A stretch of DNA of 64,000 bases, taken from assembly GCA_963707025.1 (NCBI GenBank), contig CAVPOM010000003.1, positions 160,001 to 224,000 on the forward strand, read 5' to 3'. The DNA comes from an uncultured Verrucomicrobiae bacterium (lineage in GTDB: Bacteria; Verrucomicrobiota; Verrucomicrobiia; Limisphaerales; Palsa-1400). Shown here piece after piece: positions 1 to 64,000 of this stretch. Position numbers and translations under genes: made by a program. Each line of letters begins with the position of its first letter. Within the stretch, counting starts at the first letter, position 1. The notes beneath the pieces were generated by a model that did not search any database, was not told where the DNA came from, and saw only the letters and a program-made list of their open reading frames with translations.

Positions 1-335
1 ACCACCGCCACTTTGATTTTGGAGGCGAGCGGGGCGAGTTCGCCCTGCAGGACATCAACCAAACCCGACGTTTTGATCAACAGGGCGCGCAGTTCGGGGA
101 AAACTGGGCATTCCTCGTTCGCTTGAAAATAGGCGCGGTTTCCACTTCGGGACATTTTAAGGATGCCAGCCTCCGTATATTTTGCCAGATCCCGTTGCAA
201 GCTGGATGGCCTCACGCCAAAACGGTTCGCCAGTTCCGTCGCATAAACCGGCTGATGCGAATTCAAAAGCAGGGCGGACAGCAGCCTTTGCTGGGTGCTG
301 GAAAAAAGAGCGCTGGCGATGGAAGATTTACGCAT
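1..335 (-). CDS. Winged-HTH plus minimal nucleotidyltransferase protein (MntA-like antitoxin candidate), runs off the window edge
   Basis: Not in the ORF track. Manual translation from ATG at 335 gives MRKSSIASALFSSTQQRLLSALLLNSHQPVYATELANRFGVRPSSLQRDLAKYTEAGILKMSRSGNRAYFQANEECPVFPELRALLIKTSGLVDVLQGELAPLASKIKVAV, a wHTH followed by the strand that normally precedes the GS motif of NTP_transf_2. The GS motif itself lies outside the window. Confidence 0.7.
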   Translation of the reverse strand, partial: MRKSSIASALFSSTQQRLLSALLLNSHQPVYATELANRFGVRPSSLQRDLAKYTEAGILKMSRSGNRAYFQANEECPVFPELRALLIKTSGLVDVLQGELAPLASKIKVAV

Positions 336-363
336 TATGCGTATAATAAAACGCAAAATGCGT
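329..363. promoter_or_regulatory. Two tandem palindromic operator-like sites, ACGCA-N3-TGCGT
   Basis: TACGCATTATGCGTA at 329-343 overlaps the start codon; ACGCAAAATGCGT lies at 351-363. Confidence 0.55.
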
Positions 364-479
364 AAGTGTCAAGCCTCCTTGCGGTTTTCTTTTGTATCCT
401 AGTGACACTCCCGACTGGGCAACTTCATCGAAACGAGGTCGGTTAATGGTATTGTAATATATTCTGGCCTCGACATCCC

Positions 480-575
480 TGTCACCGGTCACTTCAAAAC
501 CAGCCAGCCGCGGTCGAATCAACCGGCCACTCTGAAGTGGTTTATTCATATCAGGTTCGTTGATCCATGCAAGGG
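480..575 (+). mobile_element. Orphan IS21-like terminal sequence, copy 1
   Basis: Starts TGTCACCGG, has repeated AACC(A/G)GCCA boxes and a TATCAGGTTC-TTGA motif; similar to 33778-33875. No adjacent transposase. Confidence 0.5.
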
Positions 576-591
576 GCTTTTCAAGCACTTC

Positions 592-1071
592 CTATCTGCT
601 GACTCCATTGAGTTCTCTAACCGCTCCTCCGGGGTCTGTCCGGCCAACTATTGGTGCGTAGCGACCATCAGCTTCCCGAAGGAGGAACAGAATGAATGTC
701 CGCGGAGGAATTGTCGGGTTGGCAACGGGGGCGAAGGAGACAAAAGTTGGGCCATTAGGAACGTTGGCAATATTTAGGCCATCCGTGGTGCGGTAGTGGT
801 GAAAGACAAAATCCCTTAGCGCCTTTTCGCCCTTCAGGACGGCGGATACGGTAAATCTAGTTTCGACGCCGATGACGGCCTGGCCAACGAAGCCTGGGAG
901 GTCAATGTGCTCTTTGGTGTCGTGAGTGACTGTGGGCGTGGCAATGACCACCAAGTCAGACTTCTCAAGAAGCTCTTGATACGGCCAAATCCGAACGGCG
1001 CGTGCGGTGACGATGCCGATGAAGCCGAGGAGGAAGGCAGTTGTAAGCACGAGCAGACGGATAGTTTTCAT
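592..1071 (-). CDS. Secreted hypothetical protein
   Basis: MKTIRLLVLTTAFLLGFIGIVTARA resembles a signal peptide; the ORF track extends it to 1110. Confidence 0.65.
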   Translation of the reverse strand: MKTIRLLVLTTAFLLGFIGIVTARAVRIWPYQELLEKSDLVVIATPTVTHDTKEHIDLPGFVGQAVIGVETRFTVSAVLKGEKALRDFVFHHYRTTDGLNIANVPNGPTFVSFAPVANPTIPPRTFILFLLREADGRYAPIVGRTDPGGAVRELNGVSR

Positions 1072-1287
1072 ATTGTCCATTTGACGGAATCGGCCGCAAA
1101 ATGCTCCCACGCTGCCGCACCACGAAGTTCAGCAACAGCATGGGCGCGAGCGTGCGACCGTAATCCCATGCGCGCAGAATGGCCGGTTCGTGTCGAAAAG
1201 CGAGCCTCCTCCATAATCCGTCAGCAGCAAAGTAGAACGGGCAAAACCGGATAGCGAGCCATTGGTTGAATATCGCTTGATGCCTCT

Positions 1288-2256
1288 TCAAACCACATAC
1301 CGCGGCTCGTAAACCGGCCCCAGCCCGTGCTTGCGCAGCAGCTCCATGAACTTCCCGATCCCGCGCCGTTCATCCGATCCCAGATGATAATGAATGTGCC
1401 ACCCCAGATAATCCTTCCGAAAATTGTAATCAAATTCCGTCCGGCTCGAAATGATGTAATCCAGCGTGTCCATTCCGAAAGCCTTGGCCTCGCGCAACCG
1501 CCGCCGCAGCCCCGCGTTCGGAATCCGCCGCAGCGCCCACACCGCGTACACAAACGGCAGCCCCGTCATTTCATGCCACGCCGTCCCCAAATCCAGAATC
1601 TCGTGCGGGTGCGGCGCGCGGCTGAATTCAATCGCCCGGTCGCCAATCATAAAAACCGCCTCCAGCCCCGCCGCGCTTTCGTAGTCCGGCAGCGGCTTGA
1701 GCTGCGGCTTCAAGCCGCGCTCCGCCAAAACCACTTTGAGCAGGTTCAGGCTGGCCAGGGAAGCGCGGTCGCAATAAATTTCCCGCGCCTTTTCCAGCGG
1801 ACCGCGGTGCGCCAGAAAAACGCTTTGCACCTCCCCCAGCGACGCCACCGCGATGCCGTCAAGTATATCGTAACGGTCGTTGAACAAAACCTCCGTCACG
1901 CTCACCAGCGCCGCGTCCAGCTCATCCTGGCGCAGCCGCCGCGCCAGCTCCGCCGGCGGCACAAAAACAATCTGCTCCTCCAGTCCCCGCGTCAGCGGCG
2001 CCGCGTTCAGATAGGGCACCGAACCGACCCGGAAGGGCGCCAGCGCATCCTCCAGGGCCGCCTCCCGTTGCCGCAAGCCCGGCCGCCTTTCCCGCTCAAA
2101 GCGGTGGGCCAGTTCCTCCGCGGTTTCCTCCCGCGCCAACTGCGGCGCATCTGGTTCATGGAGGGAAACCTGCTGCTTCTTCTCCCTCTCCTCCGCACTC
2201 TTGTGGAGGAGAGGGTCGGGGTGAGGAGGTTTTCCCCCTCTCCTCCGGGCCTTCAT
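1288..2256 (-). CDS. mqnA: Chorismate dehydratase (futalosine menaquinone pathway); start uncertain
   Basis: RVGSVPYLNAAPL, IGDRA and DLGTAWHEMTGLPFVYAVW motifs; lies directly downstream of mqnE. Confidence 0.88.
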   Translation of the reverse strand: MKARRRGGKPPHPDPLLHKSAEEREKKQQVSLHEPDAPQLAREETAEELAHRFERERRPGLRQREAALEDALAPFRVGSVPYLNAAPLTRGLEEQIVFVPPAELARRLRQDELDAALVSVTEVLFNDRYDILDGIAVASLGEVQSVFLAHRGPLEKAREIYCDRASLASLNLLKVVLAERGLKPQLKPLPDYESAAGLEAVFMIGDRAIEFSRAPHPHEILDLGTAWHEMTGLPFVYAVWALRRIPNAGLRRRLREAKAFGMDTLDYIISSRTEFDYNFRKDYLGWHIHYHLGSDERRGIGKFMELLRKHGLGPVYEPRYVV

Positions 2257-2260
2257 GAGC
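2152..2260. repeat. Palindromic REP/MITE-like element in the mqnE-mqnA spacer or mqnA 5' end
   Basis: CCCTCTCCTCC-GCACTCTTGT-GGAGGAGAGGG hairpin followed by TCGGGGTGAGG; related GGAGAGGGCCGGGGTGCGG sequence at about 32824-32842. Confidence 0.55.
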
Positions 2261-2342
2261 AGACCTGTAGCGATGGTTTGCCCGTGCCTTCGTCCTTTTC
2301 GTCCGTTCCGTCCTTTGGCTCCTTTTCCTGGTTCATAATTCC

Positions 2343-3512
2343 TCAGGCCGAGGCCAGATTTTCCTGCAAAATGGCGGACGCCCCGCTCTCCCTCGAAGCT
2401 TCCCGCTCCGGCGCCGTCTCCCACACCTTGATCGGCTGGTAAAAAGTATTGCGCTGCACCGCCGTGCGCCCCGTTTCCCGGATGGCCCTGACCATGTCCG
2501 TTTCCGTTTGCAACTGCGGCGTCCGCGCCCCCGCCATGTGAAAAATATTCTCCTCCAAAATGGTCCCGTGCAAATCATCCGCCCCGTAACTCAGCGCCAC
2601 CTGCGCCAGCTTCAATCCCATCCCCACCCAATAGGCCGTGATGTGGTCGAAATTATCCAGGTAAATCCGGCTCACCGCAATCGTGCGCAAGGCATCCAGA
2701 CCCGTCGGCGCCGTCTTCACCGCCATCCGGTTGTTGTCAGGCTGGTAGGGCAGGGGCACAAAACCGGTGAACCCGCCGGTCTCATCCTGCAACGCCCGCA
2801 GTTGGCGCAAATGATCCACCCGGTCCCCCGGCGACTCCACATGCCCATAGAGCATGGTGCAGGTGCTCCGGCCGCCCAGCCCGTGCCAAGTCCGGTGGAC
2901 GTCCAGATATTCCTCCGCCGATTCCTTCCCCCGCGCGATTTCTGAGCGCACCTCCTTGCGAAAAATCTCCGCCCCGCCGCCGGTCAGCGATCCCAGCCCG
3001 GCCTCCTTCAATTCCAGCAGCGTCTCTTTCACCGATTTTTTCGCCAGCCACGCCAGGTGCAAAATCTCAATCGCCGTGAAACATTTCAACTCCAGCCGCC
3101 CGTCCACCTCCCGCAGCGCCCGCAGCATCTCCGTGTAATAACCGAACGGGAGCGAGGGATGCAGCCCCCCCACAATATGCAACTCCGTCACCCCGGCCTT
3201 CAGCGCCGTCCGCGCCTTCTCCACCATCTCCTCCGTCGAAAGCTGGAACCCGTCCGCGTCCCGTTTCTTGCGCGCGAACGCGCAAAACTGGCAGCTCAAT
3301 ATGCAGTAATTGGAATAATTGATGTAGCAATTGACGATGTAACTGGCCCGGTTCCCGTTCTTGCGCGCCCGGGCCAGATCCGCGATGGCCCCCACCGCGT
3401 TCAGGTCACGGCTCTCAAAAAGGCGCAGCGCCTCCTCCTCCGTTATGCGCCCGCCCGCCGCGACTTTCTCATAAATGTCGCGCAGGCCGCTTTGTTGCAA
3501 AAAAAATTTCAC
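2343..3512 (-). CDS. mqnE: Aminofutalosine synthase, CofH-family radical SAM enzyme
   Basis: CILSCQFC (CxxxCxxC), GGGAEIF and HITAYW; the last fits MqnE better than the NIQASW-type motif of MqnC. Adjacent to mqnA. Confidence 0.85.
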   Translation of the reverse strand: MKFFLQQSGLRDIYEKVAAGGRITEEEALRLFESRDLNAVGAIADLARARKNGNRASYIVNCYINYSNYCILSCQFCAFARKKRDADGFQLSTEEMVEKARTALKAGVTELHIVGGLHPSLPFGYYTEMLRALREVDGRLELKCFTAIEILHLAWLAKKSVKETLLELKEAGLGSLTGGGAEIFRKEVRSEIARGKESAEEYLDVHRTWHGLGGRSTCTMLYGHVESPGDRVDHLRQLRALQDETGGFTGFVPLPYQPDNNRMAVKTAPTGLDALRTIAVSRIYLDNFDHITAYWVGMGLKLAQVALSYGADDLHGTILEENIFHMAGARTPQLQTETDMVRAIRETGRTAVQRNTFYQPIKVWETAPEREASRESGASAILQENLASA

Positions 3513-3517
3513 CTCTC

Positions 3518-3560
3518 AATCCTAATCTTAATCCTAATCTTAATCCTAATCTTAATCTCA
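3518..3560. repeat. Hexamer tandem repeat (AATCYT)n upstream of mqnE
   Basis: aatcct-aatctt-aatcct-aatctt-aatcct-aatctt-aatctc. Confidence 0.9.
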
Positions 3561-3696
3561 TTCCCAGCCAAAGATATTTGAAATTTTGCCGCCAGCGCTC
3601 CCGCGATGACAACCGATGGGCCTGGGCCTTAACCAAAACAAACCACCGCCCGCGGCTCCGTGGCGGTTTAAGAAATTGTGTAGCCATAAATGAGGG

Positions 3697-3757
3697 TGGT
3701 AGGGCGCGCACTCCGTGCGCGCCGCGGCGGGCAATCCCGGCCTGCCGGGACCCTACC
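3697..3757. repeat. GTAG-type REP-like palindrome
   Basis: GGTAGGG...CCCTACC ends with an internal GGCGCGCAC-TCC-GTGCGCGCC hairpin. Confidence 0.6.
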
Positions 3758-3989
3758 GTTTAATGCGGCTACAGTATTTGTGAAACTGCTCCGGGCGCCT
3801 CCGGCCGCGCGCAAGGATAATCGGGTCCGTCCCGCGCCGAAACGGCGCCGTGCCCGTCCACCGTTGGAGGCGAAATGAAGAAGGGGGTTCGATTGCCTGC
3901 GCGCCCCGGCCTCAAAAAAGCCCCGGCAAAGTTGCGGCCGATCGGATTTTGGCCTTGCATCATCCGCCAGGCGTGTGCCAGGGTGAGGC

Positions 3990-4844
3990 ATGTCAAAGCC
4001 TGTTTCCCTGCTCGCGGCGGGATTGCTCAGTTGGGCGTTCAGCCTCAACCTGGCCCTCGCGGCGGAGGTAAAGCCGTTGCGCGCGCTTTTAATCACCGGC
4101 GGTTGCTGTCATGATTACGCCGCCCAAAAAGACCTCCTCAAAAAAGGGCTGGAAGCGCGGGCCAACGTCGTCGTGGATATCATTTATACAAACATTCCCG
4201 AAGGCGCTTCCGCGACCAAACCGCCCCTGCCCATTTATGGCAACTCCAATTATGCCAGCGGTTACAACGTGGTCATCCATGACGAATGCGCCGCCGATAT
4301 CAGCGATCCCGTCATCATCAAAGGCGTCCTGGCGCCGCATCGCGCCGGGATTCCAGGCGTGAATCTGCACTGCGCCATTCACTGCTATCGCATCGGCAAC
4401 CCCGGCCAGGCCGCCGCGGCCGGGTCGGAGCGCGCCGGGTGGTTTGAGTATCTGGGCATCCAATCCAGCGGCCACGGCGCGCAACTGCCCATCGCCATCA
4501 GTTACACCCCGGCCTATCACCCGATCACCCAAGGTCTGGCCGGCTGGACCACGACCAATGAAGAGCTTTACAACAACATTCAGATTTTTCCCACCGCCAC
4601 GCCACTGGCCCACGGCAAACAAAGCGTCAAGGACAGAAACGGCGCCGCCAGGGAGGATGATTACGTCGTCACCTGGGTCAACGACTTTCACGGCGCGCGC
4701 GTGTTCAACACGACCATTGGCCACAACAACAGCACGGTGGACGATCCCCGCTATCTGGATTTGGTCACGCGCGGTCTGCTCTGGGCTTGCGGAAAATTGG
4801 ATGAGAAGGGCGACATCCTGCCCGGTTACGGCCCAAAGAAATAA
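3990..4844 (+). CDS. Secreted ThuA domain-containing protein
   Basis: Signal peptide; LLITGGCCHDY, HPITQGL, EELY and RVFNTTIGH motifs. Confidence 0.85.
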   Translation: MSKPVSLLAAGLLSWAFSLNLALAAEVKPLRALLITGGCCHDYAAQKDLLKKGLEARANVVVDIIYTNIPEGASATKPPLPIYGNSNYASGYNVVIHDECAADISDPVIIKGVLAPHRAGIPGVNLHCAIHCYRIGNPGQAAAAGSERAGWFEYLGIQSSGHGAQLPIAISYTPAYHPITQGLAGWTTTNEELYNNIQIFPTATPLAHGKQSVKDRNGAAREDDYVVTWVNDFHGARVFNTTIGHNNSTVDDPRYLDLVTRGLLWACGKLDEKGDILPGYGPKK

Positions 4845-4868
4845 CCCAACACCGCCGTCTTTGCACCC

Positions 4869-5714
4869 ATGCGCTTTGGCATCAACACCTTTCTCTTCAC
4901 CTCGCCTTTTACCAACCGCAGCGTCCGGCTCTTCCCGCAATTCAAGCGCTGGGGATTTGGCAGCGTGGAAATCGCCATCGAAGACCCCAGCCACATTGAT
5001 CCCGCCCGGGTGAAGCGGGAATTGGACCGGCACGGTTTGGTCTGCGGTTCCGTCAGCGCCTGCTTTGGGCCGGATCGCGATTTGCGGGGCGCGCCGAAGC
5101 AACAACAGGCCACCATGAACTACATGATGGGCGTGCTGGATCAGATGGCGGTCCTGAATTGTTCCACGGTGATCGGCCCGGTTTATTCTTCGGTCGGTCG
5201 CGCCGACGCCGTGCCGCCGACCGAATATCGCCGCCAATGGCGCACGGTGGTGAGAAACTTGAAAAGGCTCTGCCGGGAAGCCGAGGGCCGGGGCATACAA
5301 ATCTGCCTGGAGCCGTTGAACCGCTTTGAAACCGATTTCATCAACACCTGCGACCAGGCCTTGCAGATGGTGAACAACGTCGGCAGTCCGGCCTTGAGAA
5401 TCCTGCTGGACACCTTCCACATGAACATCGAAGAGAAGTTTCCGGCGGACGCCATTCGCAAGGCGGGCCGGCATCTGGGCCACCTGCATGCTTGCGGTAG
5501 CGATCGCGGCACGCCCGGCAACGACCACACCGACTGGAGTTCCATCGCGCAAGCCCTCCGCGACATCCGCTACCATGGCGACGTGGTGATCGAGTCCTTC
5601 ACGCCGGACGTAAAAGTCATCGCCCGCGCCGCCGCGATTTGGCGGCGCATCGAGCCGACGCGCGAAGAAATCGCCGTCAAAGGGCTGAAGTTTTTGCGGA
5701 AGGCGTTGCCTTAA
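4869..5714 (+). CDS. Sugar phosphate isomerase/epimerase (tagatose/psicose 3-epimerase-like TIM barrel)
   Basis: EPLNRFET, LDTFHMNIEE, DRGTPG and VIESF motifs. Confidence 0.9.
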   Translation: MRFGINTFLFTSPFTNRSVRLFPQFKRWGFGSVEIAIEDPSHIDPARVKRELDRHGLVCGSVSACFGPDRDLRGAPKQQQATMNYMMGVLDQMAVLNCSTVIGPVYSSVGRADAVPPTEYRRQWRTVVRNLKRLCREAEGRGIQICLEPLNRFETDFINTCDQALQMVNNVGSPALRILLDTFHMNIEEKFPADAIRKAGRHLGHLHACGSDRGTPGNDHTDWSSIAQALRDIRYHGDVVIESFTPDVKVIARAAAIWRRIEPTREEIAVKGLKFLRKALP

Positions 5715-5769
5715 CCCATGGTTTGCCGCTGAGAAACATGAAAAGCGCCAGCCAGATCAAACCGAGCGT

Positions 5770-6648
5770 GTGAAGAAAACTATTTTGAGCCTCGCCTTGG
5801 GCGTCGCGGCCCTGACTACTTTGGGCGCCGACAAAAAGATCGTGTTCATCGCCGGCGCGCCCAGCCACGGGCCGGGCGAGCATGAACATCGCGCGGGCTG
5901 CCTCCTGCTCAAATCGTGCCTGGATAATTTGCCGGGGCTGACCACGGTTCTCTACAGCAACGGCTGGCCGGCCGCGCCCAACGCCTTGCAGGGCGCCGAC
6001 ACCATTGTGGTTTACAGCGACGGCGCCGGCGGACACCCGCTCTTGCAGCCCGGCCGGCTCAAGACCATGGGCGCGCTGATGGACCAGGGAGCGGGCCTGG
6101 TCTGCCTGCACTTCGCCGTCGAGCCGACCATTGAAAACGGCGAGAAAGAATTTCTGAACTGGATCGGCGGCGCCTTCGAAATCAACTGGTCGGTGAATCC
6201 CCTCTGGACGGCCAATTTCAAATCGTTGCCCGACCATCCCATCACCCGCGGCGTCAAGCCCTTCAAACTCCGGGATGAATGGTATTTTCACATGCGCTTC
6301 CGCGACGGCATGAAAGACGTGACGCCCATCCTGACCGCCGTTCCCGATCCGAGCACCACCAACCGCAACGATGGTCCGCACGAGGGCAACCCGGTCGTGC
6401 GCGAACTGGTCGCCCGCGGCGAACCGCAAGCCCTGGCCTGGGCGGTGGTGCGCGCCGATGGCGGACGGGGCTTTGCTTTGACCGGGGGCCATTATCACCG
6501 CAACTGGGGCGACGACAATCTCCGCAAGCTCGTGCTCAACGCCATCTTGTGGACGGCGAAAATCGAGGTCCCCCGGGACGGGGTCGCCTCGATGGTCGCC
6601 CCCGGCCAGCTCACTGAAAATCTCGACCCGAAGGCAAGGGGCCGTTAG
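5770..6648 (+). CDS. Secreted ThuA domain-containing protein
   Basis: Signal peptide; SHGPGEHEH, HPITRGV, DEWY and RGFALTGGHYH motifs. Confidence 0.85.
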   Translation: MKKTILSLALGVAALTTLGADKKIVFIAGAPSHGPGEHEHRAGCLLLKSCLDNLPGLTTVLYSNGWPAAPNALQGADTIVVYSDGAGGHPLLQPGRLKTMGALMDQGAGLVCLHFAVEPTIENGEKEFLNWIGGAFEINWSVNPLWTANFKSLPDHPITRGVKPFKLRDEWYFHMRFRDGMKDVTPILTAVPDPSTTNRNDGPHEGNPVVRELVARGEPQALAWAVVRADGGRGFALTGGHYHRNWGDDNLRKLVLNAILWTAKIEVPRDGVASMVAPGQLTENLDPKARGR

Positions 6649-6721
6649 CCGGAGGCAAAACGCACAGCCGGTTCCGGCCAGGTTCGGCATCGGATTAACC
6701 CATTAACAAACTGACAAAATT

Positions 6722-7996
6722 ATGAGCGAACAAGACAAAAGCAATTCTCCGTCTGCGGTCAACCGCCGCAGTTTCATCAAAAGCGCCTCCGCGGCCGCGG
6801 CCGGTTCGGCGGTCCTGGCCAACTTCCCCTTCGTCCTGACTTCCCACGCCGCGCCGGATGATCCCATCCGCATGGGTCTGATTGGTTGCGGCGGCCGGGG
6901 CACGGATGCCGTCGGCAACGCCATCGCCGCCGCCTCGAACGTGAAAATCGTCGCCGTGGCCGATGTCTTCGAGGACGTGGCTGGCAAGGCGGCCGCCAAG
7001 TTCACGGTGGATCCGGATCATTGTTTCTCCGGATTTGACGCCTACCAAAAACTGCTGGCCTTGCCCGACGTCAATTACGTCATCCTCGCCACGCCCCCCG
7101 GATTCCGGCCCATCCATTTTGAAGCCGCCGTCCAGGCCGGCAAGCACATCTTCTGCGAAAAACCCGTCGCCGTGGATGCCCCCGGCATCCGCCAGTTCAT
7201 CGCCGCCGGCGAACTGGCGCGCGAGAAAAAACTGTGTGTCGTGGCGGGAACGCAGCGCCGCCATCAAGCCAGCTACATGGAAACCATCCAGAAGATTCAC
7301 GACGGCGCCATCGGCGAGGTGCTGTGCCTTCGCGCCTACTGGAACGGAGGCGCCATCTGGCATCGGGGCGACAAATGGAACACCGAAATGGAACGGCAAG
7401 TCCACAATTGGTACCACTATGTCTGGCTCTGCGGCGACCATATCGTCGAACAACACGTCCATAACCTGGATGTCTGCAACTGGATCATGAACGGCCATCC
7501 CGTGCGGGCCTACGGCCAGGGCGGCCGCCAGGCCCTCGGCTCCAAGTCCGGCCACATCTTCGATCACTTCGCCATTGAGTACGAATACGCCAACGGCGTG
7601 CGCATGTTCAGCCAATGCCGGCAAATTGACCACACCGACAGCAACGTCAGCGAAGCCGTCGTCGGCTCGGCCGGCCGGTGCAACAATGTGGGGGACGGCA
7701 CCATCCAGGCCGCCAGCGTGATCCGGTTTGCCGGGCCAAAACCGAATTCCCAGATCGTCGAACACACCGACCTGATCGCCGCGGTGCGCGGGGTCAATCC
7801 TTACATCAACGAGGCCACCACGGTCGCGCACAGCACCATGACCGCCATCATGGGCCGGGAGTCGGCTTATAGCGGCGCCAAGATCTCTTGGGACGAAGCG
7901 ATGGGCTGGCAGACGTCCCTTATGCCCAAGCCGTTGGAATGGGGGCCGGCTTCGAAATTCGAAGTGGCCATTCCGGGCAAACACCAGATGACCTGA
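6722..7996 (+). CDS. Tat-exported Gfo/Idh/MocA family oxidoreductase
   Basis: NRRSFIK twin-arginine signal; GLIGCGGRG, CEKP and EQHVHNLD motifs. Confidence 0.92.
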   Translation: MSEQDKSNSPSAVNRRSFIKSASAAAAGSAVLANFPFVLTSHAAPDDPIRMGLIGCGGRGTDAVGNAIAAASNVKIVAVADVFEDVAGKAAAKFTVDPDHCFSGFDAYQKLLALPDVNYVILATPPGFRPIHFEAAVQAGKHIFCEKPVAVDAPGIRQFIAAGELAREKKLCVVAGTQRRHQASYMETIQKIHDGAIGEVLCLRAYWNGGAIWHRGDKWNTEMERQVHNWYHYVWLCGDHIVEQHVHNLDVCNWIMNGHPVRAYGQGGRQALGSKSGHIFDHFAIEYEYANGVRMFSQCRQIDHTDSNVSEAVVGSAGRCNNVGDGTIQAASVIRFAGPKPNSQIVEHTDLIAAVRGVNPYINEATTVAHSTMTAIMGRESAYSGAKISWDEAMGWQTSLMPKPLEWGPASKFEVAIPGKHQMT

Positions 7997-8068
7997 CCAA
8001 AACAGCGGCGATCATCGCTCCCGTGTGACTCATCGGCTTGGGAATGCCCTGTCGAAACTTTCCCGGCC

Positions 8069-11000
8069 CTACAACACGGCCGCGCGTTGTTCCCCCGCCC
8101 GCCGGCCCAGGTTGCCGTAGCGATGGTAATCAATGCTCAGGCTCTGCTCTTGCAGATACCAGAGCAACTCGGCCCGGCCTTCCGTCAGCACCGGGCGGCC
8201 CGCCACACAAACACCGCTTTGCCCGGCTGCTTCCAACACGGCCGCCGGCACCCGCTCCGTGGCGGCGTAGCGCACGCGCTCGGTCTGGCGCTGACGCATC
8301 ACCTCCGCCAACTCCTCGTCCGTCTCCTCGACAAACTCGATGGCCCCCGCCCAGGATTCGGTAATCTCCTCCAGCAATTTCAGCGCGGGCGGCGCGAAAT
8401 CCGGCGGCGCGCTGACCGTCACCCGGCTGCCGGCCACCTGCGCCGCGCAAACGCGCGCAAACAGATCGAAGGGAGAATCGTCCGCATGCACCCGCACCCG
8501 CACCTCACGGAACGGCCGGTACCGGCGGAAGTTGTCCTGGCCGACCAACAGGAAATGATCGTGCTCCTGGCCGAACTCCTCCAGAAAACTGCGTTCATAA
8601 CTCACTGCGGCCGCCGCAATGCGGTCCGCCAGGCCGGCGCCCACGGGACCCACTTCGCCCGCGCGCCTGGCCAGCCCTTCGCACAATCCGGCCAGCCCGG
8701 CATTTTGCGGCGCGCGCACCGGCTTGGCCGCCGCCGCGTCTGCCATCTCCATGAATTGCGCCGCGTAATTCGGACCGCCCGCCTTCAGGCCGGGGCCGAA
8801 ACTGGACTTGCCGCTCCCGCCAAAGGGCTGGCGCAGCACCACCGCGCCGGTGGTGCCCCGGTTAATGTAGAGATTGCCCGCCCGCACGTGCTCCTTCCAA
8901 TAGTCCCATTCCCGTTCATCCAGGCTTTCCAGGCCCGAGGTCAGTCCGTAGCCGGTTTGATTGACCAGGGCGACGCCTTCGCTCAGTTTGTCAAAACGCA
9001 TCACGGCCAGGAGCGGTCCGAAAAATTCCGTCAGGTGCGTGTAACTGCCGGGTTGCACGCCGTATTTGACTCCGGGCGACCAGAGCCGGGGATTGCCCCC
9101 GGCATTCTGCGGCATCACCGCCCATTCCTCCCCTGGCTCCAGCACCTTGAGCGCGTTTTCCAAATCGCCCGTCGGCGGGCGGATGAGCGGCCCCATCTTC
9201 GTCTCCAGTTTCCAAGCCGAACCGACCGGGATGCTTTGCACCGCCTCGCACAGCGTGCGCCGAAAAGCCGGGTCCCGGTACACTTCCGCTTCCAGCAGCA
9301 ACAACGACGTGGCCGAACATTTCTGCCCGGCATGGCTGAAGGCCGAATGCAAAATATGTTTGATGGCCTGGTCGCGGTCGGCCAGCGCCGTCACTATGGT
9401 CGCGTTCTTCCCGCCCGTTTCCGCGAACAGGTTCAGACGCGGATTGTCCCGCAACATCCCGCGCGCCGTCTCCGTCCCGCCCGTGAGAATCACGGCCTTG
9501 ACCCTGGCATGATTGACCAGGTTCCGGCCTGCGCCGCCGCCGGGGCACGCCACCAATTGCAGCGCCTTCTTTGACACCCCCGCCCGCCAGAAGCATTGGC
9601 ACAGCTCCCAGGCGCTGAGCACCGCGGCGGAGGCCGGCTTGAGAATGACCGTGTTGCCGGCGGCCAGCGCCGCCGCCAGGCCGCCGCACGGAATGGCGAT
9701 CGGAAAATTCCACGGCGCCACCACCACCACCACTCCGGCCCCGCGCGTTTTCAGCGTCGGCATTTCCCCCCACCACCGCGCCGTGCTCCGATAAAACTCC
9801 AGAAAATCCACCGCCTCCGACACTTCGGGGTCGGACTCCAGAAAGGTTTTGCCGCCCTCGGCCAGGGCGGCGCCCATCAGATCGCCCCGCGCCGCCCGCA
9901 ACTCCTGCGCGACCCGGCCCAGTATGGCAAACCGTTCCTCCACCGGCGCGCGGCCCCAGCCGTCCGGGTCCGCCGCCGCGCACTCCACGGCGCGGGCTAT
10001 GTCCTCCTCGGACGCCTGCCGGCAGCGGCCCACCACCACGCCGGGCCGGGACGGGTCGGCACAATCCAGCACCGCGCCCCCTTCAAAAATTTCGCTGCCC
10101 TCAATCACCAGCGGAATTTGCGCCGCCCTGGCATCACAGCGCGGCTCCCATTTGGCCAGCAGCCCCTGAGCCCACTCCCCGTTTTGCCCAAGGGCAAAAT
10201 CCGTGTCCGGCTCATTGACCAGATTCTGCCAGCCGTGGGCGATGGCGGCGGGCGCGGCCGGCGGCCGGCGGCGGTCCTGCGTGCGGCGGGGCGCGTCGCT
10301 GGTCGTGGCCATGGCCGCGAAGGACTCCAGGAAACCTTGTTCGAGCTTTTGCCACTCGGGATTGCCCACGCTGATCTTGAAGGCGTGGCGCAGAAAATTC
10401 TCCGGCCCGGTGTTTTCGTCCAGGCGGCGGATGAGGTAGCCGATGGCGTTGATGAAGTTTTCCTTTTTGCAGGCCGGCGCGTAGAGCAGCAGGTGCCGGC
10501 TCAATTCAAACAGCGCGCGGCGCTGGTTGTTGGCCATGCCCTCCAGCATCTCGAATTGCACCTGCTCAAACGCCTTCCGTTCGTGCGCCAGCACCAGGCC
10601 GTAAGCCAGGTCGAACAGATTGTGCGACGCGATCCCCACGTCCATCGCGGCCAGGTTTTCCGGCTTCATCGTTTCATGCACCATGCGCTTGTAGTTGGCA
10701 TCGGTTTCCCGTTTGGACCGGTAGGGCGCCTGCGGCCATCCCCGTACCGACGACTCGGCGCGTTCGCTTTCCAGGTTGGCCCCCTTGACCAGGCGGATGG
10801 TGACGCGCCCGCCGCCCGCCTCCGCCCGCCGGCGCGCCCATTGCTGAATTCGCAGCAGGGTCTGGAAGGAATCCGGGATGTAGCTTTGCAGCGCGATGCC
10901 CGCCCGCGCCTGCTCCAGCCCCGGGCGTTCCAGGGCGCGCATGAAGGCCTCCGCCGTCAGTTCCTTGTCGCGATATTCTTCCATGTCCAGATAGACGAAC

Positions 11001-11724
11001 TTGGGCGCCACCTGGCCGTCCGGCCGGGTAAACTGCATCCGCGCCGCAGTGCGCACCAGCCGGTCAATCCGGTCGCACAGCACGGCCACCGTGTGCTCCC
11101 GGGCCAGCGGGGAAATCTGCGAATAAAGCGTCGAAATCTTGATGGACACCACCTCGATTTCCGGCCACTGCAAGCCTTGCAAGTATTGCTGCAGACGCCG
11201 TTCGGCTTCCGCTTCGCTTAGAATGGCTTCCCCGAGGAAATTCACGTTCATGCGAACCCCTTCCCGCTTCCGTTCCCGCAAATGCCCGGTCAGCATTTCC
11301 CGCTCGCCGGGCAGAATCACGTTGGCCGTCTCTTTCTGCATCTGCCCTTTGACCAGGGGCAGCGCCACCCCGGGGGCGTAACCGCCGAAGGACTGGAATC
11401 CCTTCATCAGCGTCCGGTCCATCGCGCTGAAGAATCGCGGCACCCCTTGCACGTCCAGGATGTGAACCAGATGCTCCACGGCCCGGGCGGGTCCTGCGTG
11501 CGAAAGGCCTGGTCGGTCATCTGCGCCAGCGTCGCCTTGTCTGAGGGCGTTTGCAGCATCCGGTCCAACTCGGCCTGTTGCCGCCGCTCCGCCCCGCTCT
11601 GCAATTGCCCGGCCCGTTCCTGCAGCCGGCGCGCCAGGAAGATCGCCTTCTGCGCGGAAGGCGAACTGGAGGATTTCGGGTCGGGGCTGAAGTTCTGGAA
11701 CAAAGAATCCAACTGGTCCTTCAT
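8069..11724 (-). CDS. putA: Bifunctional proline dehydrogenase / P5C dehydrogenase, apparent frameshift at 11489-11491
   Basis: PRODH motifs LDMEEY, RLVKGAN, QFEMLEGM and YLIRRLDEN; ALDH motifs PWNFP, ETGGKNA and GQKCSA. The N-terminus is in ORF 11407-11724; adding one C (GACCC to GACCCC) joins the frames as TQDPARAVEHL. Confidence 0.92.
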
Positions 11725-11769
11725 AATGCGCGGCTTGGGGTGGGAGGTTGGGCCGGACGGCGCCGCGCC

Positions 11770-14181
11770 CTAAAAGCTTTCGTGTTCGGTCCGGGCGATG
11801 ATTTCTTCCTGCAATTCGGTCGAGAGATCGCAAAAGTAATCGCTGTAGCCCGCCACGCGAATAATCAAATCGCGATGCTGCTCCGGGTGTTGTTGCGCCT
11901 GGCGCAGTTGCTCGGCCCGCACCACGTTGAATTGCACATGGTGGCCGTCCATCTTGAAATAGCTGCGCACCAGGTGGGCCCATTGCTCCAGGCCTTCTTC
12001 GGCGGCGACCAGCCCCGGCGTCAATTTCATGTTCAACAACGTGCCGCCCGCTTTGAGATGATCCATCTTGGCCGCGCTCTTGAAGACGGCGGTCGGCCCG
12101 TGCCGGTCGGCCCCCTGCGCCGGCGAAATGCCTTCCGAGAGCGGCCGGCGCGCCCGGCGGCCATCGGGCGTCGCCCCGATCATGCTCCCGAAATAGACAT
12201 GGCAGGTCGTCGGCAGCATCTCGATCCGGTAATGGCCTCCCTTGGTATTGGGCCGCCCGTCCAGTTCTGCAAAGCAGGTGTTGAAAATCTCCACCGTGAT
12301 GTCATCGGCCGCGTCATCGTCGTTGCCGTATTTGTGGGTGCGGTTGAGCAGGCGCTGGCGCAGCACCTCCTGCTCCGCGAAATCCGCGTCCAGGATCGCC
12401 GCCATTTCACCCAGCCCCAGCCGTTTGCCGGCCGGGGCGCCCTTTGCCTTCCGCCCCGCCGCCCCCTGGCCGTTGCGATTGTCAAAACAAAATTGTCGCA
12501 GCGCGCTGAAGCTGTCCGTCAGGCTCCCCAGCCCCACGAACTGCACGTAGGAGTTGTTGTAACGCGCCCCGCCCGCGTTGTAGTCCAGCCCGCGCTGGAC
12601 GCAATCGTCGGTCAGCACGCTCAGGAAGGGCGCCGGCATCAGTTGGGCGAACATCCGCTCGATCAACTGGTTGCCGCGCACCTTGATCTCCAGGAAATGG
12701 CGCAATTGCCGCCGCCAGGCCGCAAAGAGCGCGGGGTAGGTTTGGAACGTGTCCGGCTCTCCGGTGCGCAGCCCGATCTGCCGGCCCGTCATCGGATCCA
12801 CCCCGTTGTGCAGGGTGATCTCCAGCACTTTGACCAGGTTAAAATAGCCGGTCAGGATGTAGGCCTCCTTGCCAAACGCGCCCACCTCCACGCACCCGCT
12901 GCAGCCCCCGGCCCGCGCGTCTTCCAGCGTCTTGCCCTGGCGAAGCTGCTCCAGCACCACCGCGTCTGCATTAAAAATGGAGGGAAAACCATACCCATGC
13001 CGGATCACCCGCAAGGCATGCGTGAGAAAGGCCTCCGGGCTTTTTCGCGAAAGCTGCAGATTGCTGCTCGGTTGCAGCAGGTGCATCTCCTCCACGATGT
13101 CCAGCAGGATGTGCGACACCTCATTGGAGCCTTCCGAGCCGTCCGCCAGCAGACCGCCCAAATTCAGGTTGGCAAAGTCGGTGTAAGTCCCGCTTTCCGC
13201 CAGCGTCACCCCCACCTTGGGCGGCGCCGGATGGTTGTTGAACTTGATGAAAAAGCACTCCAGCAACTCCCGCGCCTTCTCCCGGCTCAACGTGCCCTCC
13301 GCCAGCCCTTTCTCGTAAAAGGGCAGCAGGTGCTGGTCCAGATGCCCGGGGCTGAACGAATCCCACCCGTTCAACTCCGTGATCACCGCCAGGTGGCAGA
13401 ACCAGTAATATTGCAGCGCCTCCTGGAAATCCCGTGGCGCCTGCGCCGGCACCCGCCCGCAAACCTCCGCGATCTTCTCCAACTCCGCCCGCCGCGCCGC
13501 CTTCTTTTCCGCCGCCGCCATTTCCCGCGCCAGCGCGCCGTGCCGCTCCGCCAGCCGCAGGACCGCGTCGCAGGCGATGTCAAACGACCTCAGCGCCTCG
13601 CGCTTGTTGTAGGCGTCGGCGTCCTGCAGGAAATCCAGCCCGGCCATCGCCCCGGCAATGTCCCGTTTGAAATCCAGCATTCCCTTCCCGTAAATCTTTC
13701 CGTCCAGCACCGTGTGCCCCGGCGCGCGCTGCTCCATAAACTCGGTGAACAGGCCGGCCTGGTAAGCCTCGTGCCATTCCGCCGGCAATTGCGCGAACAT
13801 CTTCTCCCGCATCGAGCGGCCCCGCCAGTAGGGGATGACCTTCTCTGCATAGACCCGCCGCGTTTCCGGCGTCACCTCGTAATGCGTCTTGGCCCGCGAG
13901 TTCAAAATCTCCAGGTCCTCCACGCTGTGGCAGGTCAGCTCCGGAAACGTCGGCGTCTGTTTCGGGCCCGGCCCGCGCTCGCCCACGATCAGTTCGCCTT
14001 CCCCGAGGTAAAGGGCCTTGTGCTCGCACAGATGCAGAAACGATTTCGCCCGCATCACCGGCGCCGAGTGCCGCCCCTCGTTGGCCTGATAAAATTCCGT
14101 CATCAGCACCGCCCGCTCGGGCGAGATCGAAGGGCGCGCGGCCAGGCTTTCCTGCCGCAGTTTCTCAGTGCGTGGCGTCAT
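11770..14181 (-). CDS. hypD: Glycyl radical enzyme, trans-4-hydroxy-L-proline dehydratase-like
   Basis: Gly loop RVAGY and Cys loop SGCVE; HypD-type segments EFMEQRAPGH, NGWD, ESGTYTDF, EAYILTGY and MLPTTCH. Confidence 0.85.
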   Translation of the reverse strand: MTPRTEKLRQESLAARPSISPERAVLMTEFYQANEGRHSAPVMRAKSFLHLCEHKALYLGEGELIVGERGPGPKQTPTFPELTCHSVEDLEILNSRAKTHYEVTPETRRVYAEKVIPYWRGRSMREKMFAQLPAEWHEAYQAGLFTEFMEQRAPGHTVLDGKIYGKGMLDFKRDIAGAMAGLDFLQDADAYNKREALRSFDIACDAVLRLAERHGALAREMAAAEKKAARRAELEKIAEVCGRVPAQAPRDFQEALQYYWFCHLAVITELNGWDSFSPGHLDQHLLPFYEKGLAEGTLSREKARELLECFFIKFNNHPAPPKVGVTLAESGTYTDFANLNLGGLLADGSEGSNEVSHILLDIVEEMHLLQPSSNLQLSRKSPEAFLTHALRVIRHGYGFPSIFNADAVVLEQLRQGKTLEDARAGGCSGCVEVGAFGKEAYILTGYFNLVKVLEITLHNGVDPMTGRQIGLRTGEPDTFQTYPALFAAWRRQLRHFLEIKVRGNQLIERMFAQLMPAPFLSVLTDDCVQRGLDYNAGGARYNNSYVQFVGLGSLTDSFSALRQFCFDNRNGQGAAGRKAKGAPAGKRLGLGEMAAILDADFAEQEVLRQRLLNRTHKYGNDDDAADDITVEIFNTCFAELDGRPNTKGGHYRIEMLPTTCHVYFGSMIGATPDGRRARRPLSEGISPAQGADRHGPTAVFKSAAKMDHLKAGGTLLNMKLTPGLVAAEEGLEQWAHLVRSYFKMDGHHVQFNVVRAEQLRQAQQHPEQHRDLIIRVAGYSDYFCDLSTELQEEIIARTEHESF

Positions 14182-14205
14182 GGGCTTTCACGATGACACG
14201 CGCGG

Positions 14206-15120
14206 TCAGCCGCCTATCTTCACCTCGAAGCCGCGCTGGCGGAATATTCCCGCGGCGCGCTCCATCCCCTCCGGGGAAGGCGGTTCCACGCTTGCCAACG
14301 CATAAGCATGGCTCATCTGGCGCGACTTGAAAAGCCCAAATTTGTGATAGGGCAAAAGATTCACCCGCCTCACCCCGGGCAATCCCGCGGCGAACCCTGC
14401 CGCCGCCTCCCAATCCTGGTCCCCGTCATTGATCCCGGGAATCACCGGCACCCGCAGCCAGATGTTCCCGTGGGCACGGGCCAGGGCGCGCAAGTTGGCC
14501 AGAATCGGCCCGTTGGAGACACCCGTGTACTGCCGGTGCCGCGCCTCGTCCATCAGCTTCAGATCATACAAAACCAGGTCGGTCATCCCGGCCACCTCCA
14601 GCAAAACGTCCGTGCAGGCGAATCCGCAGGTGTCCAGCGCCGTCCTCAGACCCTCCCGCCGGCAAGCCGCCAGCAGCCCCTTGAGAAAAACCGGCTGCGC
14701 CAGCGGTTCCCCGCCCGAAAAGGTCACGCCCCCGCCCGATTCCTCGTAAAAAACCCGGTCCTGCCGCACCGCTTCCATGATCTCCCCAATCGTCCTGCGT
14801 TCCCCTATCATCTGACGCGCCCCGGTCGGGCAGGCCTCGGCGCACTGCCCGCAAACCAGGCATTCGGCCGCGTCGGTTGGCATGGCCCCTTGGCCGGCCA
14901 CCACCTCCCCGAACGGGCACGCCCGGCGGCACTCGCCGCAGGCCGTGCAGCGCTTTTCAGCCACCACCAGCTCCGGCCGGGCCGACTGGCTTTCGGGATT
15001 ATGACACCAGGCGCAGCACAGCGGGCATCCCTTCAAGAAAACCGTCGTGCGAATTCCCGGCCCGTCGTGCAGGCAGTACTTCTGCACATTGAAAACCAGT
15101 CCCGACTCATTCATGCGCAT
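14206..15120 (-). CDS. Glycyl-radical enzyme activating protein with ferredoxin insert
   Basis: HDGPGIRTTVFLKGCPLCCAWCHNPE, two CxxCxxCxxxCP motifs and GGVTFSGGEP. Confidence 0.95.
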   Translation of the reverse strand: MRMNESGLVFNVQKYCLHDGPGIRTTVFLKGCPLCCAWCHNPESQSARPELVVAEKRCTACGECRRACPFGEVVAGQGAMPTDAAECLVCGQCAEACPTGARQMIGERRTIGEIMEAVRQDRVFYEESGGGVTFSGGEPLAQPVFLKGLLAACRREGLRTALDTCGFACTDVLLEVAGMTDLVLYDLKLMDEARHRQYTGVSNGPILANLRALARAHGNIWLRVPVIPGINDGDQDWEAAAGFAAGLPGVRRVNLLPYHKFGLFKSRQMSHAYALASVEPPSPEGMERAAGIFRQRGFEVKIGG

Positions 15121-15206
15121 CTTATTTGCCGCCACATCCCCCATCATAACCCCCGCCCCAGAATGAGCAACCCCTGTCCACTCTTCCGGGAAGCGCATGG
15201 GTCCAG

Positions 15207-15331
15207 TTCAGATTTTTGGGTTCCCCTCTTAATCTTGCTCCTAATCTTAATCTTAATCGCATCGCCCTCCCGCATTCGGATTAAGAGCAAGATTAAGATT
15301 ACGATTAAGAAAGAGGACCCAAACATGTGAA
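15207..15331. repeat. About 125-bp imperfect palindrome built on AATCTT hexamers (MITE-like)
   Basis: TTCAGATTTTTGGGT...ACCCAAACATGTGAA ends, with inner AATCTT and AAGATT runs in inverted orientation. Confidence 0.7.
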
Positions 15332-15885
15332 ATGAACCCGGGAGCGCATGGGTGGAATCCCGATCCAATCGGGACCCGTCCCGCCGGGCCACTGGCCCGG
15401 CGGCAGATAGCGGACTGCCATTCTGTAAGAAAACCGCGTCCGGTGAAATTCCCTCCCCCCACGAAGTGTGGAGAGGGTTAGCCGAGGCACCATTTCGCGC
15501 AGGGCGTGAGCGAACCATAATTGAAAAACCCGCTTGTCCTGATTCCTCATACGTCATCCCGGCCTTGATTATCAAGGCTTTACATCGTTTTGCCTCATCC
15601 CGAATCATCCCGAATCTACCCGAAAAATGGCAAACAGTATTAGATTCCAGTATCAGATTTCCCCAAAACCATGCGCCTCGGCCCGGTCTGTGTTCCCGTC
15701 TCGCCTGTCCCGCCGTAGCTTTGGCGAACGCGGATCACTCGGCTTCCTGAAACCAGGAAGGGCCTAACGGGTTTTTCCATTGCCGGACGACCCAAACTGG
15801 CAGAACCTGCCGGCCTTGCACGACCCCGAGCTTCAGTCGAATTGGTTTGCAGATCGCGGCAAATCCCATATTATCAAAATCCGGT

Positions 15886-16842
15886 ATGATACTGGCCTCG
15901 ACATCCGCCATTGAAACGCCCGATAGGCCGGCTGCCGTCATTCGCCGGCGAAATGGCAAGCCGCCGTCGGTTTCCAGGCTCACCGAGAAGAAACTAATCC
16001 CCTTTGGCTGGTATGGGGGAAAATTCTCCCACCTCGCATGGCTTCTTCCGCTGCTCCCGCGATGCCACCATTATTGCGAGCCGTTTGCAGGTTCGGCTGC
16101 CGTGCTCCTTAACCGTTTGCCATCCCGCGTCGAAACCTACAATGATCTTGATGGCGAGGTATGTAATTTTTTCAAAATTCTCCGGGACCACAAATCGAAG
16201 TTGGTTGAGGCCATTGGTTTGACCCCTTTCTCCCGCGAGGAATTTGCTCTGGCCTGCGCTCTTGATCCCGAAGTTTCGGCACTCGAACGCGCCCGCCGTT
16301 TTTATATCCGTGCCCGACAAGTGCGCACGGGCCTCGCGCAAACCGCTACGGTTGGCCGCTGGGCCAATTGCAAAAATACCAGCCGCGCCGGCATGAGCGG
16401 CGTGATCAGCCGCTGGCTGGGCGGGGTTGAAATGCTGCCCGAAATCGCGGACCGCCTTCTGCGCGTGCAGATTGAGAACCGACCGGCCATTGACGTAATC
16501 AGGCTCTATGATTCCCCGGACACCCTCTTTTATTGCGATCCTCCCTATATCCACGAAACCAGAGGCGATTCAAAGGCATACGGTCACGAGATGACCGACC
16601 ACCAGCATTGCGAGTTGGCGAAAGTGCTTCACGCGGTCAAGGGCATGGTTGCGATTTCAAATTACCAATGTCCGCTGATGGACGGACTTTATCCCGCCCC
16701 CCGCTGGCACAAAATTGTCGGCCCGGCTCGCACCAATCACGCGACTAAGGGCACGCGAGTTGAGCTGCTTTGGGTCAATTACAAACCACAGAACAAACCC
16801 TTGAATGACCGAAACGGATACCTGTTTGAAGATTCTGAATGA
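15886..16842 (+). CDS. DNA adenine methyltransferase (Dam/D12 class)
   Basis: WYGGK, EPFAGSAAV, YNDLD and YCDPPY motifs in alpha-class order. Confidence 0.92.
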   Translation: MILASTSAIETPDRPAAVIRRRNGKPPSVSRLTEKKLIPFGWYGGKFSHLAWLLPLLPRCHHYCEPFAGSAAVLLNRLPSRVETYNDLDGEVCNFFKILRDHKSKLVEAIGLTPFSREEFALACALDPEVSALERARRFYIRARQVRTGLAQTATVGRWANCKNTSRAGMSGVISRWLGGVEMLPEIADRLLRVQIENRPAIDVIRLYDSPDTLFYCDPPYIHETRGDSKAYGHEMTDHQHCELAKVLHAVKGMVAISNYQCPLMDGLYPAPRWHKIVGPARTNHATKGTRVELLWVNYKPQNKPLNDRNGYLFEDSE

Positions 16843-17842
16843 CGCTTATTCCCGAGCAGCTTCTCAGATCACCAAATCCTTCATAAACGACGCTGTCATC
16901 TTGCAGCGTGTTGAAATGGTCGCCCTGTGCCTCAGAAATAGGGCGGGCGTAAGGGCCTTGCTGGCTGGCGCCCTCGCCAAAGTGTACCAACCCAAACTCG
17001 ACATCCGCAAACCATACACGGACATCGCGGGCCGGGCGCGGAAAGGCTGTTTTTCGGGCCGCGCTTTTGATGAACACTACATCCAGACCCTAACTGCGAA
17101 GCCTTACAATTTGCCCATAAACGCGACGACCGCTTACCTGACTCCCGGATTTCGGACCAAGAACATCGTCCTTACGCCTGACGTGGAGCTGGAGGGCCGC
17201 CCACCGGAGATGTATAAAGCGGTGCTTCAGCTTTTCGATGACGTGCAGAAAAATCGGGTGTCGGCGCAGAATGTTCTCGATGAAGCGATGCGACTGCTCA
17301 TCATTGAGCGTGACAAGCGCGATTTGACTCTTCAGAACCTCCTCACCGACATCAAACGGACGACCGACAAAATGCCCCTCGCGGCAGAGGACATAATAAA
17401 TCTCATTAGCCAGCATTTGGCCTGCAAGAATTCCGCCCGACTGCCGGTTCTGGTGATCGCCGCCGCCTACAAGGTGGCCGCAGAGCGGCTGGGCGAGAGA
17501 ATTCTTCATCTACACTCGCACAACGCCGCCGACAAACAAACGGGGGCCGCTGGAGATATTGAAATCACCCTTTTGGGGGACGACAACGTCGTCACGGCTT
17601 ATGAAATGAAGATGAAACCTGTCGCCGTTGCCGACATCGACATTGCACTCGAAAAAATCAGGACCCACAAGGCCACAATACAGCACTATCTGTTCATCAC
17701 GACCGACAACGTTGACCAGGAGGTGCGTGAATACGCCGCAGCGCTTTACGACGAACTTGGCGGGTGAGCTGGACCCCTATTTTTAGACCACAGGTAAGTT
17801 TCGATTTTTGCCGGTTTGCTGTAGATAAGAAAGAGCAGACTT

Positions 17843-18133
17843 ATGAAAGCAAAACGGAAAAGACACAGTGCGGCCTTCAAGGCCAAAGTGGGATTCGAAG
17901 CCCTGGTGGGGCTGAAGACGGTCGCGCAATTGGCGCGAGAGTATGCGGTGCATCCGGCGCAGGTCACGCAGTGGCGGGCGACGATTCGGGATCACATGCC
18001 CGAATTGTTTGAGCCCGGGCAACCCCGCACGGAGGATCAGGAACAGTTGATTGCCCAACTGCATGAGAAGATTGGCCAACTGACGGTGGACTTGGACTGG
18101 CTTAAAAAAAAGTCCAGGCAACTGGGGCTTTAA
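17843..18133 (+). CDS. IS3 OrfA (HTH)
   Basis: KRKRHSAAFKAKV...QLAREYAVHPAQVTQW...LDWLKKK. Confidence 0.92.
   Translation: MKAKRKRHSAAFKAKVGFEALVGLKTVAQLAREYAVHPAQVTQWRATIRDHMPELFEPGQPRTEDQEQLIAQLHEKIGQLTVDLDWLKKKSRQLGL
18104..18112 (+). other. Programmed -1 frameshift site A8G joining OrfA and OrfB
   Basis: AAAAAAAAG; the -1 frame is open from 18106 into OrfB. Confidence 0.8.
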
Positions 18134-18165
18134 CATGTTTAATCGCTCCCGATCCGCAGCTCAGC

Positions 18166-19020
18166 GTGCGGCGCCAGTGCGAGCTGCTGGCGGTGTGCCG
18201 TGGCAGTTATTATTACCAGTGCTGTCCGGAGACAGAGGAGAACCTGGCGCTGATGCGGCGGTTGGACCAGATGCATTTGGACCACCCGGTTTATGGCAGC
18301 CGCAAACTGACCGTGCTGTTGCGCCGGGAGGGTTTGACCATCAATCGCAAACGGGTGGTGCGGCTGCTGCGGTTGATGGGGATCGAGGCGATTTACGCCA
18401 AGCCCAAGACGAGTCTGCGGGAGATGGGGCACCAGATTTATCCGTATCTGTTACGCAATTTGGCAGTGACGGGACCGGATCAGGTTTGGTGTTCGGACAT
18501 TACGTATGTGCCTATGGCAACTGGGTTTATGTATTTGGTGGCGGTGATGGATTGGTGGAGTCGTTACGTGCTGGGATGGCGCTTGAGCAACACGTTGGAG
18601 GCGGACTTTTGTGTGGACGCTTGGGAGGCGGCGTTGCGGGCGGGGCGTCAGGCGCCGTTGATTTCCAATACCGACCAGGGATCGCAGTTCACCTCCCCGA
18701 TGTTTATCGATGCGGTGGAATCGGCGGGGGTGGACGTGAGCATGGACGGACGGGGTCGCTGGATGGACAACCGGTTTATCGAGCGGCTGTGGCGGAGCGC
18801 CAAGTATGAGGACATTTATTTGCAAGACTATGGCGACGGGTTGGCGGCAGGGCGCGGACTGGGCCGGTGGTTTGACGGCTACAACCGGGAACGACCGCAC
18901 CAGGCGTTGGGCTATGCGACGCCGGCGGACGCGTATTTTGATCCCGGCACGCATGGAGCCCAACCGGCCAAATGGGAAGCGATGCAACCTGCCAGAGGCA
19001 GGAGCGATCGCAGCACTTGA
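18166..19020 (+). CDS. IS3 OrfB DDE transposase
   Basis: WCSDITY, NTDQGSQF, DNRFIERLWRSAKYE and YNRERPHQAL motifs. Confidence 0.95.
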   Translation: MRRQCELLAVCRGSYYYQCCPETEENLALMRRLDQMHLDHPVYGSRKLTVLLRREGLTINRKRVVRLLRLMGIEAIYAKPKTSLREMGHQIYPYLLRNLAVTGPDQVWCSDITYVPMATGFMYLVAVMDWWSRYVLGWRLSNTLEADFCVDAWEAALRAGRQAPLISNTDQGSQFTSPMFIDAVESAGVDVSMDGRGRWMDNRFIERLWRSAKYEDIYLQDYGDGLAAGRGLGRWFDGYNRERPHQALGYATPADAYFDPGTHGAQPAKWEAMQPARGRSDRST

Positions 19021-19834
19021 CAGAGAGGCAGGCGGCAGGAAAAGGCTTGAAATCAGACCGCCTGCGGCGGTAGAGTTGAGAACCCTAAGAAAACGGAGAG
19101 GGAGGACGGGCAGTGCTCCGCATCGCTCGTTCTCTCTTTCGAAAGGGTTTTGAAACACGGAATGAACAGTAGTCAACTACAATTAGTAATGACAGCAATC
19201 GGCAAAAGTCGCGCTTATTTCATGCGCTCCGTGGTCTAAAGGATGGGGTCCACCTCAGGGATTGAAATTGCCGTTCTGGGCTGTATTGAGTTTCTGCGTC
19301 ATTTCCTGCACTTATTTCACCGGCTGCGAAACGACTACCTTGACGCATACCAGGAACTTCTCTTAGCGGAACCTGAAAGTGCTGTCAGCCATACGCTGAA
19401 GGAAACCTTTTTGGCCCTGAGAAAGACTGCCGAAGGTGCCGCCTAACACCGAAGACGCGCCCCCATAACGAAACCATGAGGCTTTCCCCGCTCCGTGTTC
19501 CCATGTCGTCATCCGGCTTGCTCAAGACCTGAAGGCCAAGCCAAATGCCAACACGCGAACGCTCCGCCCCGACAAGTGCCTGGTCGTGACGTCGCTGGAT
19601 TCCAGCTTGCGCCCTCTTTGCCGTTCGCAACATGGAGTCCACCGCCATCACCACCAGGGAGTTGAAGACAAGCACGGAGGACCGCTTTTAGGGTGTCAAT
19701 GTAGCTTTCCGCTGTCGCGGACGGGGAAAAATCAGACTGTGCAATCACTCACTCTCAGCCGACGCGAGGTGCGGCAACCTTCTTCTGCCGCTTGCCCGCC
19801 GACTGCCATATTGCTTCCGCCATCCCCGCCCTGA

Positions 19835-20502
19835 TTATCGCGCTTGGGCGTTTGCGCGCCAGCGACGCCAGGCGAACAACAACAAGCCGGGCACGACCAT
19901 CAAAACCAAAGTGTCTGGTTCGGGAACGGCAGTCGCGGTCAGAGAGAACTGCGGATCCTCAAAGTTGGCGGTCCACGAGGAGCCATCCCTCGAACTGAGA
20001 AGATAATCAGTGCCTCCCCATCCACCACTTTCAACCGGGGGGAATTATCAAAGCTCCAAGCATAAGCGCCGTTCGCGACGGACGTTGCAGCGTTGAGCAC
20101 AATAAAATATGGGGTATTAGGAGCAAGCATAAAGCTGGAAGCCGTATAGGTAAAAAACCCGCCAGTGACAGGATCGCTGGAACCAGTAAGAGTGCCGAGG
20201 CTGCTTTCAGGCAGGACTGATGCAAAAACGCTGGCGGAGTAAACCATGACGGTGAAGCCGTTGGGAGAACCTGACGCCGGCGTCATCGCCAACTGAACGG
20301 AATCGAGCTCATAACCGCCGGGATTGTTTCCCGTCCCAAACGGCGCGGCCAGCAATGAATCACTTCCCACGCTTGCACTGCCGGTTGACGGCTGGCCTAG
20401 ACTGGATACGAACACTGTACTTTGTGAGCGGGCTGTTTCCGGTGCTAGGAGCCCCAACACTAAAACAACGATGCCACCAAAAAGCTTCTTTTTCATATAC
20501 AC
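19835..20502 (-). CDS. PEP-CTERM secreted protein (choice-of-anchor R-like), apparent frameshift at 20037-20042
   Basis: Signal peptide. Adding one C to the C6 run continues the frame as PPVESGGWGG...TATAVPEPDTLVLMVVPGLLLFAWRRWRANAQAR stop, which is VPEP + transmembrane segment + basic tail. Confidence 0.85.
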
Positions 20503-20738
20503 TAACTAGTTGGAATTAATTCAATCCTATCAAAATTGTGCGACAAATTGGACATCCAGTCAACGTCCGGAACAGCGGTTGGTAACGCATATTCACAATT
20601 TCAAGCTCCATGAGGCGAGGGCTGAATTGGAGGCCGAGCAGCACGAGCGCCGCATGGCCGTCATCATGGAAACCGCAGCGCTGCAAGTGGTTGCCGATAA
20701 TATTGTGCAAAGCATGGGCGTTTTAACGCCTCCGAAGA

Positions 20739-20817
20739 TGTAACGGCATGTAACGGGGGTGTAACGGCTCTAAAATGCGTAAGTGCTTGTGGTGCAACAG
20801 GTGTAACGATGTAACGG
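20739..20817 (+). repeat. Clustered TGTAACG repeats (5 copies)
   Basis: Copies at 20739, 20749, 20760, 20802 and 20810. Confidence 0.85.
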
Positions 20818-21240
20818 CTGTTTCCGAGCAATGGTCGGGAGCGGACCCTGCGCTACTTCCAGCGGTTGTCCTGGCGGAAGAAATCCACCGAAACCAGGGA
20901 AGAACCCGAATTCCTAAGCGCCACTCAATTCCGTCCCCCTTCCCTGGAATTACCCCACAGCCGCATCCTCTTCATGTCAAAGAATCGTATCCGTCTGGCG
21001 TCTTGGCGCGCCTTGCTCTCACACTATAGGTAGAGCACGCTACCAAAGTGCCTATGGATGAGGCCCTTGCATAAATCCGCGCTTTCCCGCATTTTTCCTT
21101 TGACAACCTGCACTTAATTGATAAACTGTGACTGTGGATGCAAGACACGTAGAGCCGGACGGGGCGATGGGGGCGGAGGTTCCTCCTGTCTCAAAACCGC
21201 CGGCGCAACGGCGGCCGGGCCGCTCTGTCTTTCCAGGATC

Positions 21241-21300
21241 GTTTCACCTAGTTTCACTTGTTTTCACCTAATTTCACCTAATTTCACCTGGTTTCACTTC
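21241..21300 (+). repeat. Six tandem 10-bp repeats with a TTTCAC core
   Basis: gtttcaccta gtttcacttg ttttcaccta atttcaccta atttcacctg gtttcacttc. Confidence 0.9.
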
Positions 21301-21547
21301 CCGGCCCCAGGGGGGCATGCGCCGGACAGAATTTACCGCCAAAATCGTCAAAGCCGCCCCGTTGGCGGATTGCTGGCATTTTGCGGCATACAAGAATTGC
21401 TTGGTTATTGGCAAATTGTGGGGAGCGGAAAAGGCGGCGGGGGGTTATTTCTGATTCGCGAAATCAGTTTGTTTCGGCCGCAGCCTGGCCCTTGCAGGAA
21501 CGGATCAGGTCATGTCTGGTGGCGTGCAGACGCCGGAGATTGAGATC

Positions 21548-24500
21548 ATGTTTTGCGCGGGTGTGAACATCGGCGCCTTGTCGGTCAAGGCCGTGGCGCT
21601 GCATGACGGGCGGAGGGAGCCGCGGATTGCGCCACATTGCGGCCGTCCCCTGGAAACCCTCAAGGCGTTGCTGGCCCAACCGGAGTTTGCCGGCGCGGAG
21701 TTTTTCGGCGTTTCGGGACAACTGGGCCATCTGACCGAGGTCGCGGCCATTCGGCGCGCCTTGCGCGAATTGGGGGAAGATTTCGATGCCGTCGTCTCGC
21801 TGGGCGGAGAGGCCTTCCTGGTTTACTTTCTGACCCGCGGCACCATTACCAATGTCCTTTCCCACAACAAGTGCGCCGCCGGCAGCGGGGAATTCTTCGT
21901 CCAGCAAATCGGCCGGATGGGACTGGGGTTGGAAGACGCCATCCAGCTCTCCTTCCAAGGCAAGGTCGTCCCGCTGGCCTCCCGCTGCTCGGTCCACTGC
22001 AAGTCCGACATCACCCACAAGCTCAACCGCAATGAGGCGGCCCCGGCCGACATTCTGCACACCCTGCACGACAGCATGGCCGGCAAGGTGGTGGCGCTGC
22101 TGGAAAAAGGGCTGCGTTCGCGCCGGCGCGTGCTTTTGATCGGAGGCGTCAGCCGCAACGCCGCCATGCTCGCGGCCTTGCGCGCCAAGCTGCCCGGCAC
22201 CGAATTTGCCGTGCTGCCGGAAAGTCCCTGGTTCGAGGCCTGGGGCACTGCTTTGCTGACCCGGGACGAGCCTGTCCACCGCTCTCCCAAGCTGTCGGTC
22301 CAGCCGCGCCTTGGCCGGCTCCGCCGCTCCGGCGCGTCGCCGACCGGGTCCAGGTCATCCCGGCCCCGGCCCGCCAGTCGCCCCCGGATGGCCCGATGGT
22401 GCTGGGAGTGGATGCCGGCTCGACCACCACCAAGGCCGTGCTGCTCGATCCGGCCACCGGCGGCGTGGTCGCCTCCCACTACCTGCGCACGCAGGGCGAC
22501 CCGGTGGCCTCGTTGCGCGCCTGCCTGCGCGCACTGGCGGAGCAGGTGGGCAACCGCCCCATCGGCCTGATGGCCACCACCGGCTCGGCCCGGGAAATCG
22601 TCGGCGCCTACCTGGGCACCGAATATGTTTTCAACGAAATCTCCGCCCACGCCGCCGGCGCGGGCCATTTCGACCCGGAGGTGGACACGATTATGGAAAT
22701 CGGGGGGCAGGACTCCAAATACATCCATCTGCGCAATGGCGTTCCCATTGACTATGCCATGAACAACGCGTGTTCGGCCGGTACCGGCTCGTTTCTGGAA
22801 GAAAGCGCCAAAAGCGACCTGGGCGTGACGGTGTCCGCATTATCGGGCGTGGCCCTGGACGCTTCCGCGCCGGTGCATTTCAAGGCGACCTGCGCGGCGT
22901 TCATCAACTCGGATATTCGGGCCGCCCAACAACAGGGATATTCGCACGATGACATTGTCGCGGGCCTGGTCTATGCCATCGCCGCCAACTACCTGACCAA
23001 GGTCAAGGGGCCGCGTCCGGTCGGCCGGAAGGTGTTTCTCCAGGGCGGCGTGGCCCTGAACCGCGCGCTCGGCCATGCTTTTGCCCATCAGGTTGGCCGG
23101 CCGGTGGTGATTCCCCCCGACCCGGAGTTGCTGGGAGCCTTGGGCGTGGCGCTACTGGCCTTGCAACGGTCCAAGAGCCCGGCGGACACGGCTGCGGAAC
23201 TGGGCGCCCTGGCGGCCTTGGAACTGGAGCGCGTGGGCCGCTTCACCTGCCATGCCTGCAAACTGTATTGCAGCATAGACCGCTTTAAAGTCGGCGGCCG
23301 CGTCTTCCCATTCGGCGGGCGTTGCAGCCTGTATGAGAATGTGTGGAAGCGAAAGTCGCGCACCGCCGCCGCTCCGGACCTGGTGGAGGAACGGACCAGC
23401 CTGCTCTTTGACCGTCCCTCGGCTGGCCCGGCAAACGCGGACTTGCGCATCGGCATTCCCAAGGCGCTCCTGACCCATTCTCTCCATCCGCTTTTCGCCA
23501 CCTTCTTCCACGGTTTGGGAATCGAAACGGTCCTGTCGGGCGTGGATCCGCAGGGCGATCTGAAGTCCAACGCCGGCTTTTGTTTTCCCGTGCAAATCGC
23601 CCACGGCGCGGTGCTGGATCTGGCCCGGCGCGGCGTGAAGCTGGTCTTCCTGCCGCAGGTGATGCACATGCCCCAGCCCAACGCGTGCGGCGATTGTTAT
23701 TTGTGCCCGATCACCCAGGCCAGCCCCTCCTTCATGGCCAAGGCCTTTCCAGACCTGCAATTCCTCTCGCCGCTGCTGGATTTCTCCAAAAGCTACGCCG
23801 CTTCTGCCGCGATGGTCGAGATGGCGGTTGGCGAGTTGGAGTTCCCACACGACCTGGCCGCCAGCGCCTGGACCGCCGCCGTCGGCGCCCAGGTGGAAGC
23901 GGAACGCGCGCTGCGGGAACTGGGCCAAAAGGCGCTCGACCAGGCGGTGGCAGAAGGGAAGCTGGCGGTTCTGCTGGCCGGTCACAGCTATAGCGCCTTT
24001 GCGCCGGAAGCCTCCCAATCGGTGGGCCGAAAGCTCTCCAGCATGGGCGTGACTGTCATCCCCGGCGATTGTCTGACGCCGGTCGAGGCCGGCCCCACCG
24101 CCTGGCACTTCGCAAACCAGATCCTCAATGCCGCCGCCATTGCGAAAAAGCATCCCAATTTGTTCCTCCTTTGCGTGAGCAATTTCAGTTGCACCATGGA
24201 CGCCTTCACCCAGTCCATCCTGGCTTCGGAGATGGGATCCAAACCCCACCTGATCCTTGAGATTGACGCCCACACCGCCGACGCCGGCATCCAGACCCGC
24301 TTGGAAGCCTTTCTGGACATCGTGGCCAACTACCACTCCGTCCATAATCCTCATCCCAATCTCAATCCCAATCTTAATCTTAATCCTAATCTTAATCTTA
24401 ATCCTCCCATCCGTCCCTTCAACCCGTGCCAATTGCTGCCGGGTGGCCGCGTCCTCCGCAGCAATGGCGAGTCGGTTCGGCTCGACGACCCCCGCGTGAA

Positions 24501-25794
24501 GATCCGTTTCCCCAATTTCTCCCAATACCACTCCGAAAGCCTGGCCCAGGCCGCCCGCTGGCTGGGTCTGAATGTGGGCGATACAGTCCCGCTTGAGCGC
24601 AATCAATTGGAGCGGGGCCTGGAGCACACCTCGGGGCGCGAGTGCCTTCCCCTGCCCATCTGCATCGGCCAACTGCTCCAGATCAGTGAGCGCCGCCCGC
24701 CCGGGGAAATCACCGGCTTCTACATGGTGCGCGGAGGCGCCCCCTGCGTCTCGGACTGTTACATGGGCTATTTTCAAAGGTTCATCGCCGAACAACAGTT
24801 GCCCGATCTGTTCCTCCTCAATCCCACCCCGGAAAACGGCTGGTGCGGCCTGGACCGCACCGCCCTGGTCCAAAGCGTTTCCCCGGCCATCCAAATGGCG
24901 GACATCCTGGTGGAGATCGAGCAAGTTCTGGGCGCGGTGGGCTTGCCCGCCAGCGTGGATCAGCTCCGCGCGCAATGGCGGCGGTTCCTGGAGGAGGCCT
25001 CCTCCCTGGACCAGTTCAACACTAATCTCCCGGCCTTGGCCGATTGGCTGGCCGCGCTGCCGCTCACACGAGACCCTTCGGCCTGTCCCAAGGTCGTCAT
25101 CACCGGCGACTTCTTCACCCGCTTCAGTCCCTTCTTCATGGAAGGTGTCCACTCGCTCTACGCCGCCAGCGGCATCATCCTCAAGCCGGTGGACCTGGGG
25201 GATATGGTGCAATACGCCACCTATCACGATGTGGCCGGAGCGGCCAGCGGTTGGGGCATGAAGCCGGGTGTGCCGGCTTTGGCCAAAGCCTGCCTGAGAA
25301 TGTTTCAGCCCGACGGCAAACAATATCTGCGGCAGTGGATGAACTATCACGCCGAACGCTGGCTGGAAGGCCGCTACCGCCAGATCTTCCGCAAGACCGC
25401 CCTGCTGGTGGCCGGCCCTAACAACGTCTCCTCCCTGTTCGATAAAGCTTCCCGCCACATCTCCCCGGCCATTTTTGGAGAGGCCATTCCCAGCGTCGGC
25501 AAAGGTTTGGAGGCCGCCAACGAAGGCTACGACGGCATCTTCCTCATCGGCCCTTTCAACTGCCTGCCCTACCGCATCTCCGAAGCCATCCTCAAACCGC
25601 TCAGCCTTCAGACCGACATGCCGCTTTTGACCTACGAGAGTGACGGCTATGCCGTTTCACCTTCCTTCCTCCGCCAGGTCGAAGTCCACATCGAACAAGT
25701 TCTCCAGCGCTCCGCCCAGCGCCGCCTGAAAATGGCCCAAATCCATCCCCTCCTCCCGCCCTCCCGCTTCCGCAAAATCAAGACGCCGGTTTGA
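21548..25794 (+). CDS. CoA-substrate-specific enzyme activase (two BadF/BadG/BcrA/BcrD ATPase domains plus DUF2229-like region), apparent frameshift near 22321
   Basis: KCAAGSGEF and SRCSVHCKSD in the first domain; GVDAGSTTTK, EIGGQDSK and MNNACSAGTGSF in the second; CFPVQIAHG and GRECLP downstream. One added C joins ORFs 21512-22570 and 22396-25794 as GRLPPLRRVADRVQV. Confidence 0.85.
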
Positions 25795-25852
25795 ACAGGA
25801 AGCGATAAACATTGACGGCGACCTTCAGTAAAAATTATTCTAGGATTGGAGT

Positions 25853-26704
25853 GTGAGAACATTAAGAGCATACCAGGCGCCCCGTCGGGAAGCACCCATC
25901 ACCGCCCGGGCCTTCACCTTGATTGAACTGCTGGTGGTCATCGCCATCATCGCCATTCTGGCGGCTTTGCTCCTGCCGGCCCTGGCCAGCGCCAAGAAAA
26001 CCGCCCTGGCCGCCAGTTGCCTCAACAATTTGAAACAACTCACCCTGGCCGCTCAGTTGTATGCCGGTGATTATGCTGACGCCATCGTCCCGAACGCACC
26101 CGGTGGCCCGACGTCCTGGGTGACGGGCAGTGTCCAGGGATTGCCGGGGGCGGCTAATCTGCCCGACATCACCAATTCGCTGCTTTATCCCTATAACCGT
26201 TCCCCCAAGATTTACCAATGCCCGGGGGACTTCGTCATCGTGGCGGGTTCATCGGCGCAGCGCATCCGCAGTGTCTCGTTGAGTTGCATGATGGGAAACC
26301 AGGAAGGCACTGCCGGTGACGTTCATCCAGGCTTGCTGGAAAACCTCAAATTCTCGCGCATCCAAAGCCCCGGTCCGGCCCAGGCCTTGTTTTTCGTGGA
26401 TGAGCAGACATCTCCCAATCCGGCCATGACCAGCCTGGACGACTGCTACTTTGCCATTAATTACGCGCACGGAAACCCCCTCTACGGCGGATCCGCCGGC
26501 AACGATTATGTCTGGCGCAATGTTCCCTCCAGCCGCCACGGCGACTTCGGCCAAACCTCTTTCGCCGACGGCCATGTCGCAAAAATGAAGTGGCTTGAAC
26601 CAAAAACGCAGAACTTGCAGGGGCTCAACAGCACGGGAACAGCTCCCGTGGACCTGGATTTGAAGCAAATATGGCAGTCCATTTATCCTCCTGCGCAATG
26701 GTGA
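25853..26704 (+). CDS. Prepilin-type N-terminal cleavage/methylation protein with H-X9-DG motif (DUF1559-like)
   Basis: [33 protein letters not shown] and [14 protein letters not shown]. Confidence 0.92.
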
Positions 26705-26814
26705 AGCCAGCGCGCTCGAGTCGCCGGGGCCGCCATGTCAGGCGGCGCCATGTCCTTTCACTTTGGCCGCCCGCAACGGTGCCGGAAAACTACCCGCCCG
26801 GCGCCTCATCAAAC

Positions 26815-27033
26815 CTACAAGGTCTCCCAGGCACCGTTCGCCTTGTTGTAGCGGAACGAACGGGATCGGTTTTCATCCTGAAAATGAAACCCCGTCTCAT
26901 CCTCGTAACCCAGCGGCGCCTCCGCTTCAATGGCCGCTCGCAGCCTGGCCGCCAGCCGGTTCCACCGCCGCCTGGCGACACCATTTCCGAGCAGAAAACC
27001 CTGGCCCTTTTTTGTGGTATGGCTGCCAATCAT
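26815..27033 (-). CDS. Small hypothetical protein with an APxGYEDETGFH motif
   Basis: EAPLGYEDETGFHF resembles small verrucomicrobial proteins as I recall them; start uncertain. Confidence 0.45.
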   Translation of the reverse strand: MIGSHTTKKGQGFLLGNGVARRRWNRLAARLRAAIEAEAPLGYEDETGFHFQDENRSRSFRYNKANGAWETL

Positions 27034-27295
27034 CTTGCTTTTGAATAAAACATGAGAGTGGCTCAACGGCTCCCCAATCCTTGGCATTTGTTGGACAAAA
27101 ATTGCGCGGCCTCCCGTCATGGACCCATTCCGATGGCCCATCACGCCACCGCCCGCGCAGCAATCGCGCCAGGCGGAATTTCTTCAAGGGTGACTTCGTG
27201 CCAAAGATAATCTTAAGTGAGGTTATGGTTCAACCAGCGGCAGATTGTTTTCCAGCTTCATCTTCCTTTAAGGTTGCACCGCGTAAAGTGATGCC

Positions 27296-28888
27296 ATGAA
27301 AAAACTAACGCAGATCCTGGTGGTTATGCTGGCCCTCGGCCCGGCAACCGCCTGCCTTCGCGCCGCCCAAACTTACACCATCGTCGCCACCGCCCAGGGC
27401 AAGTGTTACGACAACCGCGGCGAAATCGCCCCGCCCAAACCCGGCCAGCCTTTCTATGGCCAGGACGCCCAGTTCCAAAGCCATCCCCCCAGTTACACCC
27501 TCGGCGCTGATGGCCTGACCGTTCACGACAACAACACGGACCTGACCTGGCAGCGCAGCCCGGACACCGATGGCGATGGTTTGCTGACCTGGCGCGACAA
27601 GCTGACCCTGGCCCAGGCACAGGCCCTTCCCGCCAAGCTCAACGCCGCCAAGTTCGGCGGGTTCGACGACTGGCGCCTGCCGTCCATCAAGGAACTTTAT
27701 TCGCTCTTCGACGCCCGTGGCACCGATCCCAGCGGCCCGGGCACCGAAACTTCCGGCCTGAGGCCGTTCCTCGACACCAATTTCTTCAAGTTCGCCTACG
27801 GAGACACCAGCGCCGGCGAGCGCATCATTGATTCCCAATACGCCTCCGGCACCCTGTATGCCGGCCGGTCCGCTCGCGGCTTTGGCAAACTTTTCGGCGT
27901 CAACTTCGCCGATGGCCGGATCAAAGGCTATGACCTGCAAATGCCGGGCGGCGCGGAGAAAACCTTCTTCGTCCTGTGCGTGCGCGGCAACCCGAATTAC
28001 GGCAGGAACGACCTCCAGGACAACGCCGACGGCACCATCACCGATCGGGCCACGGGCCTGATCTGGTCCAAAGGTGACAGCCGCCAAGGCATGAACTGGC
28101 AGGACGCGCTGGCCTGGGCGCAGCAGCAGAACGCGGCGAAATTCCTCGGCCACGATGACTGGCGGCTGCCCAGCGTGAAGGAATTGCAAAGCATCGTGGA
28201 CTACTCGCGCTCACCCGACACGACTCAATCGCCCGCCATCGCTCCGGTCTTCCATTGCGCCACGATCACCAACGAGGCCGGCCAGGCCGACTTCCCATGC
28301 TACTGGTCGGCCACAACACACGCCGGGTTCCTTGGCGGTGGCGCCGCGATGTATCTCGCTTTCGGTCGCGCGGCGGGCTGGATGCCGCCACCAGGCTTTG
28401 CCGGCGGTGGAGGTGGAGGAGGCGGGAGACGCGGCGGTCCGGCCAATCAGGGCGGCTTTCACCTGATGCCCCCGCTGGCTCGGGAGCAACTGGATCTGAC
28501 GGCTGACCAGCAGAAACAACTGGCGGACCTGGAACTGGAAGCAAAGGCGAAGCTGGAAAAAATTCTGACATCCGAACAAATGCAGCAGTTGAGTCAATTC
28601 CAGCCACCACCGCGCCAACGCGGCCCGGGCATGGGCGGCCCCGGCATGGGTGGTCGCGCCAGGGGTGGCCCGGACAGAGGCGGCCCCGGCATGGAAGACC
28701 CGCAGGATATGGCGGCGAGAGGCGGCAACGCCAACAATTACCATTTTGAGGACGTCCACGGCGCCGGCGCACAACGGAGCGATCCCAAGGCCGGCGACCC
28801 GGCCATGTTCCCGCATGGCCGCGGGCCGCAGGGCGATGTCATCCGCATTTACAATTACGTCCGCCTCGTCCGCGGCGGACTGAACTGA
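27296..28888 (+). CDS. Secreted protein with two DUF1566 (Lcl C-terminal) domains
   Basis: Two copies of TxxDxxTxLxW...DDWRLPSxKELxS; ends NYVRLVR. Confidence 0.88.
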   Translation: MKKLTQILVVMLALGPATACLRAAQTYTIVATAQGKCYDNRGEIAPPKPGQPFYGQDAQFQSHPPSYTLGADGLTVHDNNTDLTWQRSPDTDGDGLLTWRDKLTLAQAQALPAKLNAAKFGGFDDWRLPSIKELYSLFDARGTDPSGPGTETSGLRPFLDTNFFKFAYGDTSAGERIIDSQYASGTLYAGRSARGFGKLFGVNFADGRIKGYDLQMPGGAEKTFFVLCVRGNPNYGRNDLQDNADGTITDRATGLIWSKGDSRQGMNWQDALAWAQQQNAAKFLGHDDWRLPSVKELQSIVDYSRSPDTTQSPAIAPVFHCATITNEAGQADFPCYWSATTHAGFLGGGAAMYLAFGRAAGWMPPPGFAGGGGGGGGRRGGPANQGGFHLMPPLAREQLDLTADQQKQLADLELEAKAKLEKILTSEQMQQLSQFQPPPRQRGPGMGGPGMGGRARGGPDRGGPGMEDPQDMAARGGNANNYHFEDVHGAGAQRSDPKAGDPAMFPHGRGPQGDVIRIYNYVRLVRGGLN

Positions 28889-28992
28889 ACCAAGGCAAAG
28901 GATGACAAGCCGGGAACCGGGCCCCTTTGCCTTTATCTTTTGCCCAATTTCCTGCTGGCAGCGGAGCCGGAAACCGGCCAGGCTGTGCCCTT

Positions 28993-29889
28993 ATGAAATC
29001 CCAAATCTCCATTCAACAGGTCCTTCCGGCCCGCGCCCTCGCCTGCCTGGCGGTCCTGGCCATGACTTCCTATTCTTCCCCCGCCCAGAATCCACCGGCC
29101 GCGGGCGCCGCCAATCCGCCCGAACAAATCGAAGGCTTCAAAGAGCACTTGCTCCCCGGCGGCAAATGGTACCAGCATGACCCCGGCCGCCCCCAGCCGC
29201 CCATCGTCACCCCCGGCGCCAATTTTAGCGCGGGCGCTGCGCCGCCGTCGGACGCGGAAGTTCTTTTTGACGGCAAGGACCTTTCCAAATGGGAAAACAC
29301 CCGGGGTGAAGCCGCCAACTGGAAGGTTCAGGACGGTTATATGGAGGTGACGCCCCCCAACGGCAACGATATCCGCACCCGGGGCAAGTGGTCTGATTTC
29401 CAACTGCATGTGGAATGGGCGGAGCCAACCCAGACCGCCGGCCTGCACGGCCAGTCCCGCGGCAACAGCGGGATTCTTATCAACAATATGTACGAGGTCC
29501 AGGTGCTCGATTCCTACAACGATAAAACCTATGCCGACGGCCAGGCCGGCGCCATTTACGGCCAGATGCCCCCATTGGTCAACGCCTCCAAGCCGCCGGG
29601 CCAATGGCAGACCTACGACATCATCTGGGAATCCCCGCGCTGGAACCAGAACCGCGAACTGGTCCAGAAAGCCTGCATCACCGTCCTGCACAACGGCGTC
29701 GTCATCCAGCACAAGACCGAGTTCATCGGCAGCACCGACGGCATCGGCGGCGGCGTCCCCTGGCGGGGGACCTCAAAGTACACGCCGCATTCCCCGGAGG
29801 TCTTCGTGCAATTGCAGAACCACAACGCCAACCCGGTCCGTTTCCGCAACATCTGGATACGCGACCTCCATCTGGTGGAGCGGCAGTAG
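28993..29889 (+). CDS. DUF1080 / 3-keto-disaccharide hydrolase family protein
   Basis: LFDGKDLSKW, GNSGI, YEVQVLD, GQWQTYDI and LQNH...VRFRNIWIR motifs. Confidence 0.92.
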   Translation: MKSQISIQQVLPARALACLAVLAMTSYSSPAQNPPAAGAANPPEQIEGFKEHLLPGGKWYQHDPGRPQPPIVTPGANFSAGAAPPSDAEVLFDGKDLSKWENTRGEAANWKVQDGYMEVTPPNGNDIRTRGKWSDFQLHVEWAEPTQTAGLHGQSRGNSGILINNMYEVQVLDSYNDKTYADGQAGAIYGQMPPLVNASKPPGQWQTYDIIWESPRWNQNRELVQKACITVLHNGVVIQHKTEFIGSTDGIGGGVPWRGTSKYTPHSPEVFVQLQNHNANPVRFRNIWIRDLHLVERQ

Positions 29890-29898
29890 TTACATTTT

Positions 29899-30019
29899 GA
29901 GACCTCTGCAAAACGCGCGTCCACGATTGTAGCGGCGGTCTATGCCCGCCGCAAACCAAGGGAAATAACGGCATGGCGACGGTCATAGACCGCCGCTACA
30001 GGCCTTTTGCAGAGGTCGC
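29899..30019. mobile_element. MITE-like element enclosing an inverted pair of GTAG REP-like units
   Basis: Outer IR GACCTCTGCAAAA/TTTTGCAGAGGTC; inner IR TGTAGCGGCGGTCTATG/CATAGACCGCCGCTACA; ATTTT on both flanks. Confidence 0.75.
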
Positions 30020-30026
30020 ATTTTGA

Positions 30027-32777
30027 CTATTCCTTCGCGTCACCGACGGGCAGCGGCAGCTCCGCCGTGAACGCCAGGTTCGGATCGCCGCGCCGCAGCA
30101 AGGTCTCGCACAACGTCCGCAGCGCGGGCTGGACCTTGTGCTGCGTCACCTGCCCGTCGCAATCCAGGATCACCGGCTTTTTGAAATCCACCAGACGGCT
30201 GTCCAGCAAAATACTCCCCTGGGTCACATGCGTGGCGCTCACCGTCACCCGGTTGTCCCGGCAGGCCGCGTCAATTTCCTTCCCCTTCCCCGGCGCCTCC
30301 GTCCGCACCCAGAAAAAGTCCGTGATCACCTTGTCCGTCATCAGCCATGTGATTTCCCGCGGAACCGGATTGCGCGTCACCGGATACATCTCCAGAATCT
30401 TGTCCCGGTCCGGCAGCCCGGTGTGCGGGTTGTTGGGAATAAACTGGACGGTCACCGGATAAATGTCTGTCCGCTCTCCCCGCAGTTGGCGGATGGATTC
30501 CCGGAACTTTTGGTCCCGGTCGAACCGGCCGTAGTCTTTGTCCAATTCCCCCACCATCACGGTGAACACGGTGCTCCGCAGGGTCTTGCCCGTCGTTTCC
30601 CCGTCGGTCGGCGCGCCGGCGCTGGCGTGGATGGCGGCAAACAGGTCAGGCTCCTTCGGCCCGATGGCAAACGCCCCGTAACCCCCGTGCGAATAGCCCA
30701 TGATGAAGACCTTGTTGCAGTCCACGTCCCCGAACAGCATGCATTGCCGGACCAGGTTGTCAATCAATGGATAAACGTACACGTCATAAAAACCGTTCCA
30801 GGTGTCGTTGGGCGCCCGCAAGGCCAGATACTTGTAGCCGCCCGCTTCGGGGTGGTCCTTGTAGTAATGCTGCATCTGCACCCATTGGCTGTCGTTCACG
30901 CTCTTGGCCGTGCCGCCGCCGCCGTGCATGGCGATGAACAGCGGCCACCCCTTGGCCGGCCGCGTCCCCACCGTCCTCACCGTGTAGGGGCTGAGATACT
31001 TCTGAAAGGTCACTTGATTGGAGTCGAAATCGTTTTTGGCCGCCTGGTGGATCGGCGCCGCCTGGTAAGCTTCCCACGCGGCGCGCCGCGCGCCCGCTTC
31101 GTCGTTCCGAAGAAGTTTTTCCACGCCGCTGGAAAATTTCCACTTCGCCTGCTTGTCCGCCGGCGCGGTGAAGTAGCCGGCCAGTTCTTTCTTCAGTTTT
31201 TCCGCGTCCGCAGTCTTGAGCGGCCGGGCCATCGTGGGCGGCGCGTCGGCGGGCTGTGGCGGATGCCACGGAATCGTGCTGTCCGCCAGGGAAATGACCA
31301 CCGGCCCCGGCGCCGCCGCGTTGCGGCCGCTGCCGGTGTTCGCGCCCGGAGCGCTGTACATCCGCCCGGCCGTCTGCCCGTAAAGTTCGCAACGGATTTC
31401 GTAGGTCTGCCCGCGCGGAACTATAAATGACAGCGCTTCGTTTGTCCCGCCCTCTTCGTCTTTGCTCATCCCTTCAAAGTGGACATCGTGGTGGAGGATG
31501 TCGGTGACCGCGACTTTGGTCGCAACGGGCTTGCCGGCCAGGTGATCGAGCACCTTCACTTGCAGCCGCACATGGTCCTTGTCCGGTTCGTCCGCCGGAT
31601 CATGGAGCGCGACCACGGCGATCACCTCGTCATTCGTTCCCATCGTGAAGGCCTTCTCCACGACCTTCCCGTCCAATTCCGCCTTGATTTGGTAAACCTG
31701 TCCCCGCTTGACATTAAACGTCAGATACTCGTTCAGGTCCGCCTCCTCGTTCTTGCTCGTGCCGGCCAGGCAAACCGCATAATTGGTCGGGCCGCTGACC
31801 GTCACCTTTGCGGCGACCCGCCGCCCATCCGGCGCCTCCACCACCTTGACCTGCAACCGGCTCAGGTCCGCCTCCGCCTTGGCGGCGGCGGCGGTGTAAC
31901 GGTCCGTCACATTGACCACGTCCACCATCCACTCCATTCCCGGATACGACAGGCCCGTTTTCTTGAAACTGCTGGCGTAAATGGAATGAATCGGCACATC
32001 TTTGAGCGCCAGCGAGGCGTCGTGTTCGAACCAGGCGTGGTCCAGCCCCTTCGCGTCCGGTTCCGCCGCGCCGGCAAAGTGCCACTGGCCGTCCCACACC
32101 TCCACCCAGGCATGGTTGCCGCGATTGTCCGCCCACATCGGGATTCCCGCCACTCGCGCCGGCACCCCCACCGACCGGCAGGCATCCACCAGCAAAATGG
32201 ACAACCCGCTGCACGTCGCCAATCCCGTGCTCATCGTTTCCGACGGACTTTGAATCGCCTTGCGCCGCGCCGTCGAGTATTTGACATGGACCAGCGGGAA
32301 AAGTTTTTTGTTCAGCAGTTTGGCCGCTTCGCCCGGCGACGCCGCGCCGGCCGCCAGCGGAGCGGATTTCTCCCGCAGCGTCGCGCCCCACGCCTCGCGC
32401 GTCTCGCTCAGGCAGGCGTAAGGCAGAACGTCGTTGAGAAAGATATCCCTGGGCACGCGGTCGTGCCACGGCGCTTTGGCAAAAGCGTCATAGATCAGCG
32501 CCACATGATCCAGCAGAAACCGCGCCGATAAACTCCGCAAATCGGCCGGCGGCATGTTTTCCACCAGGAACTGCATTCCGTCGCGCTGGGCCTCCGGCGT
32601 TTGTGCCAGCGCACCGGCTAGTTCCGGGCGGTTGGTCCCCGCCTGGTTCAGCGCCTGTTCGGCGGCTTCCGACCACCAGCCCGCGCCCGCTCCGGGCGGC
32701 GCGGCCTGCGCGATGGCGGAGAGCAACAGCAGCGAAACGCCCGCCAGCATTCCCCGCCAACAACCCTTCCGCCGCAT
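30027..32777 (-). CDS. Secreted transglutaminase-like domain protein fused to an alpha/beta hydrolase
   Basis: Signal peptide; ATCSGLS...VGVPARVAG...NHAWVEVW (transglutaminase-like); MHGGG and GYSHGG (GxSxG nucleophile elbow). Confidence 0.82.
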   Translation of the reverse strand: MRRKGCWRGMLAGVSLLLLSAIAQAAPPGAGAGWWSEAAEQALNQAGTNRPELAGALAQTPEAQRDGMQFLVENMPPADLRSLSARFLLDHVALIYDAFAKAPWHDRVPRDIFLNDVLPYACLSETREAWGATLREKSAPLAAGAASPGEAAKLLNKKLFPLVHVKYSTARRKAIQSPSETMSTGLATCSGLSILLVDACRSVGVPARVAGIPMWADNRGNHAWVEVWDGQWHFAGAAEPDAKGLDHAWFEHDASLALKDVPIHSIYASSFKKTGLSYPGMEWMVDVVNVTDRYTAAAAKAEADLSRLQVKVVEAPDGRRVAAKVTVSGPTNYAVCLAGTSKNEEADLNEYLTFNVKRGQVYQIKAELDGKVVEKAFTMGTNDEVIAVVALHDPADEPDKDHVRLQVKVLDHLAGKPVATKVAVTDILHHDVHFEGMSKDEEGGTNEALSFIVPRGQTYEIRCELYGQTAGRMYSAPGANTGSGRNAAAPGPVVISLADSTIPWHPPQPADAPPTMARPLKTADAEKLKKELAGYFTAPADKQAKWKFSSGVEKLLRNDEAGARRAAWEAYQAAPIHQAAKNDFDSNQVTFQKYLSPYTVRTVGTRPAKGWPLFIAMHGGGGTAKSVNDSQWVQMQHYYKDHPEAGGYKYLALRAPNDTWNGFYDVYVYPLIDNLVRQCMLFGDVDCNKVFIMGYSHGGYGAFAIGPKEPDLFAAIHASAGAPTDGETTGKTLRSTVFTVMVGELDKDYGRFDRDQKFRESIRQLRGERTDIYPVTVQFIPNNPHTGLPDRDKILEMYPVTRNPVPREITWLMTDKVITDFFWVRTEAPGKGKEIDAACRDNRVTVSATHVTQGSILLDSRLVDFKKPVILDCDGQVTQHKVQPALRTLCETLLRRGDPNLAFTAELPLPVGDAKE

Positions 32778-33084
32778 TTTCAAGCCGCTCCCGTTCCAAT
32801 CCCTTTGCCTCTCCCCCTTTGCAGGAGAGGGCCGGGGTGCGGAGCCCCCGCATATTGTCGGTGGTGGAGACAAGGAATCGGCAAGCCGGATGAAGGTGGT
32901 GTCGGGAGGCGTCCAACCGTTCCGGCCGTTGGAATCCAAACAGTTGCGATGGTGGCGCATTGCGGGAGCATACCCCGAGCCGCCGCAATTTCAAGCAGTT
33001 CCAAGTAGTGATTTAATTTCGTGGTTGTAGTGTCGGCGCTGTGCGCCGAAGTCGAGCCGCAGGCTCGACTCTACACCAGCCGGC

Positions 33085-33360
33085 CGCTCCGCCTATGACA
33101 AATTCATGCTGCGCTTCCACGATTATCTGAAGGAGAACAGCGACTTCCAGCGCGACTGCCCCAAAATCCACCTCCACTTCCCGCCCAGGGCCACCTGGAT
33201 GTGCTACACTGATTTCGCGCCGCATGCCGTGTTGTCCGGCCAGTACACGCTGGAACAAACTTTCATCATCCCTGTCCGCGCCCTGGTCACGCCGGAAAGA
33301 TCGCCCATCCGCATCCTAGAAAAAATGGCGGGCCGCCCGCTGGCGGGCATGGCGTCGTGA
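33085..33360 (+). pseudogene. C-terminal remnant of a Kdo hydroxylase family gene
   Basis: RSAYDKFMLRFHDYLKENSDFQ...FPPRATWMCYTD...HAVLSGQYTLEQTF matches the family C-terminus as I recall it; the N-terminal part is absent. Confidence 0.7.
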
Positions 33361-33465
33361 CGCAGGTGAGGGGTCAGTCCGGAATGGCGCTTATCCGTGC
33401 CATCTCCCGATGCCATCGGGATGGTTCAGGTTCTTTGGTTGGGGCTGTGCCGCGCTGTGACTTGG

Positions 33466-33755
33466 CGATGAAAGGTCTTTTTTATCCGTGGAATCCGCGA
33501 AGCCCGTGGTTCAATTCCGCTGGGTTGAGTTTGCCTTTCTTGGCCTCTTGCCGTTCACTATGGGGCGGCAACTGTATCCAAGCACCTAATGATTAAGACC
33601 TTGCAAAAATCCGCATTTTCCCGTTGACAATCCGTTCTTAAATGCTATTCTTTGCTGAGTTATGATGGCGGTCTCTATGGAGTGCGGGAGCTTGCTCCCG
33701 CTTTTGCGCCGGGAACGATTTCCGTCCTCCGTAACTCTAGCGAAGAGGAAGGCCC
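33466..33755 (+). repeat. Non-coding direct repeat, copy A
   Basis: High similarity to 35456-35754, including CTTGCAAAAATCCGCATTTTCCCGTTGACAA and GGAGTGCGGGAGCTTGCTCCCGCTTTTGCGCCGGGAACGATT. Confidence 0.92.
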
Positions 33756-33777
33756 GGCGCGGCGGCTGTGCCGGCAA

Positions 33778-33875
33778 TGTCACCGGCCAGTAGAAAACCG
33801 GCCACCTGTGGGCACTTCAAAACCGGCCACTCCGAGGTGCTTAATTCGTATCAGGTTCCTTGACGCCAGCAAGCG
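33778..33875 (+). mobile_element. Orphan IS21-like terminal sequence, copy 2
   Basis: TGTCACCGGCCA followed by two AAAACCGGCCAC boxes; similar to 480-575. Confidence 0.55.
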
Positions 33876-33988
33876 TATTTCAGATTTTCATGTGTTATTA
33901 TCGGGTTAAACGAGAGTCAAAAAGGGAGACCATCCCTCCCGCCGGCATGGCCCCAAGTCCGCATTCCCAAAAAAGGCAAAAATAACCG

Positions 33989-34022
33989 TTGACAATATAC
34001 TGGTCGGCATATAGTGTATGCC
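33989..34022 (+). promoter_or_regulatory. Sigma70-like promoter with overlapping palindrome upstream of padR-like gene
   Basis: TTGACA at 33989; GGCATA-N5-TATGCC at 34006-34022 covers the putative -10 region. Confidence 0.55.
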
Positions 34023-34031
34023 ACATGCTAT

Positions 34032-34373
34032 ATGACAAACAGCACTGAAATGAATGACGGCCTCTACGAGCAGCTCCGCCTCGAGTTGCGCCGGGGCTGC
34101 CTGAGCATGGCGGTGCTCGGCCAGCTCCGCACGGAGCAGTATGGCTACACCCTGCGCCAAAGGCTCGCCGCCCTCGGTCTGGCCATTGACGAAGGCACGC
34201 TCTATCCATTGCTCCGCCGACTGGAAGCCCAGGGACTCCTGGTCAGCGAGTGGCGCGAGGAGGACAAACGCAACAAACGTTTCTACCGTCTCTCGCCCGA
34301 CGGCAAACACATCCTCAAACAACTGCTCGCCGAGTGGGAGAGCATGAACAAAGTACTGAAGCAAATCCTTTAG
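34032..34373 (+). CDS. PadR family transcriptional regulator
   Basis: ELRRGCL, YGYTL, EGTLYPLLRRLE and RFYRLS motifs. Confidence 0.93.
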   Translation: MTNSTEMNDGLYEQLRLELRRGCLSMAVLGQLRTEQYGYTLRQRLAALGLAIDEGTLYPLLRRLEAQGLLVSEWREEDKRNKRFYRLSPDGKHILKQLLAEWESMNKVLKQIL

Positions 34374-34384
34374 AAAGGCTCACT

Positions 34385-35392
34385 ATGGAACTCATCGATC
34401 GTTATTTGCAGGCCGTTAAATTCTGGCTGCCCAAGGCGCAGCGGGACGACATCATCGCAGAACTGTCCGAAGACATCCACTCTCAAATCGAGGACAAGGA
34501 AGCCGAACTTGGCCGCAAGGCGGACGACGGCGACGTTGGGGCCATCCTCAAGCAATGCGGGCACCCTCTGCTCGTCGCCCAACGCTACTCGCCGCAAGAG
34601 TATTTGATTGGCCCGTCCATGTTCCCGATTTACAGCTTTGTGCTGAAGATGGTCGGGCTCGTCTATGTTCTCCCCTGGCTCCTGGTCTGGCTGGGATACG
34701 TCATCTTCAGCCCCGCCTATCGCACTCAAAATCCGATTCATAATTTATGGCCGTTGTGGCAGGGCGTCGTTGCTTTGGTCTTCGCCATCACCCTGGGCTT
34801 CGCGTTCCTCGAGAGGTTCATGGCTAAAACTTGGGCGCAGAAAGATTGGGACCCCCGCAAGCTGCCGTCGGTGCGGGATTCCAACCAAATCCCCCGCTCT
34901 TCCTCCATCTTTGATCTGACCATAGGCATTGCTTTTATCGTTTGGTGGGCGACCCATCTGCGGTTTCGGACCGTCTTTGAGTTCTCTGGCGCAACGATTA
35001 CACTTGCGCCCATGTGGCGATTTTTCCTGTGCGGCCTTCTCTTGGTGTCAGCGGTCACTGTCGCGCTGTCGGGTGTAAATCTGATCCGGCGCTGTTGGAC
35101 ACGGTTCACGGCCTGCATCCGCCTGGCAATCGATTGCGGCGGATCGACGCTGTTCTGCTGGTTGCTCAAGACTGCCATCCTGGTGGAAATCACGGCTCCG
35201 AATGTTCCGCCAGAAAAAACACTTGCTGCCACCAATGCGATTAACTTGTGTGCTTCCAGAATATTCCCGGCCGCTGTCGTGGTCTGCCTGGTGATCGTTC
35301 TTGTGGATCTTCGCCGGATAATCCGGGTGAAGACGACAGTTACCAAGCTGGCCCCACGCGTGGCTGCGGCCAGAACCGGTAGCGAGCCTTAA
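34385..35392 (+). CDS. PadR-associated multi-pass membrane protein (HAAS-like N-terminus)
   Basis: MELIDRYLQAV...DIIAELSEDI...GHPLLVAQRY followed by several hydrophobic segments. Confidence 0.8.
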   Translation: MELIDRYLQAVKFWLPKAQRDDIIAELSEDIHSQIEDKEAELGRKADDGDVGAILKQCGHPLLVAQRYSPQEYLIGPSMFPIYSFVLKMVGLVYVLPWLLVWLGYVIFSPAYRTQNPIHNLWPLWQGVVALVFAITLGFAFLERFMAKTWAQKDWDPRKLPSVRDSNQIPRSSSIFDLTIGIAFIVWWATHLRFRTVFEFSGATITLAPMWRFFLCGLLLVSAVTVALSGVNLIRRCWTRFTACIRLAIDCGGSTLFCWLLKTAILVEITAPNVPPEKTLAATNAINLCASRIFPAAVVVCLVIVLVDLRRIIRVKTTVTKLAPRVAAARTGSEP

Positions 35393-35455
35393 ATCCTTCC
35401 CTATGATTGTGGCCCGGATGATTTTGCCTTCGAGGTGGCAGGGATGGCGACTTTC

Positions 35456-35910
35456 CGATGGAAGGTCTTTTTTATCCGTGGAATCCGCGAAAGCCGTGGT
35501 TCGATTCCTCTGGTTTGAGTTTGCCTTTTTTGGCGTCTTGCCGTTCACTATGGGGCGATAAATGTATCCAAGTAACTAATGATTAAGGCCTTGCAAAAAT
35601 CCGCATTTTCCCGTTGACAACCCGTTCTTAAATGCTATTCTTTGCTGAGTTATGAGGGCGGTCCATATGGAGTGCGGGAGCTTGCTCCCGCTTTTGCGCC
35701 GGGAACGATTCCCGTCCGCCATCCTGTCCTCCGTAACTCTATTGAGGAAGGCCCTGCGAAGGAGGAAGCTCCAGTGACGGCAGAACGCCCGGCCAAGGCG
35801 GAAGGCTGGCGAAGGAGGCGCCACCAGAAAATTTCACCTGGTTTCAGTTCCCGACCCCAGGGGGGGGGCATGCGCCCAAACAGCATTTCCCGCGAAAATC
35901 GTCAAAATCC
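35456..35910 (+). repeat. Non-coding direct repeat, copy B (longest)
   Basis: Matches 33466-33755; its 3' part ATTTCACCTGGTTTCA...CCCCAGGGGGG...CATGCGCC...AAAATCGTCAAA matches 21281-21352. Confidence 0.88.
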
Positions 35911-35973
35911 CCCCGAAAGCAGTTCCGGCTTCGCGCCCATTGACGTCAATTCGCGGATCAAAACCACCCCAGC

Positions 35974-36069
35974 ACTCCATCACTCCAGCACTCCAACACT
36001 CCAGCACTCCAGCACTCCAATACTCCAGCACTCCAATACTCCAATACTCCACCACTCCACCACTCCATT
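35974..36069 (+). repeat. Twelve tandem 8-bp repeats, ACTCCANN
   Basis: Exact 8-bp period from 35974 to 36062. Confidence 0.95.
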
Positions 36070-36157
36070 CTGCCGCGTCACGAGCGAGGTCAAGCCAGGC
36101 TCACCTGAAAATGTTCTCGGCAACCGGGCATCCTTGCGCTACCATGCGCCTCGCATC

Positions 36158-37531
36158 ATGAAGACTTGGGTCATGGCATTGTGTTGCTGGCTCGCCCTTG
36201 GCCGGGCTGAGGCCCAGCAGATGGCGGAGATCGCCACGGCCCGCAGCGCCTCCGGGCAGTTCGTGGCTTTGGCCCCGCGCAGGCCGGGCTTGCCGGTGGC
36301 CATTCCGCAACCGTCCGGTCTTCCGGGCCTGTTCATCCTCAATCCCACCCCGGCGTCGAACTCCGGTTCCGAGCTGCCCTTGGACCCGTCCTTGCTGGTC
36401 ATTACTTGCGAGAAGATCAAGCAATCGCTCCTGATGACATTGGGCCAGGGCGACCGATGGCGGGGCGCCATCACCCTGCGCATCAACCCCGCCCTGCCGG
36501 CGGATCAAAGACCGGTCCTGGAAGGGGTCTATAGTCCGCGCGGCTGGAACTATCAATTGACGCTCCCGTCGCCCATCGCACCCAAGCTGCTCCTGCGCGC
36601 CATAGTCAATGCCCTGCTCATGGAAACCGCCAACCGCCACGCCGGCTCCCAATCCGCCGAAGTTCCCCTCTGGCTCGTGGCCGGGCTGAGCGCCCATTTG
36701 CAGGCAGACAATCCTGCCAGCTTGCTTCTCCGGCCCCAGTCCCGGCTGAACACAAACCAAGTCACGACCAACGGATTTGATCCCTTCCTGGACCAACTGC
36801 GCCACCAGCCGCCGCTGACCTTCCAGCAACTCTGCTGGCCGGAGGCGGGAAGTTTGGCCGGGCGCAATGACGACCTCTATTCGGCGTCCGCGCAATTTTT
36901 CCTGGAAGAACTGCTCCGTTTCAAGGATGGCAATCGCTGCCTTGGCGCGATGATTGACAAACTCCCCCAACATCTGAACTGGCAGATCTCCTTTCTCGAG
37001 GCCTTCTCCCCCCATTTCGACCGCCTGCTCGATGTGGAAAAATGGTGGGGGCTGGCCTGCGTCAATTTCACCGGCCTTGATTTTGCCTCCCGTTTCAGCC
37101 CGCCCGACAGTTGGCGCAAACTCCAGCAAGCCCTGGATGTCCCGGTGGAAGTGCATCTCCGCCCCGACCGCCTCCCGGCCCAGGCGGAAATCACTTTGCA
37201 GGAAGTCATTGCCACTTGGGAACCGGCCCAGGCCGCGGCCGCTTTGCAGCGCGCCGCCGAAAGCCTGATTCTGTTGCGCCAGCAGATCGTTCCTGATTTG
37301 CAGCCCTTGCTGGACCGCTATCTTTCCACCCTGCAAAGCTATCTGAGCGACACCCGCCCCGACCGCCCGGCCTGGCTGGCCAAAAACCACGAGACGCAAC
37401 TGGCCGCCGTGCGCTACGCCGCCTGCAGTGAACTCAACAAACTGGATGCGCAACGGGCTGCCTTGCGCTCCCAATACGTCTCCCAGCCCGGCCAGGCCCA
37501 ATTCCGCGCCGGCGCCGATTCACCTCAATGA
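36158..37531 (+). CDS. Secreted hypothetical protein
   Basis: MKTWVMALCCWLALGRAEA signal peptide; PLWLVAGL resembles the PxWxxEG segment of zincin-like folds but no HExxH is present. Confidence 0.7.
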   Translation: MKTWVMALCCWLALGRAEAQQMAEIATARSASGQFVALAPRRPGLPVAIPQPSGLPGLFILNPTPASNSGSELPLDPSLLVITCEKIKQSLLMTLGQGDRWRGAITLRINPALPADQRPVLEGVYSPRGWNYQLTLPSPIAPKLLLRAIVNALLMETANRHAGSQSAEVPLWLVAGLSAHLQADNPASLLLRPQSRLNTNQVTTNGFDPFLDQLRHQPPLTFQQLCWPEAGSLAGRNDDLYSASAQFFLEELLRFKDGNRCLGAMIDKLPQHLNWQISFLEAFSPHFDRLLDVEKWWGLACVNFTGLDFASRFSPPDSWRKLQQALDVPVEVHLRPDRLPAQAEITLQEVIATWEPAQAAAALQRAAESLILLRQQIVPDLQPLLDRYLSTLQSYLSDTRPDRPAWLAKNHETQLAAVRYAACSELNKLDAQRAALRSQYVSQPGQAQFRAGADSPQ

Positions 37532-37540
37532 ACCCACGCG

Positions 37541-38614
37541 ATGAATAAACCCGTCCCCAGGCTTTTTGCCGCGCTCTTGACCCTCGCCGCCGTCTCCGCG
37601 CCGGCCGCCGCCACGCTGGACATCTATTGGATTGATGTGGAAGGCGGCGCCAGCACCTTGATCGTCACCCCCGCCCATCAATCCATTCTGGTGGATACCG
37701 GCTGGCCGGCCAGCACGCCGGGGCAGGAGGGCAAAAGCGCCGCGCGCATCCACGACGCCGCGGTGGCCGCGGGCCTGAGCAAGATTGATTTCCTGATTCT
37801 CACTCATTTCCACATTGATCATTTTGGCGGCGCGGCGGACCTGGCCAAACTGATGCCGATTGGAGAAGTGCTGGACAATGGCATTCCCGGCCACGATTCC
37901 GACGGTGTGACCAACAACGACCAGCGGTTTGCCAGGAGCATCCAGCCGTATCGGGATTTCCAGGCCGACAGCCGGCAGGTCATCCAGCCCGGGCAGGCGC
38001 TTCCGCTCAAACAATCCGGCGACAGCGCGCCTCTCACCTTTTCCTGTCTGGGTGCGCGCCAGCAATTCATTGCTCCCTCCGGCACGACCACCAATGTTGT
38101 CTGCACCGAATCCGTCCCCCATGCCACCGACACCAGCGACAATAAGAACAGCGTCGTCATGCTCCTGAAACTCGGCCCCTTCCGCTTCTTCGACGGCGGC
38201 GACCTGACCTGGAACACCGAAGCCAAACTGGTTTGCCCCTGCAACATCCCCGGCCCGGTGGATCTTTACCAGGCCGATCATCACGGCCTGAACCTCAGCA
38301 ACAACCCCCTGCTCGTCAAGAGCCTGGCCCCGACCGTCGCTATAATTGACAACGGCCCGCACAAGGGGGGCATGCCCCAAACACTGGCCACCTTGCGCGA
38401 CGTTCCCTCCATCCAGGCCATCTATCAACTCCATCGCAACGTCTTGGGCGGCACCAACTTCAACACCGGCACCCCGTTCATCGCCAACCTTCCCCAGGAA
38501 TGCGAAGGCAACTGCATCAAATGCTCGGTGGAGCCTTCCGGCAAGTCCTACACCATCACCATTCCCGCGACCGGCCTTACCAAAACCTACGCCACCGTCT
38601 TAAACCGGCCCTAG
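37541..38614 (+). CDS. Secreted MBL-fold metallo-hydrolase (ComEC/Rec2-like)
   Basis: IDVEGG, LVDTG, THFHIDHFGG, GGDL and DHHG motifs. Confidence 0.9.
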   Translation: MNKPVPRLFAALLTLAAVSAPAAATLDIYWIDVEGGASTLIVTPAHQSILVDTGWPASTPGQEGKSAARIHDAAVAAGLSKIDFLILTHFHIDHFGGAADLAKLMPIGEVLDNGIPGHDSDGVTNNDQRFARSIQPYRDFQADSRQVIQPGQALPLKQSGDSAPLTFSCLGARQQFIAPSGTTTNVVCTESVPHATDTSDNKNSVVMLLKLGPFRFFDGGDLTWNTEAKLVCPCNIPGPVDLYQADHHGLNLSNNPLLVKSLAPTVAIIDNGPHKGGMPQTLATLRDVPSIQAIYQLHRNVLGGTNFNTGTPFIANLPQECEGNCIKCSVEPSGKSYTITIPATGLTKTYATVLNRP

Positions 38615-38694
38615 CTGGCTCCCTCCACCAACATCAAGCAAAATGGACCTAATAAAGGTGGCTGGATTGCGGCGAGGAAAAGGATTCCCTTTTT

Positions 38695-39557
38695 ATTTTT
38701 CTGACCCCATCTTTCTGACTTAACCGTGCCCATTTCAAGCCATATTTCTTTGAATCCAATGGATCAGGAGGACTTCGCGCGGCTGGATTATCAAGTCATG
38801 CGCCATGCCTTCGAATCTCAGAATCAGTTGGGCCGGCTTTGCAACGAGGTCATTTACCAGAATGACTTGGCGGCCCGTCTTGAGGAGGCGGGACTGCCGG
38901 CGCTCAAAGAAGTCCCGGTGACCGTGACGCACCGCGACTTCACCAAGGTCTATTCGCTGGATTTGGTGGTCGCCAACGCGGGCATTTATGAGCTTAAGAC
39001 GGCCACGGCCTTGGCGGGAGCGCATGAAGCGCAGTTGCTCAATTACCTTTTTCTATGCGGCTCGCGTCATGGCAAACTCATCAATTTTCGCCCGGCGCAC
39101 GTCGAGTCGCGATTTCTCAACGCGACGCTCAGCCAAACGGATCGGCGCCAATTTGCCGTAGAGGCGGATGGCTGGGTGGAGAGGGACCCGGCCGACCAAG
39201 CCTTTCGCGAGGGTCTCCTGGGCTTGTTGCAAGACTGGGGCTGCTGGCTGGATTTGGATCTCTACACAGAAGCGCTTATCCATTTTGCCGGGGGCGAAGG
39301 CCGGGTGGCGCAACTGTTGCCATTGACCCGGGGCCACGGTTTCTTAGGAAAGCATCGCTTCCACTTGCTCAGCCCGGAGACGGCGTTTCGACTGACAGGG
39401 CTGACGGACAGCACAGAGGATTATGAGCGCCAACTGCGCTGCTTGCTCGGCCTCAGCCCGCTGCACACCATCCAGTGGGTGAACCTGGACCGCCAGCGGG
39501 TTCAATTGATTTCGCTGACCAAATAAGAAAACGTCAGAAAAATGGGGCCAGAAAAAT
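38695..39557. repeat. 25-bp inverted repeats bracketing the GxxExxY gene
   Basis: 38695-38719 reverse complement GTCAGAAAGATGGGGTCAGAAAAAT versus 39533-39557 GTCAGAAAAATGGGGCCAGAAAAAT (23/25 identical). Confidence 0.85.
38726..39526 (+). CDS. GxxExxY protein (PD-(D/E)xK nuclease-like), long form
   Basis: LGRLCNEVIYQ, LDLVV, YELK, HEAQLLNYL and GKLINF; degenerate second copy DWGCWLDLDLYTEAL. Confidence 0.88.
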   Translation: MPISSHISLNPMDQEDFARLDYQVMRHAFESQNQLGRLCNEVIYQNDLAARLEEAGLPALKEVPVTVTHRDFTKVYSLDLVVANAGIYELKTATALAGAHEAQLLNYLFLCGSRHGKLINFRPAHVESRFLNATLSQTDRRQFAVEADGWVERDPADQAFREGLLGLLQDWGCWLDLDLYTEALIHFAGGEGRVAQLLPLTRGHGFLGKHRFHLLSPETAFRLTGLTDSTEDYERQLRCLLGLSPLHTIQWVNLDRQRVQLISLTK

Positions 39558-39717
39558 GGCTTGAGATTAGGTTAACGCTTATGGCTCCAGATCCCCAATG
39601 ACGCCTCCGACGCAAACCGGACCCGTCCCATTCGACGGGTTTTTTGAGTTGAGCCAAAAACCCGGCGCCTCTTTATGCTTGCCCCGGGGCGCCTGCGCCG
39701 GGCAGATTCCACGCCAC

Positions 39718-40766
39718 ATGAGAGCGGCGCTTCCGGCATTTCTGCTGCTGGCCACTTGGCAGGCCCGGCCTGGGCCGGGGTCAACCGCCTCGAACGCATC
39801 ACCGTCTCCGGCGCGGATTACGTGCGGGTGGGCGAATGGGCCGATGAGGCCGGGCTGGCCATGTTCTGGCGCAAAAACGAAGAGGCCATCGAACTGACCA
39901 ACCAATCCGCCAGCATCCGCATGGAAACCGACTCGCGCAACGCGCGCAAATCGCAGATTGGCGGCGTCACCGTCTGGCTCTCCCTGCCGGTCATCCAGCG
40001 CGGAGGCGTTCCTTGGATTTCGCTGGTGGATGTCCAGACCACCTTGCAGCCGGTCCTGTTTCCGCTGAAGTCCCGCGCCCGCGTGCAGACCATTTGCCTG
40101 GACCCCGGCCACGGCGGCAGCGACAAGGGCGAGGTCGCGGGCGAGAACTTTGAAAAGAAATATAATTTACTGCTTGCCCTGGCGGCGGAGAAGCTTCTGC
40201 AGGCGGAGGGTTTCAAGGTCGTCCTCACCCGCAGCAATGATGTTTTTGTGGATCTCCCGGAGCGCCCGGCCCGGGCCGCCAAGGCGGGCGCCGACTTGTT
40301 TGTCAGCCTGCATTACAACTCCGGTCCCCTTTCCCTCCACGGAGTCGAAGTCCACTGCCTGCCTCCGGCCGGCATGAAATCCAGCAACGCCGGCGGCGGG
40401 CGCGGCAGCGACCCGCCTTACCCGGGGAACGCCGCCGACGGGCACAACATTCTCCTGGCGTATCAAGTTCTCAAATCCATCACCAGCGCCCTGCCTGTGG
40501 AGGACATTGGAGTAAAGCGGGAGCATTACAAGGTGCTGAAAGAGGCCCGCATGCCCGCCATCCTGATTGAGGGCGGCTTCATGACCGACCCGCAGGACGC
40601 AAAAAGAATATACGACACCGAATTCCGCCAGCGCATGGCCCGGAGCATTGTCAATGGAATTCTGGCCTACAAGAAAGCCGTGGAGGAGAGCGTTCCGGCG
40701 GCCGTTCCCGGGAGTTTGCAAGTCAAATTGCCGGGTCGTGCGTCCCCGGCGCCGGGCCGCGATTAA
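39718..40766 (+). CDS. N-acetylmuramoyl-L-alanine amidase (Amidase_3), apparent frameshift in the signal peptide near 39756
   Basis: LDPGHGG, EK, LTR, DLFVSLHYNS and PAILIEGGF motifs. One extra T gives the signal peptide MRAALPAFLLLATLAGPAWA. Confidence 0.9.
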
Positions 40767-40776
40767 GATAAATCTG

Positions 40777-43758
40777 TTACGGAGGAAAGACCGTCTGGAA
40801 CACGGCGCGGATGGCGGCGCGGATTTGCTTCAGCTCGTTCATGAATTCCGCCGCGCTGTTAAAACCGCAGCGCACGGCGACCCGGTAGAGCGGCGCGTCC
40901 TCATCGGGCAATTCGGTTTCCGGCTCAAAACTCCAGAGGCGCAGGATGCCTTCCATCCGGCGAAGCCGGGCGTAGTTCTGCAGCAGGGATTGCCCGCCGG
41001 CGGACGGCAGCAAACCTTCATCCACGGCGCGGCGCAAGGCATGCAGGGTGTTGGGCTCCAGCCAGCCCGCCATCAAACAAAATGTCTGGGCCAGGAACTC
41101 CGCGTCCATCAGCCCGCCCGCGCCCGTTTTGATGGCCAGATGATCCCGGCCCGGGGCGGTGCGCTCCTGGATGGTCCGCGCGCGCATCCGGGCGATTTCC
41201 ACCTTCCAGCCGGGGGTGTAGGCGGCCAGGCCCGACTGCGGTTTGGCGGTGGCAGAGGAAGGAAGCACAAAACCGGCGGCCACGTTTTGCGGGGTGAAGT
41301 TGGCCAGGGCGGCGGCCAGTTGCTGGAATTGCGCCCCGAGGGTCATGTCCCCGGCAATGGGGCGGGCGCGGGTCAGGGCCTGGATTTCCCAGAGGGCGGC
41401 CCGCCGGCGGTAGTATTCTTCGCAGACCTCCAGGGTGTTGACCAGCAGGCCCTTCTCGCCGTCGGGACGCAAGCGAGTATCCACTCGAAAAACAATCCCA
41501 AGCTCGGTCGGGCGGGCCAGCAAATCCATCACTCCGGCCGCCAGGTTCTGGCAGGCGGGAAGGTTTTTCGTGCCGGAGGGGGCCGCAAAAAGAACGTCCA
41601 GGTCCGAGCCGTAGCCCACCTCGGCCCCGCCCAATTTGCCCAGGCCCATGATGCAGAAGGGCGCCGCCGGCAGGCGCTGCTCCCGGCAAACCACTTCCAG
41701 GGCATATTGCAGGCAGGCGGCGGCCAGGGCGGAAAGTTCAAGGAGATTTTGCTCGAAATCGGCCAGCCCCAATATGTCCCGCAGCCCGATCCGCATCAAT
41801 TCGGCTTCATGATAACGGCGCAGCCAGCCGAATTGGTCCTTGTCGTTCAGGCCGTGGCGCAGGTCATGCAGGGTTTCCCCGGCGGTTTTCTGGCGGCGCA
41901 ACCGCCCGCTCTCTTCCAATTCGTCCACCAGATCGGGATTGCGGATGGCTCTCTCGGCCAGGAATTCGGAACGATCAAAGAGCCGCAGCAGCAAATCAAA
42001 GAGCGGGGGCTTCTGCGTCCACAGTTCGTAGAGCATGGCGCGCGCGCCGTAGGCCTCCATAAAGCTTTGCAGCCGCACCATCACCCGGTCGGGATCGGAC
42101 AGCCGCGGCTTGGCGGCGGCGGCGGGGCCGGGATGCGGCGGGCACAGCGCGAAAAATTTCGGGAGCAACTCGCGCGCCAGTTCGGCGCTGCGAGGGGAGA
42201 CATGAACATAGCCCGGCCCGTTGACGAACATTTCCACCATGCGCAAGGCGCGGTCCACATCGCGAAAATGATGGCGCGCCAAAAACTCCTTCCAGGGACC
42301 TTCGGCGGCGGCGAAGTCCCCGGGCAGCGCGGAGGCTTTGGCCGGTTCCCCGCCGCCCAGGATCTTTTCGAAGAGGCGGCGGATCTGCCGGCTGTGGGCC
42401 TGGCGGGCGGACTCAAAGGCGTCGAGAGACTCAAATCCCATCAGACGCGCCAGCCGTTCCCGCGCCTGGCGCGCGGTGGGTATGGTGTGCGTTTGCTGGC
42501 CGGCCTCCATCTGCAGGCGGTGCTCCACGTCCCGCAAAAACAGGTAGGCCTCGCCCAATGCCTTGGCGTCCTCGGCGGAGAGCAGCCGGTAGGCGGCCAG
42601 TTTTTCCAGGGTGGCAACGGTCGCGGCCCCCTGCAAAAAGGGCTGCCGGCCGGCGTGGAGCAGTTGCAAGGTCTGCGCGATGAACTCCACCTCCCGGATG
42701 CCGCCCCGGCCCAATTTGACATTGCGCTCCAGTTCGCCCGCTTTGACCACTTCGTTCTCCAGGCGCGATTTCATGGCCGTCACACCGCGGAAGGTGCCTT
42801 CCCCCAGCGAGCGCGGATAACGAAATGGCTGGATCATTTCCAGAAATTCCGCGCCCAATTCCGCCTCACCGGCCACCGGGCGGGCTTTGATCAGCATCAT
42901 GCGCTCCCAGGTCTGGCCCCATTGCGCGTAATAGGTTTCGAAGCTGCCCAGCGAGCGGACGAGCGGGCAGGCCGGACCTTCCGGGCGCAAGCGCAGATCC
43001 ACCCGGTAGAGCGTGCCCTGCGGGGTCAGACGGGTGATTTCGGCGATCAGCCTTTCCGCCAGCCGCGTGAAAAAGACATGGTTGGCCATGCTCTTGCCGG
43101 TCTGTTCGCGCTGGCGCGGCCGTGTTTTGAATAAATGGCCCTCCTCGCTGTAAAGAAACATAATGTCCACGTCCGAACTGTAATTGAGTTCCTGCCCGCC
43201 CAGCTTGCCCAGGCCCAGCACGCAAAAATGGGTGGCCTGCCAGCGCCCGTCGGGCGCCGGGTGGAACGGCTGGCCCAGACGCCCCGTCAGCGGCCGCAGG
43301 CAAAGGCGCAAGACCGCGTCCAGACAGACATCGGCCACGTCGGAAATTTCACGCGTGATTTCCAGCGCCCCGCCCAGCCGGGCCAGATCGCGCGCCGCGA
43401 TGCGCACCATTTCGCGCTGTTTGAATTCCCGCAACCGGGCCAGGGCAGGCTCAATTTCGCCGCCCTCCAGCGATGGTGCAAGCCATCGCTCCACTTCCCG
43501 GCGCAAGCCCTGATCGCGGCGGGGATGTTGCAGCGCGTCGGCTTCCAGCAGCGGCGGCAGCCAATCGGGATGCGCCGCGAGCAACTCCCCCGCCATCTGC
43601 GAACCGGCCAGGAGCCAGGCCAGGATGCGCGCCTGTTCCGCGGAAGGCTGCTTGACAAATTGGGCGGCGCCGGTCTCCCGCAAACGGGCCAGGCCGGCCT
43701 CCGCCCGCGGCGGGTCGGCGCACGCTTCAATGGCTTTGCTCAACGTTTGCGGCTGCAT
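40777..43758 (-). CDS. glnE: Bifunctional glutamine synthetase adenylyltransferase/adenylyl-removing enzyme
   Basis: Two NT domains: LGKLGGQELNYSSDVD...VDLRLRPEG...VKLGRGGIREVEF and LGKLGGAEVGYGSDLD...VDTRLRPDG...KTGAGGLMDAEF. Confidence 0.96.
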   Translation of the reverse strand: MQPQTLSKAIEACADPPRAEAGLARLRETGAAQFVKQPSAEQARILAWLLAGSQMAGELLAAHPDWLPPLLEADALQHPRRDQGLRREVERWLAPSLEGGEIEPALARLREFKQREMVRIAARDLARLGGALEITREISDVADVCLDAVLRLCLRPLTGRLGQPFHPAPDGRWQATHFCVLGLGKLGGQELNYSSDVDIMFLYSEEGHLFKTRPRQREQTGKSMANHVFFTRLAERLIAEITRLTPQGTLYRVDLRLRPEGPACPLVRSLGSFETYYAQWGQTWERMMLIKARPVAGEAELGAEFLEMIQPFRYPRSLGEGTFRGVTAMKSRLENEVVKAGELERNVKLGRGGIREVEFIAQTLQLLHAGRQPFLQGAATVATLEKLAAYRLLSAEDAKALGEAYLFLRDVEHRLQMEAGQQTHTIPTARQARERLARLMGFESLDAFESARQAHSRQIRRLFEKILGGGEPAKASALPGDFAAAEGPWKEFLARHHFRDVDRALRMVEMFVNGPGYVHVSPRSAELARELLPKFFALCPPHPGPAAAAKPRLSDPDRVMVRLQSFMEAYGARAMLYELWTQKPPLFDLLLRLFDRSEFLAERAIRNPDLVDELEESGRLRRQKTAGETLHDLRHGLNDKDQFGWLRRYHEAELMRIGLRDILGLADFEQNLLELSALAAACLQYALEVVCREQRLPAAPFCIMGLGKLGGAEVGYGSDLDVLFAAPSGTKNLPACQNLAAGVMDLLARPTELGIVFRVDTRLRPDGEKGLLVNTLEVCEEYYRRRAALWEIQALTRARPIAGDMTLGAQFQQLAAALANFTPQNVAAGFVLPSSATAKPQSGLAAYTPGWKVEIARMRARTIQERTAPGRDHLAIKTGAGGLMDAEFLAQTFCLMAGWLEPNTLHALRRAVDEGLLPSAGGQSLLQNYARLRRMEGILRLWSFEPETELPDEDAPLYRVAVRCGFNSAAEFMNELKQIRAAIRAVFQTVFPP

Positions 43759-44181
43759 GCCTGCAATGTAAAGGTTCCCCAGAAAACTGCAATCCAACCA
43801 TCCGCCCTGCAAGGATTTGACGGCCGGCCGGACCTTTTACGCGATAGCGATGCCGGCCTGCAACCACCTGCTCAGTCTCAGAATTCCGGACTTGGCGGAC
43901 GACGCGCAAACCCGGCCGTGCGGTGGAGGAAGCCGCCGATGGCATGGCCGATGCAAATGGGAGTTTAGTATATTGGAACTTTTTTCTTGCATGTTGGAGG
44001 GGTTTGTGGTCAATTTATGGAAAACACGGCACGAAAACAAGCGCAAGAAGTCGGCATTGTGGGCAAAGGATGCCGCCGGTGCGGCGGTGGCTCTGAGGAT
44101 GGAAGATATTTGGCGAATGTTGGCGGAAAATGGTTGCGGACGGAGCGTGTATTGTAGTAAGATATAACCAGGTATGACTGT

Positions 44182-45123
44182 ATGAAAACGCCAAACTTAT
44201 TGATTATGAGACAGATAAACGTGCCAAGCGGATCGCGGCAGAAGCGGCCGGAGCGTGGTTTTGGGTTTGGCGGGGGCCAGTTGCGCCAGGGGTTCACCCT
44301 GATCGAATTGCTGGTGGTCATCGCCATTATCGCAATTCTGGCGTCATTATTGCTTCCAACATTGGCCAGGGCCAAGCAGAGAGCCATTGCCGCCAAGTGC
44401 ATGAACAATGAACATCAACTCCTGCTCGCCTGGAAGATGTACCCTGACGACAACCGGGGGTATTTTCCGAACAATTACGAAGGGGCAGATCAAGCTGGAT
44501 GGGTTTATGGAAGTGACATGGACTACAGCGGGGCGGCTTACAACTACGATCTGGATTATGTCACCAATGTACAATTTGCGGAGATGGCGCCTTACGTGAT
44601 GAAACAGCCGCTCATTTTCAAGTGTCCGGCGGATCTGAGTTGCGCGTCGGGCCTGACGGGACCGCCGCGGATCCGCACCGTTTCCATGAGCCAAGCCATA
44701 TCCAGCCCTGGTTCGTGGCTTGGAGAAATCACCGGCGGCTCGGCCACTTGGAAGACGTACGCCAAGGAAGGGGATTATTCGCTTCCCGGACCTTCGTCGT
44801 TGTGGGTCTTCATTGACGAAGATCCGGATAGCGTCAACGACGCGGCTTTTGCGTTTCAAATGCCGAGCGGCGCCTCCACGAGTTGGATTGACCTTCCGGC
44901 CAAACTCCACGGGGACGCTGGGTCCTTTGGGTTTGCGGATGGCCATGCGGAAATACACGGCTGGAAGAATCCCGTGGGTGTTCCGAAAACGACTTATAGA
45001 CCTCCAGGCGGAGTCGTTAGCGATTACGACCCCCCTGTTATCAACGCGAACAAGGATATTTATTGGGTGGCGACGCGCACCTCGGCCCCCGCGACCGGCG
45101 GGTATTCGTTCCCAACCCAGTAA
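44182..45123 (+). CDS. Prepilin-type N-terminal cleavage/methylation protein with H-X9-DG motif (DUF1559-like)
   Basis: [33 protein letters not shown] and [14 protein letters not shown]. Confidence 0.92.
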
Positions 45124-45230
45124 AGCCCGAACAGACCAAACAAACCCCCAACGATGTCGTTGCCGCCGGTTCAACCCGGCGGCAATTTTCTTGCTGGCGA
45201 AGGCGGGGCACACCATGCTTGCGCGCGGTT

Positions 45231-46781
45231 ATGAACGGCCTGCGCATGATCTCCGAAGGCGCTTTGGCGCGGATGCGTCAGGGCGCGATGGAGGCCTGGC
45301 GGCGGCAGGATTATCCCGAGTACTTCAAAATCATGGAGCAAGCCAGCCGGCAGGACCCCGCCAACACCGCGCTCCTGCTGGAGATCGGAGCGGCCTATGG
45401 CATGCGCTACGATTATGCCGCCGCGGAACGCTGCTTCGAGAATGCCATCCGCGTCGCCCCAAGCAAGAGCAAGGCGCTGGTCATGGCCGGAACACAATGC
45501 CGCGGGTTTGACCGGTATGAAATGGCCCGAAATTACCTGGAACGAGCGGTCAAAGAACCCAGGCCGCCGGCCGACACCTATGTCAAGCTGGCCGAGATTT
45601 ACGAGCGATTCCGATTGCTGGAACAAGCCGCCGGCCTGGTGGACCGGGCGTTGCAATTGGACCCGGCCTGCGCCTTGGCTTCCATGGTGCGCGCCCGGCT
45701 GGACCGGTTGAGCGGGGGGGCTGCGGAGGCAGAGCAGCGTTTGCGTCCTTTGCTCGCGCGATCCGACCAGGACACTTGGTCCACGCGCATCCGGGGCTGG
45801 TATGAATTGGGGGCGGCGCTGGACGCGCAGGGACGCTACGACGAGGCCATGGCCGCCATTCTGAAAGCCAAGGCCATGATCCTGCCCAACGCCGGGCCAT
45901 TGATCTCCAGCCAAAAGCGGGTGCAGGCGCATGTCAAGACGGTGGCGGAGAAACTCAACGCGGAGATGTTCAGCCGGTGGCGGGCGCAAGCGGCCGATCT
46001 GCAACCGCCACGCCGCCTGGCCCTGCTCTGCGGCCACCCGCGCTCCGGCACCACGGTGCTGGAGCAGGTGCTGGATTCCCACCCGGATTTCGTTTCCGTG
46101 GAGGAAACCGCGATTTTCGCCCGCGAAGGCTTTGCGCCTCTCCTGCGCGGCTTGCCGCCGGAGACGATGATGCTGGACACGCTGGGATCGGCCTCGCCCG
46201 GGGCCTTGCGGCAGGCGCGGCAGAATTACATGGACTGCATGGTGAAGTTTCTGGGCCAACCGCCCGACGCCCGGATGTTGATTGACAAAAACCCGGCGCT
46301 GACCCCCTTGGTCCCTGGTTTTGTCCGGGTCTTCCCGGAGGCGAAACTGCTGGTGGCCTTGCGGGACCCGCGCGATGTCTGCCTGAGTTGTTTCATGCAG
46401 CCCCTTCCGCTGGGACAAGTCAGTTCCATCTTCCTGACCCTGGAGGGAACCGTCCAGGAATACGCCTCGGTCATGGGTTTGTGGCGAGTGCTGGCGCGGT
46501 GCCTTGGCGATTGCTTTCTGGAAGTCCGCTACGAGGATTTGGTGGCGGATTTGGAGGGGGTTGCCCGGCGGGCGCTGGGGTTTCTGGGGGCCGCTTGGGA
46601 CGAGCGGGTGCTGCGTTTTGACCAGCACGCCCGGCAGAAACTGGTGCGCTCGCCCACCTATGCCGCCGTGGCCAAACCGATTTCCAGGGGCGCGATTGGC
46701 CGCTGGCGCAATTATCAAAAGCATCTGGAGCCGTGGCTGGAGACGCTGGCGCCTTTTGTCCAGGCCTTTGGCTACGAATGA
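45231..46781 (+). CDS. TPR-repeat sulfotransferase family protein
   Basis: N-terminal TPR-like helices; GHPRSGTT (PAPS-binding loop), IDKNP, RDPRDVCLS and RYEDLV. Confidence 0.9.
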   Translation: MNGLRMISEGALARMRQGAMEAWRRQDYPEYFKIMEQASRQDPANTALLLEIGAAYGMRYDYAAAERCFENAIRVAPSKSKALVMAGTQCRGFDRYEMARNYLERAVKEPRPPADTYVKLAEIYERFRLLEQAAGLVDRALQLDPACALASMVRARLDRLSGGAAEAEQRLRPLLARSDQDTWSTRIRGWYELGAALDAQGRYDEAMAAILKAKAMILPNAGPLISSQKRVQAHVKTVAEKLNAEMFSRWRAQAADLQPPRRLALLCGHPRSGTTVLEQVLDSHPDFVSVEETAIFAREGFAPLLRGLPPETMMLDTLGSASPGALRQARQNYMDCMVKFLGQPPDARMLIDKNPALTPLVPGFVRVFPEAKLLVALRDPRDVCLSCFMQPLPLGQVSSIFLTLEGTVQEYASVMGLWRVLARCLGDCFLEVRYEDLVADLEGVARRALGFLGAAWDERVLRFDQHARQKLVRSPTYAAVAKPISRGAIGRWRNYQKHLEPWLETLAPFVQAFGYE

Positions 46782-46796
46782 TCCCGTCCGCCCAAC

Positions 46797-46980
46797 GCCC
46801 CCGCTGCGTTTGCAGCCGCAGGCTGGCTGGCTCGGGTCGGCGGTGGTTTGGACCGGATCGGGTCTGCCCGGCCCGGCTGGTTCCAGGCGTGTTGGCCCCA
46901 ACCTCCTCAAGGGGGAACGACGAGACCCGTTCAAACGGAAGTTTTCTCTTGCATATTGGAATGGAATTTGGTGAAATCGT
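46797..46980 (+). repeat. Duplicated upstream/promoter region, copy 1 (copy 2 at about 51695-51879)
   Basis: Shared CCCCGCTGCGTTTGCAGCCGC...AAACGGAAGTTTTCTCTTGCATATTGGAAT...TGGTGAA. Confidence 0.85.
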
Positions 46981-47111
46981 TGACAGTGAAATGTTCCAGA
47001 CCAACCTGGAAAACGGTATGAAAAAATTAGTCTTGCTTGAGTTTGGGATGTGTGCCACGATGGCGCTCCCAAACCTATCTGTTGGTTAATGTTCAACAAT
47101 CAGAAAATCCC

Positions 47112-50100
47112 ATGAAAAGTTACATTGAGCACATACTTGTCCGCGCCGTCCCCGTACTCTTGGCGCTGTCTGCCATCTCGACTGTCCAAGCCCAATCTGG
47201 CGCTTACTACAACGCCGTCACCAATCTCAACCCGGTGCTTTACCTGCCTCTGAACGAGACCGTCGTACCTCCCGCCTCCACGCCCGTGGCGATCAACCAA
47301 GGAACCCTGGGCACCGTTGACAACGGCGTTTACACCCACGGCGCATTCCCTGGAGTGCCGGGAGCGTTGACGGGCGACCCCGATACGGGCGGCCTTTTTA
47401 CCGGAGGAGGCGGGGGTATTGCGCACATGTCCGCCGCTTATGATGCGGCTTATGCCTCGGTTTCCAACTTTACGGTCGAGGTTTGGGTGAACTCGCCAGC
47501 CACCGATCCCGGGACAGACTGCATCATCAATTGCGTGGATGCCGGCAGTCCGCGCGCCGGCTGGCTGATCTATACTGACATAACTGCGGTCGGCACTTTT
47601 AACTTCAGAACCTACTACCAAAACGGCACTTCCGCCGCGGAGAACTACAACATCCCGGTTCCGGGCGGGCATATTCTTTCCAACACCTGGTACCACCTTG
47701 TGGTCACTTTTAACGCTGTTACCGCGACCGCGCAGGGTTATGTCAACGGCCAGCCGGTGGCCAGTGCCGGCACCACAACCCAAATCTATGTGGGCAGCAC
47801 CGCCGGGAAGTTTACCGTCGGCGCCAGAGGCGACTCCTCTTTCGCCTTCCCCGGCTACCTTGACGAAGCTGCTTTTTATTCCAATTTGCTTTCGCCAAGC
47901 GACATCGCCGCCCATTATGCGGCTGGCATCAGCGGGGTGCCTGGCGCCTACTATACGGCCGTCTCGAACGACAACCCCCTGCTTTACTTCCGCATGGATG
48001 AGGGGGCGCCTCCAGTCGCCAAAAACTATGGCACCGTCGGCGCCCTGGCCAACGGTTATTACGAATTCGGCACGACGCCCGGCGTCGCCGGACCGCCGGT
48101 TGAAGGCTTCGGCCCCAACAATTTTGGCGTTCAGTTTACCGGCGGAGAAGCCACGGACGGTGGGCCGACCGTTCCGATCGTCAGCGCCAACAACCTCGCG
48201 GTTGGCACCACCGCCAACAATCCAATTACGCTCGCCGCGTGGATTCAGGTTCCTGCTGATCCCACTTGGTTCACCACGATCATGGGCAGAGGCGACTCGG
48301 CGTATCGTTTCGATGTTGACAACCCGGCTGGAGCGCCTCACTTCAACGCCGGCAATTTTGGTGACGTGACCGGGTTTGCCAACATGGGGGACGACAACTG
48401 GCATTTCTGGGTCGGGACATGGGATGGCACCAATGCTCAGAAGATTTACATTGATTCCGTGCTGGCCGCATCAAGCCTCGGCAATCTCGGCGCCAACGGC
48501 AACGCCAACGCTTTCCTGATTGGCTCGGCTCCCGATTACGGGAATCGGAATTTCATCGGCAGTATTTGCCAGGTGGCGGTTTTCAGCAATGCGCTTACCA
48601 CGACTCAGATCAATGCTCTGTATAGCGCAGCCGGTGCCCCGCCGGCCTTCACGGTCAATCCGCCGCCATTGGTCGTGGCCAATGCCGGCACCGTCGCCAC
48701 CTTGGGCGCGGTGACGGCTTCGGGCAGCTCCCCGCTCAGCTATCAGTGGTATAGTGGCACTCCCGGCACCGGCACCCCCCTGACCGCCGGCCCGCGCTAT
48801 CCATCAAACGTGACCAACACTTCCCTTGTGATTGACCCGGCGGAGACCGGCGACGCGGGAAATTACTACGTGACGGTCGCGAACGGCTTCGGAACGCCCG
48901 CCACGAGCACATCGGTTGCGCTGGAGGTTCCTACTGCGGTCACTGCGGATGTTTACGCCGGCGGCAGTCCCACCTTCACAGTCGCGCCGGGCGCCGCTTC
49001 TTATCAGTGGAGCAGCAACGGATTCGCGGTCACCGGGGCGACCGGCAGCACTTTCACCCTGGCCAGCGTGACGGTGGCCCAATCTCCCGTGACGGTGTCT
49101 TGTTTGATTGATGGCACTATCAGCAGCGCCACTTATACGGTGAATATCGCCCCCGCGCCGACCGACTTGTATCCTCTCGCGGTGCTGGCGGACCATCCCA
49201 TCGCCTACTTCCGTCTGGATGAGGCCGATAATGGAACCGGCAACAACGGGTCGCCGGCGTTTGATCGTATCAGCGGCAACAATGGCATTTACAGCAATAC
49301 AACCCTCGGCCCGACGGGCTACCCCATTGACGCCGGCGCGGTTGCCAACAGCGACGGGGCGGCCCAGTTTGGCTCGCTGGCCACTTCCGACAGCTTTGCC
49401 GCGTTCATTCCGAATATAGACTTCGGGCTGGCGGCCAGCAATTCCCCGGCCCAACTCGGCAACGGGCAGTTCTCGGTGGAAGCCTGGGTGTTTGGAGTGC
49501 ATGGAGTGAATGAGGGCATCGTCACCAAGGGCTATGGCGGCGGCAACCAGACCACGCCGCACGGCGAGCAATTCTCGCTCCAAACCAGCGCCGGCGGCGG
49601 CAGTTTCGAGTTTCTCGTTAATGACGCGGCCGACGACACCGCCAACCTCACCTACGTCACCAGCGCCAACACCTTGAGCAACGATCTGGTCTCGCCGCTC
49701 TGGCACCATCTGGTCGGCGTCTGTGACCAGACCAATGGCTACATTTATCTGTATAAAGACGGTTTGCCGGCCGGCAGATCCGTCCTGGGCGCCGGCAAAG
49801 GGATCTTAAGCGCGCCGACCACGCCGTTAAGCATCGGCGCCAAGCAGGTGCATGATACCTCGGGCAATTACGACGGCCAGTTTATCGGAACCATTGATGA
49901 AGTGGCCATTTACAACAAGGCCCTGACCTCCAACCAGGTGCTCAACCACTATTTTGCCGCCGGGATTGTCCCCATATTCCTGGTGCAACCGACCAACGAT
50001 CCCAACATCGGCAGTCCCGGCAGTACCAACGCGGGTCTGGGATCGAGCGTGACGCTGACCTCGCTGGGCTTCGGCAGCCCGGCCTTGCATTACCAATGGT

Positions 50101-51485
50101 ATGATTACAACAACGGAGGCTCTCCCATTGCGGTGAATTCGGCGCAGGAACCGGGCAACACCGGGGCCACCACGCCGACGCTCACGCTCAAGAACGTCAG
50201 CACTATTGCCGCCGGCGGCACCGTCAACACCATCGGGACCGGGGTGTTTGAAGTGGTCGTGAGCAATCCCTATGGCGCTGTCACCAGTTCCATCGTGACG
50301 ATCACCCCTGTTTCCGGCCCGCCGTCCATCAGCCCGGATCTGCCGGCCACCAACTACGTGCTGATTGGCTCTTCCGCTGTTTTCGCCGTGGGCCAGAACG
50401 GGGAATTCCCACAAACCAATGTCTGGTACTACAACAACGGGAGCGGCGCCGTCAAGCTCACGGACGTGGGCCGTATCACCGGCTCCACGACCAGCCAGTT
50501 GACCATTGCCAACGTGACGCAGGCCGACGCGGGCACTTATCAGCTCTTTATCACCAATGCCATATCGTATCCGTTCGGAGTCTCGAGTTCTCCTTCAACG
50601 CTGGTGGTTGTACTGGAGCCGACCTTCAACGGCGGCTCCGGCTGGACGCTGAATGCCACGGCGGGGGAGACTTTATTGCCTTCCATCTCCGGCGACGTGC
50701 TGGAACTTACGCAAAATACCGGCGGCCAGGCCAACAGTTTCTTCTTCGATACTCCGATGTATTGCGGCGCCTTTCAGGCTTCCTTCACCTACCAGGATGT
50801 CACGACCAACGGGGCGGATGGATTTAGCTTCTGCCTGCAAAATGACCCGGCAGGGACGGCTGCTCTCGGCCAGGGCGGCGGCGAAATCGGGTACGGGGGC
50901 GCTGAGACCGGGGCCTTACCCTACATCACGAACAGCGTGGCCGTGGGATTCGACATCTACAATGGCCACCAAATCGGCTGCGAACTCTTGACCGGGGGAA
51001 ATCAAAATTTCCGATATGGCCCTGTGACGCCTGTAGCCCTGACCGGCGGCGACCTGATCAACATCGTCATCCATTATGATGGAAATACCATGAGCCTGAC
51101 GTTTGCGGATCCTGCCGCAAGCACTTTCTACTCCACCAACTACGTGATCGGCCCGATTGCCCAATATGTGGGCGCCAATACCGCCCTGGTCGGATTCACG
51201 GGCGCCACCGGGGGAGTCGAGGCTCAGCAAAATATCTCCGCGTTCAGCTACACCCCGATTCCGACCATGTCGGCGTCCCTGAGCGGCAACAGCGCGGTCG
51301 TCACCTGGCCGACGGCCATAGGCGGTTATGTCCTGCAATCCACCCACGCATTGCCCGCAGGACAAACCGGACCGGGAGCATGGGCAACCGTGCCGGCCAG
51401 TTCTTATAGTATCGTCAACGGCAATTACCAGTTCATCATGCCAACGTCCAATGGCACCACCTACTACCAGTTGTTCCTGCCATAA
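47112..51485 (+). CDS. Giant secreted protein: LamG/ConA-like domains, Ig-like domains, L-type lectin domain and C-terminal putative sorting domain
   Basis: Signal peptide; repeated PxxYxxLxE, WxHLV and DEVAIY (LamG); YQWY and DAGxY (Ig); ADGFSFCLQN and VGFTGATGG (legume lectin). Confidence 0.88.
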   Translation: MKSYIEHILVRAVPVLLALSAISTVQAQSGAYYNAVTNLNPVLYLPLNETVVPPASTPVAINQGTLGTVDNGVYTHGAFPGVPGALTGDPDTGGLFTGGGGGIAHMSAAYDAAYASVSNFTVEVWVNSPATDPGTDCIINCVDAGSPRAGWLIYTDITAVGTFNFRTYYQNGTSAAENYNIPVPGGHILSNTWYHLVVTFNAVTATAQGYVNGQPVASAGTTTQIYVGSTAGKFTVGARGDSSFAFPGYLDEAAFYSNLLSPSDIAAHYAAGISGVPGAYYTAVSNDNPLLYFRMDEGAPPVAKNYGTVGALANGYYEFGTTPGVAGPPVEGFGPNNFGVQFTGGEATDGGPTVPIVSANNLAVGTTANNPITLAAWIQVPADPTWFTTIMGRGDSAYRFDVDNPAGAPHFNAGNFGDVTGFANMGDDNWHFWVGTWDGTNAQKIYIDSVLAASSLGNLGANGNANAFLIGSAPDYGNRNFIGSICQVAVFSNALTTTQINALYSAAGAPPAFTVNPPPLVVANAGTVATLGAVTASGSSPLSYQWYSGTPGTGTPLTAGPRYPSNVTNTSLVIDPAETGDAGNYYVTVANGFGTPATSTSVALEVPTAVTADVYAGGSPTFTVAPGAASYQWSSNGFAVTGATGSTFTLASVTVAQSPVTVSCLIDGTISSATYTVNIAPAPTDLYPLAVLADHPIAYFRLDEADNGTGNNGSPAFDRISGNNGIYSNTTLGPTGYPIDAGAVANSDGAAQFGSLATSDSFAAFIPNIDFGLAASNSPAQLGNGQFSVEAWVFGVHGVNEGIVTKGYGGGNQTTPHGEQFSLQTSAGGGSFEFLVNDAADDTANLTYVTSANTLSNDLVSPLWHHLVGVCDQTNGYIYLYKDGLPAGRSVLGAGKGILSAPTTPLSIGAKQVHDTSGNYDGQFIGTIDEVAIYNKALTSNQVLNHYFAAGIVPIFLVQPTNDPNIGSPGSTNAGLGSSVTLTSLGFGSPALHYQWYDYNNGGSPIAVNSAQEPGNTGATTPTLTLKNVSTIAAGGTVNTIGTGVFEVVVSNPYGAVTSSIVTITPVSGPPSISPDLPATNYVLIGSSAVFAVGQNGEFPQTNVWYYNNGSGAVKLTDVGRITGSTTSQLTIANVTQADAGTYQLFITNAISYPFGVSSSPSTLVVVLEPTFNGGSGWTLNATAGETLLPSISGDVLELTQNTGGQANSFFFDTPMYCGAFQASFTYQDVTTNGADGFSFCLQNDPAGTAALGQGGGEIGYGGAETGALPYITNSVAVGFDIYNGHQIGCELLTGGNQNFRYGPVTPVALTGGDLINIVIHYDGNTMSLTFADPAASTFYSTNYVIGPIAQYVGANTALVGFTGATGGVEAQQNISAFSYTPIPTMSASLSGNSAVVTWPTAIGGYVLQSTHALPAGQTGPGAWATVPASSYSIVNGNYQFIMPTSNGTTYYQLFLP

Positions 51486-51600
51486 AAAGGCGGGTTAACC
51501 GGGATGCCAATATCATAAGCATCCCGTAAGAATAAAGAATACAGGCGGCGGCTCGGAAGAAATTCCCGGCCGCTGTTTTTTTTGAGGCGTGACCTGAGGC
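48864..51600 (+). repeat. About 2.7-kb direct repeat, copy 1 (copy 2 at 54561-57296, offset about 5697)
   Basis: Long identical nucleotide runs through the 3' part of both giant genes and their downstream terminator regions. Confidence 0.95.
51543..51583 (+). terminator. Rho-independent terminator candidate (duplicated at about 57240-57278)
   Basis: GCGGC...GCCGC imperfect stem followed by a T-run. Confidence 0.6.
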
Positions 51601-52082
51601 TGGACAGGCAGGCGAAAACTGCGCTATCTGCCCCGTTTGGCGGTTGGTCAGCTCAGCGCGGCCAAATCGCTTGAGCGGGCGGGCTTCCCCCAAGGCCCCC
51701 GCTGCGTTTGCAGCCGCCGGCTGGCTGGATGGGATGGGCGGTGGTTTGGACTGGATCGGCCCTGGCGGCCAGGCCGGTTCCTGGCGTGTTGGCCCCCCCC
51801 TTCCTCAAGGGGGATGCGCTTTGTTCAATAAAACGGAAGTTTTCTCTTGCATATTGGAATCGAATATGGTGAAGTCGTCAGAAGTGTCAGGAAAGATGCG
51901 TGAGACCACTGGGTCTATTCGTGAATTTGAATGGCACAACTCAGCAAAGCGGGTCATCCGATCCCACGGCACGAGGAATGGCCAAAGGCCCCCATTTTTG
52001 ATGGGTTTTTGTGGAATGGCCGCCGGATGGATGTGAAACCAAGTAAGACAGTAAAGCGTTCGAAACTAACTCGGAAAATCGT

Positions 52083-55000
52083 ATGAAAAAATTAAGCTTG
52101 CTTCAATTGGGGTGTGTGTTGGGAGTGTTCGCCGGCTCCGCCGCGTATTCGCAGGTCTTCAACATGCATAATATCAACCAGGGTTTCGCCAATTACGGCG
52201 GTTACAATGTGATGATGTTCGGCCAGGGCGCCTACAGCGATACCGGAAACAATATCTGGAATGGGTTCGATAATCCGGACAGCCCGGGCAGCACGGATTC
52301 CTATGGCAGCGGCCGTACTGATGACGCCCTTTTGCCTGGCAATCCGGGCAATCCGTATGCCCACTCCCGCAATGGATACTGGGCGCCCAACAACGGGGCT
52401 GCCACCACCCCGGTTTTGTTTGCGCCGGCCAACTTTACCAGCACCAGCGCCGGCAACGCCTACTCCAGCGGCACCCTTTCCCCCATCACCGTGCCCGTGC
52501 TCATCCGCGGCTTTGACAGCGGAACCGCGCTGGCTACTGCCGACAGGACAAACCCGGAATGGATTTTTTCCGAAGCCACCTGTGTGAACGCGGCCAATCC
52601 GGGCCAGCCAATCATTCCCGGTGTTCCTTTGGGCGTGGTTGTGCTCAGCAATGTTCCGGCGGGCACCTATTCCCTGTATCTTTACGGCGCGAACTATGAC
52701 GGCACGCGCGGCGCCAACTTTGTCGTCACCAACGCCGGCAGCACGCCGTTAAACGGATTGACCACGGCGATGAATCCCAACGCCGCCGCCGGCAGCGGTC
52801 CGCTCAACACCTACGTCCTGGGACAGGACTACGTGGAGTACGACAACGTGGTGCCGGATGCTCATGGCGTGGTCGGATTCACCTGGGGCGCCATCAGCAA
52901 TGTCAACAGCACTCTGACGGGGGAGGGTGACTTCAACGGACTGCAACTGGTCAAGGATACGGCTGTTCTCGCGCCGCCGTCCTTTGCGCAACAGCCGTTC
53001 AACTCGACTTTTGGCGGAGGCACCACCGCGACATTGTTTGCCGACGCCAGGGGCAACCCCGCGCCGGCCGTGGAATGGTGGAAGACAAATGCCGATACCA
53101 CCGTTTCAGATACCGGCCAGAGCGGCGCCACGCTGACTTTCGCCAATTTTGCAGCCGGCAACGCCGGTAGTTATTTTGCGGTGGCGCAGAACACCGGCGG
53201 CACAGCCACCAGCGCTGCTGCGTTGCTCAGTATTTCGACCATCCCCACCATCGCTTTGCAATCTCCCGGCGCCACTGAGACCCTCGTTGCCGGCCAGAGC
53301 CTCACACTTGCGGTGTCAGCCACAGGCCCTTCGCCCACCTATAACTGGTACTCCAATGGTGTCCAGGTGGCGACCACATCCGGCACCCCAACCGTGGTCA
53401 ACAACGGGACTACCGTTGATTATAGTGCGACGCGCAGTTCTGCAACCATAGGCCCCTTCGCAGCGAGCTGCACGCTGCTTTGCACCGTCGTCAACTCCTA
53501 CAGCCCCTCGGGAGTGAGCGATACTGCCACCGCACTGACCGTGATTCCGCAACTCACCGGCACCTATGACACCTTTATTCTTGGCCTAAACCCTGTCGCC
53601 TACTGGCCGCTCAATGAGAGCAGCGGAACGGTTGCCTACAATTATTCCATCAGCGGCGGCCCCGCCTTGGACGGGACCGTCCAGGAGTTCGCCAACGCCC
53701 CGAACGTGCTGGCCGTTCCCGGCCCGGCCCTTTTCGGCTTTTCCGGGGCCAACACCGGCGTTTCCGTCGGCCTCCTCAATGCCGGCGCCGGCAATGACCT
53801 GGTCGCCGCAAATTATTGTGGCACGATGAACGTCGCCGGGGGCGAAGCGGGCACTGGAATTCTGGTGACCAACAGCGCCCTGGAACTGACCGGCAATTTT
53901 ACCGTGGTCACATGGGCTCTGATACCCACGGGTCTGGTCTTGAATAATCAAGGATACCTGTTTGGCCAGCAGAACAGCGCCAACGGCAATGCGGTTTTCC
54001 TGGGCCAGAATGGCAACCAGAACTGGAGCACGGTGAACAGCACCACCTTGAACGGCGGTCCGACTTACGCCGACGGCAACTGGCACTTGTGGGTTTATAT
54101 TAATAATGGCCATCATGGCAGCAATTATATTGACAACGTTTTGGTGGAGAGCGGAAGTTATCGCGCCAATGCGTCCTACAACGGCCTCCCCGTCACCACC
54201 ATTGGCTCGGATTCTCCCGGCGGTTACACCCGGAATTGGAACGGCGACCTCTGCCGCATGGCGGTTTTCAACACCGCGTTCACGGCGGACCAGGTGGCCG
54301 CTCTGTATAACGGCTCCGGCATCCAGCCGATCATCACCGTCAATCCGCCCGTCCTCGTCGTTGCCAACGCCGGCACCGCCGCCGCCTTGGGCATTGTCAA
54401 CGCCGTCGGAAGCACGCCCTTGACTTATCAATGGTATGTTCTCCCGGCCGGAGGCGGTGGACCCACCGCTTTGGCCAATGGCGGACGCATTTCAGGTGCC
54501 ACAGGAACGACCGGCACCAACCTGGTCATCAACCCGGTGGAGGCAACGGATGCGGGGACTTATTACGTGACGGTCGCCAACGGCTTCGGCACGCCCCCCA
54601 CGAGCACATCGGTTGCGCTGGAGATTCCTACCGCGGTCACTGCGGATGTTTACGCGGGCGCGAGTCCCACCTTCACCGTCGCGCCGGGCGCCGCTTCTTA
54701 TCAGTGGAGCAGCAACGGAGTGCCGGTCATCGGCGCGACCGGCAGCACTTTCACCCTGGCCAGCGTGACGGTGGCCCAATCTCCCGTGACGGTGTCTTGT
54801 TTGATTAACGGCACCATCAGCAGCGCCACTTATACGGTGAATATCGCCCCCGCGCCGACCGACTTGTATCCTCTCGCGGTGCTGGCGGACCATCCCATCG
54901 CCTACTTCCGTCTGGATGAGGCCGATAATGGAACCGGCAACAACGGGCTGCCTGCGTTTGATCGTATCAGCGGCAACAATGGCATTTACAGCAACGCCAC

Positions 55001-57182
55001 CCTCGGCGCGACGGGCTACCCCATTGACGGCGGCCTGACTGTCAACAGCGACGGGGCGGCCCAATTTGGCTCGCTGGCCACCTCCGACAGCTTTGCCGCG
55101 TTCATTCCGAATATAGACTTCGGGCTGGCGGCCAGCAATTCCCCGGCCCAACTCGGCAACGGGGAGTTCTCGGTGGAGGCCTGGGTGATGGGAGTGCAAG
55201 GAGGCAACAGGGGCATCGTCACCAAGGGCTATGGCGGCGGCAACCAGACCTTGCCGCACGGCGAGCAGTTCTCGCTCCAGACCAGCGCCGGCGGCGGCAA
55301 TTTCGAGTTCCTCGTTAATGACGCAGCCGACGACACCGCCAACCTCACCTACGTCACCAGCGCCAACACCTTGAGCAACGATTTCGTCACGCCGCTCTGG
55401 TACCATCTGGTCGGCGTCTGTGACCAGACCAATGGCTACATTTATCTCTATAAAAACGGTTTGCTGGCCGGCAAATCCGCCCTGCCCCCCGGCAAAGGGA
55501 TCTTAAGCGCGCCGACCACGCCGTTAAGCATCGGCGCCAAGCAGGTGCATGATACCTCGGGCAATTACACCGGCCAGTGGATTGGAACGGTTGATGAAGT
55601 GGCCATTTACAACAAGGCCCTGACCTCCAACCAGGTGCTCAATCACTATTTTGCCGCCGGGATTGTCCCCATATTCCTGGTGCAACCGACCAACGATCCC
55701 AACATCGGCAGTTCCGGCAGTACCAACGCGGGTCTGGGATCGAGCGTGACGCTGACCGCGCTGGGCTACGGCAGCCCGGCCTTGCATTACCAATGGTATG
55801 ATCACAACGGCGGGGCCGCTCCCATTGCGGTGAATTCGGCGCAGGAACCGGGGAACATCGGGGCCACCACGCCGACGCTCACGCTCAAGAACGTCAGCAG
55901 CATCGCCGCCGGCGGCACTGTCAACACCATCGGGAGCGGGGTGTTTGAAGTGGTCGTGAGCAATCCCTATGGCGCTGTCACCAGTGCCATCGTGACAATC
56001 ACCCCTGTTTCCGGCCCGCCCTCCATCAGCCCGGATCTGCCTGCCACCAACTACGCGCTGATTGGCGGTTCCGCTGTTTTCGCCGTGGGCCAGAACGGGG
56101 AATTCCCACAAACCAATGCCTGGTACTACAACAACGGGGGCGGCGCCGTCAAGCTCACGGACGGGGGCCGCATCAGCGGCTCCACGACCGGCGCGTTGAC
56201 GATTGCCAACGTGACGCTGGCCGACGAGGGCACTTATCAGCTCTTTGTCACCAATTCCATATCGTATCCGTTTGGAGTGTCGAGTTCTCCTTCAACGCTG
56301 TTGGTTGTACTGGAGCCGGCCTTCAACGGCGGCTCCGGCTGGACGCTGAATGCCACGGCGGGGGAGACTTTATTGCCTTCCATCTCCGGCGACGTGCTGG
56401 AACTTACGCAAAACACCGGCGGCCAGGCCAACAGTTTCTTCTTCGATACTCCGATGTATTGCGGCGCCTTTAAGGCTTCGTTCACCTACCAGGATGTCAC
56501 CCGCGCCGGGGCGGATGGATTTAGCTTCTGCCTGCAAAATGACCCGGCAGGGACGGCTGCTCTCGGCCAGGGCGGCGGCGAAATCGGGTACGGGGGCGCT
56601 GAGACCGGGACCTTACCCTACATCACGAACAGCGTCGCCGTGGGATTCGACATCTACAATGGCCACACCATCGGCTGCGAGCTCTTGACCGGGGGAAATC
56701 AGACTTATGCCTATGGTTCTGTGCAACCTGTAGGCCTCACCAGTGGCGATCTGATCAACATCGGCCTCAACTATGATGGAAATACCATCACCGTGTCATT
56801 TGCGGATCCGACCGCAAGTACTTCCTACGTCACCAACTACGTGATCGGCCCGATTGCCCAATATGTGGGCGCCAATACCGCCCTGGTCGGATTCACGGGC
56901 GCCACCGGGGGAGTCGAGGCTCAGCAAAATATCTCCGCGTTCACCTACACCCCGATTCCGATCATGTCGGCGGCCATCAGCGGCAACAACGCGGTCATCA
57001 CCTGGCCGACGGCCATAGGCGGTTATGTCCTGCAATCCACCCACGCATTGCCCGCAGGACAAACGGGACCGGGAGCATGGGCAACCGTGCCGGCCAGTTC
57101 TTATAGTATCGTCAACGGCAATTACCAGTTCACCGTGCCAACGTCCAATGGCACCACCTACTACCAGTTGTTCCTGCCATAA
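52083..57182 (+). CDS. Giant secreted paralog with a distinct N-terminus and shared LamG/Ig/L-lectin C-terminal region
   Basis: Signal peptide; the C-terminal roughly 870 aa are nearly identical to 47112-51485; the N-terminal beta-rich domain is different. Confidence 0.88.
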   Translation: MKKLSLLQLGCVLGVFAGSAAYSQVFNMHNINQGFANYGGYNVMMFGQGAYSDTGNNIWNGFDNPDSPGSTDSYGSGRTDDALLPGNPGNPYAHSRNGYWAPNNGAATTPVLFAPANFTSTSAGNAYSSGTLSPITVPVLIRGFDSGTALATADRTNPEWIFSEATCVNAANPGQPIIPGVPLGVVVLSNVPAGTYSLYLYGANYDGTRGANFVVTNAGSTPLNGLTTAMNPNAAAGSGPLNTYVLGQDYVEYDNVVPDAHGVVGFTWGAISNVNSTLTGEGDFNGLQLVKDTAVLAPPSFAQQPFNSTFGGGTTATLFADARGNPAPAVEWWKTNADTTVSDTGQSGATLTFANFAAGNAGSYFAVAQNTGGTATSAAALLSISTIPTIALQSPGATETLVAGQSLTLAVSATGPSPTYNWYSNGVQVATTSGTPTVVNNGTTVDYSATRSSATIGPFAASCTLLCTVVNSYSPSGVSDTATALTVIPQLTGTYDTFILGLNPVAYWPLNESSGTVAYNYSISGGPALDGTVQEFANAPNVLAVPGPALFGFSGANTGVSVGLLNAGAGNDLVAANYCGTMNVAGGEAGTGILVTNSALELTGNFTVVTWALIPTGLVLNNQGYLFGQQNSANGNAVFLGQNGNQNWSTVNSTTLNGGPTYADGNWHLWVYINNGHHGSNYIDNVLVESGSYRANASYNGLPVTTIGSDSPGGYTRNWNGDLCRMAVFNTAFTADQVAALYNGSGIQPIITVNPPVLVVANAGTAAALGIVNAVGSTPLTYQWYVLPAGGGGPTALANGGRISGATGTTGTNLVINPVEATDAGTYYVTVANGFGTPPTSTSVALEIPTAVTADVYAGASPTFTVAPGAASYQWSSNGVPVIGATGSTFTLASVTVAQSPVTVSCLINGTISSATYTVNIAPAPTDLYPLAVLADHPIAYFRLDEADNGTGNNGLPAFDRISGNNGIYSNATLGATGYPIDGGLTVNSDGAAQFGSLATSDSFAAFIPNIDFGLAASNSPAQLGNGEFSVEAWVMGVQGGNRGIVTKGYGGGNQTLPHGEQFSLQTSAGGGNFEFLVNDAADDTANLTYVTSANTLSNDFVTPLWYHLVGVCDQTNGYIYLYKNGLLAGKSALPPGKGILSAPTTPLSIGAKQVHDTSGNYTGQWIGTVDEVAIYNKALTSNQVLNHYFAAGIVPIFLVQPTNDPNIGSSGSTNAGLGSSVTLTALGYGSPALHYQWYDHNGGAAPIAVNSAQEPGNIGATTPTLTLKNVSSIAAGGTVNTIGSGVFEVVVSNPYGAVTSAIVTITPVSGPPSISPDLPATNYALIGGSAVFAVGQNGEFPQTNAWYYNNGGGAVKLTDGGRISGSTTGALTIANVTLADEGTYQLFVTNSISYPFGVSSSPSTLLVVLEPAFNGGSGWTLNATAGETLLPSISGDVLELTQNTGGQANSFFFDTPMYCGAFKASFTYQDVTRAGADGFSFCLQNDPAGTAALGQGGGEIGYGGAETGTLPYITNSVAVGFDIYNGHTIGCELLTGGNQTYAYGSVQPVGLTSGDLINIGLNYDGNTITVSFADPTASTSYVTNYVIGPIAQYVGANTALVGFTGATGGVEAQQNISAFTYTPIPIMSAAISGNNAVITWPTAIGGYVLQSTHALPAGQTGPGAWATVPASSYSIVNGNYQFTVPTSNGTTYYQLFLP

Positions 57183-57446
57183 AAAGGCGGGTTAACCGGG
57201 ATGCCAATACCATAAGCATCCCGTAAGAATAAAGAATACAGGCGGCGGCTGGGAAGAAATTCCCGGCCGCTGTTTTTTGAGGCGTGACCTGAGGCCGGAC
57301 AGAAGTGCTAAAACCGCGTCTTATGGCCCATCAGGCGGTTTGCCCAATCTGGCATGGCATAAGCCTTGCTGTGGCGTAATGGCCTTCAACATGGCGCAAC
57401 TCCGCGGCTGAATGCAATCTCAATGGTCTGCGCGACGCGACAGTAT

Positions 57447-57571
57447 TTATCGCCTGTCAAATAGCCGCCAGAGCAAGTCGCTGGCCTTGCGCGCGGAGAT
57501 TCGGATGCGCAGGATTTTTCGCGCAAACCCTCCCCTGGCATTGTTGTCCTCCATGAAGGCGGACAACTCAT
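57447..57571 (-). pseudogene. 3' fragment duplicating the hypothetical gene at 61695-62045
   Basis: ELSAFMEDNNARGGFARKILRIRISARKASDLLWRLFDRR versus ELSAFMEDNNAKGGFARKMLRLRISAPKARHLVWQLFDRG. Confidence 0.8.
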
Positions 57572-57595
57572 AAACGGCTTGAAAGGGCGCAATCA

Positions 57596-58060
57596 TCATC
57601 GTCCACCCGGCGCGCTTGGCGCACGGACAGAGACAAACTGGTTGCTCTCCAACCACCAGGCTTTGAGCCGCCGGGCAAACTCGCAAAGTTGCTCGAATTG
57701 CGAAGGTTTGATCACAACGGAATTGGCCCCGAGTTGATAGGCGCGTCTGGCGTCACTCTCGTTCGGTGATGAGGTCAGGAGGATCACCACCACCGTCCGG
57801 AGGGCGTCTTGCCCGCGAATCCACTTCAAAACCTCCAGCCCGTCTTTCTTCCGAAGTTTCAGGTCGAGCAAAACCAGCCCGGGCAGTGGATATTGCTTGC
57901 GGTCGGCAAAAGGTCCTGTGCCGGCCAGGCAAGCCATGGCCATCTGTCCGTCGGTGGCGACCTGCAGGGGGTTGGTGACAGCCTCGCGCTTAAAGACGCT
58001 TTGAAGCAGAAAGATGTCGGTATCCTCATCCTCGACAAACAAAATGCAGGTGTTGGACAT
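57596..58060 (-). CDS. Single-domain response regulator (Rcp1-like)
   Basis: FVEDEDTD, LLDLKL, LTSS and GANSVVIKP motifs. Confidence 0.93.
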   Translation of the reverse strand: MSNTCILFVEDEDTDIFLLQSVFKREAVTNPLQVATDGQMAMACLAGTGPFADRKQYPLPGLVLLDLKLRKKDGLEVLKWIRGQDALRTVVVILLTSSPNESDARRAYQLGANSVVIKPSQFEQLCEFARRLKAWWLESNQFVSVRAPSAPGGR

Positions 58061-58090
58061 GATCTGGCGGAGGTTTGATTATGATGAAAC

Positions 58091-61079
58091 TTAACGCTGG
58101 GCTGCGGAGTGCGCGGCGCTCGGGACGGGCGCGTCAGACGGGCGCGCCGGGGTCATGCTGTGTCCCGGCTCGGCGTTTGATTCCCGGGCCTCACCCGCAT
58201 TTGGCAACTCAATCCAGAACCTGCTTCCCTGTCCGGGTTCGGACTCCAAGCCCACCCGTCCTCCCATCCGCTCGGCGGCCTTGCGCACAATGGCCAAGCC
58301 GACGCCGGTGCCGGGGTATTCGACCTCGCGGTGCATCCGTTGGAACATGCGGAATATCTTCTCTTGAGCGTCTTTTGGAATCCCGATGCCGTTGTCTTCT
58401 ATCCAGATGCGGACAAAACGCGTGGCGGCTGGGGTTTGAGGGTTCTGGGAAGCCGCCGCAGGGGATTGGTCCGGCTTGTTGCTCTTTGCGACATCTCGCT
58501 GGCCCAGCGTTTCAGCCCAGAGGCGGATGCGGGGCTTGACGCCGGGGGCGACGAACTTGGCGGCGTTTCCCAACAGGTTGCCCAAGCACTGCGTCAGCAG
58601 CGACTCATTCCCCAGCACAGCCAGGTCGTTGAACTCGATGTTGATGTCGGCGGCCGACGGTTGCAGGTTCGGATAGGTTTCAATCATGCCGCGCAGCAGA
58701 CTGCGGACCTCCACGGCCGTGAGGGGCAACTCTTCACCCACTACCCGGTTGTAATTGAGCGCGTCGGTAATCAACCGGTCCAGGCGATTGGCGGAAACCC
58801 GGATGCGCCGGATATAGTCCAGGCCCGGTGGCCGCGAGCAATCGGTAGATTCCTGCTCGATCATCGTGGCGATGCTCTGCATGGCCCGGAGCGGGGCGCG
58901 CATGTCGTGAACCATGCTGTAGGACATGTGCTGCAGTTCGGTCATGGCCTCCCTCAGCCTGGCAGTCCGCACCTCCACCAACTGCTCCAAAACCTCCTTG
59001 CTCTCCGCCAACAGATGGCGCGCCCGCACAATCTCCCCGATGTCGCGCAAAATCTTGGAGGCCCCAACCATCCGGCCCCGGCTGTCCTTTACCGGCGAAA
59101 TCGTCACCGACACGTCCAGCGGCTGCCCGCCCTTGGCCAAGCGCATGGTTTCGTAGTGCTCCACGGTTTCCCCGCGCTTGAGCCGTTCCAGCACCTCGTT
59201 CTCCTCGTCCAGTCGTTCCGGCGGGATGAGGAGGGGCAACGTCCGGCCAACCACCTCCCGGGCTTTGTAACCAAACATCCGTTCCGCCCCCGCATTCCAG
59301 GTCCGGATCTTGCCGTCCAATGCGATCGAAAGAATGGCGTCATCGGACCACTCGACGATGGCCGCCAGAAGGTCCTGCGCCTCCTCCGCCTGTTTGCGCC
59401 GCGTCATGTCGGTCTCCACCGCCACCCAACCATCTACCAGGCCGGCGGCATCATAAGTGGGGGTGTAAACCGCGCTGATCCAGACCACGCCGACCCCCGC
59501 GAAATGCACCTCGGCCTCCCATTCAACCCTTCGTCCACGGAGGACCTCCTCGATGTAGGGCCGCACCGCCTCGTAGCCCGACGGACCGATAACTTCAATG
59601 ATGGGATGGCCAGTTACCTCCTCGACCGCCCGGCCAAGCCACCGGGCATAGGCCCTATTCGCCCACACATACCGCCGGTCCCAACCGCAACGGGTGACGC
59701 CGACTGACATGGTGTCAGTTACCGTTTGCAACTGTGCCTGGGTCTGGCGGAGCGCCTGCTCGGCCTGGCCTCGCTCAATAAAGTCGGCCGCCTGGCGGGC
59801 GAGCAAATCCAGCAAACGCAAGTCCCGGGCACTGGGCTGATGCTTGGTGGGAAAGTGGGTGGAGAGCACTCCGACCAATTTGCCGGTGTGGGCCAACAGG
59901 GGAGTGCAGACCATCGCGCGCACCCCGGCGGCCAGGACGAGTTGGAGAGCGGCCGGCTCGGCGACGAAGAGGGGGCTGATCGTCACGTCTTCGACGACAA
60001 CGGCTTGTCGAGTCTCTGCGGCGGTGCCGCAGGCGGCGGACCCGGAGCGGATGTGGCTGAAATAATCAACAAAAGCCGGGTCGTATCCCCGTTGTATGGT
60101 GATGCCGAGTTCGCCCGTAGTGACGTTCATGATCTGGATGTGGCCTTTGGCGGCATTGGTGATGGCGAGTGCAGTGTCAAGAGCCAGGCCGAGCAAAACC
60201 TGGAGGTCAGCCTCGGAACCGAGGAAGCGGGTGCTCAGTGCATGGAGCCGATTCATGTCTGCCAAATCCGCCGCCAACTCCTTCCGGCTGCGGCGGAGAG
60301 CCTCGTCCAATTGTCTGCGCTCAGTGACGTCCTGCTTGATGGCAATGAACCGATTGATCGCACCGTCCGCGTCAGTCAGTGGAGTGATGGTCATATCCTC
60401 GGTGTAGAGGCTGCCGTTCTTGCGTTTGTTAACCACCTCGCCCTGCCAGACGCGGCCCGCCAGGATGGTCTCCCACATGTGCTTGTAGAAGGCGGGCTCT
60501 TCGTTGCCCGGCCTTCAGCAGGCGTGGATTCTGACCGAGCGCTTCGGCGGCCGTGTAGCCGGTCAGACGAGTGAAGGCCGGGTTGATCCATTGCATGGCG
60601 CCATCCCGATCGGTGATGATTATGGCGTTGGCGGCGGACTCCAGGGCGGCGGCCTGGATCCTCAATTGCTCCCCGCCAAGCTGGAGTTGGGTATTTTGAG
60701 CCTGGAGCCGCTGGTTGGCCGTGCGGAGCAGGCCACCGAGGATGCTGATGACAATATTGACGGCGATAAAAATAGTCAGGCCAACGACATCCTCAGAGGA
60801 GGGGACGGCCGGTTGTCCCCGGGGTTCTATGAAAAAGTAGGTGGCGGCCAGCGCCGTCAGGAGCGTGGCCAGCAAGCCGGGACCTCTGCCGCCGAACACG
60901 GCACTGAGGATGGTGACGGGGTAGAAGACGACGAAGGGGTGGAATTCGCCGACGGCCCTCCCGATCATCCAGCGCAAGAGAGCTGCCACGGCGGTGCCAG
61001 CCAGAGCCACCGCGTACCCCGCCCCTGACCCGGTTGGCGGGCCGGCGCTACGTGGTGCGGTTTGGCTTGCCGGTTCCAC
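58091..61079 (-). CDS. Sensor histidine kinase (DUF4118-like membrane domain, PAS, GAF, PAS, PAS, HisKA, HATPase), frameshift near 60500
   Basis: HDMRAPL, LGNAAKF, EDNGIGI and GTGVGL motifs. The first PAS domain is split between ORFs 60429-61079 (GQNPRLLKAG) and 58091-60478 (EPAFYKHMWETIL). Confidence 0.9.
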
Positions 61080-61263
61080 ATCAGGGCGGCTTGTGAATTA
61101 ATAAACTAATTCTTACAACTGAATTCGATACAATACCCCCTTCCCGCGGAATGTCAAAAATGGGTAAAAGAGGGTGGTGTATCAATTTGGATTTTGAAAG
61201 TTTTCCGCCAGGCGAAAAGGGGGACTTGACAGGGGTGCGATATTGGCCGCATCCAAACGACAC

Positions 61264-61542
61264 TCAATCCAGTGGGGAGTAGTCAAACTCAAGATGATTC
61301 ACAAATTCCGGGTGATGATGAGGGCAAACTTTCAAATGCCGAATCGAATAAACGCAGCCGTCTGACGTTTGCAACTTGGTTGCATGGCTTGGAAGCAAGT
61401 GAACGTCTTTTGGAACTTGAGGCCAAAACGTCCCAAAACCGTGCTCGGTGTGAAGGCGTGCTGTCCCGATGGAAAGAGGCCGGTTATCCCGATCCAGAAA
61501 AGTGGCCTGAAACTCGAAATGCGGATTGTCTTCATCCTTCAT
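61264..61542 (-). CDS. Small hypothetical protein
   Basis: 92-aa ATG-started ORF in a lower-GC interval; no motif recognised. Confidence 0.45.
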   Translation of the reverse strand: MKDEDNPHFEFQATFLDRDNRPLSIGTARLHTEHGFGTFWPQVPKDVHLLPSHATKLQTSDGCVYSIRHLKVCPHHHPEFVNHLEFDYSPLD

Positions 61543-61694
61543 ATTCGCTTAGTCACGCAGAATGGCCGAATCTGCCGGTTTAAGCAACATCTAAAAGTCC
61601 GACAAAACAGAATCTTCAACTGTCTCCACAGGGACAGAATTCATCGCCTGTCCAGACCATCCCGGAAAGCCCTGCGCTCGTTTGATCGCTTCGT

Positions 61695-62045
61695 TTACCC
61701 CCTGTCAAATAGCTGCCAGACCAAATGTCTGGCCTTCGGTGCGGAGATTCGGAGGCGCAGCATTTTTCGCGCAAAACCTCCCTTGGCATTGTTGTCCTCC
61801 ATGAAGGCGGACAACTCATTGATCGCGTCGCGCTTTCCCTGCGCCCTTCCCAAATACCGGATCAACATGAAATCCCGCTCAAAATAGCCGGGCCAGTTTT
61901 TGCGGATGAGGGGAGCCAGAAGGCGCGCGCGCCCATAGAGACACATGCGGAAGGCCCGCTCCTCATATTCCAACGGCCAGCAGTCGTAACGCTCGCAGAA
62001 ACGCGATTTCAGATCGCGAATTGGCGGGGAATCCGGCATGGTCAT
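61695..62045 (-). CDS. Hypothetical protein
   Basis: A partial paralog at 57447-57571 shows conservative amino-acid changes, which supports this reading frame. Confidence 0.7.
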   Translation of the reverse strand: MTMPDSPPIRDLKSRFCERYDCWPLEYEERAFRMCLYGRARLLAPLIRKNWPGYFERDFMLIRYLGRAQGKRDAINELSAFMEDNNAKGGFARKMLRLRISAPKARHLVWQLFDRG

Positions 62046-62088
62046 AACGCGGCGGCATCAATAAAGCACTCTCACAAAATAATCGTCC

Positions 62089-62391
62089 TTACCCCTCGTT
62101 TCCGGGTCCGCTTTCGGGCAGCTCACCCTCCGCCTTGACCATGGAGCCAAAGACCCGGCTGAACTCGCCCAGGCCCGTTGCAGGGATGATCACGCTATTG
62201 TACCGGCCACTGACCACTTCGGTTATGCGCAAAAACCGGCCCCGCGCATTTTCCCTTAAATTGAAAACGAAGGTCTTTCGTTCAATCACGATCTGCACGT
62301 TTTGCAGAGTGGTTTCCTCCATGCGCGCTTTGGCCGGATGTGAAATGAACGCCGGACCACGGTACGGCGATGGGAGCTCGTTCGAGATCAT
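62089..62391 (-). CDS. PUR family ssDNA/RNA-binding protein
   Basis: IERKTFVFNLRENARGRFLRITE...SVIIP is a PUR repeat signature. Confidence 0.85.
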   Translation of the reverse strand: MISNELPSPYRGPAFISHPAKARMEETTLQNVQIVIERKTFVFNLRENARGRFLRITEVVSGRYNSVIIPATGLGEFSRVFGSMVKAEGELPESGPGNEG

Positions 62392-62600
62392 GTCGCTGCT
62401 CGTTTTTTGCTGCGGTGAAATTCGAGAAAAACCTGGCACGATATGGTCTGCGAATGCAAGACAATTCGGCCCACCAAAAGCAGCCAGCCCCGCCCCGCAG
62501 TTGGAAAATGGCATCAAGTTTAGAAACAGGTTCAGCCGGACATCTCAAACCGCATGGCGATTTAACTGGTTTAATCGCAAGTTAAGGCGCAGGATTAACC

Positions 62601-62840
62601 ATGAAAAAAACCAAGTCTCCTCCCCGAATTGGCCAGCAACCTTTGGCAGCCGGTCAACTCTGGCGCATGGCGGAAGGGAATCTCCAAGTGGGAAGTGTTG
62701 GCAAATTGCTCGTGCATTACAAATTGGGCAAGCCCAACGCCTTCCACGTCCCCACTTCCTGCAATTCCATAAAAGCCATTGAGAAATATCTGAAAGCGAA
62801 GAAGGCCGTCCTGGCTTACGCTCCATTAACCCCTTCGTAA
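62601..62840 (+). CDS. Small basic hypothetical protein
   Basis: AGGA ribosome-binding site; 79-aa Lys-rich ORF, LAAGQLWRM...VGKLLVHYKL. Confidence 0.6.
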   Translation: MKKTKSPPRIGQQPLAAGQLWRMAEGNLQVGSVGKLLVHYKLGKPNAFHVPTSCNSIKAIEKYLKAKKAVLAYAPLTPS

Positions 62841-62915
62841 TGCCGGATGGCTTTGAGAGAAGCCTTTTGTTTTCTTGCTCGCAGAGGGGAGGGGCCTGTG
62901 GTACAAAGGCCGCGC

Positions 62916-63414
62916 ATGAACCGTTTGTTGTTTGGCGACAATCTGAATTGGCTGCGGAACAGGGAGATTTTTCCCGACGCCAGCGTGGACCTGGTTTATT
63001 TGGACCCGCCCTTCAATTCCAACGCCGATTACAACGTGCTGTTCAGAGAAAGTTCCGGCGAAGCCAGCCAGGCCCAGTTCCACGCCTTCACCGACACCTG
63101 GAATTGGGCGGACGCCGACGCGACCTACCGCGACTTTATTGACAACTGCCCGAACACCGCTGTCGTGGAAATGGTGGAGGCGTTGCAGATGTTTTTGCGC
63201 CATTCCCCGATGATGGCGTATCTGGCCATGATGGCCCCGCGTTTGGTGGAACTGCATCGCGTCCTTAAATCTACAGGCAGCCTGTATCTCCATTGCGACC
63301 CGACCGCGAGTCATTATCTGCGAATGTTGTTGGATGGAATTTTTGGGCCAACAAATTTCCAGAACGAAATCATTTGGAAACGGACCAGCGCACATTCAGG
63401 AACAAAACGATGGG
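62916..63414 (+). pseudogene. Site-specific N6/N4 DNA methyltransferase (beta class) interrupted by IS3
   Basis: GDNL, VDLVYLDPPFNS, ELHRVLK, GSLYLHCD and NEIIWKR motifs; the sequence switches to the IS end at 63415. Confidence 0.9.
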
Positions 63415-64000
63415 TGAGGTGGACCCCATCCTTTAGACCACGGAGCGCATGAAATAAGCGCGACTTTTGCCGATTGCTGTCATTACTAATTGTAGTTGAC
63501 TACTGTTCATTCCGTGTTTCAAAACCCTTTCGAAAAGAGAGAACGAGCGATGCGGAGCACTGCCCGTCCTCCCTCTCCGTTTTCTTAGGGTTCTCAACTC
63601 TACCGCCGCAGGCGGTCTGATTTCAAGCCTTTTCCTGCCGCCTGCCTCTCTGTCAAGTGCTGCGATCGCTCCTGCCTCTGGCAGGTTGCATCGCTTCCCA
63701 TTTGGCCGGTTGGGCTCCATGCGTGCCGGGATCAAAATACGCGTCCGCCGGCGTCGCATAGCCCAACGCCTGGTGCGGTCGTTCCCGGTTGTAGCCGTCA
63801 AACCACCGGCCCAGTCCGCGCCCTGCCGCCAACCCGTCGCCATAGTCTTGCAAATAAATGTCCTCATACTTGGCGCTCCGCCACAGCCGCTCGATAAACC
63901 GGTTGTCCATCCAGCGACCCCGTCCGTCCATGCTCACGTCCACCCCCGCCGATTCCACCGCATCGATAAACATCGGGGAGGTGAACTGCGATCCCTGGTC
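63415..64000 (-). mobile_element. Second, inverted copy of the IS3 element (partial at window edge)
   Basis: Reverse complement of about 18673-19257; starts TGAGGTGGACCCCATCC and is preceded by GGG. Confidence 0.96.

Follow-up and report, generated by a model that had tools for sequence, protein, structure and literature searches.

The locus considered here raises the question of what becomes of P5C made by the glycyl radical enzyme HypD when the gene behind hypD encodes PutA. In most HypD carriers the fate of P5C has been stated to be unclear (PMC6219649). The C. difficile HypD/HypD-AE/ProC system (6VXC, 6VXE; PMC7077986, PMC6219649) shares with this locus the enzyme family, the active-site residues and an adjoining activase, but there the neighbour is proC, whereas here it is putA. 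The proC adjacency of the clostridial Stickland pathway for hydroxyproline (Hyp), hypD-proC plus prd, is likewise not found. The window is the whole stretch of DNA analysed, 64,000 nucleotides in length.

Identity and arrangement of the three genes

All three genes are read from the minus strand; 24 bp separate the activase gene from hypD and 45 bp separate hypD from putA, and the coordinates thus bear out the co-oriented arrangement described in the first-pass annotation (Table 1).

Table 1. Coordinates of the features of the cluster within the window.
Feature	Position	Strand	Remarks
Activase (glycyl-radical activating enzyme, HypD-AE-like)	14206..15120	-	304 aa
hypD	11770..14181	-	803 aa; NF043068 and 6VXC matches, kept active-site residues
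putA, bifunctional proline dehydrogenase/glutamate-semialdehyde dehydrogenase with C-terminal extension	8069..11724	-	One-base frameshift in this assembly
putA frameshift site, probably an assembly error	11480..11492	-	Reading frame switches near 11487
Region upstream of the activase, with imperfect inverted repeat and weak sigma-70-like site	15121..15640	-	

The glycyl radical enzyme scores 1194.2 bits against the NCBIfam equivalog NF043068 (cut-off 1100). Its match to C. difficile HypD (6VXC) scores 980 bits, with the next glycyl radical enzyme at 465 bits and the other hydroxyproline glycyl radical enzymes, 8ID1, 8IOF and 7VUA, at 406, 400 and 361 bits. The catalytic glycine, which we take to be Gly765 in the reference numbering, the CXE loop, His160, Asp278 and Asp339 correspond here to G778, C430-V-E432, H156, D274 and D335. 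The substrate-binding residues Phe152, Arg156, Trp277, Lys326, Ser334, Phe340, Tyr450 and Thr645 are identical at 8/8 positions. A by-eye mapping on the 6VXC alignment thus finds all 14 active-site positions named in PMC7077986 unchanged (F148, R152, H156, W273, D274, K322, S330, D335, F336, C430, E432, Y446, T658 and G778). On sequence grounds, the identification as HypD, a predicted dehydratase of trans-Hyp to P5C, is confirmed, and the earlier claim of HypD-type active-site segments holds in alignment with the characterised enzyme. For the activase, the best NCBIfam match is NF043069 (HypD activating enzyme) at 356.5 bits, below the cut-off of 425; the general activase model TIGR02494 is matched at 343 bits, over its cut-off of 174. 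Its motifs comprise CX3CX2C at residue 32 and two CX2CX2C at 58 and 87, and alternative starts lie at 15114, 15135 or 15198.

In PutA, the Pro_dh and Aldedh Pfam domains exceed their cut-offs and 14/14 queried motif patterns are present; we take these to be PutA patterns, in agreement with the aligned solved PutAs. The best PDB matches are all PutAs. The closest, 5UX5 (617 bits), presumably the class 3B, type C PutA of Corynebacterium freiburgense, matches both catalytic domains as well as the C-terminal piece, but the protein described here is about 140 residues longer. We know of no link between the 5UX5 PutA and a glycyl radical enzyme. Two NCBIfam cut-offs are missed by the 1136-aa piece (NF008869, 404 against 747 bits; TIGR01238, 282 against 485 bits); PutA of the relatives measures 1218 aa. 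The frameshift is probably an assembly error, because the relatives are in frame and many such breaks occur in this assembly. putA is unbroken in G268, G318 and L201, which supports the earlier view of a likely artefact, and related contigs from runs X2 (two) and X3 (one) carry one more base behind 11487. Pieces from the same-strain run X1 are identical letter for letter but do not span that position. The proline-dehydrogenase half is intact, and its YAP motif retains the Tyr that presumably corresponds to E. coli Tyr540; because this residue is kept, direct action of PutA on Hyp is unlikely. The role of Tyr540 is taken second-hand from PMC3718742.

A scan of both intergenic gaps gave no terminator-like site, and this, together with the short gaps, is at most compatible with a single transcript. 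Upstream of the activase, the promoter scan returned 5 sites against 1.7 +/- 1.5 in shuffles. The sigma-70-like site at 15633-15604 (9/12 matches) is weak, and the inverted repeat at about 15236-15312 is matched at about 70 genomic loci. The DNA block common to the window and a close relative, 8063 to 15173, consists of exactly the three genes, and 0/9 queried flank genes were found in the loci of six relatives. Because the shared block is limited to the trio and the flanks are not shared, the association appears to be more than chance.

Distribution of the hypD-putA pairing

Among 31 genomes of the family, hypD occurs in five. putA lies directly downstream in three of these (G000, G268 and G318; two genera) and is absent in G319. 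In G314, hypD carries an early TAG and putA is cut to end pieces (a deleted remnant); the two have decayed jointly, and L093 gives the same picture. Three genomes, all from one verrucomicrobial family, retain the trio as a conserved block, and at two further loci it has decayed or been split. The block persists across 15-19% DNA divergence with hypD-putA gaps of 45-59 bp, while the flanks turn over, and the proposed conserved linkage stands for these three genomes. In L201, putA is 1.7 kb from hypD, with an inserted ORF and repeats between them, and tight linkage is therefore not essential; L093 also has an insertion at this junction.

At the level of the order, hypD is present in 41/301 genomes and both genes in 11, with adjacency in only 2/11. 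The co-occurrence of the two genes (11 genomes observed against 6.0 expected, p 0.02) is given no weight, since related genomes are not independent samples. The neighbourhood survey comparing putA with proC covered four partly overlapping locus sets, whose counts are not summed. putA was found beside hypD only in G268 among 40 order loci and in 2 intact loci and 1 remnant among 80 GTDB loci, near hypD only in L201 among 80 metagenome loci, and at none of 9 phylum loci; proC was beside hypD in 0/40, 0/80, 0/80 and 0/9. The sequence ran on for 500 bp or more behind hypD in 36/40, 69/80 and 67/80 loci of the three larger sets, and the searches started from the PutA, ProC and GSALDH of this genome, with which very distant neighbours could be missed. 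The pairing was thus found in one family only, and none was found outside it in the order, GTDB, metagenome or phylum sets.

In both the hypD tree and the putA tree, G318, this genome, L201 and G268 follow one another in the same order, which indicates that the pairing arose once, as one event and not by repeated convergence; the hypD tree is a quick tree that contains neither a characterised HypD nor an outgroup. The closest hypD loci (85-90% identical) are labelled Verrucomicrobiota, in line with the host proposed earlier. Nine records of plasmid hypD copies were found, and the 2 inspected have no putA or proC within 5 kb. By eye, no conserved upstream gene was evident at 10 unlinked putA loci. 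More broadly, many MAGs of Planctomycetota, Acidobacteriota and Gemmatimonadota carry hypD, frequently with a prolidase-like or GH127 gene next to it.

Possible fates of P5C

The reading favoured here, with confidence only slightly above even, is that activase-hypD-putA forms one co-regulated, presumably co-transcribed unit for the breakdown of Hyp and proline to glutamate. The activase would switch HypD on when oxygen is absent, and HypD would dehydrate its putative substrate trans-4-hydroxy-L-proline to P5C. Flux would then run oxidatively, free P5C being converted to glutamate at the aldehyde-dehydrogenase site of PutA, the presumed dehydrogenase, with part of the task falling to a stand-alone P5C dehydrogenase whose gene lies outside the cluster. 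The proline-dehydrogenase half would burn proline from the same proline- and Hyp-rich proteins, with menaquinone as the likely electron sink, and glutamate dehydrogenase would free ammonia and 2-oxoglutarate. The window contains mqnE and an mqnA-like gene, and the genome encodes a Glu/Leu/Phe/Val dehydrogenase.

The first-pass annotation had argued for an oxidative route from the lack of a P5C reductase gene in the window. This is true of the window but misleading, since the sole proC match in the genome lies at C3:37184-37969, about 130 kb from the cluster. The argument fails because the genome has proC, proA and, adjoining proC and unlinked to hypD, a stand-alone GSALDH (P5C dehydrogenase; TIGR01236, 800 bits against a cut-off of 613.6). 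PutA is therefore not the sole possible sink for P5C. The enzyme identities, the intact catalytic motifs and the conserved linkage speak for the oxidative route; against it count the single origin of the pairing and the ability of ProC and the stand-alone GSALDH to take P5C without PutA. As to whether PutA accepts free P5C, BjPutA oxidises added P5C (Km 2.4 mM, kcat 6.7/s; PMC5786444), but it is a different PutA type and the Km is high. For SmPutA, PMC12398946 describes hydroxyprolines as inhibitors that act at the GSALDH site.

It is possible, but unlikely, that the carbon takes a detour through proline, with ProC reducing HypD-made P5C and PutA oxidising the proline to glutamate via its own tunnel, so that free P5C is never taken. 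The presence of proC and the intact proline-dehydrogenase half fit this route, as does the shielding of the intermediate from bulk solvent by PutAs (PMC12398946). The quinone acceptor that it requires is consistent with the cytochrome bd, two haem-copper-oxidase-family genes and NiFe-hydrogenase-family genes of the genome. However, proC is distant and never beside hypD in the examined loci, the detour costs NAD(P)H, and added P5C is used by BjPutA in vitro.

Rather doubtful is the explanation that the stand-alone GSALDH oxidises P5C and that putA accompanies hypD only for joint regulation of proline and Hyp catabolism. The TIGR01236 enzyme is rare in the order (3/301 genomes), and within the family its cut-off is passed in exactly G000, G268 and G314, the hypD-bearing genomes of this genus. 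Aerobic HypR regulons count putA among their taxon-specific members in Shewanellaceae and Aeromonas (PMC5343134); these regulons likewise place proline and Hyp catabolism under one control, although through an epimerase/D-Hyp dehydrogenase route to 2-oxoglutarate and with a different gene called hypD. The three carriers are, however, close kin, and the gene is unlinked to hypD. Moreover, no TIGR01236 match was found in G318 (93% complete), which has the cluster, so PutA may be the GSALDH of that genome.

That the two are chance neighbours, an ordinary putA of the lineage having come to lie behind hypD a single time and been passed on since, with P5C going mainly to proline for protein synthesis, agrees with the single origin, the junction insertions in L201 and L093, the 57-77% identity of this putA to most hypD-unlinked putA genes of the order and the many fates of P5C (Huang 2018, PMC6219649), but is improbable given a block of exactly three genes amid changing flanks, gaps with little promoter room, joint decay in G314 and the product of one enzyme being the substrate of the next.

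Host physiology and significance

Unlike C. difficile, the host has terminal oxidases, which point to a likely facultative anaerobe. No [FeFe]-hydrogenase was found in the genome. prdA gave no match in this 88%-complete genome, and the control genomes likewise gave none. An aerobic Hyp-epimerase-like cluster is present, and 11 GH127 family matches make the suggested plant source of Hyp plausible. A more elaborate scenario, put forward tentatively, is that a peat or soil verrucomicrobial lineage removes arabinose from plant extensin-type glycoproteins to obtain Hyp and proline, using the epimerase/D-Hyp dehydrogenase route in air and HypD without air, with free P5C passing straight into the aldehyde site of PutA and bypassing the tunnel. 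If true, this would be the first natural PutA recruited as a dedicated sink for outside P5C in an anaerobic pathway.

From gene neighbourhood, Huang, Martinez-del Campo and Balskus proposed in 2018 that Oscillibacter valericigenes, with hypD and a "putative dehydrogenase", converts P5C to glutamate (PMC6219649). The chemistry proposed here is the same; what differs is the partner, here a complete bifunctional PutA with its channelling tunnel, and the host phylum, Verrucomicrobiota. Because the oxidative route had already been proposed, this pairing of genes amounts to a modest variant limited to one lineage, in which the PutA partner alone looks new; it concerns one family, every enzyme involved is known, and the host is uncultured. 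Within these limits, the cluster provides a concrete oxidative branch for HypD-made P5C and a natural test, in the cell, of outside P5C entering a channelling PutA. The spread of hypD, often beside prolidase-like or GH127 genes, suggests that nitrogen from plant proteins is recycled anoxically in wetlands.

Identity and setting of the three genes

The activase, hypD and putA genes are co-oriented on the minus strand, with gaps of 24 and 45 bp, as the first-pass annotation described (see the table). HypD passes NF043068 with 1194 bits against a cut-off of 1100, and scores 980 bits with C. difficile HypD (6VXC), compared with 465 for glycerol dehydratase and 361–406 for other hydroxyproline glycyl radical enzymes (GREs). 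The HypD-type active site proposed from the sequence is borne out, with 14 of 14 checked residues identical at positions taken from the 6VXC alignment. Roles of all but the catalytic Gly765 are described in PMC7077986. The activase is of the ordinary GRE-activating type, its top match being the HypD activase model at 356.5 bits, below the cut-off of 425. The nearest hypD loci among GTDB contigs share 85–90% identity and are labelled Verrucomicrobiota. PutA has Pro_dh and Aldedh domains above Pfam cut-offs and all 14 queried motif patterns; it falls below the NCBIfam PutA cut-offs, and among solved structures it is closest to 5UX5 (617 bits, C-terminal piece included).

Table. Coordinates of the genes and clusters discussed (C3 and C6 are contigs of the source genome, G000; the window corresponds to C3:160001-224000)
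Feature	Position	Strand	Remarks
activase	window 15120-14206	minus	GRE activase
hypD	window 14181-11770	minus	803-aa protein
putA	window 11724-8069	minus	Pro_dh + Aldedh domains
Gfo/Idh/MocA gene	window 6722-7996		convergent with putA, on its other side
stand-alone GSALDH (P5C/GSA dehydrogenase)	C3:34636-36279		divergent from proC, ~900 bp apart; TIGR01236, 800 vs 613.6 bits; locus with proC: L174, C3:34636-37981
proC	C3:37184-37969		outside the window
aerobic-type Hyp cluster	C6:63329-67055		Hyp-epimerase-like gene, DAO-type, 2Fe-2S and FAD subunits, AraC regulator; locus L172, C6:63329-67951
decayed cluster	L084 (G314); L093:2487-3612		early TAG in hypD, putA 5' and 3' ends joined, antisense ORF between hypD and the putA remnant

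Upstream, an imperfect inverted repeat of GATTAA units (15236-15312) is a REP-like intergenic element that recurs in similar form at about 70 genomic loci; such a repeat also lies 5' of the activase in the related locus L092. A D12-class adenine methyltransferase with an overlapping, faintly SacI endonuclease-like gene (15847-17767; E 0.001), followed by an IS3 transposase (18166-19020), is likely a restriction-modification insert. Elsewhere, the window holds mqnE (above cut-off) and an mqnA-like gene of the futalosine route to menaquinone (1288-3512), and two large proteins of 1482 and 1699 aa with Ig-like, LamG and legume-lectin domains (47037-57182), near prepilin-type genes (25853-26704, 44182-45123).

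The reading frame of putA changes near 11487. Related peat contigs carry one extra base at this site (two from run X2, one from X3), the gene is unbroken at 1218 aa in family genomes G268 and G318 and in metagenome locus L201, and G000 (6.96 Mb, 18 contigs, 88% complete) splits across frames 16 of 119 genes that are intact in same-genus G268, drawn from twenty 20-kb stretches and one cluster stretch. Together, these comparisons suggest an assembly error. In seven of the 16, the parts before and after the break each keep 89% identity or more; in the reverse test, 7 of 95 genes were split, and none reached 89% in both parts. By our own arithmetic, breaks occur once per ~12–28 kb of coding DNA, giving a 12–26% chance for a gene of putA length. 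With 7 to 16 of the 119 genes frameshift-split relative to G268, other apparent pseudogenes in G000 call for a cautious reading.

Distribution of the hypD-putA pairing

Within the family, hypD occurs in 5 of 31 genomes, with putA directly 3' in G000, G268 and G318. G319 has hypD without such a putA, while G314 has an early TAG in hypD and a putA remnant. In the related locus L093 the TAG is at hypD codon 22, the putA start is fused to its last 53 codons, and an antisense ORF is inserted before the remnant. In the remaining three genomes of the genus (78–89% complete) neither gene was detected. The DNA block common to the window and L092 spans 8063-15173; none of nine window flank proteins was matched in loci of six relatives. 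The quick hypD tree and the FastTree putA tree place G318, the window's own gene, L201 and G268 in the same order: the pairing arose once and was then inherited.

Outside the family, the pairing was not found in any of the hypD locus sets examined. Of 301 genomes of the order, 41 have hypD, 44 this putA type, 11 both and 2 the two adjacent. In the overlapping locus sets, putA lies beside 1 of 40 other loci of the order, 2 of the 80 closest GTDB loci (plus one remnant) and none of 9 others of the phylum, and 1.7 kb from 1 of 80 metagenome loci; proC adjoins hypD in no set.

More frequent neighbours in the set of 80 GTDB loci, counted as sequence-cluster sizes and named from one to three representatives per cluster, are a GntR-FCD regulator in 18 loci, an Xaa-Pro peptidase of family M24 in 10 and a cluster containing GH127 in 4. 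The regulator, a candidate Hyp sensor, stands directly 5' of the activase (L114, L122 and 16 more, mostly labelled Acidobacteriota or Gemmatimonadota) and is absent in the window. Three of the M24 loci (examples of the ten are L096, L102, L129 and L131) are preceded by a sodium:solute symporter gene and one for an M2/M3-like peptidase. The GH127 beta-L-arabinofuranosidase cluster, so named by its representative, is found no more than 5 kb from hypD in L106, L130, L131 and L160, suggesting use of plant Hyp-arabinosides; Hyp glycosides are substrates from which enzymes of this family set arabinose free. Another downstream context occurs in Enterococcus gilvus (L291, NZ_CP030933.1), where trxB, thioredoxin and grdA/C/D genes follow hypD.

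Probable fate of P5C

On balance, we lean towards a trio in which Hyp and Pro are broken down to glutamate under common regulation. HypD would hand free P5C to the aldehyde site of PutA, and the stand-alone GSALDH would share the load in this genus. Whether PutA channelling permits use of free P5C had been left as a question. According to PMC5786444, BjPutA inactivated at its proline site still oxidises P5C supplied to it (Km 2.4 mM, kcat 6.7/s), so channelling should be no bar; however, this Km is high and BjPutA is of a different type from the window PutA, making the answer partial.

A detour of P5C via ProC and proline is possible but doubtful. The absence of a P5C reductase gene holds for the window and fails as an argument, since proC is present elsewhere in G000, as is proA. 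Somewhat less probable is that the stand-alone GSALDH does the work. It is found above cut-off in G000, G268 and G314, the hypD-bearing members of the genus, in 3 of 301 genomes of the order, and was not found in G318 by the TIGR01236 family search. Glutamate is the end product in the favoured reading and in both of these. That hypD and putA are chance neighbours is quite unlikely.

Predicted hydroxyproline use in the organism

According to Huang et al. 2018 (PMC6219649), few hypD genes adjoin proC, Hyp sources include plant and algal glycoproteins, and an Oscillibacter hypD has a putative dehydrogenase nearby, whereby P5C 'may be oxidized to l-glutamate'; in the window, by contrast, putA adjoins hypD. 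PMC5343134 lists putA in aerobic HypR regulons. No GRE hypD-putA cluster appeared in the open-access articles searched or in passages of the 2026 GRE review PMC13450708; neighbourhood tables in supplements could hold one.

The C6 cluster encodes three D-Hyp-dehydrogenase-like subunits (DAO-type, 2Fe-2S, FAD) and an epimerase-like protein (394 bits, below the 450 cut-off); a GH127 gene lies ~6 kb away. G000 also has cytochrome bd, two genes of the haem-copper-oxidase family and genes of the NiFe-hydrogenase family; it further encodes one Glu/Leu/Phe/Val dehydrogenase and four peptidases of family M24, and gives 11 GH127 matches. The enzymes are known and the route has already been proposed; what looks new is the partner gene. 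The hypD-putA trio is real, well identified and conserved in one family, and G000 may encode one Hyp route for oxic and another for anoxic conditions.
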